A DNA stretch of 64,000 nucleotides from Somniosus microcephalus (Eukaryota): positions 20,522,001-20,586,000 of the forward strand of contig JBMRGM010000039.1 in assembly GCA_052327205.1 (NCBI GenBank). The letters run 5' to 3'. Shown here piece after piece: positions 1-64,000 of the stretch (positions are counted from its first letter, which is position 1; the number at the start of each line of letters is the position of its first letter). The notes beneath the pieces are model-generated. The model did not search any database. It saw only the letters and a program-made list of their open reading frames with translations, and was not told where the DNA came from. Both the position numbers and the translations under genes were made by a program.

Positions 1-177
1 AAACATAGAGTAGTTGTTTCTCAGACTGGATGAAGGTATGCAGTGGTGTTCCCCAGGGGTCGGTACTAGGACCACTGCTTTTCGAAATACATATTGATTA
101 CTTTGACTTGTGTGTACAGGGCACAATTACGAAATTTGCAGATGACACAAAACTTGAAAGTATAATGAAAAGTGAGG
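1..177 (+). mobile_element. CR1-type LINE fragment (RT core)
   Basis: Encodes [14 protein letters not shown] and [10 protein letters not shown] motifs, like the other CR1 copies in the window. Confidence 0.8.
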
Positions 178-2267
178 CAACAAAAAACGTGTGACCTAAA
201 GAACAGATGGTGGGTGGAGGAAGAGCAGGAGATCCAGCAGCTAGCCGACAACCACGACGAGCGTGGATCCTTTAGCACAGTCGAGACCATCTAAGGCCCA
301 AGCACCCAAGGGCCTACCCAACTGTGGGCCAAGAAGGGAGAGTTACTCATCAAGGACAGAGATGCAGTCAGTGCCCGCTGGAAAGAGCACTTCGAAGATC
401 TCCTTAACCGAGACTTTGTCTTCGACATGAGTATCCTCAACACCATCCCACAGCATGCTACCCACCACCGCCTCAGCACAACCCTAGCCTGGTATAAGTT
501 TGCAAAGGCCATCCGACACCTGAAGAACAACAAGGCTTCAGGAGCAGATGGAATCCCTGCCGAGGCACTAAAGCATGGCGGATAAGCACTACTGGCGCGA
601 ATTGATGAACTCCTTTCTCTTATCTGGATGGAGGAGCGCATGCCAGGGGATATCAGAGATGCCGTTATTGTGACCATCTTCAAGAAAGGTGACAAGTCCG
701 ATTGCGGTAATTACAGAGGAGTCTCCCTGCTGTCTGTCACAGGGAAAGTCATTGCAAGAATCCTCCTCAACCGCCTTCTCCCAATGGCCAAACAGCTACT
801 CCCAGAGTCGCAATGCGGATTCCGCCCACTAAGGGGCACAATGGACATGATCTTCACCACACGTCAATTACAAGAGAAATGCAGGGAACAGCTCCAACTG
901 CTGTACATGGCCTTCTTGGATCTCACAAATGCCTTTGACAGTGTTAACCGTGAGGGATTATGGTGTGTCCTACTCAAGTTCGGCTGCCCTCAAAGGTTTG
1001 TAACCATCCTCTGCCTGCTTCACGACGACATGCAAGCTGTGATCCTGTCCAACGGTTCCATCACAGGCCCAATTCATGTAAGGACCACCGTCAAGCAAGG
1101 CTGTGTCATCGCACCAAGGCTTGTCTCGATCTTCCTGCTGCAATGCTCCATCTCAGCCTCAGTAAGCTCCATGCTGGAATGGAATTTATTTACAAAACAA
1201 ATCAGAAGCTGTTCAAACTCCATCGCCTCCAGTCCAGATCTAAGGTTGTCCCATCCTCTGTTATCGAATTAGAGTATGCAGACAACGCTTGCGTCTGTGC
1301 TCAATCGGAGTTCGAACTCCAAACCATCGTCAAAACCTTCACCAAAGCATAATGAGAGAATGTGCCTTACAATAATCCTCCATAAGGCAAATGTCCTCTA
1401 CTAACCTGCGTCCGCCACAGAGTACTGCCCCCTGAATATCAAAATCCATGACAAGGCCTTGGATAACATGGACCACATTCCATACCTCAGGAGCCTATTG
1501 CAAACAAGGGCAGATGTCGATGACGAAGTCCAAAACCGCTTTCAGTATTCCAGTGCAGCATTCGGTCGCCTGAGGAAGAGAGTGTTTGAATACAAATCTC
1601 AAACCCGGCACCAAGTACATGGTCTACAGAGCAGCAGTGACACCTGCCCTCCTGTATGCCTCAGAGACATGGACCATGTACAGCAGGTACCTCAATGCAC
1701 TGGAGAGGTACCACCTACGCTGCCTCCGCAAGATCCTGCAAATCCATTGGAGGATAGTCACACCAACGTCAGTGTTCTCGCTCAGGACAACATGCCCAGC
1801 ATCGAAGCTTTTGCCACGCTCGATCAGCTCCGATGGATGGGTCACATCGTCCGCATGACTGATACGAGACTCCCAAAACAAGTGCTCTTCTCGGAGTTCC
1901 GGCACAGCAAGAGAGCCCCAGGTGGGCAGAGTTAACGCTTCAAGGACACCCTCAAATCCTCCTTGAAAACCTGCAACATTCCCACTGACACCTGGGAATC
2001 TCTGGCCTAAGACCGCACAAAGTGAAGGAGGAGCATCCGGGAGGGCCACAAACACCTCGAGTCTCTTTGTCGGGAGCAAGTGGAAGCCAAGTTCTAACAG
2101 TGGAAGGAGTGCTCGTCAACCCAAGCACCCTACCCACCAGATCCTTCAACCACTGTCTGCCCCAGCTGTGACAGAGACTGTAGGACTCCCATCGGACTCA
2201 TCTGTCACCTGAGAACTCATTTTTAATGTGAAAGCAAATCATCCTCTGTTGCATGGGGCTGCCTAAG
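178..2267 (+). mobile_element. RTE/BovB-like LINE, degenerate and 5'-truncated
   Basis: Frameshifted ORFs contain KKGDKSDCGNYRGVSLL, LPESQCGFR, QGCVIAP, LEYADN, LLYASETWT and QLRWMGHIVRM; C-terminal CPSCDRDC..H...H finger at about 2155-2220; ends in gctgcctaagaa. Confidence 0.85.
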
Positions 2268-2306
2268 AATGGACACATTTTGAGTGCACTAATCGACTCA
2301 TGTAGC

Positions 2307-2500
2307 CCTCCAGACCCAGAGACAGTGGAGGGTGTCCTTCAAGGCAAACTCTGGATCACGCATTCAGCAGCCTTACAACAGCATTGCTGCAGCCACTGGG
2401 GCCACATCAGGAGGAGCAATAGAGTGGGAAGCGGGGAAGTGCGCAGGGGATGGAGGTCACACTCGAAGGCCAGCAGTAGAATCTGTAAATAAATTGGTAG
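2307..2500 (+). pseudogene. 3' remnant of the Myb-like accessory gene of Harbinger copy 1
   Basis: Across frameshifts it reads PSRPRDSGGCPSR...QQPYNSIAAATG..IRRSNRVG, matching PSRLRAGPGRPPR...QQPSPSPAAATGVPLRRSYRRVG at the end of ORF 62532-63470. Confidence 0.65.
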
Positions 2501-2515
2501 AATGTTTGTGGGAAG

Positions 2516-2744
2516 TGACATAAGAAAACTACGAGACACTTGGTCTAAGTGTTAAACAAGTCCTTAATCAACTGTTTTTCAACATGGAGATCTAGTTGTG
2601 TCCTTTACTAGTTCCTGCTAAAGAATGTCCTGAGCAAGCTGGGCACATGCCCGAGTATTTATACCTTCCATGGACAGCGCCACCAGCAGTCCGCCCAGTA
2701 TTATTTCGTAAGTCATTTCCACATGAATGACAACATTCATATCA
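2516..2744 (-). repeat. 3' LTR of Gypsy 1 (229 bp)
   Basis: TG...CA termini, adjacent PPT (ggcgggaagaa on the minus strand), aligns with 8436-8610. Confidence 0.9.
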
Positions 2745-5256
2745 TTCTTCCCGCCTGAAAGATGGGAAGTCTGGCAGCTTCCTTCTAACGAATTTATCCG
2801 ACTAAGAATAGACGCAGTCATTTGGATCTCCGTTGGAGGCCACAAAGAACGTCTGCTCGGACCGTGCTTTGGTCCCTTTGTTGCTTGGTTCATACCGGCG
2901 TGCTGGCAGTGTCCATGTCACATTGATCTACCTGAGGAGGACTGGGGAGATCGTGGCTCAGGGTGCGGTCCCCCACAGGCACAGAGCTAGCTTCACCCTG
3001 CTCAGTAGGCAGTGACTGACCATCGTCCTGGCTTCGGGTGGCAAGCCCGCAGGGAGCGCTCTGGGTTGATCTGGTGGAATAGCTGGCAGATCCCTTGACA
3101 TCTTGGGTAGGGCGTCATCCTCAGAGGAGCACAAGGTATTGGTGACATTAATATGGATCCCACTATCGATTGGGTCCATGGGACCGTTTGTGCAGGGAGC
3201 TGGATCCCGGAGTGACACTTTGGATTCCCGGCCATCAGGGTACCGCACATACGCGTACATGGGATTGTCAGTTCCACTAGATCAATGAGGGGATAACTCT
3301 TAGAGGATCGGACAAATCTTCGGAGCAGCACGGGGCCAGGAGCTGCCAACCATCATGGTAGGGATATCCCATGAGTGGAGCGATGCTGGAACCCAAGGAA
3401 CAGTTCGTGAGGAGTAGCATTGGTGGATTTTGAAAGAAGAGACCTGAAGGAATGCAACGCATCAGGGATCATAGTTTTCCACTGCAGGTCTGATAGCTTG
3501 CGTGACCTCAGCGCAAGACGATCAGCGTTCCAAATGATGGCATTGTATCTCTCAAGCTGTCCATTTCCAATAGGTGCTGTTTTACTTGTGGTGATTCCCT
3601 GTTGGAAAAGAAAACTTTTGAGTCCACGAACAGAGTGGATGAAATTGGCCATACCGCATAGGGTAAAGACCTGATCGAGGCATAAGATCAGTGTGGAAGT
3701 AAGCATATTGGGAGAGGGGAAAGCAAAGGGAAAGCGTGAATATTCATCCACCATAGTTAGCAAGTCTGTGTTTCGCATTGAGGGAGTAAATGGCCCTTTA
3801 ATGTCAACGCTGAGTCGCTGCATCGGCTGTGTAGCATGTATGAGTGAGCCATCCGACGGACGGAAGAATTGTGGTTTTAATTCTGCGCAAATTCTACAAG
3901 TGGAGCATGTTCTTTTCACGTCTTCCATAGAAAATGGGAGAATTTAGATCGCACAAAGTGCAACATATGGGATGGCGCAAGTCAATATGATGATCCGTAA
4001 GAGTTGAAGTTGATATGGAAGAGCAGAATGCATCCGTGAGTGCATCCGGGGCCATATTCTCATTGCCGGGTCGATAATGTATGGTGTAGCCAAAGGCTGC
4101 CAAATCCATCCTCCAGAGCTGTACTTTGTTATTCTTGACCTTTGTGCATTTCCGGTTATCCAGAGTAAAGGCCACAGAGCGCTGATCAGTTATGGGCGTG
4201 AAATGGCAACAAGTGAGAATATGACTCCATTTATGTACTGCTTCGATGATAGCCGTAGCCTCCTTCACGACAGGGGGATAATGGAGCTCGCTACCCTGCA
4301 AAGTTTTGGACAGAAATGCAATGAGTCGACCACCTTGATTTAAGGTAGCCAAGTTCGCCACCTCTGATGCATTGCACTCGACGACGAAAGGGAGATTTTC
4401 ATCAATGGGACGAAGCGTGGCTTTTTCCACTTGTTGCTTGAGGAGGTCGAAAGCTGAAATAGCCATTGCCTCCAACGGAAATGATTTAAGTGAAGCAGGG
4501 GCTGTATCTTGTCAGAAAAGGGGTGTATGCACTTCGCATTTTAGGTGAACATGCCGAGGGCCTGAGGAAGAGAGCCGAGATTCGCAGGAGGAGGGAGCTC
4601 CTGACGTGGAAGAAGTCACTCTGGATCCAGTTTGATGACACCATTGCCCACCCAGTAGCCAAGGATGTTGACTTCTGGTACTGATTAAACGGATTTGGAC
4701 ACATTTAAGTTTAATTTGCGACGACGGACAACGTCAAGAAATTTCTGGAGGTTGGCATCGTGCTCCTTCTGGTCATGACCCACAATGGTGATATGATCCA
4801 CATATGGAAAAGTGTCCATTAAGGTCTCATGTTTGACTAGGCTAGCCATCGTCCGTTGAAAGATGGCCACCCCATTGATAACCCCAAAAGGAAGGCAGCA
4901 AAACTGGCAAAGCCGACCATTGGCCTCAAAGGCCGTATATTTCTTGTCAGAGTCCTTTAATGGTACTTGATGATATGCGCTCTTTAAGTCAAAAGTTGAA
5001 AATACCCTTTAGTTGGCAAGGTTAGTGACCATGTCATCGATGCGTGGTAGTGGGTAGGCATCCAGGTCGGTATACTGGTAAATAGTTTGCGAGTCATCGA
5101 TGCAAAGACGTTTCTTGTGTTGCTTCAGAGGATTTTTAAAAATGACGACCTGAGCCCACCAGGAAGATGAACATGGCTCAATGATACCCTCCTCTAAAAG
5201 GCGAGAAATTTCTGCATCGATAAAGGATAGATCATCTTGACTGAAACGTCATGATT

Positions 5257-6962
5257 TAGAGTCATAGAGTCATAGAGTAATACAGCACGGATAGAGGCCC
5301 TTCGGCCCATCGTGTCCGTGCCGGCCATCAAGCCCTGCCTAATCTAATCCCATATTCCAGCATTTGGCCCGTAGGCTTGTATGCTATGGCATTTCAAGTG
5401 CACATCCAAATGCTTCCTAAATGTGGTGAGGGTTTCTGCCTCCACAACCCTTTCAGGCAGTGAGTTCCAGCCTCCAACCACCCTCTGGGTGAAAAAGTTC
5501 TTTCTCAAATCCCCTCTAAACCTCCCGCCCTTTACCTTGAATCTATGCCCCCTAGTTATTGACCCCTCTACTAAGGGAAAAAGCTCCTCAGCATCCATCC
5601 TATCTATGCACCTCATAATTTTGTACACCTCAATCATGTCCCCCCTCAGCCTCCTCTGCTCCAAGGAAAACAAACCCAATCTGCCCAGCCTCTCTTCATA
5701 GCCGAAGCGCTCCAGCCCTGGTAACACCCTGGTGAACCTCCTCTGCACCCTCTCTAACGCGATCACATCCTTCCTGTAGTGTGGCGACCAGAACTGCACA
5801 CAGTATTCCAGCTGTGGCCTTACCAGTGTTTTATACAGCTCCATCATAACCTCCTTGCTCTTATATTCAATGCCTCGGCTAATGAAGGCAAGTATCCCAT
5901 ATGCCTTTTTTACCACCTTATCCACCTGTTCCGCCGCCTTCAGGGGTCTGTGTACTTGCACACCCAGATCCCTCTGACCCTCCGTCTTGCCTAGGGTCTT
6001 TCCATTCATTGTGTATTCCTTTGCCTTGTTAGTCCCCCCAAAGTGCATCACCTCGCACTTTTCCGGGTTAAATTCCATTTGCCACTGTTCCGCCCATCTG
6101 ACCAACCCATCTATATCGTCCTGCAGACTGAGGCTACCCTCCTCGCTATTTACCACCCTACCAATGTTTGTATCATCCGCAAACTTACTGATCATACCCT
6201 TTACATTCATATCCAAGTCATTAATGTAGACCACAAACAGCAAGGGACCCAGCACCGATCCCTGTGGTACCCCACTGGCCACAGGCTTCCAGTCACAAAA
6301 ACAACCTTCGACCATCATTCTCTGCCTTCTGCCACTAAGCCAGTTTTGTATCCAATGTGCCAAGGCACCCTGGATTCCATGGGCTCTTACCTTCTTGACC
6401 AGTCTCCTGTGCGGGACTTTATCGAAGGCCTTACTGAAATCCATGTATACCACATCCACTGCGTTACCCTCATCTACACACCTAGTCACCCCCTCAAAAA
6501 ATTCAATCAAATTAGTCAGACATGATCTTCCCTTGACAAAGCCATGTTGACTATTCCTGATTAATCCTTGCCTCTCCAAGTGGAGACAAATTTTGTCCCT
6601 CAGGAATTTTTCCAATAATTTTCCTACCACTGATGTTAGGCTCACTGGCCTGTAGTTCCCCGGTTTTTCCCTACTACCCTTCTTGAATAATGGTACTACA
6701 TTAGCGGTTCTCCAGTCCTCTGGCACATCCCCTGTGGCCAGAGAGGTCCTGAATATATGTGTTAGAGCCCCCGCAATCTCCTCCTTTGCCTCACACAATC
6801 TCCTCCTTTGCCTCACACAGCAGCCTGGGATACATTTCATCCGGGCCTGGGGATTTATCCATTTTTAGGCCAGCTAAACCCGCCAATACCTCCTCCCTCT
6901 CGATGTTAATATGTTCGAGCATATCACAGTCCCCCCGCCCTATTTCTATGTCTACATCTACA
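5257..6962 (-). mobile_element. CR1 LINE, 5'-truncated and young, nested in the Gypsy 1 pol gene
   Basis: Open RT ORF 5344-6840; (actctatg)n tail at about 5257-5278; Gypsy sequence resumes on both sides, matching the uninterrupted homolog near 29581-29610. Confidence 0.93.
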
Positions 6963-8435
6963 TTAGTGACTATGGTCCTACATCAGCGGGAAAGATTGGT
7001 AAACAAGGAGTGTTGTCGAGCGAAGCCGCCGAAAGCACATAAAACGTTACTTTGCAAATAGTAAGCTGTGGCTTTGATCCTCCAATTCGAAAGTGAGTCT
7101 TTTCTGTTGCTACTGGAAATCCTGTCCCAGGAGCACATCACTGCATAGGTTTTTGAGCACCCCAAGCTGGGTGGAGAAATAAATGCATCCATTGAGAAGA
7201 AGGTCGACAAGACAAAACCCGGAAGAGTTGGTTGTCAGTGTCGTCAGAGCCATTGAAATTTCCCTGTCCGAGGGCTAAATACGCAGTTTTAATTTACTGA
7301 CATCCTGCTCAGTGATGAAGCTGCATGAGTCGATTAGTGCACAAAAAATGTGTCTATTTACCGAAACCTTTGTGGCTGTATGGGACAGGTTTTGGGGAAA
7401 AACAGCTGTGATGGGAGGAGGGTCAGTTTTATACATGACAGCTTTAAATTAGTAGTGGCTCTTCGGGGAGGAGCTGTGTTATAGATGACAGCTGCAACAT
7501 TAGTAGTGGCTCTTGGGGAAGGAGCAGTTTTATAGATAGCAGCTGTAACCCTAAGAGAGGCACTTGACTGACATACTTTAGAAAAGTGACCTTTCTCACT
7601 GCAATGATTACAGGTTGCATTACGAGCAGGACAATATATCCTTTAGTGAATTGCACCTCCACAGAATAAACACTTATTTTTAAACTGCCAAGATGCCGCT
7701 AGGGTAGGGTCATCATCAGCTAGGACAGAGTCGTCAACAATGAGGGCTTCTGACTGAGGCTTATCGGAGGAGTCACTAAAATTGATATCAGCAGTCCTTG
7801 CACGTGGTAAAAGGTAGGCATCAGCATTTTGTTTGCTAAGTCCAGAGAATATGCCTGGTCATAGCCAGCTTGTAACGAGGGTTTTATCCTGCAACAGACG
7901 CTGACGTATGAAGGGAGATGCAATTCCATTAATAAAAGAATCACAAATTAATTCCTCCTGGTAATGCTCAGCTGAGACAGCTTTGAGATTACAATCTTTG
8001 CTGAGCCTGCGAAGCTTTTGAAGGAATTCATCAAGTGATACCCTGGGTAGTTGTCGAGTTGTGGCCAGTAACTGCCGAGCAAAAATTTCGTTTGGGGCCT
8101 TAATATATAGTTGCTGCCGTATTTGGATAGCAGAGTCATAGTTTACAGAGTCTTTGATATAGTCAAATACATGAGGAGATACATAATTGGCAAGCATTTG
8201 TAAGTTATCAATAAAATTCTCACCACAAGCCCCGAGGAAGTTGCAGAAGCACGATACCAGTGTTTCCATACCTTAGCAGTTGTGGGTGAATTTGGGTCCA
8301 GGTCAAGATGGGTGGGGCTGAGTAGTTTCTCCAAGATGGATTGATTACTACTTTTGCTTTCCTTCTACCATTTGAGTCGTAGCCGTCTGTTCCCAAAATA
8401 ACTCAGAGCATTAAGCAAGTTTCAGTTGATTAAAT

Positions 8436-8610
8436 TGACTAAGATAACTACTAGTCACTTGGTCTAAGCGTTAAACAGGGCTTTAATCAACAGTTTTTCC
8501 TTTATTAGTTCCTGTTGAAGAATGTCCTGAGCATGCTGGGCCCATGCCCGAGTATTTATACTCTCCCTGAACAGCGCCACCAGCAGGCCACCCAGTATTA
8601 TTTCATGTCA
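8436..8610 (-). repeat. 5' LTR of Gypsy 1 (internally deleted, 175 bp)
   Basis: Aligns to 2516-2744 with deletions; followed by TSD GGAAG. Confidence 0.85.
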
Positions 8611-8884
8611 GGAAGTTTTGAGGTTGTTGTTATGCTTGTTTTCTGCTTTGCTGTTTATCTCCATGTTGTGACAACGAGGTTTGTTAGTTCATGAATTGTT
8701 GGATTTGTTTCTAATGGTTTGTGCTGACTAAACGGCACAGATTTTATAATATAAATATTTTTTAAAATCTAACTTTACATCTTTGGTCATTTTATCTGAT
8801 TGCAGCTTTGCCTGGCAATAGGTGGTGTGGGATGCTTTCAATGATGTGCTTCTTCATCCCAGAAGCCATCTTCTCTGTAAACAT

Positions 8885-10021
8885 TTAGAATCGGTGTCTT
8901 ATGAGCCATTCATGGATGGCCCTTGCTGTGGCAACATTGTGGGGCTCTCTCCCACGTTGGTGCTGCTGATCCTCCTCTTCATCCTCCACCTCCTCCTCCT
9001 CTCCCTCTTCATCTTCCTCCTCAGGTGTTGCACCAATCCCTGGTGGCAATGGCTGGGTCCTCATGATTGCAACGTTACGAAGCATGCAGCACACAACAAT
9101 GACGAGGGTGACTCGCTCGGGAGAGTTAGGCACCGCTCCTCCTGAGTGGTCCAAGCACCGGACCCGTTGTTTAAACACTCCAATCGTCTGCTCTATGAGG
9201 TTCCTTGTGGCGCTATGGCTCTCATTGCATTGCAGCTCGGCAGTGGTGTTGGGGTTACGGAGCGTTGTCATCAGCAAGGTGCAGAGTGGATAACCCTTGT
9301 CCCCGAGGAGCCATCCACTGGTTTGATGCGGTGATTGGAAGAGGTCTGCAACACCGGTCTGGCGCAGGATAAAAGTATCATGGCTGCTGCCAGGATAGCG
9401 GGCTTTGAGGTAGAGTATGAGCCGTCTGTGGTCACAGGCCAACTGGATATTCGGAGTGGAAGCCCTTGTGGTTTCGGATCACCTCTGCATTCTCATGCGG
9501 TGCCCACAATGGCACATGGGTGCAATCAATGGTGCCCTGAAGCATGGGGAAGCCCAATATCCCTGCAAAGCCACATGCACATTCGCGCTTTTTGTCCCGG
9601 GTCATGGGCATTCATGTACAGGCGTCTTCTCTTCTACAAAGCTTTTGTCAACTCTCGGATGCAGCAATGAACAGTGAACTGGGAGATATAGGGAACCACT
9701 GACTTAGAAATTTAGAGCCACAGTCACCTTCACTGCCACTGACAGAGAAGTTCTGGTCCTGAGCTGTGGATGGAGCTCTGGTTGCAGGAGGCAGCAGAGC
9801 TCAGTGACCACCTCCTTGTTGAATTGCAGCCATTGGAAACGCTGCTCCTCAGACAAATAGATATAGGAGGAGAATTGCTCCCTGAATACCCTGGGATGGT
9901 AAGGTCTCCTGTGCAGTGGCCTGATGGCCCTCCCTCTTCTGGCCACTGTTTCCACACTCGCTCTCTGCTGCCTCTGAAGGTGAAGCTGGAAGACGACGCC
10001 CCGATTTAGCGTAGCCCCCAT
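8885..10021 (-). pseudogene. Harbinger/PIF (HARBI1-like) DDE transposase, frameshifted
   Basis: Contains ARYPGSSHD, LLGDKGYPL, RNLIEQTIGVFKQR, CCMLRN and VKVTVALNF; a TIR-like end gcgaatatttcccggc lies at about 10440-10455. Confidence 0.9.
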
Positions 10022-10682
10022 TGAAGCTTCTAAATATCGTTCGGTGGAAGGTGAAATAAAAATGACACTGCAAATTGGTGCTCAAGTCCCAAACCTCCTT
10101 CGGTCAGCTTCGAATCTCTCCAAACATCTTTTTCTCTCTCAAACTGCATGTCAAAAATAACTTCAATATTAGAAAACCTTTCCCTCTACCTGTCTTTCCG
10201 ACCGGCCGGTGAAAAGGCAGGGTACATGACTCAATATCCGATCTGGGGAGCTTCCTAGGCAATGCACGCTCACATGGAGTCATGATCTCAGGCTGCAGGA
10301 GATCGCGTCGGTAGTGTTAACCGCCAGCACAAAATGACTGGTCAATTTCGCGAGCGGTGCTGAAATAGTCGCACTCAGGCGCTAAGCATGTCGCACCCCG
10401 TTAGCGCCCCCGCAGGCGCTAAAGGGAGGTGCTAAACAAGCGAATATTTCCCGGCATTTTTAACTGTGTTTCTCTCTTTTTTGTTCCCTATCCCATCTGC
10501 GCTGCTGTCAGCTATTGATTCTGAAGGTAATATCGTGTTAACAAGATTCAAGTTTTCCATATTCAACTCCAGCAAATTTATTGGAGGTGACTCTTTATTT
10601 AAGGAATTTCAGTCTGCTACCTACACTGAACATTAGTATCAGATCAGAAGATTGTTGTCTTGGTTTAGGAGACTTTTCACCG

Positions 10683-10826
10683 AATGGCGAAAGGCCATCG
10701 ACCTGAATTGTTTACTTTTTTTCTCTCTCTCTCTCCACAGATGTTGCCTGATCCGTCGAGTATTTCCACCATTTTCAGTTTTCATTTCAGATTTCCGGTG
10801 TCTGCAGTATTTTGCTTCTGCTTTCA
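10683..10826 (+). repeat. Short interspersed repeat sharing the 3' end of the Penelope-like element
   Basis: ctctccacagatgttgcctga...gagtatttccaccattttc; homologous to 13552-13680, 21369-21500 and 56785-56935. Confidence 0.65.
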
Positions 10827-12121
10827 CCTAATGCTGGATTTGCTTACTTATATAGTCATAGGAACAAATCCTGGCAGATCACATCCACATCTTTAAATGC
10901 CTGAAATATCCGCTAATCATTCAGTTCCAGTCAGTGTCTCCTTTCCCACCCTCTCCATGTCTGCATTAGTGGCACTGCTTCTGATGGGTTAAGTAGGGAC
11001 TACGAGGATAATTTACATTCTCACAAAATCTTCATTCAGCCAGATTTCAATATATTTATCTCTAATCATTATTTTGAATTTACAATTGGACGCCATGCCC
11101 GTCAGTCCCAGTTCAGTGGATCTGTCAGTGAGACCCAGAGTGATTCTCTATTGCCTCCTGCTGTACTTCAGGATATACAATCCCAGCTGATTGTAACTGA
11201 AGTACTGAGGATAAGAAATTCCGTTGATATCTTCTCATCTAATATGTTCTGCACAAGTTGGAAACAACAGGGGAAAAAGTACAAGGATAAATCTCTTCCA
11301 TTACAACAGCATTCAGCAGCACTTTGCCTGTGGGATAAGTCGTCTAATTCAATGCTGATCAATGCATTTAGCGGGACATTATCTCGGCAATGATCACTAT
11401 TCACTTTAATTCAGAGTCCATTATTTACAATGTTATTTGTCAAATCTTCCTTTCAATGAGCTACAATTTGTGTATTTCAAAAGAGATGCAGAAAAATCAA
11501 TCTTCAAAACATATCTGATAGATCAGATATCTTTATAACTGCAGTGCACTTGTACTTATTAACTTAACATTGCCAGATTACATCCATATATTTTACATGC
11601 AATTATCTGTAATTATTGCATGCCAAAATTGCAGTTTCTGTATTTTGCTGTTGCATTTATTTTCAGTTCAAATTAGAATGGATATTCTAACCAGGAGCAG
11701 GAATCCAAGTGGGATTTACCGCTCCCCTAACACAGGGACACAGAAGTGAACAGCACCACTCCAAATACTGACTGATTCCAGGACACGAAGGCTTCCTGAG
11801 AGGTTCTGATCATTTGTGTCCTGGGTACCTCGGGCGGTGCTTTTTTTTGCAGGGCTAAAGGTAGACTGATCATTTAATCTCTCCTTGATCAAACATCTGT
11901 TGCATTCAAATTGCATCTATTCCCATTTCATTCATTGATTCCACAATGTATTTCCGATTATTCTTAGAATAAACCCTGCATTCAGCTCCACATGTAATAG
12001 GATTAGATTATTTAATTGAATGTCGCTAATGAGTTGCAGATTTCTCCCTGAAATCCACCAAACTGCTGCTTTTGCTCCCAGCCTGATGTATAATTTTCCT
12101 GTTTATTTCTCTTCCTCACAG

Positions 12122-13023
12122 TGAACTTAGTGACAATTGTAATCCTGTCTCAGGGAAAGTGCGGTCTCTCCAAATGTGTCACTCGCTATCTGGTCGCCAT
12201 GGCAGTGGCGGATCTACTAGTCATTATCCTCGACCTGATACTGAGGCACATTCCGATTGTTTATAGTGAACAGTTTGATTTCCTATATTCCATCCCTGTG
12301 TGTAATATCCACGCCGTCCTGCTTTTCGCAGCCACAGATTGTTCTGTCTGGTTCACCGTCGCTTTCACATTTGATCGATTTGTGGCCATTTGTTGCCAGA
12401 AGCTGAAAACTAAATATTGCACCGATAAAACTGCGGCTGTGGTTCTGGGAACAGTGACTGTGCTAAGCGGTTTAAAGGACATCACCTGGTATTTTATGTA
12501 CACAGATCGGTATTTGCTTTTGAACATCCCCTGGTTTTGTGATTTCGCAATGGATGCTTTGTATACACAGGCCTGGGTAATAATCGAGCTCCTTCATTAT
12601 ATTCTCAACCCTTGTGTCCCATTTGTTGTGATTCTGCTGCTCAATGCTGTCACCGTCAGACACATTTTAGTGTCCAGCAGAGCCCGCAGGAGACTCCGGG
12701 GCCCCAGAAGTGGGGAAAGTCCCAGAGACCCAGAGATGGAGAGCCGCAGGAAATCCATCATTTTACTGCTTGTTATCTCTGGCAATTTCATCCTGTTATG
12801 GGCAATATTTATGTTGTATTCTATGTGGAACCGGATGTGGAATTTGGGGTATCAGTCTGTAATTATACCTGAGTATGTGCAGGAACTGGGATTCGGGCTG
12901 CAGCTGCTGAGTTGCTGCACAAACACTTGGATTTATGCGGTGACCCAGACTAAGTTCAGAGAGCAGTTGAAAAATGTGGGGAAATATCCCTTTACTCTGA
13001 TCGTAAAATGTATTAAAGGATGA
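12122..13023 (+). CDS. Class A orphan GPCR, GPR139/GPR142-like, main coding exon (TM1 to C-terminus)
   Basis: Intact ~300-codon frame with VNL, MAVADL, FTFDRFVAIC, RRKSI and SCCTNTWIY; pyrimidine tract plus AG acceptor at 12120-12121 (phase 1); upstream exon not located. Confidence 0.9.
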
Positions 13024-13080
13024 GCAGAAGGGGAGATTTTGCAGCCTGAGAGTTGAGAGTTCACTGTGCCTGATATTGTT

Positions 13081-13549
13081 GCACCCCACAAAGATGGTGG
13101 CTCTGGAGCCTCGCGCAAATATGGTTACACTGGCGCCCCGCACAAAGTTGGCGGCTCTGGTGCCCAGCACAAACATGGTGGAACCCGCTCCATGCACAAA
13201 GATGGCGACTCTGGGGCTCTGCACAAAATGGTGGCACCTGCGCTCCACACAAAGGTGGAGGCTCTGGAGACCCGCACAAAATGGCGGGACCCACGCCCAG
13301 CATAAAGATGGCAGAACCCTCTCACAGCAGAAATATTGCGGCTGTGTAGCCCCGCACAAAAATGGTGGCTCTGCGGCCTAACACAATGATGGCGGCTTCG
13401 GGTCACGGGACAGAAATGGCATATCTGGGCCCCTGCCCAGCAGGAAGATGGCGGCTCTGGGGACCCGCACCAATTAGGTGGCTCTGGTGCCCGCACAATT
13501 ATGGCGGCACTGTGGTCCAGCATTAAGATGACCGTACCCTGCACAAAGA
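13081..13549 (+). repeat. 27-28 bp minisatellite (ccgcacaaagatggcggctctggggc), left part
   Basis: About 17 diverged units counted by cacaaa spacing. Confidence 0.9.
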
Positions 13550-14337
13550 TACAAAAAGAAAATACTGCATATGCTGGAATTCTGAAATAGCAACATAAAA
13601 TGCTGTAGACACTGGGCAGGTCAGGCCGCATCTGTGAAGAGAGAAACAGCGTTAACGATTCAGGTCGATGACCTTTCGTCAGAATTGGAAAAAAGCAGGA
13701 AAAGGAACAGCTTTTAAAGCAAGTTTAGGGGCAGGGAAATGGGGGAGCGCATGAAATAACAAAAGGGAAGATCTGTGATAGGATAGAAGGCAGGATAATG
13801 AAAGAATCATTAAGAGATATTCAAGGCAAAAGTGGATGGTAATGGATAAGATTAAGAAACAAAGGCTGGCGCTAGATGAAGTGTGAATAGCACTGGTAGA
13901 ATGAAAGACAGCTGCCATGTGGGAGAGATTACCAAAGGCACAACAAAAAGTGTGGATATAAAAATATATAAAGGAAAGGGGCCGAGGATATGATCTGAAA
14001 TTGTTGAACTCTATGTAGAGTCCAGAGGGCTGTAAAGTGCCTAATCGAAAGATGAGGTGCTGTTCCTCGAGCTTACGCTGAGCTTCCATTGAACAATGCA
14101 AGAGGCCGAAAACAGTGAGGTCTGAGTGGGAGTGGAGCAGTGAATTAAAGTGACAGGCGACTGGAAGCTCAGCATCCCCCTTACAGTCTGAACGGAGGTG
14201 TTCCACAAAGTGGTCACCCACTCTAAGTTTGGTCTAACCCAATGCAGAGGAGACCACATCGTAAGCAGCGAATAGAGTATACTAAATTGCAAGAAGTACA
14301 AGTAAATCGCTGTTTCACCTGGAAGGGATCTTTGTGG
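13550..14337 (-). mobile_element. Penelope-like element, 3' part (GIY-YIG endonuclease end plus 3' UTR), inserted in the minisatellite
   Basis: Reads FTCTSCNLVYSIRCLRCGLLCIG...EHLRS...PVACHFNS..H....RKLEEQHLIFRLGTLQPSGL. Confidence 0.85.
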
Positions 14338-15017
14338 ACCAGCACAAATATGGCGGCTCTGGGGCCCCAAACAAAGAAGGCAGCTCCGGGGCCCCGAAAA
14401 AAGAAGGCCGCTCTGGGGCCCAGCACAAAATGGCGGCAGCCGTGCCCCGCACAATGATGGCAGCTCTGGGTCCCCGAACAAAAGTGGAGGCACCCGTGTC
14501 CCGCACAAAGATGGCAGCACTGTGGTCCCGCACAAAGATGGCGGCTCCGGTGCCACGCACAAATATGGCGGCTCTAGGGGCCCAGCACAAAGGTGGCGGC
14601 TCTGGGACCCCGCACAAAGATGCTGGCTTTGTGGGGCCACACAAGGATGGCGGATCTGGGGCCCTGTGAAGAAATAGCAGCTCCGGGGGCCCCACTCAAA
14701 CATGGCAGCTCTGGGGCACCGCAAAAAGATGGCAGCTCTGAGGGCCCCACAACAAGATGGTCGCTCTGAGTCCCTGGAAAAAGATGGGGCTCTGGGGCCC
14801 AGCACAAAGATGGCACCTTTGGGGACATGGGACAAAAATGGAGTCCCTGGCCCCTCCTGCCCACCACAAAGATTGCGGCACTGGAACCCCGCACAAAATG
14901 GCGGCTCCGGCGCTCCTCACAAAAATCGCAGCACTGGTGCCCAGCACAAAGGTGGTGGCTCTGGGGTCCCGCACAATGATGATGGCTCTGGGTATCCGCA
15001 GAAAGATGGCGGCTGCC
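14338..15017 (+). repeat. 27-28 bp minisatellite, right part
   Basis: About 24 units of the same motif as 13081-13549. Confidence 0.9.
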
Positions 15018-15158
15018 ACTCGGGGCCTTTCCCTGGCGAGCATTGGAGGGCGGCAGCCAGAGGCCCGGTTATTCTGAGAACAAGCTGTGAGGCTGTGCAG
15101 CTGGCCCGGCCCACAGGGGCCTGAACAGGCCAGCCCAGGAAGGAGGAGGCCTGGCAAC

Positions 15159-15348
15159 TCACAGAATCACAGAATCCCCACAGTGCAGATAGAGGCCATT
15201 TCAGCCCATCGAGCCTGCACCGACACATATCCCACCCGATCACCGTAACCCCTACACCAACACATATCCCACCCTATCCCTGTAACCCCCCTAACACTAA
15301 GGGTCAATTTATCATAGCCAATCAACCTAACCCGCACATCTTTGGACT
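15159..15348 (-). mobile_element. HE1/V-SINE-like SINE, 3' fragment
   Basis: (cacagaat)n tail and tagccaatcaacctaacccgcacatctttggact; near-identical to 50667-50885. Confidence 0.75.
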
Positions 15349-15469
15349 GGACTACATAAAGCATTTTAAGGATTTAAAATACTTTAGAATCATTACACCA
15401 TATTACAGATCTTTTATAACCATTTATAAATCATTATGAAGCTTCTTAAATCATTATGACACTTATAAT

Positions 15470-15836
15470 TCATTCTTCGGATGTGGGCATCGCTGTCAAG
15501 GCCAGCATTTATTGCCCATCCCTAATTGCCCTGGAGAAAGTGGTGCTGAACAGCCTGAGACAAGCAAGTGTCTTGCTGGAACATTTCAGAGTCAACCACA
15601 TTGCAGAGGGTCTGTAGACACATTTCAGCCAGACCAATTAAGGATGGCACATTTCCTTCCCAAAGGCCTGCAGCGAACCAGGTGAGTTTTTCCGAAAATC
15701 CGGTCGTTTCATGGTCACCATTATTCAAACAAGTTTTTATTCCAGATTTGTTTAAATTAATTGAATTTAAATTTCCCAGCTGGTGGGATTTGAACTCTAA
15801 AACATTTGTCCAGGTTTACTAGACCAGCAACATACC
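15470..15836 (-). mobile_element. Deu-domain-like SINE (SacSINE1-like)
   Basis: Core resembles the Deu domain; its 3' end is shared with the LINE at 32590-33785. Confidence 0.6.
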
Positions 15837-15837
15837 T

Positions 15838-17598
15838 AGAAATGTAGAAGATAGGAGCAGGAGTAGGCCATTCGGCCCCTCGTGCCTGCTCCGCCATTCA
15901 ACGAGATCATGGCTGATCATCCAAATTCAGTACCCTGTCCCTGCTTTCTCTCCATATTACTTGATCCCTTTAGCCTTAAGAAATATATCTAACTCCTTCT
16001 TGAATATATTTAATGAAATGCCCTCTACTGACTTCAGTGGTAGAAAATTCCATAGGTTCACCATATACTGGGTGAAGAAATTCCTCCACATCTCTGTCCT
16101 AAATGGCTTACACCTTATCCTTAGAATGTGACCCATGGTTCTGGACTCCCCAGTCATCGGGAACATCCATCCTGCATCTAGTCTGACTACTCCTTTTAGA
16201 ATGTTGTAAGTTTCAATGAGAACATCTCTCATTCTTCTAAATTCCAGAGAGTAAAAGCACATTCGACCCAATCTCTCCTCATAATCATTCCTGCCATCCC
16301 AGGTATCAGCCTGGTGAATTTTCGCTGCACTCCCTCCATGGCAAGAACATCATTCCTCAGATAAGGCGACCAAAACTGCACATAATACTCAAGGTGAGGT
16401 CTCACCAATGCCCTGTACAACTGCAGCAAGACCACCTTGCTCCTGTACTCGAACCCACTCGCTACGAAGACCAAGATACCATTTGCCTTCTTAGCTCACT
16501 GCTGCACCTGCATGCTGACCTTCAGCGAATGCTGTACAAGGATACCCAGGTCTCGTTGCACTTCCCCTTTTCCCAATCTATTGCCATTCAGAAAATAATC
16601 TGTCTTCCTGTTTTTGACGCCAAAGTGGATAACCTCGCATTTATCCACGTTATATAGCATCTGCCATGCTTCTGCCCAAACACTCAACCTGTCCAAATCA
16701 TATTGGAGTTTCTCAGCATCCTCCTCACAGCATACATGCCCAACCAGCTTTTTGTCGTCTGCAAACTTGGAGATATTACATATAGGCCTAGGAATTGGCC
16801 TGAGCCGCCCAAGCGGTGCAAAGTTCGCCTGGGCACTGGAATTTGCGCCGCGATTGCCGCATTCGCGATCACCGCAAATTCAGCCTCAGCGCCCCAAGCG
16901 GGAGACGGGGCGCAGCTCGAGGCGCTCCACATCCCTCTTAGGGCGCTGAAAGTGAATTTCACAGTGCAACATCCCACAGCGCCAAACGCTGCAGTACAGC
17001 ATTCCTCCCTCCCACTGTTAGCAGGGAGGGGCCTGCAACAGCGCAAGCCCCGGTCGCGGGAGCCGGCAAAAGAGCCCAGCACCAAGGAGAAGTGCCGGGA
17101 TCTCGGGAAACAGCCGGCATTGCCGCGGGGGGGGGCGCAGACCAGGAGGCCGGGGACGGAGGTGCTGGCACGTGGCCGCCAAAAAAAGCGGCCGCCCCAC
17201 ACCTCCACCCCAACTTGCACCTCTGCCGTGCAGCAAGGCCCCGGGAACCTGGTGCTGTTTGCGAATGGTGGTACAGCGGCGTTCGCAACCAAATTTCGCA
17301 ATCGGGGCGCTAATGGGGTGCTGCGCACACCAATGACGTCATCGGTGGAGGCGCAGCGCAACATGCTAACGCCATCATTAGCGCCCCCACTGAATATGGC
17401 AGAAGGCACAGCCAGTGGTGCTACAGCCTCTGACTGCCTCTTTAGATGCAAAAAGTTGGCGCTTGCCACCCAATTTTTAGCCCCTAGTTCCCTCGTCTAG
17501 ATCATTAATATATATTATGAATATCTGAGGTCCTAGACTCGATCCCTGCGGCACCCCACTAGTTACTGCCTGCCACTCAGAAAAAGAACTGTTTATAC
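15838..17598 (-). mobile_element. CR1 LINE 3' part, interrupted by a MITE
   Basis: RT C-terminal motifs [14 protein letters not shown] and KCEVIHFG; the sequence continues across 16785-17483. Confidence 0.85.
16785..17483. mobile_element. GC-rich non-autonomous DNA transposon (Harbinger-type MITE)
   Basis: Imperfect TIRs ggcctaggaattgg / ccaatttttagccc; cleanly splits a CR1. Confidence 0.75.
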
Positions 17599-17624
17599 CA
17601 AGATAACCACTATGCTACCGTACC

Positions 17625-17812
17625 CTTCAAATATATCACCGTTCCATCATCGTCACTGGGTCAAAAGCCTGAAATGCCTTCAGGAGCAGTATTGTGGGAG
17701 CACCTTCACCACAGGGACTGCAGCGCCTCAAGATGAAGTCCCACCATTTTCTCATGAGTAACTAGGGATGGGCAAGTGATACCGGCCTTGACAGCATCAC
17801 CATATCCTGACA
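17625..17812 (+). mobile_element. LINE 3' end of the same family as 32590-33785
   Basis: atatatcaccgttccatcatcgtcactgggtcaaaa...ctagggatgggca matches the reverse complement of about 32600-32785. Confidence 0.7.
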
Positions 17813-18069
17813 ACAAATACAAAGAAATATTAAAATAGGATTACAATCAATGATTATATAATTAATTGATTGAAACCAGATGAGGCCTGTGATCAGAGTG
17901 GGGCTTCAAGCTCCGCTAAAAAAAAGTGTCAACATAACTTGGATCACCAATTCTATGGTTGTAGGATTGATACTACTCACACTTTCCCAATTTCCCTATT
18001 CTTAGAAAAGGTGATTGACAAAGTTTCATGTGTTACCAAAATTGAAGCCCATGGGATTAAAGTGGCAGT

Positions 18070-21000
18070 GACTACAGCGAATGGTGTGCGGTATATCAAA
18101 ATGTAAGAAACGATTACAGTGAGGGATGTATCTGAGTGCTACAGTGAGTCGTGTGGGGTATATCAGAGTGTTACAGTGAGTGATGTGGGGTATATCAGAG
18201 TTTTTCACTGTTGCATGTGGGGTATATAAGAGGGTTTCAGCGATCGTGCGGGTTGCATCAGTGTTACAGTCTGGTGTGTGAGGTATATCAGAGTGCTACA
18301 ATGAAAGGTGTGGGGTAAGGTCCCACACAAAATGTTGGGGAACAAAATTGGGGCACATGGAATTTGGGTAATACAGTAGCATGGATTGAGATTTGGTTAA
18401 CAGCCAAAAAACAAAGAGTAGGGATAAACGGGTCTTTTTCAGAATGGCAAGTTGTAACTAGTGGGGCACCGCAAGGATCGGTGCTTGGGCCCCAGCTATC
18501 CACAATTTATAACAATGATTTGGATGAGGGGACTAAATGTAACATTTCCAAATTTGCTGATGGCACAAAGCTAGGTGGCAATATCTGTTGCGAAGAGGAT
18601 GTGATGAGGCTTCAAGGGGATCTCGACAGGCTCGATGAGTGGGCGAGAACATGTCAGATGGAATATAATCTGGATAAATGTGAAGTTATCCACTTTGGTA
18701 GAAAAAACAGGAAGGCAGAGTATTTGCTCAATGGGGAAAGATTGGGGAATGCAAATGCTCAAAAGGACCTGGGAGTCCTTGTACATGAGTTACTGAAAGT
18801 GAATGTGCAGGTGCAGCAAGCCAATAGGAAGGCAAATGGTATGCTTGCCTTCATTACGAGAGGATTTGAGTGCAGGAGTAAAGAAGTCTTACTCCAATTA
18901 TATAGGGCCTTCGTGAGACCACAACTGGAGTACTGTGTACAATTTTGGTCTCCTTACCTAAGGAAGGAAATACTTGCCATAGAGGGAGTGCAAGAAAGGT
19001 TCACGAGATTGATACCTGGTATGGCTGGAATGTCGTATGAGAAGAGATTGAGTAAACTAGGCCTGCATTCTCTTGAATTCAGAAGATTGAGAGCGGATCT
19101 CTATGAAGCATACAAAATTATTACAGGACTTGATAGCGTGGATGCTGGGAGGATGTTTCCGTTGGCTGGGGCGTCTAGAACCACGGGCCAAAGCCTCAGC
19201 ATAAAGTGCAGGCCATTCAGGGCTGAGATGAGAAGAACTTTCTTCACACAGACGGTGGTGAACCTGTGGAATTCTCTACCCCAGAGGGCTATGAAGGCTC
19301 AGTCATTGGGTATATTTAAAACGGAAGTTCATAGATTTCTGACTAATTTGGGCATCAAGGGATATGACAGTTAGGCCGGTGAATGGAACTGAGGCAGAAG
19401 ATCAGCCATGATCTCATTGAATGGCAGAGCAGGCTAGAAGGGCCGAACACAGTGTTATGTTGAGGGGTGTGGGGTTTATCAGCATGTTGCAGTGAGGTGT
19501 GTGAGGCATATCACAGTGTTACAGTGAGTCGAGTGGGGTATATCCATGTTACAGTGAGGGTTGTGGGTTATATCAGTGTTACAGTGAGGTGTGTGGGATA
19601 TATCAGTATGTTACAGTGAGAGATGTGGGGTATATCAGAGTTACAGTGAGGGGTGTGGGGTATATCAGAGTGTTACAGTGAGAGGTGTGGGGTATATCAG
19701 AGTGGTTCAGTGAGAGGTCTGGGGTATATCAGAGTGCTTCTTTGAGGTGTGTGGTTATATCAGAGTGTTTCCACGAGTGGTAAATCGGTGTGTTACAGTG
19801 AGGGGTGTGTGGGGTATATCAGAGTGTTATAGTCAGGGTAGTGGGTTTACATCACAGTGTTACAGTGAGGGGTGTGGACTATAAAAGTTTGTTACAGTAT
19901 AGGGTGTGGGTTTTTATCAGAGTGTTACATTAAGGGGTGTGGGTCATATCAGTGTAACAGTTATGGGTGTTTGATTTATCAGAGTGTTACAGCGAGGAGT
20001 ATGGTGTATATCAGAGAATGCTCCAGTGAGGGGCATGGGTTATAATGGCGTGTTACAGTGGGAGGTTGAGTTATGTAAGAGAGTGTTACAGTCAGGAGTG
20101 TGTGGCATGTCAGAGTGTTAAAGTGAGAGGTGTTATTTATATCAGAGTGTTACAGTGAGGGGTGTGGGATACATCAGTGTGTTACAGTGAGGTGCGTGGG
20201 GTATAGCAGATTATTATAGTTATGGGTGTGGGTTATATCAGAATGTTACTGTTATGGTTGTTGGGTGTATCATCAGAGTGTTACAGTGAAGCGTGTTCGG
20301 TATCTCAGCGTGTTACAGTGAGAGATGTGGGAATATCAGTGTGTTACAGTGAGTGGTGTGGCATATATCAGAGTTACAGTGAGGGGTTTGGGGTATATCA
20401 GAGTTTTACAGTGAGAGGGGTGGGGTATATCAGAGTGCTTCAGTGAGGGGTGTGGGGTATATCAGAGTGCATCATTGGGGAGTTTGGGTATGTCAGAGTG
20501 TTACAGTGAGGGGAGTGGTGTATAACAGATTGTTACCACGAGGGGTATATCGGTGGGTTACAGTGAGGGGTGTGTGGGGTATATCAGAGTGTTTTAGTCA
20601 GGGGAGTGGGTTTAAATCAGATTGTTACAGTGAGTGGTGCGGTGTATAAAAGTGTGTTAAAGTCAAGTATGTGGTTTTATATCTGAGATTTACATTGAGG
20701 GGTGTTGGATATATCAGAGTGTTACAGTGAGGGGTCTGGTATATATCAGTGTTACAGTTATGGGCGCTTGGCATATCAGAGTGTTACAGAGAGGGGTACG
20801 TTGTATATGAGAGAGTGTTACAGTGAGGGGCATGGGTTATAATGGTGTGCTACAGTGAGAGGTTGCGTTATGTAAGAGAGTGTTACAGTCAGGAGTGTGC
20901 GGTATGTCAGAGTGTTAAAGTGAGAGGTGTGATTTATATCAGAGTGTTAAAGTGAGGGGTGCGGGATATATCAGAATGTTACTATTAGGGGTGAGGGGTG

Positions 21001-21330
21001 CATCATCAGACTGTTACAGTGAGGCGTGTTCGGTATCTCAGAGTGTTACAGTGAAGAGTGTGGGGTATATCAATGTGTTACAATGAGAGTTTTGCGGTAT
21101 GAAAGAGAGTGGGTTGTATCTGAGTGTTGCAGTGAGCGGGTTGAGTTAGATCAGAGTGTTACATTGAGGGGTGCTGAGTATTTCAGAGTGTTAAGGTGAG
21201 GTGAGTGAGGTATATCGGTCTGTTACAGTGAGAGCTTTGTGATATGTAAGAGAAGAATAAAGTGAGGGTATATCAGAGTTTTAAAGTGAAAGGCTTGGGG
21301 TATATCTGATTGCTAACGTGAGGTGAATGG
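18070..21330 (+). repeat. 32-bp satellite (gtgaggggtgtggggtatatcagagtgttaca), interrupted by a CR1
   Basis: Dozens of diverged units at 18070-18315 and 19450-21330. Confidence 0.92.
18316..19448 (+). mobile_element. CR1 LINE 3' part
   Basis: Open 336-aa RT ORF 18364-19374 followed by a CR1 3' UTR (gatcagccatgatctcattgaatggc). Confidence 0.9.
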
Positions 21331-21368
21331 AGCATTACTCTGTATCTAGCCCATGAGTACCTGCCTGT

Positions 21369-21500
21369 TCCGATGAAAGGTCAATGACCTGAAACGTTAA
21401 CACTGTTTCTCTCTCCACAGATGCTGCCTGATGTGCTGAGTATTTCCAGCATTTTCTGTTTTTACTTCAGATTTCCACCATCTGCTGTATTTTTACTTTT
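21369..21500 (+). repeat. Penelope-tail-related short repeat
   Basis: tgtttctctctccacagatgctgcctgatgtgctgagtatttccagcattttctg. Confidence 0.7.
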
Positions 21501-21551
21501 GAGCGCCTGCCTGGAATTGTTTAATGGGACAGTTTTGAGGGAGCTTTAATA

Positions 21552-22258
21552 CATAAGAACATGAGAAATAGTAGCTGGAGCAGGTCATTTCTCCCTTCGA
21601 GCCTGCTCCGCCATTCAGTATGATCATGGCTGATTTTCTACCTCAAATCCACTTTCCTGCATTATCCCTATATCCCTTGATTCCCTTAATATTCAAAAAT
21701 CTATCGATCTCTGTCTTGAATATACTCAATGACTGACCCTCCACAGCCTTCTGGGGTAGAGAATTCCAAAGATTCACCACCCTCTGAGTGAAGACATTGC
21801 TTCTCATCTCAGTCATAAATGGCCGACCCCTTATTCTGAGACTGTGACCCCTGGTTCTAGACTCTCCAGCTAGGGGAAAAATCCTCCCAGCATCTACCCT
21901 GTCAACCACCTTAAGAATTTTATATGTTTCAATGAGATCACCTCTCATTCTTCTAAACTCTGGAGAATATAGGCTTAGTCTACTCAATCTGTCCTCACCA
22001 GGGCCCTATATAATTGCAATAAAACGTCCTTACTTTCATACTCAAATCCTCTTGTAATGAAGGCGAACATACCATTTGCTTTCCAATTGCTTGATGTTCT
22101 TGCAGGTTTATGTTCTGTGATTTTTGTACAAGGACACCCAGGTCCCTCTGAACACCAACATTTCCCAATCTATCGCAATTTAAAAAATATACTGCTTTTC
22201 TATTTTTCCTACCAAAGTGGATAACTTCACATTTCTCAGCATTATATTCCATCCACAT
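21552..22258 (-). mobile_element. CR1 LINE 3' fragment with an internal deletion
   Basis: ORFs 21643-21987 and 21995-22258; cataagaacat tail. Confidence 0.85.
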
Positions 22259-23061
22259 ATTATGTCCGTGTAAGGTATTAGAATTTTAATCACATTGCAG
22301 CCAGACAATCAACAAATATAGAGTATTTTAGTTCTTTAATTCACAGTTTTAAAAAGAAATGAACAAAATGGGTATCAGTATTTTCAATTTCAATCACTTC
22401 CATTAAATAACGTGGTCTTCTTGAACCAGCACACCTTGTAACAACTCAGAAATGCAGCACTTATTCATATGTGCAGAAAAACACATACAAAATAGGTGTC
22501 ACTGAATTATAAGCAAAAAGCAGGAAAAGCTATAACTTAGCAGAAATAAACATTTGTCTTTCTTCCTGGACAGGAGAACTAGTCAGACTGACTTGGAAAT
22601 CTTTACTCATATGTTGACGTAAAGATTTATAATTTACCAATTTCGCTTCTAATGTTTTTCTCTCAAACATTCTCCACAATATTATTCCCTGCTCTTATCC
22701 CGAAAAGTATTGAATTATTTTAGGTTCTTCGCAATTAAAAGCGGGAAACAAACTTCATTGTACTCACAAATTTTAATCTCCTATTTCAAACATTCAAACC
22801 AAATCGAATTGTACGTTTTCAGTTTAATCAAAGTATTTTCTGTATCTCAATAAACAAAGAGTGTTTTTTCTAAAGTAGCTTCATGCAATTTGCATATATC
22901 ATTAAATTTCTCTTGTTTCTAATAACACTTCACTAAATGTTTAAGAGGAATTCAATATTTACATTATTCCTGTGACTTTTTAGGATTGCAGAACGGCAGG
23001 CAAAATAAAAGGTTTGTGTTTTTCCATTTTTTATTTATCTTCCTAAATGTCTTAATGGTAT

Positions 23062-23290
23062 TGACGTAATAAAACTCACCACACACTTGTTTCGAGTATA
23101 AAGCAAGGCCTTAAACAAATTGTATCAAATCATGGAGGTCTAGTAGTACTTCACTAGTTCCTGTATTACAAAATGTCCCCGGGCAAGCTGGGCCCACGCC
23201 CGAGTATTTATACTCCTTGGATGGCACGACCAGCTGGCCACACAATGTGATTACATGAGTCGTTTCCTCATGATGATGAGATTAATAGCA
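23062..23290 (-). repeat. 3' LTR of Gypsy 2
   Basis: TG..CA termini, 229 bp, next to the PPT. Confidence 0.92.
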
Positions 23291-23759
23291 TTCTTCCTGC
23301 CGAAATGATTTGGAAGTCCGATGACTTCCTCCTAATGGATTAGGCAGACCATGATTAGCCGCAGTCTTGTAGATCTTTGTTTATGGCTGACAGGCACGTC
23401 TCCCTGGTCCGTGTCTTGGTCCCTGGGCTGCTTGATCCATACTGGTAGATCGACAGGGCCCGTGTCACCTTGATCGACCTGAGGGTGACTGGGGAGATTG
23501 TGACTCCGGGTGCGGCTCCCCAGCTTTGGGTGGCTATCCCACACAGAGCGTTCGGCTCCCTGAGTGGATCTGGTGAGGAAGCCGGCAGATCTCTTGATGT
23601 CCCAGGTACTGCGTCATCTTCAAAGGAGCACAGTGTGTCGGCATCATTACCGTGGTTCCTTCTACCAGTTGGGTCCGTGTGACTGGATGGACAGGGAGCC
23701 AGATCTCGGAGCGAAACGATGGGCTCCCGGCCATCAGGGTACCGCATGTGCGCGTACAT

Positions 23760-26700
23760 TAGAACATAAGAACATAAGAACAATAGAAATAGGAGCAGGA
23801 GTAGGCCAATCGGCCCCTCGAGCCTGCTCCGCCATTCAATAAGATCATGGCTGATCTGATCCTAACCGCCAATCCACTATCACCGAACCATCTCCTGAAT
23901 CTAACAGAATTAGACACACGAAATAGGAGCAGGATCAGGCTACACGGCCCCTGGGCCTGCTCTGCTACCCACAGGGCCAAGACTGATCTGAACCTAGACT
24001 CATGTCCAAATTCCTGCCCGCTCCCCATAACCCTTAATTCCCTTTACTGCTAAGAAACTGTCAATTTCTGTTTTAAATTTATGTAATGATGTAGCTTCTA
24101 CAGCTTTTTGGGGCAGCATATTCCATGGACCTACCACGCTCTGAGTGAAGTAGTTCCTCCTCATCTCAGTTTTGAAACAGTAGCCCCTTATTCTAAGACT
24201 ATGCCCTCTAGTTCTCGTTTCACCCATCATCGGGAACATCTTCCCTGCATCCACCCGATCAAAACCCTTCACAATCTTACATGTTTCAATAAGATCGCCT
24301 CTCATTCTTCTGAACTCCAATGAGTAGAGTCCCAATCTACTCAACCTCTCCTCACATGTCCATCCCCTCATCCCCGGGATTAACCGAGTGAACCTTCTTT
24401 GTACTGACTCGAGAGCAAGTATGTCCTTTCTTAAGTATGGACACCAAAACTGTTCGCAGTATTCCAGGTGCGGTCTCCCAAATACCTTGTGCAACTGAAG
24501 CAATACCTCCCTATTTTTATATTCTATCCCCCTAGCATGAAAGCCAACATTCCATTGGCCTTCTTAATCACTTGCTGCACCTGCAGACTAACCTTTTGAG
24601 TTTCGTGCACCAGGACCCCCAGATCCCTTTGTAATTCAGTACTTTCCAGTTTCTTGCCATTAAGATGATAACTTGCTCTACGATTTTCCTGCCAAAGTGC
24701 ATAACCTCACACGTTCCAGCATTGTATTCCATCTGCCAAATCTCTGCCCACTTAATTAGCCTGTCTATGTCCCCTTGCAGGTTTTTTATGTCCTCCTCAC
24801 TCGCTACTTTCCCTCCCATCTTAGTATCATCTGCAAACTTTGATATGTTACACTCGGCCCCCTCCTCCAAATCGTTAATATAGATTGTAAAGAGTTGGTG
24901 ACCCAGCATTGACCCCTGCGGAACACCACTAGTTACTGATTGCCAGTCTGAGAATGAACCATTTATCCCAACTCTCTGCCTTCTGTTAGCTAGCCAATCC
25001 TCTATCCATACCAGAATATTACCCCCAATCCCGTGATGTTTTATCTTAAGCAATAATCTTTTGTGTGGCACCTTGTCAAATGCCTTTTGGAAGTCTAAAT
25101 ACACTACATCCACTGGTTCCCCTTTATCCACCCTTTATGTTACTTCCTCAAAGAACTCCAGCAAATTTGTCAAACATGACTTCCACTTCATAAAACCATA
25201 CGGACTTTGTCCGATTAAATTATGATTATCCGAATGTCCTGTTACTGTCTCCTTAATAATGGACTCCAAAATTTTACCTGCCACAGATGTTAGGCTAACC
25301 AGTCTATATATCCAGCCTTCTGTCTATTGCCCTTTTTAAATAAGGGTGTTACATTAGCAGTCTTGCAGTCTGCCGGGACCTTTGCCGAGTCCAGGGAGTT
25401 TTGGAAAATTATTACCAATGCATCCACAATCCCTACCGCCACTTCCCTCAAGACCCTTGGATGTAAGCCATCAGGTCCAGGTGATTTATCCACCTTGAGT
25501 CTCATTATTTTACCGAGTAAAACTTCTTTAGTGATTTTGATCGTGTTTAGCTCCTCCCCCCCTTTAGCCCCCTGTTTGTCCAGTGTTGGGATATTCTTAG
25601 TGTCTTCTACTGTAAAAACTGATATAAAATATTCATTCAGTGCTTTTGCCATCTCCATATTTCGCACCATTAATTTCCCAGTCTGATCCTCTAATGGACC
25701 AACATTTACTTTAGCCACCCATTTACTTTTTATATAACTATAAATACTCTTACAATTTTTTAAATATTTTTTGCTAATTTACTTTCATAATCTATCTTCC
25801 CTTTCTTAATCAATCTTTTTGTTATTTTTTGTTGTCTTTTAAAGTTTTCCCAATCCTCTATCCTCCCACTAGATTTGGCTACCTTATATGCCCTTATTTT
25901 TAGTCGAATACTATCCTTAATTTCTTTACTGAGCCACGGATGGCTGAATTTTCTTTTACACCCTTTTCTTCTCAGTGGAATATATTTTTTTTGGAAGTTG
26001 TAAAATAACTCCTTAAATGTACACCACTGATCATGTATCGTCTTACCCTTTAATCTATATTCCCAATCCACTCTACTCATTTCCGGTCTCATACCTTCAT
26101 AGTCTCCTTTATTCAAGCTTAGCACGCTTGTTTGAGATCCAACCTTCTCACCCTCTAATTGAATATGGAATTCAACCATGTTATGGTCACTCATTACAAG
26201 GGGATCCTTTACTAGAACATTTTTAATTAATCCTGTCTCGTTACACAGGAACAGATCCAAGGTTGCTTGCCCCCTGGTCGGTTCAGTTACATACTGCTCA
26301 AGAAACCCATACCTAATACCCTCAATGAACTCATCCTCAAGGCTGTACAATTTGATTTGTACAGTTAATATGATAGTTAAAATCCCCCATAATTATAGAT
26401 GTTCCCTTATTACAAGCCTCAACTATTTCCTGATTGATATTCCATCCAACAGAGTTGCCACTGTTCGGAGGCCTATAGAGTACGCCCACTAGTGTTTTTT
26501 TCGCCTTGTTATTCCTTACCTCCACCCAAACTGTTTCATTATCCATATTTTTTAACCCAATATCATTTCTCTGTATTACAGTGATTCCTTCCTTAATTTA
26601 CATAGCCACCCCACCTCCCCTTCCTTCCTGCCTGTCCTTCCTGATCGTTCAGTAACCTGGTACGTTTAATTTCTAGGCATTGTCATTCTGCAGCCATGTT

Positions 26701-27554
26701 TCCGTAATGGCCACAAGATCATACCCATATGTAGTTATTTGCGCCATTAACTCATCTATTTTGTTACGAATGCTACGTGCATTCAGATAGAGAACTTTCA
26801 AAGATGTTTTGTGACACTTAGTTCCTGCTTTTGCCCTTTTTATTACTTTACGTTTTACTCCATACCTTCTGCCCCTTCCTGACACGCTCTGATTTTTCTT
26901 TTCCCCACTGCTACCTAAGTCTATGACCTTCTCTGTTGTCATTTTTATTATTTGCTCTCTAGGAACCTCCCCCCGACTAGTTAGTTTAAAGCCCTCTCTA
27001 CAGCCCTAGTTATATGATCCGCCAGGACTCTAGTCCCAGCACAGGCCAAGTGAAGCCCGTCCCAACGGAATAGCTCCCTCCTGCCCCAGTACTGGTGCCA
27101 GTGTCCCAGGTAGCTAAACCCATTTCTCCCACACCAGTCTTTGAGCCATGCATTTAACACTCTAATTTTATTTGTCCCAGCCAAATTCGCTCGTGGCTCA
27201 GGTAATAATCCCTTGTGGTTCTGCTTTTTAATTTGACCCCTAGCTGCTCAAACTCCCTCAGCAGAACCTCCTTCCTTGTCCTATCTATGTCGTTGGTACC
27301 AACATGGACCACGACAACTGGATCCACCCCCTCCCACTCCAAGTTTCTCTCCAGTCCAGAGGAGATTTCCTTAACCCTGGCACCGGGCAGGCAGCACAAC
27401 CTTCGGGACTCTCGCTCTCGGCTGCAAAGAACTCTATCTATCCCCCTAACGATACTATCCCCTAACACTACAAAATTTCTTTTAACTCCCCCCACTTGAA
27501 TGGCCCCCCGCTCCACGGTGCTGTGGCCAGGTTACTCATCCTCCCCGCAGTCCC
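23760..27554 (-). mobile_element. Long CR1 LINE (ORF1 esterase, endonuclease, RT, tail) nested in the Gypsy 2 integrase
   Basis: ORF1 has GDSIVR, LPGA, HVGTND and DGLH (SGNH esterase); ORF2 has LNARSI, ITETWL, YRPPNS, GDFN and SDHN; RT motifs; (agaacata)n tail. Confidence 0.92.
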
Positions 27555-30500
27555 TGGGATTAAGGCCCGTGAGTTCCTCCTCGGCGATGAGGGGATCGTT
27601 TTTGAAAGATCGGACGAATCTTCGGAGCAGCATGTGGCCGGGAGCTGCCAACCATGTTGGTAGGGACGCCCCATGAGTGGAGCAACGCTGAAACCTGAAG
27701 AATCGCTCGTGAGGCGTGACATTGGTGGACGTAGAAAGAAGAGACCTGATGGAATGCAACACGTCACTGAGCACAGGTTCCCACTGCTGGTCTGGTAGGT
27801 TGCGTGACATCCGTGCAAGATGAACAGCGTTCCAATTGGGAGCATTGTATCTCTCAACCTGTCCGTTACCGATGGGATGGTATGCTGTTGTTTTACATGT
27901 GGCGATTCCCCGTTGGGAAAGATAATTTTTGAGTTCGCTTGACATGTAGGAGGGACCCCGATCAGAGCGGATGAAATTGGCCGTACCGCAAAGGGGAAAG
28001 ATTTGATCAAGGCATTTGATCACTGTGGAAGTAAACATATTGGGACAGGGGAAAGCAAAGGGAAAGCATGAATATTCGTCCACTATAGTAAGTAAGTAGG
28101 TGTTTTGCGTTAAGAAAGGCAATGGCCGTTTAAAGTCAATGCTGAGTCGCTGCATAGGCTGCATTGCATGTATGAGCGAGCCATCCAATGGATGGAAGCC
28201 TTGCGGCTTTAATTCAGCACAAATTCTACAGGAGGTGCATGTTCTTTTCACATCTTCTGTAGAAAGTGGTAGATTTTTAGATCACACAAATTGCAACATA
28301 TGGGTGACGCCAGGATGGCATAAGTACGTATGAAGATCCACAAGAGTCGAAGTTGATATAGAAGAGCAGAATGCCGGTGGGAGGGTATCCGGGGCCACAT
28401 TCTCTTTGCCAGCTCGATAATTTTTTGGTTTATCCAGAGCCGGCCAATTCCATCCTCCAGAGTTGTATTTTGTTATTCTTGATCTTACTGCGTTTCCGGT
28501 TATCCAGCATAAAGGCCATGGAGCACTGATTGTTTATAAGTGTGAAATGGCGATGAGTGAGAAAATGACTCCATTTATGTACAGCTTCGATGATGGCCGT
28601 AGTCTCCTTCTCGACAGGTGGATAATGGAGCTCGCTACCCTGCAAAGTTCTGGGCAGAAATGCAACGGGTCGACCACCTTGATTCAAGATAGCAGAGATC
28701 ACCACCTCCAATGCATCACACTCGACCACGAAAGGACGATTTTCTTCAATGGAGCTAAGCGTGGCTTTTTCCAGTTGTCGCTTGAGGAGGTTGAAAGCTG
28801 AAATAGCCATTGCACCAATGGAAATGACTTTGTGTGAAGCAGGGGCTGGATCTTGTCAGAGAAGTGGGTTATCCACTTTGCATAATAGGCGAACATGCTG
28901 GCTGCCCGATGAAGAGAGCCGAGATTCGTAGGGGGAGGGAGCTCCTGAAGTGGACGAAATCGCCCCGGATCTGGTTTGATGACAGCGTTGCCCACCCAGT
29001 AGCCAAGCATGTTGACTGATGGTACTGATTTCACAGATTTGGACTCATTTAAGGTTAAGTTGCGATGAATGCCAAAACATTTCTGGAGATTGACATTATG
29101 CTCCTTCTGGTCATGACCAGCAATGGTGATATTATCTAGATATGGAAAAGTGCCCGTTAAGATGTCTTGTTTGACTAGGCTATCAATTGCCCGTTGAAAG
29201 ACGGCCACCCCATTGGTGACCCCAAATGGAAGGTGACAAAATTGATAAAGCCGACCATTGGCCTCAAAGGCCACATAATCTTTTTCAGAATCCTTTAACG
29301 GTACCTGATAATATGCACTCTTCAAATCAAAAGTTGAAAATACCTTTTAGTTGGCAAGGTTATCGTCCATATCATTGATGCGTGGTAGTGGGTAGGCATC
29401 CAGGTTGGTATACTGGTAAATAGTTTGCGAGTAATCGATGCAAAGACGTTTCTTGTATTGCTTCAGACGATTTTTAACAACGGCAACTTGGGCCCGGCAG
29501 GAGCATGAACATGGCTCAAAGATACCATCAGCTGGAAGGCGAGAGATTTCTGCCTCGATTAAGGATCGATCATCTTGTCTGAAACGTCGGATTTTAGTGA
29601 GTATCGGCTTACATCGGGGGGAAGGATTGGCAAAACAAGGAGGGCTCGTCGAACAAAGCTGCCAAAAGCGCACAAAACGGTACTTTGGAAATAGTATGCT
29701 CTGGCTTTGACCCTCCAAATTCGAAAGTGAGTCTTTCGTGTTGTTTCTGGAAATCCTGTCCCAGGAGCACATCACTGCATAGGTTTTCGAGCACTCCGAG
29801 CCGGGTGGAGAAATAAGTGCGGCCATTGAGAATAAGGTCGACACGACAGAAGCCGGAAGAGTTGGTGGTCAGTGTCGTCAGAGCCATTGCAATTTCCCTG
29901 TCCGAGGGGTAAATATGCAGTTTTAACTTTCTGACAGCCCGCTCACTAATGAAGCTGTCAGAGCTGCATGAGTTGATTAGTGCGCACAAAATGTGCCGAT
30001 TTACTGAAAACTTCGTTGCTGCATGGGACAGACATTGGGGAAAATCAGCTGTGATGGGATGAGGAACAGTTTTACCCTTGGCAGCTGTAACGTTAGCAGT
30101 GGTCCTTGGGTGACTACTGGTTTCATAGATAGCAGCTGTAACCTTAGTAGTGGCTCTTCGGGGAGCAGCAGTTTTATAGATAGTGGCAGCAAAACTAACA
30201 GGAGCTCTCGACCGGTATACCTTAGAAAAGTAGCCTTTCTTACTAACAGATGCTCTTGACTGGCATACCTTAGAAAACTGACCTTTCTTGCTGCAATGAT
30301 TGCAGGTTGCGTGACGAGCAGGACAATATTTCCGATAATGGAACACACCTCCACGGAAGAAACACTTCCTTACAGATTGCCAAGGTGCCGCTAGGGCGGG
30401 GTCTTCATCAGTGAAGGCTTCTAGGGTAGAGTTGTCATCCGCTAGCTTAGAGTCATCATCAGTGAGGGCTTCCGCCCAAAACCTATTGAATGAGTCATTC

Positions 30501-31154
30501 AAAGTGATAGCAGCAGCCCGTGCACGAGGTAAAAGATAGGTATCTGCATTTCACTTTGCTAAGTCCAGGGAACATGCCTGGTCATAGGCAGCCTGTAACT
30601 CGAGGGTTTTATTCTCCAACAGACGCTGGCGTATGAAGGGTGACACAATCTCATTAATAATGGAATCACAAATTAACTCCCCCTCGCACTGCTCAGCTGT
30701 GAGAGCTTTCAGATTGCAATCCTTGCTGAGCCTGCAAAGTTTCTGAAGGAATTCGTCGAGTGATTCCATTGGTTTTGTCGAGTTGTGGCCAGTAGTTGCC
30801 GAGAAAAAAATTCGTTTGGGGCTTTAACATTCTAATATTAGGATAGCAGAGTCATAGTCTGCACAGTCTTCGATATAGTCAAACACATGAGGAGATACAT
30901 AATTGGCAAGTATCTCTAATTTATCAGGAACATTCTCACCACACATCCTGAGGAAGTTGCTGAAGGTACAATACCAGTGTTTCCATACCTTATCAGTTGT
31001 AGGTGAATTCGAGTTCAGTTCAAGACGGGCGGGTCTGAGTGGTTTGTCCACGATGGTTTTCTTACTACACCGGAGTTCCCTTCTGCAGTTGAAGTCTTAG
31101 CTGGCTGTTCCCGAAATCACTGAGAGCGTGGAGTCGATATCAAGTTGATTAAAT

Positions 31155-31382
31155 TGACGTAATAAAACTCTCTACGCACTTGGTTTGAGTATAAAGCAAG
31201 GCTTTATCAACTTGTTTCAATACATGGAGGTCTATTTGTACTTCACTAGTTGCTGTCTTACAAAATGTCCCTGGGCAAGCTGGGCCCACGACCGAGTATT
31301 TACACTCCTTGGATGGCGCCACCAGCTGGCCGTCCAGTGTTTTATCTCGAGTCATTTCTTCATGATGATGAGATTCATAACA
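31155..31382 (-). repeat. 5' LTR of Gypsy 2
   Basis: TG..CA termini, 228 bp, followed by the TSD. Confidence 0.92.
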
Positions 31383-31924
31383 GGTATATTTATAAAAATT
31401 CATTTAAAAGTAAGATGTAACTCCTACAAATCCTCCCTTGCCCGCCCCCACCTCAGCACCATGGTCGCATGTTTGTGTAAAACTAATCAATGCACTCGAT
31501 CGCTCAAAATCAAATATTGAAACATTTCAGTTTGAAAACATTTTAAGCATTTCAGAGCCTCTTTAAAAGCCTTTGGACTTCAAGACCTGGTTAAAACTTG
31601 TTTTAGCTGAGGGGAAAATTGATTTTCGTCTCTGTTTCTTCCAAAATCATATTCAATAATTAGAGGGAAAAGATGCTTATAACACTAATTTTTTTGAAAA
31701 GTTCATCAACAATCTTTAAATTCTTTCAAGTCTCGTTGCAGCTTTGACAGAAGAAGTTGCTCCAAGTTTCTATTTCCCCCTTCAATATTGTCGGTAAACA
31801 TAAAACAAAATAAAATAAAGTCTAAATCCAAACGGAGCTCCAATCAGAAAGTGACTAATGTGGTTAACCTTGATAAGATAGCGGAGAAGTTATCTCTCCC
31901 CAGCCTTGGCGATGAGTTGGGAAT

Positions 31925-32590
31925 GAGTGTTGTGCTTGCCCTGGGAGTGTTTGGTTGGGACTGTGTAGAGAGACCTTTACTTTGCATCCCTGGTCATTGG
32001 GTATTGGGCACTCCTCCCACTCCGTCTCACTGCGCGGCCTGTTAATTTAAATACGTGGGGTCGTAGAGATCGCCGCATGGCCGAGAACCTTCCAGGGAAC
32101 ATTGCTCATTAGGTCAGGCAGCATCTGTGGAGAGAGAAACAGTGTCAATATTTCAGGTCGTTGACCTTTCATCAGCACTGGAAAATGTTACAGATGTAAA
32201 AGATTTTAAGCAAGTATAAAGGCAGGGAAAGGGGGTTGGGTGGGAAGAACAAAAGGGAAGGCCTATGCTGTACCTGTCCTTTGTGTATTTAGTGGGATTG
32301 GGTAGCGGGAGGTTTACTCGTGCTGTACTTGCCTTGGGAGTATTTGATGGCACAGTGCCGAGGGTGATTTACCCAATATATAACAGATGCTGCACCTTGA
32401 TGAGGCAGTGTAGATGTAGCTTTAACCTGTATCTAACCCATGCTGTACATGCTCTTGGAGCATTTGATGACGCAATGTAGCAGTAGCTTTAACTTGTATC
32501 TGACCCATGCTGTACCTACTCTTGGAGTATTTCATGAGGCAGTGTAGAAGTAGATTTAAGCTGTATCTACCCCATGCTGCACCTGTTTAT
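31925..32590 (+). repeat. ~65-bp satellite (tgtacctgccctgggagtgtttgatgggacagtgtaga...), with a Penelope-tail insert at about 32100-32265
   Basis: Recurrent unit; further copies at about 21330-21550 and 33995-34115. Confidence 0.7.
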
Positions 32591-33785
32591 TTTATTCGTT
32601 TATGGGATCAGTGCGTCGCTGGGAATGCCAGCATTTATTGCTCATCCCTAGTAGCCCTTCAAAAGGTGGTGGTGAGCCGCCATCTTGAACCAGGCAGTCC
32701 GTGTGGTGATGGTACTCCCACAGTGCTGTTAGGTAGGGAGTTCCAGGATTTTGACCCAGCGACTATGAAGGATCGGCGATATACTTCTAAGTCAGATGGT
32801 GTGTGACTTGGGGGGGAATTTGGATGTGGCGGTGTTGTCATGCGCCTGCTGCCATTGTCCTACTAGGTGGAAGAGGTCGCGGGTCTGGGATGTGCTGCCG
32901 AAGAAGCCTTGGCGTATTGCTACAGTGCATCTTCTAGATGGTACACACTGCAGCCACGGTACACCAGTGTTGGAGGGAGTGAATTTTTAAGGTGGTGGAT
33001 GGGTAGCCAATTAAGCGGGCTGGTTTGTCCTGGATGGTGTCGACCTTCAAAAGTGTTGTTGGAGTGGCACTCATTCAGGGAAGTGGAGAGTATTCCATCA
33101 CACTCCTTACGTGTGCCTTGTAGATGGTGGAAAGTCGTTGGGGAGTCAGGAGGTGAGACTCTCATCGCAGAATAACTAGCCCCTGACCGGTTCTTGTTGC
33201 CACAGTATTTATGTGACCGTTGTACCCCCTGATGCCCATTGACTTCTGTTTTACTAGGGCTCCTTGATGCCAGACTCGGTAAACTGCTGCCTTGAAGCCA
33301 AGGGCAGGCACTCTCACCTCACCTCTGAAATTCAGCTCCTTTGTCCATGTTTGGACCAAGGCTGTAATGCGGTCAGGAGCCGAGTGGTCTTGGCGGAATC
33401 CAAACTGTGCATCAATGAGCAGGTTATATGTGAATAAATGTTGCTTGATAGCACTGTCGACGACACCTTCCATCATTTTGATTATGATTGAGAGTAGACT
33501 GATGGAGTGGTAATTGCCTGGGTTGGATTTGCCCTGCTTTTTGTGGACAGGACATACATGGGCAGTTTTCCACATTGTCGGATAGATGCCAGTGTTATAA
33601 TTGTACTGGAACAGCTTGGCTAGAAGCGTGGCTAGTTTTGGAGCACAGATCTTCAGCACGATAGCCGTGATTTTGTCGAGGCCCATAGCCGCTGCTGTAT
33701 GCAGTGCTTACAGCCATTTCTTGATATCACGTAGAGTGAATCGAATTGGCTGAAGGCTGTTCTCTGTGATGGTGGGGACCTCGGG
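32590..33785 (-). mobile_element. CR1-clade LINE of a second family, internally deleted
   Basis: Contains PVHKKQGKSNPGNYHSISLL, QFGFRQDHSAPD and KSWNSLP. Confidence 0.8.
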
Positions 33786-34119
33786 ATTAGACCGATATGG
33801 ATGATTCAATTCTATTCCTTTCTCCCTCATGTACTTATCAAGAATCCCGTAAAATGCATCTATGATATTTGCCTCAACTATTCCATGTGTTAGCGAGTTC
33901 CACATTCTCACCTCTCTCTGCATAAAGATGTTTCTCCTGAATTCTTTTTTGGATTTATTAGTGAATATCTTATATTGATGCGCATCAAATAATCGAACCC
34001 CAGTACCTGCCCTGGGAATGTTTGATGGGAGAGTGTAGATGGAGCTTTACTCTGTATCTATCCCGAGCTGTACCTGCCCTGTTAGTGTTTGATGGGACAG
34101 TGTATAGGGAGCATTATAA

Positions 34120-35847
34120 GTCGGGGGCAAATAGAATATGAGAGTAAGATTTCAGGGAACATAAAAACTGTCTGTAAAAGCTTCTATAGATATGGAAGGA
34201 GAAAGAAATTGGTGAAGTCAAGCGTAGGTCCCTTGCAGTCAGAATCAGGGGAATTTATAATGGGGAACAAAGAAATGGCTGACCAATTAAATACCTACGT
34301 TCGTTCTGTCTTCAAAAAGGAGGACACAAATAACCTCCCAGAGATGTCAGGGAAAATATCGTCTAATGAGAGGGAGGAATTGAATTAAATCAGTGTTTCT
34401 AGGGACATGATGTTAGGGAAATTGACAGGATTGATGACCGATACATCCCCAGGGCCTGATAATCTACATCCTAGGGTATTTAAGGAAGTGGCCATGGCAA
34501 TACAAGATGCACTGCAGGTCATCTTGCAAAATTCGATAGACTCTGGAACAGTTCCCATGGATAGGAGGTTAGCTAATGTAACCCCACTATTCAAAAAAGC
34601 TGGTAGAGAGAAAACAGGGAATTATAGACCGGTAAGACTGCCATCGGTAGTGGGGAAAATGCTAGAGTCCATTATAAAAGATGTAATAGCAAAGCACGTG
34701 GAAAAAAGTGACAGGATCGGACAAAGTAAACATTGATTTACAAAAGGTAAATCATGCTTGACTAAGCTACTGGAATTTTCTAAGGATGTAACTGGTAGAA
34801 AAGATAAGGAAGAACCACTGGATGTGATGTATTTGGACATTCAGAAGGCTTTCGATAAGGTCCCGCATAAGAGATTAGCATGCAAAGTTAAAGCACATGG
34901 GTATGGGGGTAAGGTACTGAATTGGATAGAGAATTGGTTGGCAGACAGAAAGCAAAGAGTTGGAATAAACGGGTCTTTTTCCGAGTGGCAGAAAGTGACT
35001 AGCGGTGTACCACAGTGAGTGGTGCTAGGACCCCAGCTATTCACAACATATATTAATGATTATCTAGAAGAGGGAACTAGATGTAATATCTACAAGTTTG
35101 CAGAAGACACAAAGCTGGGAGGGCGTGTGTGCTCTGAGGAGGATGCAGAGAAACTCAACTCTGTGTGATTCGGACAGGTTGGGTGATTAGGCAGATGCAT
35201 AGCAGATGCAGTTTAATGTGGATAAATGTGAGGTTATCCACTTTGGTGGCAAAAACAGGAAGGCAGATTATTATCTGAATGGCAACAGATTGGGAAAAAG
35301 GGAATTGCAACGAGACCTGGGTGTCCTTGTGCACCAGTCGCTGAAGATATGCATGCAAAGGCAGCAGGCGGTTAAGAAGGCAAATGGTATTTTGAGCGTC
35401 ATAGCGAGAAGATTCGAGTACAGGAGCCAGGAGCGTTTCTGCAGTTGTACAGGGCCTTGGTGAGACCACATCTTGAGTATTGTGTGCAGTTTTGGTCACC
35501 TTATCTGAGGAAGGATGTTCTTGCCATGAGTGCAGCGAAGATTCACCAGACTGATAGCTGGTAGGGTAGGAATGACGTATGAAAAGATATTGGTTCAATT
35601 AGGCTTATATTCACTAGAATTTAGAAGGTTGAGAGGCAATCTCATTGAAATTTATAACATTCCAACAGGACTAGACAGACGAGATGCAGGACGGATGTTC
35701 CCGATGGTGGGGCAGTCCAGGACCAGAGGTCAGACTTTAAGGATAAGGGGTAACCCATTTAGGACTGAGATGAAGAGGAATTTCTTCACCCAGAGAGTGG
35801 TGAACCTGTGGAATTCTCTACCTCAGAATGTAGTTGAGGCCAATTCA
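34120..35847 (+). mobile_element. CR1 LINE ORF2 fragment, cut at its 3' end by a Helitron insertion
   Basis: Motifs run from SPGPDNLHPRV to FFTQRVVNLWNSLP and stop abruptly at gaggccaattca|TC. Confidence 0.88.
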
Positions 35848-38633
35848 TCTATCATCATCTATCTATATATATAAACGGATCGATCTGTCTGTCTATCTGT
35901 CTGTCTGTCTGTCTATCTGTCTGTCTGTCTGTCCTCACGTGTGCGTCTGTCCGGCTATGTGCTCGAAAATTATAGAGCGTACCGACACGTGCGTTACGTT
36001 GAAAGAAAGCTTACCAATCCGAAACGGTCGAAAGCGTATTTACGTTTCGGCCGGACAAAAATCGCGCCCGCGGTATCCCAAAAACGTTCAACATTCCACT
36101 CATTAGCATCTCATTATCCGCTCATTAGCGATAGAGTGACCTCGAGGTCGACCAAACGTACGCCGGGTTGCTGGCGCGTGCGGCCGGGCCCTCCTACGGT
36201 CGAGTGATGGGACGATTGACCAATCCTACGCTTTGGTCACATGACGTTCGACCAATCGGCGCGTGTGTGGGCGGGCCTTATCGTTCTGAACCGAGGTGAG
36301 TCGCCGCCATCTTGATTCCAAACTTTTCCTTTCTTTTTCCCACTTTCTGCGCGTTTATTTTCTAATTTACAGTTCCAGCAAGAAAAGGTTGCTTTTAAAA
36401 CACAAATTGTTTTTAAAAAAAGTTAATTAATTTGTAAATCTTTTGTCTAAGCTCTATAATTCTCGTACCTTTCACCGTTTTTACAGGCCCGGAGCCTAGG
36501 CTTCTCCAACTGCCAGCAGTGCAACTCTAGACCCAGGCTCCCGGCCTAGACAGAGACAAACACTGGCAGAGGGGAGAGGGTGTGCTGCCTCAGCTCCATT
36601 CCTGGGGTCAGTAGGTGGGGAGGCTTCATAAGCAACTGGGGTAGGTCGCAAGCCCCGAATAATAATCTGAAGATCCTGTGTTTGCAGCTGAGGAAATTTC
36701 TTCTGCTGACAGCCCCAAGGTAACGGCAGCCATCTATGTTAAAGAGAGCGAAAAGTTTCAGTGCGACGCCATTTTGATTCAGTGTGTAACAGAGTGCATG
36801 CGCGGCCATGTTCGTACAGGAACATAGAGTGGGTGGGGCGTCGTTGCTTCCAATCGGGTCCTGGTGACCGGGACAGACAATCGACTGTTTGGGCGGGGCC
36901 TAATCTTTCCAACTGAAAAGCAAGCGGCGGCCATTGTTTGTGATAAAACACACTGAGGTGAGCACCCCTTTTTTAATAAAACGACTGGTGAGGTTGTAAA
37001 GTGTATGTTATAGAAAGATCTACCAAAAATGTTTTATATGTACAGGACACTTTGTGCTATCCGGAGGTGAGCTATCCGGCAATCTGGAGCCACCGCAAAA
37101 ATCAGCAGCTGTTTTTCGTTCTTTGTTTTTTTTGCTTTGTTTGAACAGTCAAGCTGTGCAAGGTCTGCAGCTATAGCAACAGCTTTAGCTAAAGAGCTTT
37201 CGGGCCACATCCAGTGTTTAGAAGCTGATGCTTAGCAACAGTGTTTGTTGTTAAATACAGAGATAAGATTCTCCGTATCTCTCAACATTAACTCTGGAGA
37301 GTCCTTGAGGCAAGGCATCAGCTCGGTCCCAAGGGTGCCGTATAGCACAAAGTTTCCTGTACTTTAAGTTTATCTCCCCCCTCCCTTTCCACCACCCACT
37401 GCTCCCGCACCCCCTTCCCCCCAAACCCACTTCCCCCCACACACCCCCCACACGCCGTTCCTCCCCACCCCCCTCCCCCCACACCCCCCAACCCCTCAGC
37501 CCCCACCCCGCCTCCACCCCAACCCCCCTCCCCCCCACACACACTTCGCCCCAACACCCCCTTCCCCTCCTCCCAACCCCCTTCCGCAACCCCCTTCCCC
37601 CCTCCCGTTCACCGCCTTTCCCCCCCTCTCTACACCTCCTCCCGCTCCCCACCCCCTCCTGCCCGCTTCCCCTCCCTCCCACACACCTCTCCCCCCCACA
37701 CCCCCCTTCCCCCCACCCCTCCCCTCCCCCTACCCAGCCCCCCTTCCCCATCACCCTCACCTCCCCCTCCCCAAACCCCCTTTCCAATCCCCCTCCCCTC
37801 ACCCCCTCCACACTCCTCTCCTCCTCCCCACACACCCTTCCCTCACCCCCACCCCTCCCCTCCCACCCAGCCCTCCCCCTCCCATCACCCCTCCCCTCCC
37901 CCTCCCCCCTTCCCTCCCCCTCTCCCTTTCCCCCTCCCTCCCATCCCCTTACCCCACTCCACCCTCCCTCCCACTCCCACACCCTCCCCCACTCCCTCTC
38001 TACCCTCCCATTCCCCCACCCCCTCCCCCCTCCCCCTCCCCCCTCCCCATCCCCCCTCCACTCATCCCCCCTCCCCCCAAGTCGCTCTCTCTCTTCCCCC
38101 AGTCGCTCTCTCTCTCTCTTCCCCCCCAGTCGCTCTCTCTCTCTTCCCCCTGAGTCACGCTCTCTTTCACTCTTCCCCCCCAGTCGCTCTCTCTCTCTTC
38201 CCCCCCAGTCGCTCTCTCTCTCTCTTCCCCCCCAGTCGCTCTCTCTCTCTCTTCCCCCCCAGTCGCTCTCTCTCTCTCTTCCCCCCAGTCTCTCTCTCTC
38301 TCCCTTCCCCCCAGTCGCTCTCTCTCTCTTCCCCCCCAGTCGCTCTCTCTCTCTCTTCCCCCGCAATCGCTCTCTCTCTGTTCCCCCCAGTCACTCGCTC
38401 TCTTCCCCTCCAGTCACTCGCTCTCTTCCCCCCCAGTCGCTCGCTCTCTTCCCCCCCCAGTCGCTCTCTCTCTTCCCCCCCAGTCGCTCTCTCTCTTCCC
38501 CCCCAGTCGCGCTCTCTCTCTCTCCACCCCCTGTCATGCTCTCTCTCTCTCCCCCCAAGTGGCGCTCTCTCTCTCTCTTCCAACAGCAGCATCCCCTCTA
38601 AAAAGCCTCGGCACCGCCGGGAACTCCAGCTAG
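35848..38633 (+). mobile_element. Non-autonomous Helitron, copy A1 (complete, ~2.8 kb)
   Basis: 5' A|TC..tctatatatataaa with (tctg)n; 3' hairpin ctcggc-acc-gccggg (38607-38621) then CTAG at 38630-38633; no TSD or TIR. Confidence 0.88.
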
Positions 38634-40390
38634 TCTATATATATAAAAAGATCCATCTGCCTGTCTGCCTGTCTGTCTAACTGTCTGTCTGTCCTTCAGT
38701 GTGTGTCTGTCCGGCTATGCACTCAAAAGTTATAGAGCGTAACTACGCGTGCGTTACGTCAAAAGAAGGCTTACCATTCCAAAACGGTCGTAAGCATATT
38801 TATGTTTTGGCCGGACAAAAATTGCGCCCGCGGTATCCAAAAAACGTTCAAAATTCTGCTCATTAGCATCTCATTATCCGCTAATTAGCAATAGAGTGAC
38901 GTCGAGGTCGACCAATCGTACGCCGGGTTCCTGGCGCGTGCGGGCAAGCCCTCGTACAGTCGAGTGATGGACGATTGACCAATCCTACGCTTCGGTGACC
39001 TGACGGTCGACCAATCGGTGCCTGCGTGGGCGGGCCTTATCGTTCTGAACCGAGGTGATTCGCCGCCATCTTGGTTCCAAACTTTTCATTTCTTTTTCCC
39101 GCTTTCTGCGTGTTTTTCTTCAAATCTAATTTTCCAGCAAAAAAAAAGTTGCTTTTAAAACACAAATTGTTTTTAAAAAAAGTTAATTAATTTGTAAATC
39201 TATTCTCTAACCTCTATAATTCTCCTACCTTTCACCGTTTTTACAGGCCCGGGGCCAAGGCTTCTCCAACTGCCAGCAGTGCAACTCTAGACCCAGGCTC
39301 CCGGCCTAGACAGAGACAAACACTGGCAGAGGGGAGAGGGTGTGCTGCCTCAGCTCCATTCCCGGGGCCAGTAGGCGGGGAGGCTTCATATGCAACTGGG
39401 GTAGGTCGCAAGCCCCGCATAATAATCTGAAGATCCTGTGCTTGCAGCTGAGGAAATTTCTTCTGCTGACAGCCCCAAGGTAACGGCAGCCATCTTTGTG
39501 AAGGAGGGCGAAAAGTTCCAGTGCGACGCCATTTTGATTCAGTGTGTAACAGAGTGCATGCGCGGCCATCTTAGTACAGGAACATAGAGTGTGTGGGGCT
39601 TCTGTGCTCCAAATCTGTGTCTGTGACAGACAATCGACTGTGTGGGCGGGGCCTAATCTTTCCAACTGAAAAGCAAGCGGCGGCCATTGTTTATGATACA
39701 ATACACTGAGAGGTGAGCACCCCTTTTTTAATATAAAGATTGGTGAGGTTGTAAAGTGTATGTTATAGAAAGATTTACCAAAAACGTTTTATAAGTACAG
39801 GAAACTTTGTGCTATCCGGAGGTGAACTATCCGGCAACCTGGAGCCACTGCAAAAATCAGCAGCCGTTTTTTATTCTTTTTGTTTTTTTTTTTTGCTTTG
39901 TTTGAACAGTCAAGCTGTGCAAGGTCTGTAGCTATAGCAACAGCTTTAGCTGTAGAGCTTTAGGGCACACCCGAGTGTTTAGAAGCTGCTGCTAAGCAAC
40001 AGTGTTTGTTGTCAAAAACGGAGATAAGAATCTCCGTATCTCTCAACATAGTTTGAAGTCAAGGCAGCAGCTCGGTCTGGTGGGTACCGGATAGCACATA
40101 GTTTCCTGTACTTTAACTTTATCTCCCACCCTCCCTTTCCATCCCCCAACCTCCCCACCCCACTTCCCCCCGCACACCCACTTCCCCCCACCCCCTTCCT
40201 TCCCACCCCTCACCCCCCTCCACACCCCCCACCCCTCCTTCCCCCCCACACACACCCTTCCCACCACACACTCCCGTACCCCCCAACCCCCCATCCCCCC
40301 CACACACCACCTTCCCCCCCACCACCCCCAAACCCCCTCCACACCCCCACCCCCCCTTCCCCACCCTTCCCCCCTTACCCCTTCCCCCCC

Positions 40391-41074
40391 TTAGAGTCAT
40401 AGAGTTATACAGCACAAAAAGAGTCCCTTCGGCCCATCGTGTCTGTGCCGCCTTCAAGCCGTGTCCAATCTAATCCCATTTTCCAGCATTTGGTCCATAG
40501 CCTTGTATGCAATGGCATTTCAAGTGCTCATCCAAATGCTTCTTGAATGTTGTGAGGGTTCCTGCCTCTACCACCCTTTCAGGCAGTGAGTTCCAGATGC
40601 CAACCACCCTCTGGGTGAAAAAGTTCCTCCTCAAATCCCTTCTAAACCCCCTGCCCCTTACCTTGAATCTATGCCCACTTGTTATTGACCCCCCTACTAA
40701 GGGGAAACGTTCCTCTTTATCTAACCTATCTATGCCCCATATAATTTTGTACAACTCAATCAGGTCCCCCCTCAGCCTTCTTTGCTTCAAAGAAAACAAC
40801 CCCAGCCTGTTTAGTCTTTCTTCATAGCTGAGGCGCTCCATCCCAGGTAACATCCTGGTGAATCTTCTCTGAACCCTCTTCAAAGAAATCACATCCTTCC
40901 TATAGTGAGGCGACCAGAACTGTACACATTACTCCAGCTGTGGCCTTACCAGCGTTTTGTACAGCTCCATCATAACCTCCCTGCTCTTATATTCTATGCC
41001 TCAGCTAATGAAGGCAACTATCCCATATGACTTTTTAACCACCTTATCTACCTGTTCCACTGCCTTGAGGGATC
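40391..41074 (-). mobile_element. CR1 3' fragment (same family as 5257-6962) inside Helitron A2
   Basis: agagtcatagag tail; ORF 40470-40892 ends ..GYGPNAGKWD. Confidence 0.9.
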
Positions 41075-43140
41075 TCTTCCCCCATCGTCCTCTCTCATCC
41101 CCCCAGTCGCTCTCTCTCTTCTCCCCAGTCGCTCTCTGTCTCTTCCCCCCCAGTCGATCTCTCTCTTCCCCCCAGTCACTCGCTCTCTTCCCCCTCAGAC
41201 ACTCTCTCTCTTCCCCCCACGTCGCTCTCTCTCTTCCCCCCAGTCGCTCTCTCTCTTCCCCCCAGCTGCTCTCTCCCTTCCCCCGTCGCTCTCTCTCTTC
41301 CCCCCCGTCGCTCTCTCTCTTCCTCCCCAGTCACTCTCTCTCTGCTCCCCCAGTCACTCTCTCTCTTCCCCCCCAGTCGCTCTCTCTCTTCCCCCCCAGT
41401 AGCTCTATCTCTTCCCCACAAATAGCTCTCTTTCTTCCCCCCCAGTCGCTCTCTCTCTACCCCCCAGTCGCACTCTCTCTTCCCCCGTTGTCCTCTCTCT
41501 TCCCACCAGTCGCTCACACTCTTCCCCCCCCAGTCACTCTCTCTCTCTCTTCCCCCCCAGTCGCTCTCTCTCACTCTTCCCCCCCAGTCGGTCTCTCTCT
41601 CTCTTCCCCCCCAGTCGCTCTCTCTCTCTTCCCCCCAGTCGCTCTCTCTCTCTCTTCCCCCCATTCGCTCTCTCTCTCTCTTCCCCCCCAGTCGCTCTCT
41701 CTCTCTCTTCCCCCCAGTCGCTCTCTCTCTCTCCTCCCCCCTCGCTCTCTCTCTCTCTTCTCCCCCAGTTGCTCTCTCTCTCTCTTCCCCCCGTCGCTCT
41801 CTCTCTCTTCCCCCCAGCCGCTCTCTCTTCCCCCCAGTCGCTCTCTCTCTCCCCCCCCAGTCGCTCTCTCTCTTCCCCCCAGTCGCTCTCGCTCGTCCCC
41901 CCCAGTCGCTCCCTCTCTTCCCTCCAAGTCACTCTCACTCTTCCCCCCAGTTGCTTTCTCTCTTCCCCCCCAGTCGCTCACTCTCTTCCCCCCAGTCGCT
42001 CGCTCGCTTCCCCGCCAGTCGCTCGCTCTCTTCCCCCCAGTCACTCGCTCTCTTCCCCCTCAGTCTCTCTCTCACTTCCCCCCAAGTCGCTCTCTATCTT
42101 CCCCCCCAGTCGCTCTCTCTCTTCCCCCCCAGTTGCTCTCTCCCTTCCCCCCGTCGCTCTCTCTCTTCCCCCCTAGTCGCTCTCTCTCTTCCGCCCCAGT
42201 CGCTCCCTCTCTTCCCCCCAGTCGCTCTCTCTCTACTCCCCCAGTCACTCTCTCTCCTCCCCCCCAGCCGCTCTCTCTCTTCCCCCCCCAGTAGCTCTCT
42301 CTCTTCTCCCCCAGTCGCTCTCTTTCTTCCCCCCAGTCGCTCTTTCTCTTCTCCCCAGTCACTCTCTCTCTTCCCCCCCAGGCACTCTCTCTCTTCACCC
42401 CCAGTCGCTCTCTCTCTTCCCCCCTGTCGCTCTCACTCTTCCCCCCATCGCTCTCTCTCTTCCCCCCCGTCGCTCTCTCTCTTCCCCCCCATCGCTCTCT
42501 CTCTTCCCCCGTCGTCCTCTCTCTTCCCCCCCAGTCTCTCTCGCTCTTCCCCCCAGTCGCTCTCTCTCTCTTCCCCCCCAGTGGCTCTCTCTATTCCCCC
42601 CCAGTCGCTCGCTCTCTTCCCCCCAGTCGCTCTCTCTCTCTTACCCCCCAGTAGCTCTCTCTCTTCCCCCCCAGTAGCTCGGTCTCTTCCCCACCAGTCG
42701 CTCGCTCTCTTCCCCCCAGTCGCTCGCTCTCATCCCCCCAAGTTGCTCTCTCTCTTCCCCCCAGTCGCTCTCTCCCTTCCCCCAGTTGCTCGCTCTCTTC
42801 CCCCTCAGTCGCTCTCTCTCCTCCCCCCAAGTCGCTCTCTCTCTTCCCCCCGTCGCTCTCTCTCTTCCCCCCCAGTCGCTCTCTCTCTTCCCCCCCAGTC
42901 GCTCCCTCTCTTCCCCCCCAGTCACTCTCTCTCTTCTCCCCCAGTCACTCTCTCTCTTCACCCCCAGTCGCTCTCTCTCTTCCCCCCCAGTAGCTCTCTT
43001 TCTTCCCCCCCAGTCGCTCTCTCTCTTCCCCCCAGTCGCTCTCTCTCTTCCCCCCCAGTCGTTCTCTCTCATCCCCCCCAGTCACTCTCTCTCTTCCCCC
43101 CCAGTCGCTTTCTCTATTCCCCCGCTGTGGCTCTCTCTCT
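41075..43140 (+). repeat. Pyrimidine minisatellite (~21-23 nt, cagtcgctctctctcttccccc)
   Basis: Many tandem units; shorter version at about 38080-38575 and an inverted version at about 47050-48650. Confidence 0.95.
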
Positions 43141-43199
43141 CTCTTCCAACAACAACATGCCCTCGAAAAAGCCTCGGCACCGCCGGGCACTCCAGCTAG

Positions 43200-45737
43200 T
43201 CTATATATATAATCGGATACATCTGTCTGTCTGTCTGTCAGTCTGTCTATCTGTCTCTCCATCGGTGTGCATCTGTCCGGCTATACACTCTAAAGTTATA
43301 GAGCGTACCTACACGTGCGTTACATCAAAAGAAAGCTTACGATTCCAAAAATGTCGTAAGCCTATTTACGTATCGGCCGGACAGAAATTGCGCCAGCGGT
43401 ATCCAAAAAACTTTCAAAATTCCGCTCATTAGCATCTCATTATCCGCTCATTAGCAATAGAGAGACGTCGAGGTCGACCAATCGTACGCCGGGTTCCTGG
43501 CGCGTGCGGGCGGGCCCTCCTACATTCGAGTGACTGGACGATTGACCAATCCTACGCTTCGGTGACCTGACATTCGACCAATTGGTGCATGTGTGGGCGG
43601 GCCTTATCGTTCTGAACCGAGGTGAGTCGCCGCCATCTTGATTCCAAACTTTTCATTTCTTTTTCCCGCTTTCTGCGTGTTTCTTTTCAAATCTACATTT
43701 CCAGCAAAAACAAAGTTGCTTTTAAAACACAAATTGTTTTTAAAAAAAGTTACTTAATTTGTAAATCTTTTCTCTAACCTCTATAATTCTCCTACCTTTC
43801 CCTGTTTCTCCAGGCCCGGGGCCTATGCTTCTCCAACTGCCAGCAGCGCAACTCCACTCCCAGGCTCCCGCCCTAGACAGGGACCAAAATTTCAGAGGGG
43901 AGAGCGTGTGCTGCCTCAGCTCCATTCCCAGGGTCAGTAGGTGGGGAGTCTTCATAAGCAACTGGGGTAGGTCGCAAGCCCCGAATAATAATCTAAAGAT
44001 CATGTGTTTGCAGCTGAGGGAATTTCTTCGGCTGACAGCCCCAGGTTAACGGCAGCCATCTTTGTCAAGGAGGGCAAAAACTTTCAGTGCGACTCCATGT
44101 TGATTCACTGTGTAACAGAGTGCATGCGTGGCCATCTTAGTACAGCAACATAGAGTGGGTGGGGCTTCTGTGCTCCCAATCGGGTCCTGGTGACCGAGAC
44201 AGGCAATCGAATGTGTGGGCGGGGCCTAATCTTTCCAACTGAAAAGCAAGCGGCGGCCATTGTTTGTGATACAACACACTGAGAGGTGAGGATCTCTTTT
44301 CTAATAAAAAGGTTGGTGAGGTTGTAATGTGTATGTTATAGAAAGATTTAACAAAAATGTTTTATAAGTACAGGGAAGTTTGTGCTATCCGGAGGTGAGC
44401 TATCCGGCAATCTGGAGCCACTGGCAAAAATCAGCAGCCGTTTTTTATACTTTTTGTTTGTTTTTTTTGCTTTGTTTGAACATTCATGCTCTGTAGCTAT
44501 TGCAACAGCTTTAGCTACAGACCTTGCAGGCAACACCTCAGTGATTAGAAGCTGTTGCTAAGCAACAGTGTTTGTTGTCAAATACGAAGATGAGAATCTC
44601 CGTATCTCTCAACATTAACTCTGGAGAGTACGGCAGTTTTGAGGCAAGGCAGAAGCTCGGTCTGGTGGGTGCCAGATAGCACAAAGTTTACTGTACTTTA
44701 AGTTTATCTCCCCCACTCCCTTTAAACACCCACCCCCCCCACAATCCCCCCACACTCCCCCCCACACCCCCCACCCCCACTTCACCACCCCACACCCCCT
44801 TCCACCCCACCATCCCTGCACACCCCCAACCTCTCTTCCCAAACCACACACCCCACACCCTCATCCCCCCTTCCACCTCCCTCCCCAGAAACCCCCCCCA
44901 CCCCCCCTTCCACCCCTCCCCAACCACGTTCCCCACCCCCCACCTCTCCTACTCTCCCCCTCCCCACCCCTCCCCCCTTCCCCCTCCCCACCCCCTCCAC
45001 TCCCCTCACCCCTCCCCTCCCCCCCTTCCCACACCCTCCCCCCTCCCCACCCCCTCCCCATCTCCCCCTCCCCTCCACTACCCCTCCCCAACCCCACTTC
45101 CGCCCCTCCTCTCAACCCCACCCCTCCCCTCCCCCCATCCCCCCTCCCTACATCCCCTGCCCCCTCCCCTTCCCCCCTCCCCGTCCCACTCCCTCCCCTC
45201 CCCTTCCCCCTCCCTCCCCTTCCCCCTCCTCACTCCCCCCCTTCCCCCCTCCCCTCCCTCCCCTCCCCTCCCCGCCCTCCGTTCCCTCCCCCCTCCCCTC
45301 CACTCCCCGCTCCCCTTCCCCCTCCCCCCTTCCCCTCACACCATCCCCCTTCCCCATTCCCTTCCCCCTCCCCTTTCCCTCCCCTTCCCCTCCCACCTTC
45401 CCCTCCCCTTCCCCCCACCCCTTCCTCCCTTCCCCCCTACCTCCCTTCGCCCCCTCCCTCCCCCTTACCCCTCCTGCCTCCCCTCCCCTTCCCCCCCTCC
45501 CTCCCCCTCCTCCCTCCCCCTTTCTCCCTCTTCCACCCTGCCTCCCCCTTCCCCCTCCTCCCTTCTCCTTCCCCCTCATCGCCCCCACTTCCCCTTCCCC
45601 CACTCACCCCTCCCCCTCCTCCCCACACTCCTCCCCCATTCCTCCCCTTCCCCTTCCCACACTCCTTCCCCTTCCCGCACTCCCCCCTTCCCCTTCCCCT
45701 CTCCCCCCTTCCCCTTCCCCCACTCCGCCCTCCCCCC
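43200..45737 (+). mobile_element. Non-autonomous Helitron, copy A3 (runs into a gap)
   Basis: Starts with TC after the A2 CTAG; colinear with A1. Confidence 0.85.
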
Positions 45738-46237
45738 NNNNNNNNNNNNNNNNNNNNNNNNNNNNNNNNNNNNNNNNNNNNNNNNNNNNNNNNNNNNNNN
45801 NNNNNNNNNNNNNNNNNNNNNNNNNNNNNNNNNNNNNNNNNNNNNNNNNNNNNNNNNNNNNNNNNNNNNNNNNNNNNNNNNNNNNNNNNNNNNNNNNNNN
45901 NNNNNNNNNNNNNNNNNNNNNNNNNNNNNNNNNNNNNNNNNNNNNNNNNNNNNNNNNNNNNNNNNNNNNNNNNNNNNNNNNNNNNNNNNNNNNNNNNNNN
46001 NNNNNNNNNNNNNNNNNNNNNNNNNNNNNNNNNNNNNNNNNNNNNNNNNNNNNNNNNNNNNNNNNNNNNNNNNNNNNNNNNNNNNNNNNNNNNNNNNNNN
46101 NNNNNNNNNNNNNNNNNNNNNNNNNNNNNNNNNNNNNNNNNNNNNNNNNNNNNNNNNNNNNNNNNNNNNNNNNNNNNNNNNNNNNNNNNNNNNNNNNNNN
46201 NNNNNNNNNNNNNNNNNNNNNNNNNNNNNNNNNNNNN
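45738..46237. other. Assembly gap (500 N)
   Basis: Run of N. Confidence 1.
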
Positions 46238-46793
46238 CCTGCTCGCTGTCTCTCCGGCCGTGTGGTTCTTTGTTTTCCAGCGCAGCCGGCCAGAGAGAAG
46301 AAAAACAAAAGAGATGAAGAGAGACGTGACTGAGTGAACGATCTAATTTAAAGCAGCCTCTCCCCCGCTATAAAGTAGAGCCAGAGGGATATTTTGCGGG
46401 TGAAGAAGGGCGGCCACCAGTGCTTCAGGCCCGGCTGGTCTTTAATGACCGCCACTCACCTCAGCTCATCTCCCGCTCGGCAGTTTGAAGGATTAGGCCC
46501 CGCCCACACACGCCATGAAACGGCCCCAATTGGCCAACCATCACGTCACTCAACGATAATGAGCAGTAGGATAGGTCAACCGCTAATGAGCGGATTTTTG
46601 AAAGTTTTTTTGTACACTGTCCGATCAATGTTTGTCTGACCAAAAAGTTAATACGCCTATGACACTCCGCTGATCATCAGCTTTCTTCTGATATAACATA
46701 TGTGTAGGTACGCTCTATACATCTTGAGTGTATAGCGGACAGACAGACAGACAGACATACATACAGACAGACAGACGGATACTTTTATATATA
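46238..46793 (-). mobile_element. 5' part of a related Helitron subfamily (B)
   Basis: Minus strand begins tatatataaaagtatccgtctgtctgtc directly after a CTAG; diverged homolog of the A head. Confidence 0.7.
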
Positions 46794-46992
46794 CTAGCTG
46801 GAGGAGCCCGGTGTTGCCAGGGCTGTTTTGGGCCGGGCGGTTTAAATCGAGTCCCAGGCTTTCGGGCCTATCTGTCTGTCCCTCTGTGAATCTGCTGCCG
46901 GGCAACATTTCTACCTTTTAATGACTTGAAAGATGAAAGTGAAAGTACTTATAAAACGTTTTTGGTAAATCTTATGTTATTTTTGAAAGAGA
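46794..46992 (-). mobile_element. 3' part of a subfamily-B Helitron
   Basis: Minus strand ends agccctggcaacaccgggct-cctccag-CTAG; shares agatttaccaaaaacgttttataagtac with the A interior. Confidence 0.7.
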
Positions 46993-49900
46993 CTAGCTGA
47001 AGTGCCCGGCGGTGCCGAGGGTCGTTTGAGGGCATGTTGTTGTTGGAAGAGAGAGAGAGGGAGTGACTGGGGGGAAGAGAGAGATTGACTGGGGGGGGAA
47101 GAGAGAGAACGACTGGGGGGAAGAGAGAGAGCGACTGGAGGGGAGAGAGAGAGCGACTTGGGGGGAGGAGAGAGAGTGACTGGGGGGAAGAGAGAGAGCG
47201 ACTGGGGGGAAGAGAGAGCACGACTCGGGGGAAGAGAGAGAACGACTGGGGGGGAAGAGAGAGAGCAACTGGGGGAAGAGAGAGAGCGACTGGGGGGAAG
47301 ATGAGAGCGCGACTGGGGGGAAGAGAGAGAGCGACTGGGGGGAAGAGAGAGAGCGACTGGGGGGAGGATAGAGAGCGACTGGGGGGGAAGGGAGAGAGCG
47401 GCTAGGGGGGAAGAGAGAGAGTGACTGGGGGGAAGAGACAGAGCGACTGCGGGGGAAGAGAGAGAGCGACTGGGGGGAAGAGAGAGATGACTGGGGGGGA
47501 AGAGAGAGAGCGACTGGGGGGCAAGAGAGAGAGCGACTGGGGGGGAAGGAGAGAGCGACTGGGGGGGAAGAGAGAGAGCGACTGGGGGGAAGACAGAGAG
47601 CAACTGGGGGGGAAGAGAGAGAGCGACTGGGGGGGAAGAGGTAGAGCGAGTGGGGTGGAAGAGTGGGAGCGACTGGGGGGGGAAAGAGAGCGCTACTGGG
47701 GGGGAAGAGAGAGAGCGACTGGGGGGGAAGAGAGAGAGCGACTGGGGAAGGGAGAGAGCGACTGGGGGGAAGAGATAGAGCGACTGGGGTGGAAAGAGAG
47801 AGAGCGAGCGACCGGGGGGGAAGAGAGAGAGCGAGCGACTGGGGGGGAAGAGAGAGAGCGAGTGATTGTGGGGGGGGTAGCGAGAGAGCGACTGAGGGGG
47901 AAGAGAGAGAGTGAGGGGGGAAGAGAGAGAGTGACTGGGGTGAAGAGAGAGAGCGATGGGGGGGAAAGAGAGAGCGGCAGCGGGGAAGAGAGAGAGCGAC
48001 TGGGGGAAGAAAGAGAGCGACTGGGGTAAAGAGAGAGAGCGACTGGGGGGTAAGAGAGAGAGCAACTGGGGTGGAAGAGAGAGAGCGACTGTGGAGGAAG
48101 AGAGAGAACGACTGTGGGGGAAGAGAGAGAGCGACTGGGGGGGAAGAGAGAGAGCGACTTGAGTGGAAGAGAGAGAGCGACTGGGGGGAAGAGAGAGAGC
48201 GACTGTGGGGAAGAGAGAGAGCAACTGGGGGGAAGAGTGAGTGCGACGGGGGGAAGAGAGAGAGCGACTGGGGGGAGGAGAGAGAGCGACTGGGGGAAGA
48301 GAGAGAGCGACGGGGGGGAAGAGAGAGCAACTGGGGTGGAACGAGAGAGAGCGAGCGACCGGGGGCGGGGAAGAGAGAGCGCGAGCGACTGGGGGGAAGA
48401 GAGAGAGCGAGCGATTGTGTTGGGAAGAGAGAGACCATTAGGGGGGGAAGAGAGAGAGCGACGGGGGGAGAGAGAGCGACGGGGGGGGAAGAGAGAGAGC
48501 GACGGGGGAAGAGAGAGAGCGACGGGGGGTAAGAGAGAGACTGACGGGGGGAAGAGAGAGAGCGACGGGGAAGAGAGAGACGGGGTGTGTAGAGCGAGAG
48601 AGAGGGAAGGAGAGAGGAAGGAAAGAGAGAGAGAGGGATGGAGAGAGAATGNNNNNNNNNNNNNNNNNNNNNNNNNNNNNNNNNNNNNNNNNNNNNNNNN
48701 NNNNNNNNNNNNNNNNNNNNNNNNNNNNNNNNNNNNNNNNNNNNNNNNNNNNNNNNNNNNNNNNNNNNNNNNNNNNNNNNNNNNNNNNNNNNNNNNNNNN
48801 NNNNNNNNNNNNNAGGGAAAGCAAAGGAGGGAGAGAGGGAATGAGAGGGAGAGAGAGGGAGACAGAGACAGGGAGGGAGAGAGAGAGACAGAGAGGGCAG
48901 GAGAGAAAGGAGAAAGTGGTGGGGGCGCATGGGGTGGGAGAGCAAGGGGTGGGGGAGCAAGGGATGAGGGAGAAAGGGGTGGTTGGGTCAGAAAGAGGTG
49001 TGTGGGCTGTGGGAGGGGTGGGGGCGGGTGTGGGGGGTGTGGGGGGGAAGTGGTTATGGGGGAAGGGTTGTGGAGGGGTGAAGTGGGGTGCTGGGGGGAA
49101 GATGGGGGGGAAGGGGTGGTGGGGGTGTGGTGGGGGAAGGGTGGAAAGGGAGGGGGAGAGGGATGGGTGGGGGGGAAGGGACGGGGGGAAGGGGGGGAAA
49201 GGCAGAGGGGGGAACGGAGGGGGGAAGGGTGGGGAAAGGGATGGGGGAGAGGGAGGGGAGGGGGCAAAGGGAGGGGGGAAGGGGGGAAGGAAGATGGGGT
49301 AGGGAGAGTGGATGGGGGCGAAAGGGAGGGGGGAGAGGGAGGGGAGGGGGAAAGGGAGGGGGGGAAAGGGGGGGAAAGGGAGGGGTAGGAAGGGGGTAAA
49401 GGGAGGGGGCGGGGAAAGGGAGGTGGCAAAGGGAGCGGGGGAGCAAGGGCTGGGGAAACATGAAACTTAAAGTACTTCTAAAATATTTTTGGTATATCTT
49501 TCTATAACATACACTTTACAACCTCACCAATCTTTTTAGTACAAAAGAGGTCCTCACCTCTCAGTGTGTTGTATCACAAACAATGGCCGCCGCTTGCATT
49601 TCAGTTGGAAAGATTAGGATCCGCCCACACAGTCCATTTTCTGTCTCGTTCACCAGGACCCGATTTGGAGCACAGAAGCCCCACCCACTCTATGTGCCTG
49701 TACTAAGATGGCCGTGCATGCACTCTGTTACACACTTAATCAAAATGGCGTCGCACTGAGACTTTTCGCCCTCCTTGACAAAGATGGCTGCCGTTAACCT
49801 GGGGCTGTCAGCAGAAGAAAATTCCTCAGCTGCAAACACAGGATCTTCAGATTATAATTCGGGGCTTGCGACCTACCCCAGTTGCTTATGAAGTCTCCCC

Positions 49901-50112
49901 ACCTACTGACCCCGGGAATGGAGCTGAGGCAGCACACCCTCTCCCCTCTGCCAGTGTTTGTCTCTGTCTAGGCAGGGAGCCTGGGACTAGAGTTGCGCTG
50001 CTGGCTGTTGGAGAAGCCTAGGCCCCGGGTCTGGAGAAACGGTGAAAAGTAGGAGAATTATAGAGGTTAGAGAAAAGATTTACAAATTAATTAACTTTTT
50101 TATAAAACAATA
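46993..50112 (-). mobile_element. Helitron copy A4, inverted and 5'-truncated (contains gap 48652-48813)
   Basis: Reverse complement of the A 3' end (hairpin plus CTAG at 46993-46996); homology to A stops at about 50112. Confidence 0.85.
48652..48813. other. Assembly gap (162 N)
   Basis: Run of N. Confidence 1.
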
Positions 50113-50330
50113 AGTTTTTGAAATATTTTTGTGTCCGCTTTTATGTTAGCCGCTAATTTATTCTCATAAATTCTCTTTTACTCCCAGTTCTCCTGTCTAC
50201 TTTTAGTATTCAGCTTGTATCTACATTGAATTACGAGGCTGTCGTTTAGCATAAACTTCCTTCTTTCTGTTTCCTTTTAATGTTTCTCTACTCATCCAGA
50301 TGAGCTCGAGCTTTGGATGCTATTTTTTTT
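50113..50330 (-). mobile_element. CR1 ORF2 fragment
   Basis: Minus strand reads YENKLAANIKADTKIF, homologous to YESKLAKNI in the other CR1 copies. Confidence 0.6.
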
Positions 50331-50666
50331 CTATTTTTGTGAATGGGATCATTGACTGAAATAATATGTTGTACACTCTGCTGATGTTTCTCCTTGGGGT
50401 TGTAATTTTTACATATGTCAATACACACATACACACAAATATATTTGTGGATTAAAAATCTGTGTCACTTTGTTTCACTTAGGAAGACGATTGTCCAAAC
50501 CCGAAACAATTACCCTTATTCTTTCTGACCTGTTGTGTATTTCCACCAGTTTTGGGGTTTTATTTCACATTTACTTTGTTTTGTTTGTTGTTATATTCCA
50601 GTTTATTAAAACACCAGAAAGGTAAGAGTACATTACAATTTATTACAGAATACAGCAGGTCACTGG

Positions 50667-50953
50667 GAATCACAGAATCACAGAATCTCAGAAACCCCAC
50701 AGTGCAGATAGAGGCCATTTCGGCCCATCGAGCCTGCACCGACACATATCCCACCCGATCCCCGTAACCCCTACACCAACACAAATCCCACCCTATCCCC
50801 ATAACCCCACGTATTTAATCCCCCCTAACACTAAGGGTCAATTTTTATCATAGCCAATCATCCAAACCCGCACATCTTTGGACTGTGGGAGGAAACTGGA
50901 GCACCCAGAGGAAACCCACGCAAACACGGGGAGAATGTGCAAACTCCACACAG
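50667..50953 (-). mobile_element. HE1/V-SINE-like SINE
   Basis: V-domain-like tgtgggaggaaactggagcacccagaggaaacccacgcaaacacggggagaatgtgcaaactccacacag plus a CR1-like tail. Confidence 0.8.
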
Positions 50954-51519
50954 TTACACTTTGAACAGATCAGCTGGTAAACCTGATGTTTAAGTGATGG
51001 ATAGGGTCAGTTTAGCAGACTGGGTGATTTCATTATGCAACTTCCAGGCATCACCTTTACAACTGTCAAAATTAAACCCAACAGTGTGTTATCCCAGAAC
51101 GTACAATAACTGGCCCACCTGCTTCACCTGCTGCTGTTCTGCTAGTCTGCACTCCCACACTCCAGGCTGATTACGAGGAGAGTTTGAAAAATATTATCTA
51201 GCGTTTAATGTGTTTTAATCTGTCTCTACCGCCCTGTTTGTATTTGTGTCTGTCTGTCTTTCATAGTCTCTGTCTCTCTGTTGTATAACTGTTAATCTCA
51301 GTCTGCTTCTCTCTAATTATTACAATTTTCTTTTAATTTCTGTCTATCGCTTTGTCATTTCTCTTTTTATGTCAGCCTTTGCTTTCTCTTTCTCTCTCTC
51401 TATCTCACTCTGTATCTCTATGTTGCTGCATAGAATCTTATTGCATAGCATTCGGCCGTTCGGCCCATCCTGCCTCTGCCGACCCTGTGAAAGAACTCTC
51501 CAATTGTCCCACTCCTCGA

Positions 51520-52551
51520 TAGCAAAATACTGCAGATGATGGAAATCCGAAATATCAACAGAAAATGCCTGAATAATTCAGCAGGTCAGGCAACATCAGT
51601 GGAGAGAAATTTGAGTTGATGTTTCGGCTCGAAACCCTTCCTCAAAACTGGAAAGAAAATGAAATAGACCGAAGGCAGGGCTGCGATTGGAGAAAAGAAA
51701 GAAAGAGGCAATAAAAGTTATTTGTAACCAGACGAGATGGTATTAGGCTGAGATTAGGTGTGAAGTGTGCTGGCAGGATAAGAGATAGCTGCCAGGAGGT
51801 TGAGAGAAACAAAAGGAAAGGGGGAGGGGGAGGAAAGGAAGACCCAAAACAAAGGGGTGGAAAAAAATATAAGTAAAAAAGTCATAGGGACCGAGGTTAT
51901 GCTCTGAAATTGTTGAACTCGATATTGAGACCGGAAGGCTGCAAAGTGCCTAATCGGAAGATGAGGTGCTGTTCCTCGAGTTTACGTTGAGCTTCCGTGG
52001 AACAATACAAGAGGCCAAGGACGGTGAGGTCCGAGTGGGAATGGAGCGGTGAATTAAAATGACAGGCGGCCGGAAGCTCGGGGTCACCTTTATGGACTGA
52101 ACGGAGGTGTTCCACAAAGCGGTCACCCAATCTGCTTTTGGTCTCCCCAGTGTAGATGAGACTGCATCGTGAGCAGCGAATACATTACACTAGATTGCAA
52201 GAAGTACAAGTAAATCGCTGTTTCACCTGAAAGGGGTGTTTGGGGCCCTGGACAGTGGGAAGGGGGTAGGTATAGGGGCAGGTGTTACATCTCCTGCGCT
52301 TGCACGGGAAGGGGCCAGGCGAAGGGGAAGGGCTGTTTGGGGTGATAGTGGAGTGGACTAAGGTGTCTCGGAGGAAGCGGTCCCTACGGAATGCTTAAAG
52401 GGGAGGGGAGGGGAAGATGCCTTTGGTTGTGGGCTCATTTTGGAGGTAGCGGAAATCACTACAAGCCCACTGACTCCCACAGCTACCTGGACTACACTTC
52501 CTCCCACGCCGCCTCCTGTAAGGACTCTATTCCATTCTTCCAGTTGCTCCG
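51520..52551 (-). mobile_element. Penelope-like element 3' part with an inverted upstream segment
   Basis: GIY-YIG end in ORF 51897-52130 (-); segment 52458-52551 (+) encodes YKPTDSHSYLDYTSSH..SCKDSIPF.QLLR. Confidence 0.82.
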
Positions 52552-53050
52552 ATTTTCTAGCCGTGATAGTTTTGTCAAACGAGATTTCCCTTTCATAAAA
52601 CCGTGTGGACGCTGCCTTGTCACATTTTAATTTTCCAAGTGCCCTGTTACAAAGTCCTTAATAACAGATTCTAGCAATTTCCCTATTATTGATGTCAGGC
52701 TAACTGGCTTTTAGATCCTTGTTTTCCCTCTCTCCTTTTGTTACAGTTTGGTTACATTTGCTACCTTCCAATCCACGAGCATCTTTCTAGAACCTAGGGA
52801 TTTCTGGAACATCAAAACCAATGCATCAACTATCTCTGCAGCCTCCCCTTTTAAAACACAAGTATATCGGCCACCAGGTCCAGGAGATTTGTCATCTTTT
52901 AGTCCCATTAATTTCTCTATTACTTTTCATTTACTAATATTAATTACTTTAAGTTCCTCACACTCGTTAGACCCTTTGTTCCCCTCAATTTCCATTGTGT
53001 TTTTGTGTCTTCTACTGTGAAGGCAGAAACAAGATATTTGTGTAAAATAT
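52552..53050 (-). mobile_element. CR1 ORF2 fragment
   Basis: Homologous to 25150-25640 (SPGPDG and FTVEDT regions). Confidence 0.7.
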
Positions 53051-54054
53051 CTCTTTTTGTAATTTCCCCTGCGTGTCTGTTTGATTCCTGTATAACTTTC
53101 CCTCTGCCTCTCAGTTTATTTCTCCATGTGCCTAACAATTTATCTCAACTTTCTCTTTCTCACAAACTCCCTCTTTCTCTTAATCTGTGTTACACCTTTT
53201 GTGTTCTTTAATATATGCATGTGCCTTTCCTGTTGAAGCTTTCCCCCGTGTATTTTTATTAAATTCTATTTTTCTCTTTCTATTTTTCTGCAGCTCATCT
53301 TTTGCCGGTTCCTCTCGCTGCCTTCTCAGTGTTTCTACCCGTTAATTTCTCACTCTCTCCCTCTTTTGGTCTATTCCGTTTTCTCCCTTTTCTCTCTCTA
53401 TCCATTTCACCATCAGCAGCTCATACTCTTTGCTTCTTTAAATATTTCCATTGGTTTCTTTCTTTAACTTGTTTTCTCTGCCACTCTACGCTCTGTAATC
53501 ACTTTCACTTTCTGTTTCACTAAGTTTCCTTTCTGTCTCTCTCTTCTATTCATAGTTCTGTTCTCTGTTTCTCTCTCTGCTTGCGGCTCTCACTATCTCT
53601 CATTTCCAGTAGTTACCTGCCTCTATCTGTATGTTCATCTCTCTAAGTAACTCTCTCTCTCTCACTGTCTTTGCCTTCCTCTGTCTATCTCTCTATATAT
53701 CAATGTATATCTAGCTCTCCTTTTATGTGGAGTGCTCCCAGTCTGATCAGGCCCACAGCAGCGACTGTGATTTGCGGGTTTGCCCATTGTGCTGCCGGTG
53801 CAGGTCGGGCCGTTTACCGGAAGTCCAGCTGAGCTCTTTAGTGCCGCCTTTTTGAGCAACAATTCATGTGACGTCTGCAGGTCATCTGAACTATTGTCGC
53901 CTCAATAGGTCTGATCATCAATACAATATAATATCACATTTAAGATAATGTCTGGGCTGTCTGCTGTTAATTTGTAATTATGTTTCTGCCCAGTGTGAAA
54001 TGGGGTAAATGGGGGATGAAATGGGATTGTGTTCTATTGCTTGAAAGCCTTCAG

Positions 54055-54959
54055 CTATGATTTAACTAATTTTACAATTAGATTGAATGGGTATTTCACT
54101 GCGTTCCTCAGCTCCTCTCTGAATTTAGTCTGGGTCACAGCGTAAATACACGTGTTGGTGCAGGAACTGAGAAGCTGCAGCATTGTTGCTGTGTGTTCTG
54201 TGATAAAAAGAGGGTCAGTGTAGGAGTAATAAAACCGAATATCTGCAATTCGCGCATAAATATTACACAAAACCTGGCTCACCCATAACAATATAAAACT
54301 GCCAGATATACTGAAGAGTAAAACGATGGATTTCCTTCGATTCTCCATCTCTCGGTCCTTGTGATTCTCTCCATCGCTGTGGCCCCGGAGTCCCCTGCGG
54401 ACTCTACTGGCCGCTAAAATACGTGTGACCATCAGAGCATTTAGCAGCAAAATCAGAAAGAACGGGACACAAGGGGTTAAAATGAGGTGAAACAACTCAA
54501 AGGCTCCCCATAAGGGGGAAGTAAAGAAGCTCGGTTTAGGAATACAACCCCAGGGCACTTCAGCTATTGTACGCTTAGGTTCATATTTGAAGAACCAGGG
54601 GACAGATTCTAAACAGCCCAGCACACTCACTGTTCCGATAACCACAGCCGCCGTTTGCTCGGTGCAATATTTTGTTTTCAGCTTCTCACAACAAATGGCC
54701 ACAAATCGATCAAAAGTGAAAGCGACTGTGAGCCACACAGAAACCACCGTGGACGCAGAAATCAGGATAAAAATGAGACTACACACGGAAGTAATGTGCA
54801 CGAATAAATCTGGGAAATAGATCTGACCAATCCAACTCAATATGGGATCAGAGATAACGACCAGGAGATCGGCCGCAGCCATTCCCACCAGGTAGCGAGT
54901 GATACATTTGGTGAGACCGCACTTTCCTCGGGACAGGATCACAATCGCCACCAGGTTAA
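54055..54959 (-). CDS. Class A orphan GPCR, GPR139/GPR142-like, main coding exon
   Basis: Intact frame with VNL, MAAADL, FTFDRFVAIC, RRKSI and SSCTNTCIY; acceptor ctctctcttacag at the same phase-1 position as the first GPCR. Confidence 0.9.
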
Positions 54960-55569
54960 CTGTAAGAGAGAGAAAAGGGAAGCAGATAAATTGCTGATCA
55001 GACCTGGAGCCAAAGCAGCAGTTTGACGGGCTCTGGGTGAACATTCCAGCTTTGTTGCTGCATCGAGCGGTGGATACCGGTTCATTGACCTGGGCAGCGC
55101 TTTCGGGCAGAGAAATGTTTTCAAACATGATTATCGATAATACATTGGGAAATCGATGCAGAAAGTGAATAAAGTGAGCACCGGATCCACTGGAATTGCC
55201 AAGTCAAGGGTGCAGTGCTGGTGGGGAAGGGAGGAGGGATTTTACAGAGCCAGAATCCAAAGTGTTAAATACAGATTTGGGCTCCTGACTGAAAGCTGGG
55301 AAGGTGCGGGGACAGAGAGAGGTGCTGCTGATTTGTTGCCCTGGATTAAGAGAGCCGACAAGGGCTGGCACTAAACGGTAAATGCCGAGAGCCGCTGAGT
55401 TTGAGGCTTCGGATGGATTGAAAGCGGCAGCTGAAGGGCGAGCCAGTGAGTGAGAGTGGGAGGGAGACAAGGTGAAGGGCATGTGGGAGTTGGACGGGAG
55501 TCAGGGGCTGAAGGTTTAGGAAAGCACATAAACTGAAACAACGGAAGAGGAGACAGAGATTCACTGCCA

Positions 55570-55710
55570 GGGGAGGAGAGGCTTGGATTCGCAGGAAGAG
55601 ACCGTGGCAGATTGTTAGAGGAAATTTGGATGATCAGCCATGATCTCATTGAATAGCAGGGCAGGCTCGAGAGGCCGAATGGCCTACTCCTGCTCCTACC
55701 TTCTATGTTT
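55570..55710 (+). repeat. CR1-tail-bearing short repeat
   Basis: gatcagccatgatctcattgaat...ggccgaatggcctactcctgctcc. Confidence 0.65.
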
Positions 55711-55816
55711 GCATGAAATCTAATACATAGATCGCAGTTACACAACTCAATTCATACATTCACCCATTAATTTATGTGGTTAATGATGTCATGTAATAGC
55801 TCGCTGGGGACATACT

Positions 55817-56579
55817 GGGCCAGAAATTAGGATCGGGTGCTTGCCGCGTGTGCAAGCCCCCGATCTGCACTCACCCTGCGCGCTGACATCTGAAGCCCGG
55901 GCCTGCTTGCATTTCCTGTCACTGGCCCGGTTCAGATGTCGGCGCGATGTGCTTACCTGATCCAGCGGCGTAGTTAGTGCGATGTGCAGGCTGGGATCAG
56001 GTGAGCACTCTGCAGCCAATCAGGGGAGGGGAAACTCATTCATGAGTTTGATAGTAAAGACTTTCAATCTCATGAAAAGTACGGGCGCCCAAAAGACTAG
56101 TTTAACTTTAATTAAAATTTTAAAAAACATTCTAATTATTAAATAAACTATAAATAACTTTACAAAACTATTTAAAACAATTAATAAAATTTTTGAAAAC
56201 ATTTTTTTTACGAATTCGGGTCTAACAGTAAACTTACCTTACTGTAAAGTCCTTAAAAATAATGAAGCTGTGGAAAAAATGTAATAATTTTAAATAATAG
56301 ACCACTTACCTTGTAGAATCCACTCCTTACGCCTCCTTTTTACATTTCCAAAAAGTTCAGGCCCTTGCACACGCGCAAACCTGGCCAAATGATGAAAGTT
56401 CAATGCGTGCGCGCAGAGTCCTGCATGCACGTGTTGGACCTCTTAACCCCTTAGTTCGATGGAGAGGAAATGCCGGTTTCCTGCGCATGCGCTGTGCATG
56501 CTGGAATCCGGCACTTCCAATGGGCCCACGCATGAGTACACCGTCCGTACTCACGCGTTGGGACCGGAATTACTGGCCC
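55817..56579. mobile_element. Harbinger-type MITE
   Basis: TIRs GGGCCAGAAATT / AATTACTGGCCC; GC-rich arms around an AT-rich centre. Confidence 0.8.
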
Positions 56580-56784
56580 AATGTGTTCTCTAAAGTTACT
56601 TTGCAGATTCAATAAAAATTACATTAAAAATGTAATAATTTAACCAGCTTCGCTTTTAGTGAATTTTCTTCACACCGAGTTTTTAAAATGGATTATCCTC
56701 ATGATGATCAATAAATGCCTTATTCTATTTTTCAATACCTTTCAATTATATTTTAATTTATACAGTTAATAAGCTTCAGCACAA

Positions 56785-56935
56785 TAGCAAAGTACTGCAG
56801 ACGCAGGAAATCTGAAACAGCAACAGAAATGCTGGAAATACTCAGTTCTGATGACCTGTTATCGACCTGAAATGTTAACTCTGCATCTGTCTCTACGATG
56901 CTGCCTGACCTGCAGTGTGTTTCCAGAATAGGTTT
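56785..56935. repeat. Penelope-tail-related repeat, with two halves in opposite orientation
   Basis: actgcagacgcaggaaatctga..gctggaaatactcag followed by gatgctgcctgacctg. Confidence 0.55.
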
Positions 56936-58759
56936 CAGCTGCTCATTCCGATTAATTATTCACACTGCTTTCGCTGTCTCTCTCCCTTCATTCTACCTGT
57001 CGTTTTCCTTCTAGGTCTGTTTGTCGATTGCTCCAATCTATCTCCCTGCAATATCTCAGCTCTCTCTCAATGCCCCTTTTTAAATCGGATTCAATCCTAA
57101 CATCTTGCATCTGAATTCTGTTCAACATTCCCATGTTCAATGATAGTTTTCTTCGCGTCAGTTTGTTCAATGTTGTAGACTCCGTGAATATTTTAATATT
57201 TCTACAGATCACTGAAGTCTCCACTTGTTCGCCTTCACCTTATCTGCAATGCCTGCAATAAACAGAATCTAATGTCTCTTCCAGATAGACCCGACAATAA
57301 TTGATGACCCATCTCCTGTAATTATAATGTACAGCGTTAGATGGCGCGATTGTTGAATTAACAAATGCCAACATCACCACTGCTCCTTATAATCTCCAGA
57401 TCAATAGGAGGGCTCCTGATTCCAACAGACACACTGCAAACTGACACAGCATAACCTCAAAATATTTAATTTTACAATGATATCCAGCAACAGTCAGTGA
57501 ATCCATCCACATTGAAGCAGAGAAGGCGATGTGAAAGAGTCGGCAGCAATCTCAGTTCAGTCGCCAGACCTCTGAAACGGCGTCAGATACACACACAGCA
57601 AAATAATATTACATAACAGTGATAAACATTACACACATTGAACTCCCAGTTAAACAGAACCATGTTATTGGGTGGTGGGGGGTAGGACATTGCACCGCCT
57701 CCTTGGAAAATTGAGACCGTGAGCTGTCTCATTACTAATCACTGAAAACACATTCATGAAAAAAATATTCCAGGACAGATTACTTCCACAACATGAAACT
57801 GTGAACAACTTCTGATGGTTTGATTCCTGCTTTTAGCTCTGTCTCCAATACAGGCAGTGCAGAGAATAAACCAGTTACTCTGCCAGGGTTGGATAAACAA
57901 ATCTCATTACGGATATAACGCAGCTATTACAAGACTTTAGAAACATTGGACAATCCCTCATTCAACTGATAGAGCATAACAGGTGGTTGTGTAAAACATG
58001 CATCTAGAAATCATTGGCCAAGTCCAGCAGCACATTTGCCACCGATTTAATCATTACGAGCTAAGATAACGGCTCACCAGAAACTCCAACGGCTGCAATA
58101 ACAGGATAGTAGATGTCTTCTATCTGATAGACTACTGGATATCCCATTTCAGTGAAAAGGGTTGACTTTTGTTGGACTGGAACCCACAGTTCTGGCAGGC
58201 ACTCTGAGCTGATACATTGCAATGGGCCCTGATTTATACAGGGGATAAGTCTCCACTGACACTGTTATACCCCTGATCATTGCTATTAGTAACAGTCACT
58301 TGAACAAACACATAACATCAAGACCTATGAGTCTGATGTAACTACAGTGTTGGATAAAACACAAACAACTCAAAGTCAAGGGCATTATCTTAATCAGACC
58401 TGTCTGGGGAATAAGGCTGAAAGCTGTGCTCATTCAGGACTGATCCAAAAAATGAATGGCTTCATTTACAGTTTTTATGAAATTGTATTAACCATGTTCA
58501 CTCCTACTGATTCATTTATAAATGTTATTCATTTCTCCGCAGTGTATATAGAATCCAGGGACACAAGCAGACCCCTTTCACTCTGTCCCTGCAGATTCCC
58601 AACTAAAATATGATGTTTCAGTCCCTAGCACAAGGACAGTTAAAGACGATGTTCAGGCTTGGAGCCTAGAATTTATTGTGTGATATTAGGGGGCGGACAC
58701 TGTACGTGCCTCATTGACACTCCTCTCTCCACTATTTTACTGCAGATGTTTAGTATTTA

Positions 58760-59690
58760 TTCTACATGGGTTAACGTCTCCCGTAAAATTAGAACAGTGC
58801 AAACTCCTGAATACATTCCTCCAGTTCACTCCTGGCCAGCCATCCAACCTGTACCTTATATCAATGCCAACCGGTCCTAAACTCTGCTGTCCGTGTACAG
58901 CAGTGCCGAAGTCCCGCTGGCCCATTGCTCTCGCTCTCACTGAGCTTCAGTATCTCCCAGACACCCCACCTCGAAGGCCTTACATTTAAAATTCTGATCT
59001 TGGAGTTTAATCCAACATGGCCTCACCCCTTGCCAATTCCACACTCTCCTTCTACCCTGCAGTTAACCCACCCATGATCTCTGAATACCTCTGGCTCTGG
59101 CTTCTTTTGTTGGGACTGCCTCTCTCGGTTCCAGTCTTACCGACCTGATCGTAGCCAGAGCATCTCCGGCAACGGCTTATCTTCCCATACCAGCACCGTT
59201 AACTCTTGAGTCTCTGAACTTTACATTCTTGCCCCTCCTCTTCCTCATCTACACGCTGCACTTTGTGACATAATCTGCAGACATGGGGTCAGATTCCACC
59301 TGTCTGTTGACAACACCCAGCTCCAGCTCTCCACTCTGTCTACACTCCACTACCTCTTTGTTATCAGACTGCAACCGTCTGTTTTGCAAGAGCTGCGATT
59401 TGCTCCTACACGGTGAAGACCGACCCTCCACCATTGGCCCCACCACAAACTCCATACCGTTTTCAATGATTCCATTCCCCTCCTGGCTGTTGTCTCAGGC
59501 TGAATATGTAACCTCAGATGCCTATTTGTCCTGAGCTGTGCTACCGAGTTCGTATCATCTCCATCACAAGAGATGCCTAATTGTGCCCCCATGATATCGC
59601 TGGCCTCTTCCCCTGCTTCAGCCCATCGGCATTGAAACCAACAATCAGGAATTTATCAGCTCCAGACTCTCCGTCCTCTCCTCCAATCCC
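58760..59690 (+). mobile_element. Old L2-like LINE fragments
   Basis: Degenerate RHGVRFHL..D.TQL at about 59280-59325 and an LxWLP..FKIL-like segment at about 58920-59000. Confidence 0.5.
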
Positions 59691-59774
59691 TCTCCTTTTC
59701 ATTCCTCAGACACTGGCCTCTCTTTGGTGGGACTTGACTTGCTAGTTTCCATGTTTATCTATCTGATCGAAAAC

Positions 59775-60410
59775 AGAGAATAGAGAGAAATAACGGCACA
59801 GAAGGAGGTCTTTTGGCCCACCGAGTCCGTGCCGGCTCTCCTTAGAGCAATCCAGCCAGTCACATTCCGCCGCTCTATCCCCGTAGCCTGCAAGTTTATT
59901 CCTCTCAAATGACTATGCAGTCTCCCCTTCAAAATATTGACAATCTCCGCTTCTACCACTTCCGTCGGCAGCGAGTTCCAGGATCTCACCATTTGCTGCA
60001 AAGAAAGGTTTTGCCTCACACCCCACCTGCATCTCTTGCCCAAAACCTTAAATCTGTCTCCCCTAGTCCTTGTACCATTAAGTAATAGGAACAGCCTTTC
60101 CCTGTCTAGCCTATCCAAACCCGTCATAAACGTGTACACCTCTATCAAATCACCCCTCCAACTCCTTTGCTCTAATGAAAACAAATCCAGCTGCTACTAC
60201 CTGTCCTTGTAGCTAAGATGCCACATCCCAGGAAACACTTTGGTAAATCTCCTCAGCTCCATCTCAAGTACCTTCACACCCTTCCTAAAGTGTGCTGATC
60301 AGGACTGGGTGCAATACTCCAGTTGTGACATAACCAGCATTTTATAAAGGTTCAGCATAACTTCTCTACTATTGTACTCAATGCCTCTATTTCTGAAGCC
60401 CGTTCCCATA
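59775..60410 (-). mobile_element. CR1 LINE 3' fragment
   Basis: Reads FSLEQR..RGDLIEVY..SWNSLP. Confidence 0.85.
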
Positions 60411-60931
60411 TAAGATACCATGGCCTCGAAATTCAGTTGCTTGCGCCAGCCGCTAGTGCCTTAGGAGGAGGAAATGTGGGGTGCTAAGCGGCTAGCGGCC
60501 GGGCATAGCGCGATCTGCACCTCTCGCGAACTTCAGTTAAGATTTAGCGGCGGCGCAAAACCTTTGCATGTGCTCAGCTGCACGCGCAGATCCTGATGTC
60601 ATTTCATGGTGCAATGCCCTTTGTGCACCCCAAACTGGAAATTCAGTGGCGCCGGCCTATTGTGCGCCTGGCGCCCCTAGCGACTGGTAGAGGGGAACGG
60701 TTCCCAGTGGCTGCGGGGCGCGGGGGGCGCTAATTAAAGGGCACTCCTCCTGCAGTATAAATGGCAGCAATTTGCACCATTCCTTCTTTGTGAGAGACGG
60801 ATCTTTGGAGAGAGACAAAGGTAGAGAGCTTTCTGGTCTGGCTCAACACTCGCAAAGGTACTTGTGGCTTCAGGCCACAGCTTTGCACTTCTCTTTAACT
60901 TCAGAGCCATAGCATTGATTGGAAACATACA

Positions 60932-61979
60932 ATGGGGGCTGCAATGGGTGGAAACGTTGGGTTCTCCATTGCATTCAAAGGGCTCAGAGACGTCGTGAGA
61001 GAGTGCCAGTCATGGCCAGATGGAGAAGGGGCAACAGGCGTCGGCAAAGGAGGCCTTACCTACCCAGGGTATAAAGCCAGCTGTTCTCATATCTGAACAT
61101 GTCTGAGGAGCAGTGTGTTCGGAGGCTGTGATTCAGAAGGGCGGTGGTCACTGAGATCTGCCACCTGCTTTGCGGAGATCTGCAGCCACAGCTGAGGAGC
61201 AGGACGTCTCTGTCGGTGGCAGTGAAGGTGACGGTGGCTCTCAACTTCTATGCCACCGCCACCTTCCAATCCGCTACTGGGGACATTTCCAACATCTCCC
61301 AGTTTGCGGTACATTGCTGCATCCGTCAGGTGACCAATGCCCTTTTCAGAAGGAGACGTCAGTTCATCACCTTCTCCATGACCGTTGACAAGCAGCAACA
61401 GCGTGCAATGGGCTTTGCAGCATTCGCGGGCTTCCCCATGGTGCAGGGCGCCATGGACTGCACGCATGTGGCTTTGCGGGCACCTCTGGAGAATGCCGAG
61501 GATTACCGCAACCGGAAGGGCTACCATTCGCTCAACCAGTTCATCCTAGCTGTCAATGCCCGCTTTCCAGGCAGCAGCCACGATGCCTTCATCCTGAGCC
61601 AGACTTCTGTGGCAGACATGTTCGAGGCCCAGCCTCACCCACCCGTGCGCCCAGCACCCCTGCTGAAGCGGGATACAATGACAGCCATCAAGCAACCAGG
61701 AACATCATTGAGCAAACAATCGGCGTGCTGAAGCAACGGTTCCGCTGTCTGGATTTCTCTGGAGGAGCCCTACAGTACTCGCCTGAGCGAGTCTCCCATT
61801 TCGTTGTTGTGTGCTGCATGCTGCACAACCTGGCTATCCGCAGGACTCAGCCACTACCAGCAGACATTGGAGGACCACTAGAGGAGGAGGAGGAGGAGGA
61901 GGAGGAGGCGGACCAGCACAGGACGGAGGCAGAAAGTGCAAGGGCCGCCCGTCGGTGGCTTATTGCAAGTCGGTTCTAG
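60932..61979 (+). pseudogene. Harbinger DDE transposase, frameshifted and deleted
   Basis: Contains GAMDCTHV, NRKGYHSLN, ARFPGSSHD, LKQRFRCL and CCMLHN; the GDxGY block is missing; TATAAA at about 60776. Confidence 0.88.
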
Positions 61980-62167
61980 GCCCACTCTCAGGGAATGGCT
62001 TGTGCCAATGGCAGAAGATGAATGTAGCCACTCCACAAGCCCTCAGCCGAGCAGGGCAACCAGGAATTCCAAAGGAAAGCATGGACAGTGCGATTTCTGA
62101 AATTTTTTTACGATGATACCTCTGTGCCCTTCCCACATGAGAAACTAATGGAGAGAAACACCCCCAA

Positions 62168-62507
62168 AAACACAAATACACCAGTCTCGGCCTTTACAAG
62201 TAAAACAAATAGACCAGTCTCGGCCTTTACAAGTAAAACAAATACACCAATCTCGGCCTTTACAAGTTAAACAAATAGACCAGTCTCGGCCTTTACAAGT
62301 AAAACAAATACACCAGTCTCGGCCTTTACAAGTAAAACAAATAGACCAGTCTGGGCCTTTGCAAGTAAAACAAATACACCAGTCTCGGCCTTTACAAGTA
62401 AAACGAATAGACCAGTCTGGGCCTTTACAAGTAAAACAAATAGACCAGTCTCGGCCTTTACAAGTAAAACAAATACACCAGTCTCGGCATTTATAAGTAA
62501 AACAAAA
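62168..62507 (+). repeat. 33-bp tandem repeat, 10 copies (aaacaaatasaccagtctcggcctttacaagta)
   Basis: Near-perfect units, mostly alternating atac/atag. Confidence 0.95.
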
Positions 62508-62531
62508 CATTTGGCCACACCTTCTACTTTT

Positions 62532-63836
62532 TCACCTGCGAGGGTGATGCGTTTCGCATCCGTGACTGGCCCCTACCCGCCTGTAGCTCCTCCTCAATGG
62601 GACCCCAGTGGCTGCAGCAGGGCTGGGGGAAGGCTGCTGAGGGTCAGATAGTGAGATGGCAGATGCCCTTGGGGGTCGGCCTGGACCAGCTCTGAGCCTG
62701 GAGGGGCCGGCTGTTGACCGCTTCAACTCTGCTTGGGCGGCAGCAGTCTGTCCAACAGCTGGTGGCAGCTGCAATGGAGGAGTGACAGTGTTGGCTGCAG
62801 GAATGTTGCCAACCTGACAGATCACAGGCACTCCCTGGTCGGCTGATACATTGGCACGTGCACGGGACAGCACTGCAGCATGTACAGCAATCTGTTGAGG
62901 CTCAGACTGCTGGGCTGCTGCGGCACATCGAGTGCCCCGGCGATGCCTGGCCGATCCAACGAGTGTGGCAGCCGTTAGTGCCCGTGTGGCTCTGGTCTGT
63001 GTGTGCATGACAGCAGCCAGTGAATGCACGGCACGACTGAGCACTTGCATAGAAGCCGCCTGTGAAGCAGCGAAGTCCTGCTGACTCCTAGCCTGTGCTG
63101 CCCCGAATTCCTGCACACTCCTTGCCAGTGACTCTATGGAGTCAGGCATCCTTGCCACTGCAGCCATGAGCTCAGTGTGCCTGCGGTCAGCCTGGGCGCC
63201 CATTTCCGCTAGGGTCCACACCTCCTCTGCGCTCACCGTAGCAGGACTGGAGTCCGCACTCACCCTCTGGGGAGAAGGCCGCCGAGCTTCTCCACACCTC
63301 CCGCGTTGCTGCAGCCTGCTGTTCCCTGGAGCTTCACTATCCACTGCACCTTCCCCCCTGCTCCCCTCCAGGGAAGACGTGTCACCATCATGGCCATGGG
63401 CTACCTCGGCTGAGGGTGTCCCTGATGGTCTGGCTTCCTCTTCCTCCTCCTCTATGTCTGACTCGGACACAGTGCCAGTTTGAGGGTCCGCCTCCTCACC
63501 TGCCGAGTCACCATCAGAAAGCAGGGCGGCACTAGAGTTGCTTTAAAGTGAGGACAGGGCGGCAGCGAGGGAGGCATGAGTGCTGCTATGCACTGCATTG
63601 GTCCGACAGTGGCAAAGGATGCTGGTATGAGGCGCAAGTGGAAAGAGAGAGGTCAAAATTGTGATGCCCTTACCATTGGGGCCCACAACAGGGTCGGCAT
63701 CTCCACTGGCGACGGGGCCAATCAGCCAGCCTGACATAATGTGCTCCACACGCTGCTCCAGGTCACTGAGCTGTTTGAGGTCAGGATGGCCTCCCCCGGT
63801 CTGACGCTGCTGCCTTCGGTTGTGCGCCAGCATGCC
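62532..63836 (-). CDS. Harbinger accessory Myb/SANT-like gene, last two exons (about 63836-63674 and 63540-62532); possibly disrupted
   Basis: NRRQQRQTGGG motif typical of the region just after the Myb-like domain; GT/AG sites present; long open last exon; the exon phases I inferred do not match. Confidence 0.6.
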
Positions 63837-63863
63837 CTGCAAGAGAAAGGACAGCCTCTAAGT

Positions 63864-63980
63864 ACAGTGTGAAGCCCTGATCTTGCCTGCACTGCCTCCC
63901 ATGGTGGATTAGCCCTGACAGTGTGAAGCCCTGATCTTGTCTGCACTGCCTCCCATGGTGGAATAGACCTGACAGTGTGC
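63864..63980. repeat. 54-bp tandem repeat (intronic)
   Basis: acagtgtgaagccctgatcttg... starts at 63864, 63918 and (partial) 63972. Confidence 0.85.
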
Positions 63981-64000
63981 AAAGTCCTGAATGTGCAAGT

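Follow-up and report, generated by a model that had tools for sequence, protein, structure and literature searches.

A Ty3/Gypsy primer-site position complementary to its own LTR and a clade that probably self-primes

The primer-site position of Gypsy 1

Minus-strand priming requires a 3'-OH adjoining U5, and the element Gypsy 1 raises the question of which RNA supplies it. Gypsy 1 lies on the minus strand at 2516-8610 of the window, the whole 64,000-nucleotide stretch of Somniosus microcephalus DNA that was analyzed. The order gag-PR-RT-RH-IN between two LTRs, TG...CA ends, a polypurine tract and a 5-bp TSD, CTTCC (8611-8615 and 2511-2515), identify it as a Ty3/Gypsy element, and the top match among solved structures is Ty3 Gag-Pol (E 9e-103). 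The 175-nt 5' LTR (8436-8610, minus strand, TG...CA) carries deletions relative to the 229-nt 3' LTR (2516-2744, minus strand); the LTR ends were set by the TSD together with loose read ends at 2516 and 2744. Between them on the same strand are a gag (CCHC) and protease region (6969-8400), an inserted LINE fragment (5256-6968, approximate ends; RT reading frame 5344-6864) that we take to be CR1-like, an RT, RNase H and integrase region (2757-5255) and the polypurine tract (2745-2756), assigned from its sequence. Both coding regions contain stops and frameshifts. Gypsy 1 is a decayed, dead copy and its value rests with its clade, whose elements measure ~4.4 kb with the LINE excluded. Full-length relatives have a single ORF of ~1200 aa, and the named sources are crustaceans and cnidarians.

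The PBS position of Gypsy 1 has no TGG. The end of the 5' LTR is followed by one A (8435) and then by TTTAATCAACTG (8434-8423, minus strand). An earlier note on this DNA had pointed out that this sequence is complementary to a motif inside the LTR, and the pairing was confirmed: tttaatcaac at 8482-8491 (plus strand) is the exact complement of gttgattaaa at 8425-8434 over 10 nt, and the copy in the 3' LTR (2564-2574) matches 8423-8433 at 11/11. The distance given in the note, ~46 nt, was measured as a gap of 47 nt between the arms. A match of at least 10 nt arose in 16/20,000 shuffles of the Gypsy 1 5' LTR, a chance of about 0.0008. Gypsy 1 itself interrupts the duplex at two places, 8492 in the 5' LTR, which is mismatched, and 2563 in the 3' LTR. 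Two raw RNA runs from a related species (X21 and X22) bear on both positions. The pairing letter at 8492 is present in 175/178 and 165/171 reads (run X22), and at 2563 in 418/425 and 398/398 reads. A primer built by splicing was considered and set aside as unneeded; the genomic LTR already pairs with no gap. In 14 reads of run X22 there is a 35-nt skip at 2699-2735 whose ends are not GT-AG. Similar to the deletion of the Gypsy 1 5' LTR, it is probably a genomic variant.

A second copy of the same family, Gypsy 2, lies on the minus strand at 31382-23062 (TSD ATACC). Its 5' LTR (31155-31382, minus strand) carries the motif CAAGTTGATAAA at 31214-31203, and its PBS position (31141-31153, minus strand) reads TTTAATCAACTTG. 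An extra T in this PBS position is matched by an extra A in the 5' LTR motif, which has lost one other base. The motif copy in the 3' LTR (23062-23290, minus strand) has decayed.

Other repeats accompany the two copies. LINE fragments lie in both (5256-6968 and about 23800-27560), related LINE pieces occur elsewhere in the window, and one at 40392-41075 is 87% like the insert in Gypsy 1. A DDE_Tnp_4 (Harbinger-type) transposase remnant sits beside Gypsy 1 at 8885-9478 (minus strand); further DDE_Tnp_4 sequence is at 61389-61979 (minus strand), where the similarity is seen around 61643-61912. At 52567-53067 the Gypsy clade is represented once more, by a short remnant of RT and protease. Long minisatellite arrays occupy 13076-15031, 18085-21251, 37409-48561 and 62103-62564, with units of ~27, 32, 22-23 and 33 nt.

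Covariation of the pairing across the clade

A gag alignment search of metagenomes was used to collect relatives, and the best 80 of 125 confirmed loci were taken. Together with Gypsy 1 and Gypsy 2 these make 82 elements, 75 with enough upstream sequence and 36 non-redundant. Viral contigs scanned for the clade gave 32 pattern matches, 0 of them confirmed, and the ESM Atlas returned only eukaryote gag clusters, none named. Upstream of gag, an unguided search for the longest fully paired duplex landed mostly on CA-N followed directly by TTTA. In the common design, a variable stretch with TAAA at its end is followed in order by (G/A)CC, a loop of 24-54 nt, CA, one base and the complement of the variable stretch.

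For counting, the PBS was anchored on the CA-N-T pattern and the best register chosen, with cross-family pairs treated identically. Pairing at 9/11 or more positions was found in 31/36 non-redundant elements, and full 11/11 pairing in 20/35 anchored elements vs 15/1,190 cross-family pairs. The CA-N-T anchor favors the constant TTTA, so the evidential weight falls on the variable positions. The 31 pairing elements form 22 clusters at 70% identity and carry 21 distinct 11-mers. With one member taken per cluster, self-pairing was 22/22 at position 5, 21/22 at position 7 and 19/22 at position 12, vs 0.33, 0.29 and 0.25 across clusters. The excess of self-pairing over cross-cluster pairing fades by positions 17-18; the duplex is longer than 11 nt (median 16), with a pairing potential of 12-18 bp.

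A MAFFT alignment of 22/31 pairing elements (L007, L015, L025, L028, L045, L051, L053, L060 and L078 left out) gave the same picture. Pairing was found in 93.4% of 351 cells, with changes on both sides in 14/16 pairs, a level reached by 0/500 shuffles; slid registers gave 29-49%. The stem described for Gypsy 1 covaries across the clade, its complementarity conserved by compensatory change.

No TGG was found near the LTR end among the anchored clade elements. Mag-type controls have TGG in 4/4 and self-pair over only 3-4 nt, some of them with little LTR sequence. Eight loci with LTR pairs locate the site relative to the LTR end, which lies exactly one base before it in three and within 7 nt in four more; the remaining locus is truncated. 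The lack of a tRNA-type PBS combined with covarying complementarity makes self-priming likely, and we consider it very probable that the clade self-primes in some form. The pairing is genuine, extends through the clade and far exceeds what chance would give; it represents a variant of an established way of priming.

Five of the 36 elements fail the pairing test (L005, L014, L018, L043 and L064). L043 and L064 look like degraded copies whose families also include intact members (L080, which pairs over 16 nt, and L030), L018 has a truncated gag with unrelated sequence upstream, and L014 pairs at 8/11. L005 (1-119) encodes an intact RT with no clear self-match upstream of gag, which points to either a true exception or chimeric sequence where the contig begins.

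Position of the primer in the transcript

The LTR arm of the duplex ends at a poly(A)-type hexamer. AATAAA or ATTAAA ends within one base or less of the duplex edge in 22/31 pairing elements, and in 19 of the 22 having one it is the sole such hexamer between -100 and the LTR end; the other 9/31 have no canonical hexamer at the cut, yet keep the pairing. The three bases past the duplex edge are G/A in 30/31, C in 28/31 and C/T in 31/31, and never pair with the LTR end. The putative self-primer in the Gypsy 1 5' LTR is 8482-8493 (minus strand), with ATTAAA (8487-8482) at its end, and the inferred cut falls between 8482 and 8481, just past ATTAAA. Judged from its sequence, this ATTAAA is likely the poly(A) hexamer of Gypsy 1. 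The earlier note had instead placed the motif after an A(A/G)TAAA, but the AATAAA at 8501-8506 is peculiar to the Gypsy 1 copy: position 8505 differs in 87/93 and 154/155 reads of related species, and Gypsy 2 has AGTGAA in its place. With the likely poly(A) hexamer at its own end, the motif is placed in R rather than U5. The fold-back suggested in the note is retained and its assignment to U5 is not.

The note had also put the site internally, downstream of a TATA-like box, which is plausible with TATA at -101 from the inferred cut. The TATAAATA box of Gypsy 1 is at 8553-8560 in the 5' LTR and at 2656-2663 in the 3' LTR (both minus strand); the inferred cut is 101 nt downstream of the latter. 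TATA[AT]A starts between -135 and -90 in 6/28 LTRs vs 0.77 expected, and since the six include Gypsy 1 and Gypsy 2, members of one family, fewer are independent. The same motif occurs at -55 to -30 in 0/29 LTRs, where 0.58 matches were expected and absence says little. Most clade LTRs have no TATA. The stretch from -140 to -21 is A-poor; an A-poor stretch between TATA and AATAAA is described for some retroviral LTRs (PMC3601003). A, G and T at positions 11, 10 and 9 before the cut occur in 21, 23 and 25 of 31 elements, an initiator-like arrangement. A pyrimidine tract plus YAG lies 9-69 nt upstream of the inferred cut in 11/28 LTRs vs 5.6 expected. Such acceptor-like tracts are seen in the L015, L022, L002, L034, L021 and L014 LTRs, most clearly at the L021 and L014 3' ends, and from their sequence could mark an LTR intron, a trans-splice acceptor or terminal-exon definition.

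The 5' stretch is covered by 687 and 3,089 reads of the two RNA runs and the 3' LTR by 757 and 2,774. Reads of both strands are present, which probably reflects solo LTRs within other transcripts. Among the matches listed, neither run contains a start or end pile-up inside the LTR or poly(A) loose ends. A rise in the sense/antisense ratio near 2577 was discarded, being seen in X22 and absent from X21.

Across 30 local folds the duplex has a mean pairing probability of 0.91. A hairpin just past the cut is weakly supported by modeling: 21/30 folds exceed the control (mean 0.66 vs 0.38 for loop-shuffled sequence), Gypsy 1 is without it, and a separate test gave p<0.05 in just 4/31. The Gypsy 1 leader folded alone forms the duplex with a stability not beyond that of shuffles (z -1.2), and the best fold of the Gypsy 2 leader does not contain it. 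Counterparts of the extra duplexes of the Tf1 pretzel were not detected, either for the downstream arm (p<0.05 in 4/31, median p 0.53) or for the LTR-end arm (p<0.05 in 2/29, median p 0.50).

The reading that we favor, tentatively and at a little short of an even chance, is priming by an internal segment of the 5' copy of R. This segment would pair with the primer site by fold-back. Cleavage immediately past the AAUAAA or AUUAAA hexamer, by analogy with Tf1 likely by the element's own RNase H, a domain that the clade encodes, would expose a 3' end from which minus-strand synthesis begins, one base off the LTR. With transcription directed by the TATA, 101 nt ahead of the cut, the cap would precede the paired segment by ~55-60 nt. 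Strong-stop DNA would cover the cut to the LTR end, leaving for the first strand transfer only the overlap between cut and poly(A) site. The same duplex would hide the promoter-proximal poly(A) signal, and copying of the primer during plus-strand synthesis could hold site and LTR in step. The observed basis of this model is the lack of TGG, the covarying pairing, the 3' edge at the hexamer, the mostly (G/A)CC sequence that follows, and the position one base off the LTR end. Against it stand the 9/31 elements without a hexamer, the A-G-T triplet, which could give a Tf1-length primer of 11 nt, and the long 5' leader on the primer, which would be an unpaired tail at the second strand transfer.

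In a strict Tf1-type mechanism, transcription would start at the 5' edge of the duplex and the primer would be the first 11-18 capped bases, by coincidence ending in the poly(A) hexamer, with a very short R. The A-G-T triplet 11-9 nt before the cut, present in 21-25/31 and as TCAGT in several, fits such a start and would give a primer of 11 nt, the length stated for Tf1 in PMC7175516. The lack of TATA in most LTRs fits it too, and a cap-ended primer would halt plus-strand copying cleanly. Initiators usually do not have a purine at -1. Position 12 is a purine in 15/31, unlike that usual base, and pairing goes on at 12-16 nt, with position 12 paired in 19/22 and its sequence unconserved. In the Gypsy 1/2 family the TATA is 101 nt upstream, with none at about -41, and the splice-acceptor-like tracts upstream also count against this start. 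No fixed DPE-like site was found across families; AGACC at +28 relative to the CAGT A was considered as one but is specific to Gypsy 1 (1/31 at that offset) and was rejected. On balance a start at the duplex edge is rather unlikely.

It is improbable that the 3' copy of R primes instead, its RNA 3' end trimmed to the hexamer with loss of poly(A) and annealed to the PBS in cis or trans. Since the likely poly(A) hexamer is part of the motif, the motif would be in R at both RNA ends, and sequence alone cannot separate the 5' from the 3' copy, but the 5' copy is only 24-54 nt off and is predicted to occupy the site. A narrow range of loop lengths would be needless for a distant 3' primer, and no read 3' end lies at the hexamer in the two RNA runs, among the matches listed.

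The duplex might serve only to hide the promoter-proximal poly(A) signal, with priming by something else. It covers the hexamer in 22/31 elements, where that hexamer is usually the sole one in the LTR, and it can form just at the RNA 5' end. Pairing nevertheless persists in the nine elements without a canonical hexamer, such as L016 and L051, its edge is fixed one base off the LTR end, which occlusion does not need, and no other primer site is present; we regard this reading as quite improbable.

Priming by a host RNA (tRNA, half-tRNA or another small RNA), with the LTR match secondary or due to chance, is very improbable and, on the sequence evidence, largely refuted by covariation: half-tRNA priming exists in copia lineages (PMC6317226), but 21 different 11-mers in 22 lineages each track their own LTR, so the site is not the partner of a fixed host RNA, the site has no TGG, chance matching is about 0.0008 for Gypsy 1 alone, the three Rfam matches at 8300-8700 are all far under threshold, and a tRNA gene search across the 64-kb window found none.

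Relation to known self-priming elements

An RT-RH tree of 43 rows was built from 22 clade, 10 chromovirus, 4 Mag-type, 2 errantivirus-like, 1 env-bearing and 4 caulimovirid-like sequences; its rows include no named reference, and the outgroup rows, Mag-type included, bear labels that we assigned from domains and characteristic motifs. The earlier note had weighed the element against Tf1/sushi and Mag. All 22 clade rows, Gypsy 1 and Gypsy 2 included, form one group (100/100) on a long stem (1.52), apart from the chromovirus and Mag-type rows; Tf1 and sushi are absent from the tree. The 10 chromovirus rows cluster without the Gypsy 1 clade (99/97), as do the four Mag-type rows (99/97). Neither a sister placement to chromoviruses (p-AU 0.22) nor one to the Mag-type rows (p-AU 0.38) was rejected, and so an independent origin of self-priming, judged from sequence, is likely but unproven. 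The Mag-like gag that the note had recognized holds for gag, whose profile scores 65, 61, 39 and 9 bits on the four Mag-type elements vs 6 on chromovirus, and not for RT/RNase H, which are separate. The chromodomain PF00385 was found in 0/120 listed homologues and is absent in P0003 and P0008; it is present in most chromovirus matches.

Tf1 obtains its 3'-OH by RNase H cleavage of its self-duplex. The accessible portions of PMC7175516, PMC4600332 and PMC10085805 describe Tf1 and Tj1 as having no tRNA site and a post-LTR sequence complementary to the LTR, and state that in Tf1 a cut is needed for the 3'-OH; PMC10085805 adds the pretzel, two extra duplexes around the PBS. The Gypsy 1 clade has the same trait, post-LTR sequence complementary to its own LTR with no tRNA site, and resembles Tf1/Tf2 of Schizosaccharomyces pombe, Tj1 and Tf1/sushi elements in pol order as well. 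It differs from Tf1/sushi in having no chromodomain, a separate RT clade and no pretzel duplexes, and by chromodomain, RT position and pretzel its sequences are not those of a Tf1/sushi member. The duplex is 11 bp in Tf1 and a median 16 bp in the clade; the Tf1 primer is the RNA 5' end, whereas that of the clade may be internal and ends in a poly(A) hexamer. A chromodomain Gypsy from a viral collection, L084 (1-140), has a 10-nt self-match 87 nt upstream of its primer site and clear of its AATAAA; in this it is of Tf1 type and differs from the Gypsy 1 clade.

Self-priming is also predicted for plant Tcn1 (gypsy) and TAR (copia), which have an LTR complement of at least 10 nt located 0-5 nt past the LTR; the available text of PMC6317226 does not state an overlap with a poly(A) signal. 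The criterion is the same as for the Gypsy 1 clade, in other lineages and hosts, and since TAR is a copia element the trait arose outside Tf1/sushi. Odd non-tRNA sites in print include those of Dictyostelium Skipper and bivalve TRIMs. In the accessible literature (GyDB, Repbase and subscription papers aside), which included PMC5006619, PMC6934838, PMC11042837 and PMC13524379, self-priming is stated only for Tf1/sushi, Tj1, Tcn1 and copia TAR, and the hexamer-ended self-primer signature of the Gypsy 1 clade was not found described there.

The Mag lineage is like the Gypsy 1 clade in its similar gag, single ORF of ~1200-1300 aa, short LTRs and lack of a chromodomain; the Mag-type elements differ in their TGG sites (4/4) and their own RT clade. 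Cigr-1 has a single ORF and is compact, ~4.2 kb long, its LTRs measuring about 245 nt. The Gypsy 1 clade (~4.4 kb without the LINE) is similarly compact. The Cigr-1 clade of Ciona is found in molluscs too, according to PMC6238403. No Cigr-1 or MolGy reference sequence was found in the available supplements of PMC6238403 and PMC13524379, and the Gypsy 1 clade may already carry one of these names.

It is possible rather than probable that an animal-wide clade evolved self-priming apart from Tf1/sushi, with an internal primer that ends at the poly(A) hexamer and no pretzel, so that one duplex would silence the 5' poly(A) signal and one cut would make both the primer and the strand-transfer overlap. 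To our knowledge, fission-yeast Tf1 is the only element with proven self-priming, a trait regarded as a mark of Tf1/sushi chromoviruses, with one predicted plant copia case. The signature of the Gypsy 1 clade, present in nearly every intact member, would widen self-priming to a large animal lineage and would suggest that dependence on tRNA has been lost repeatedly. With primer end and hexamer in fixed register, the position at which the RNA is cut is sharply predicted. Annotation tools that demand a tRNA site will miss or mis-score elements of this clade.
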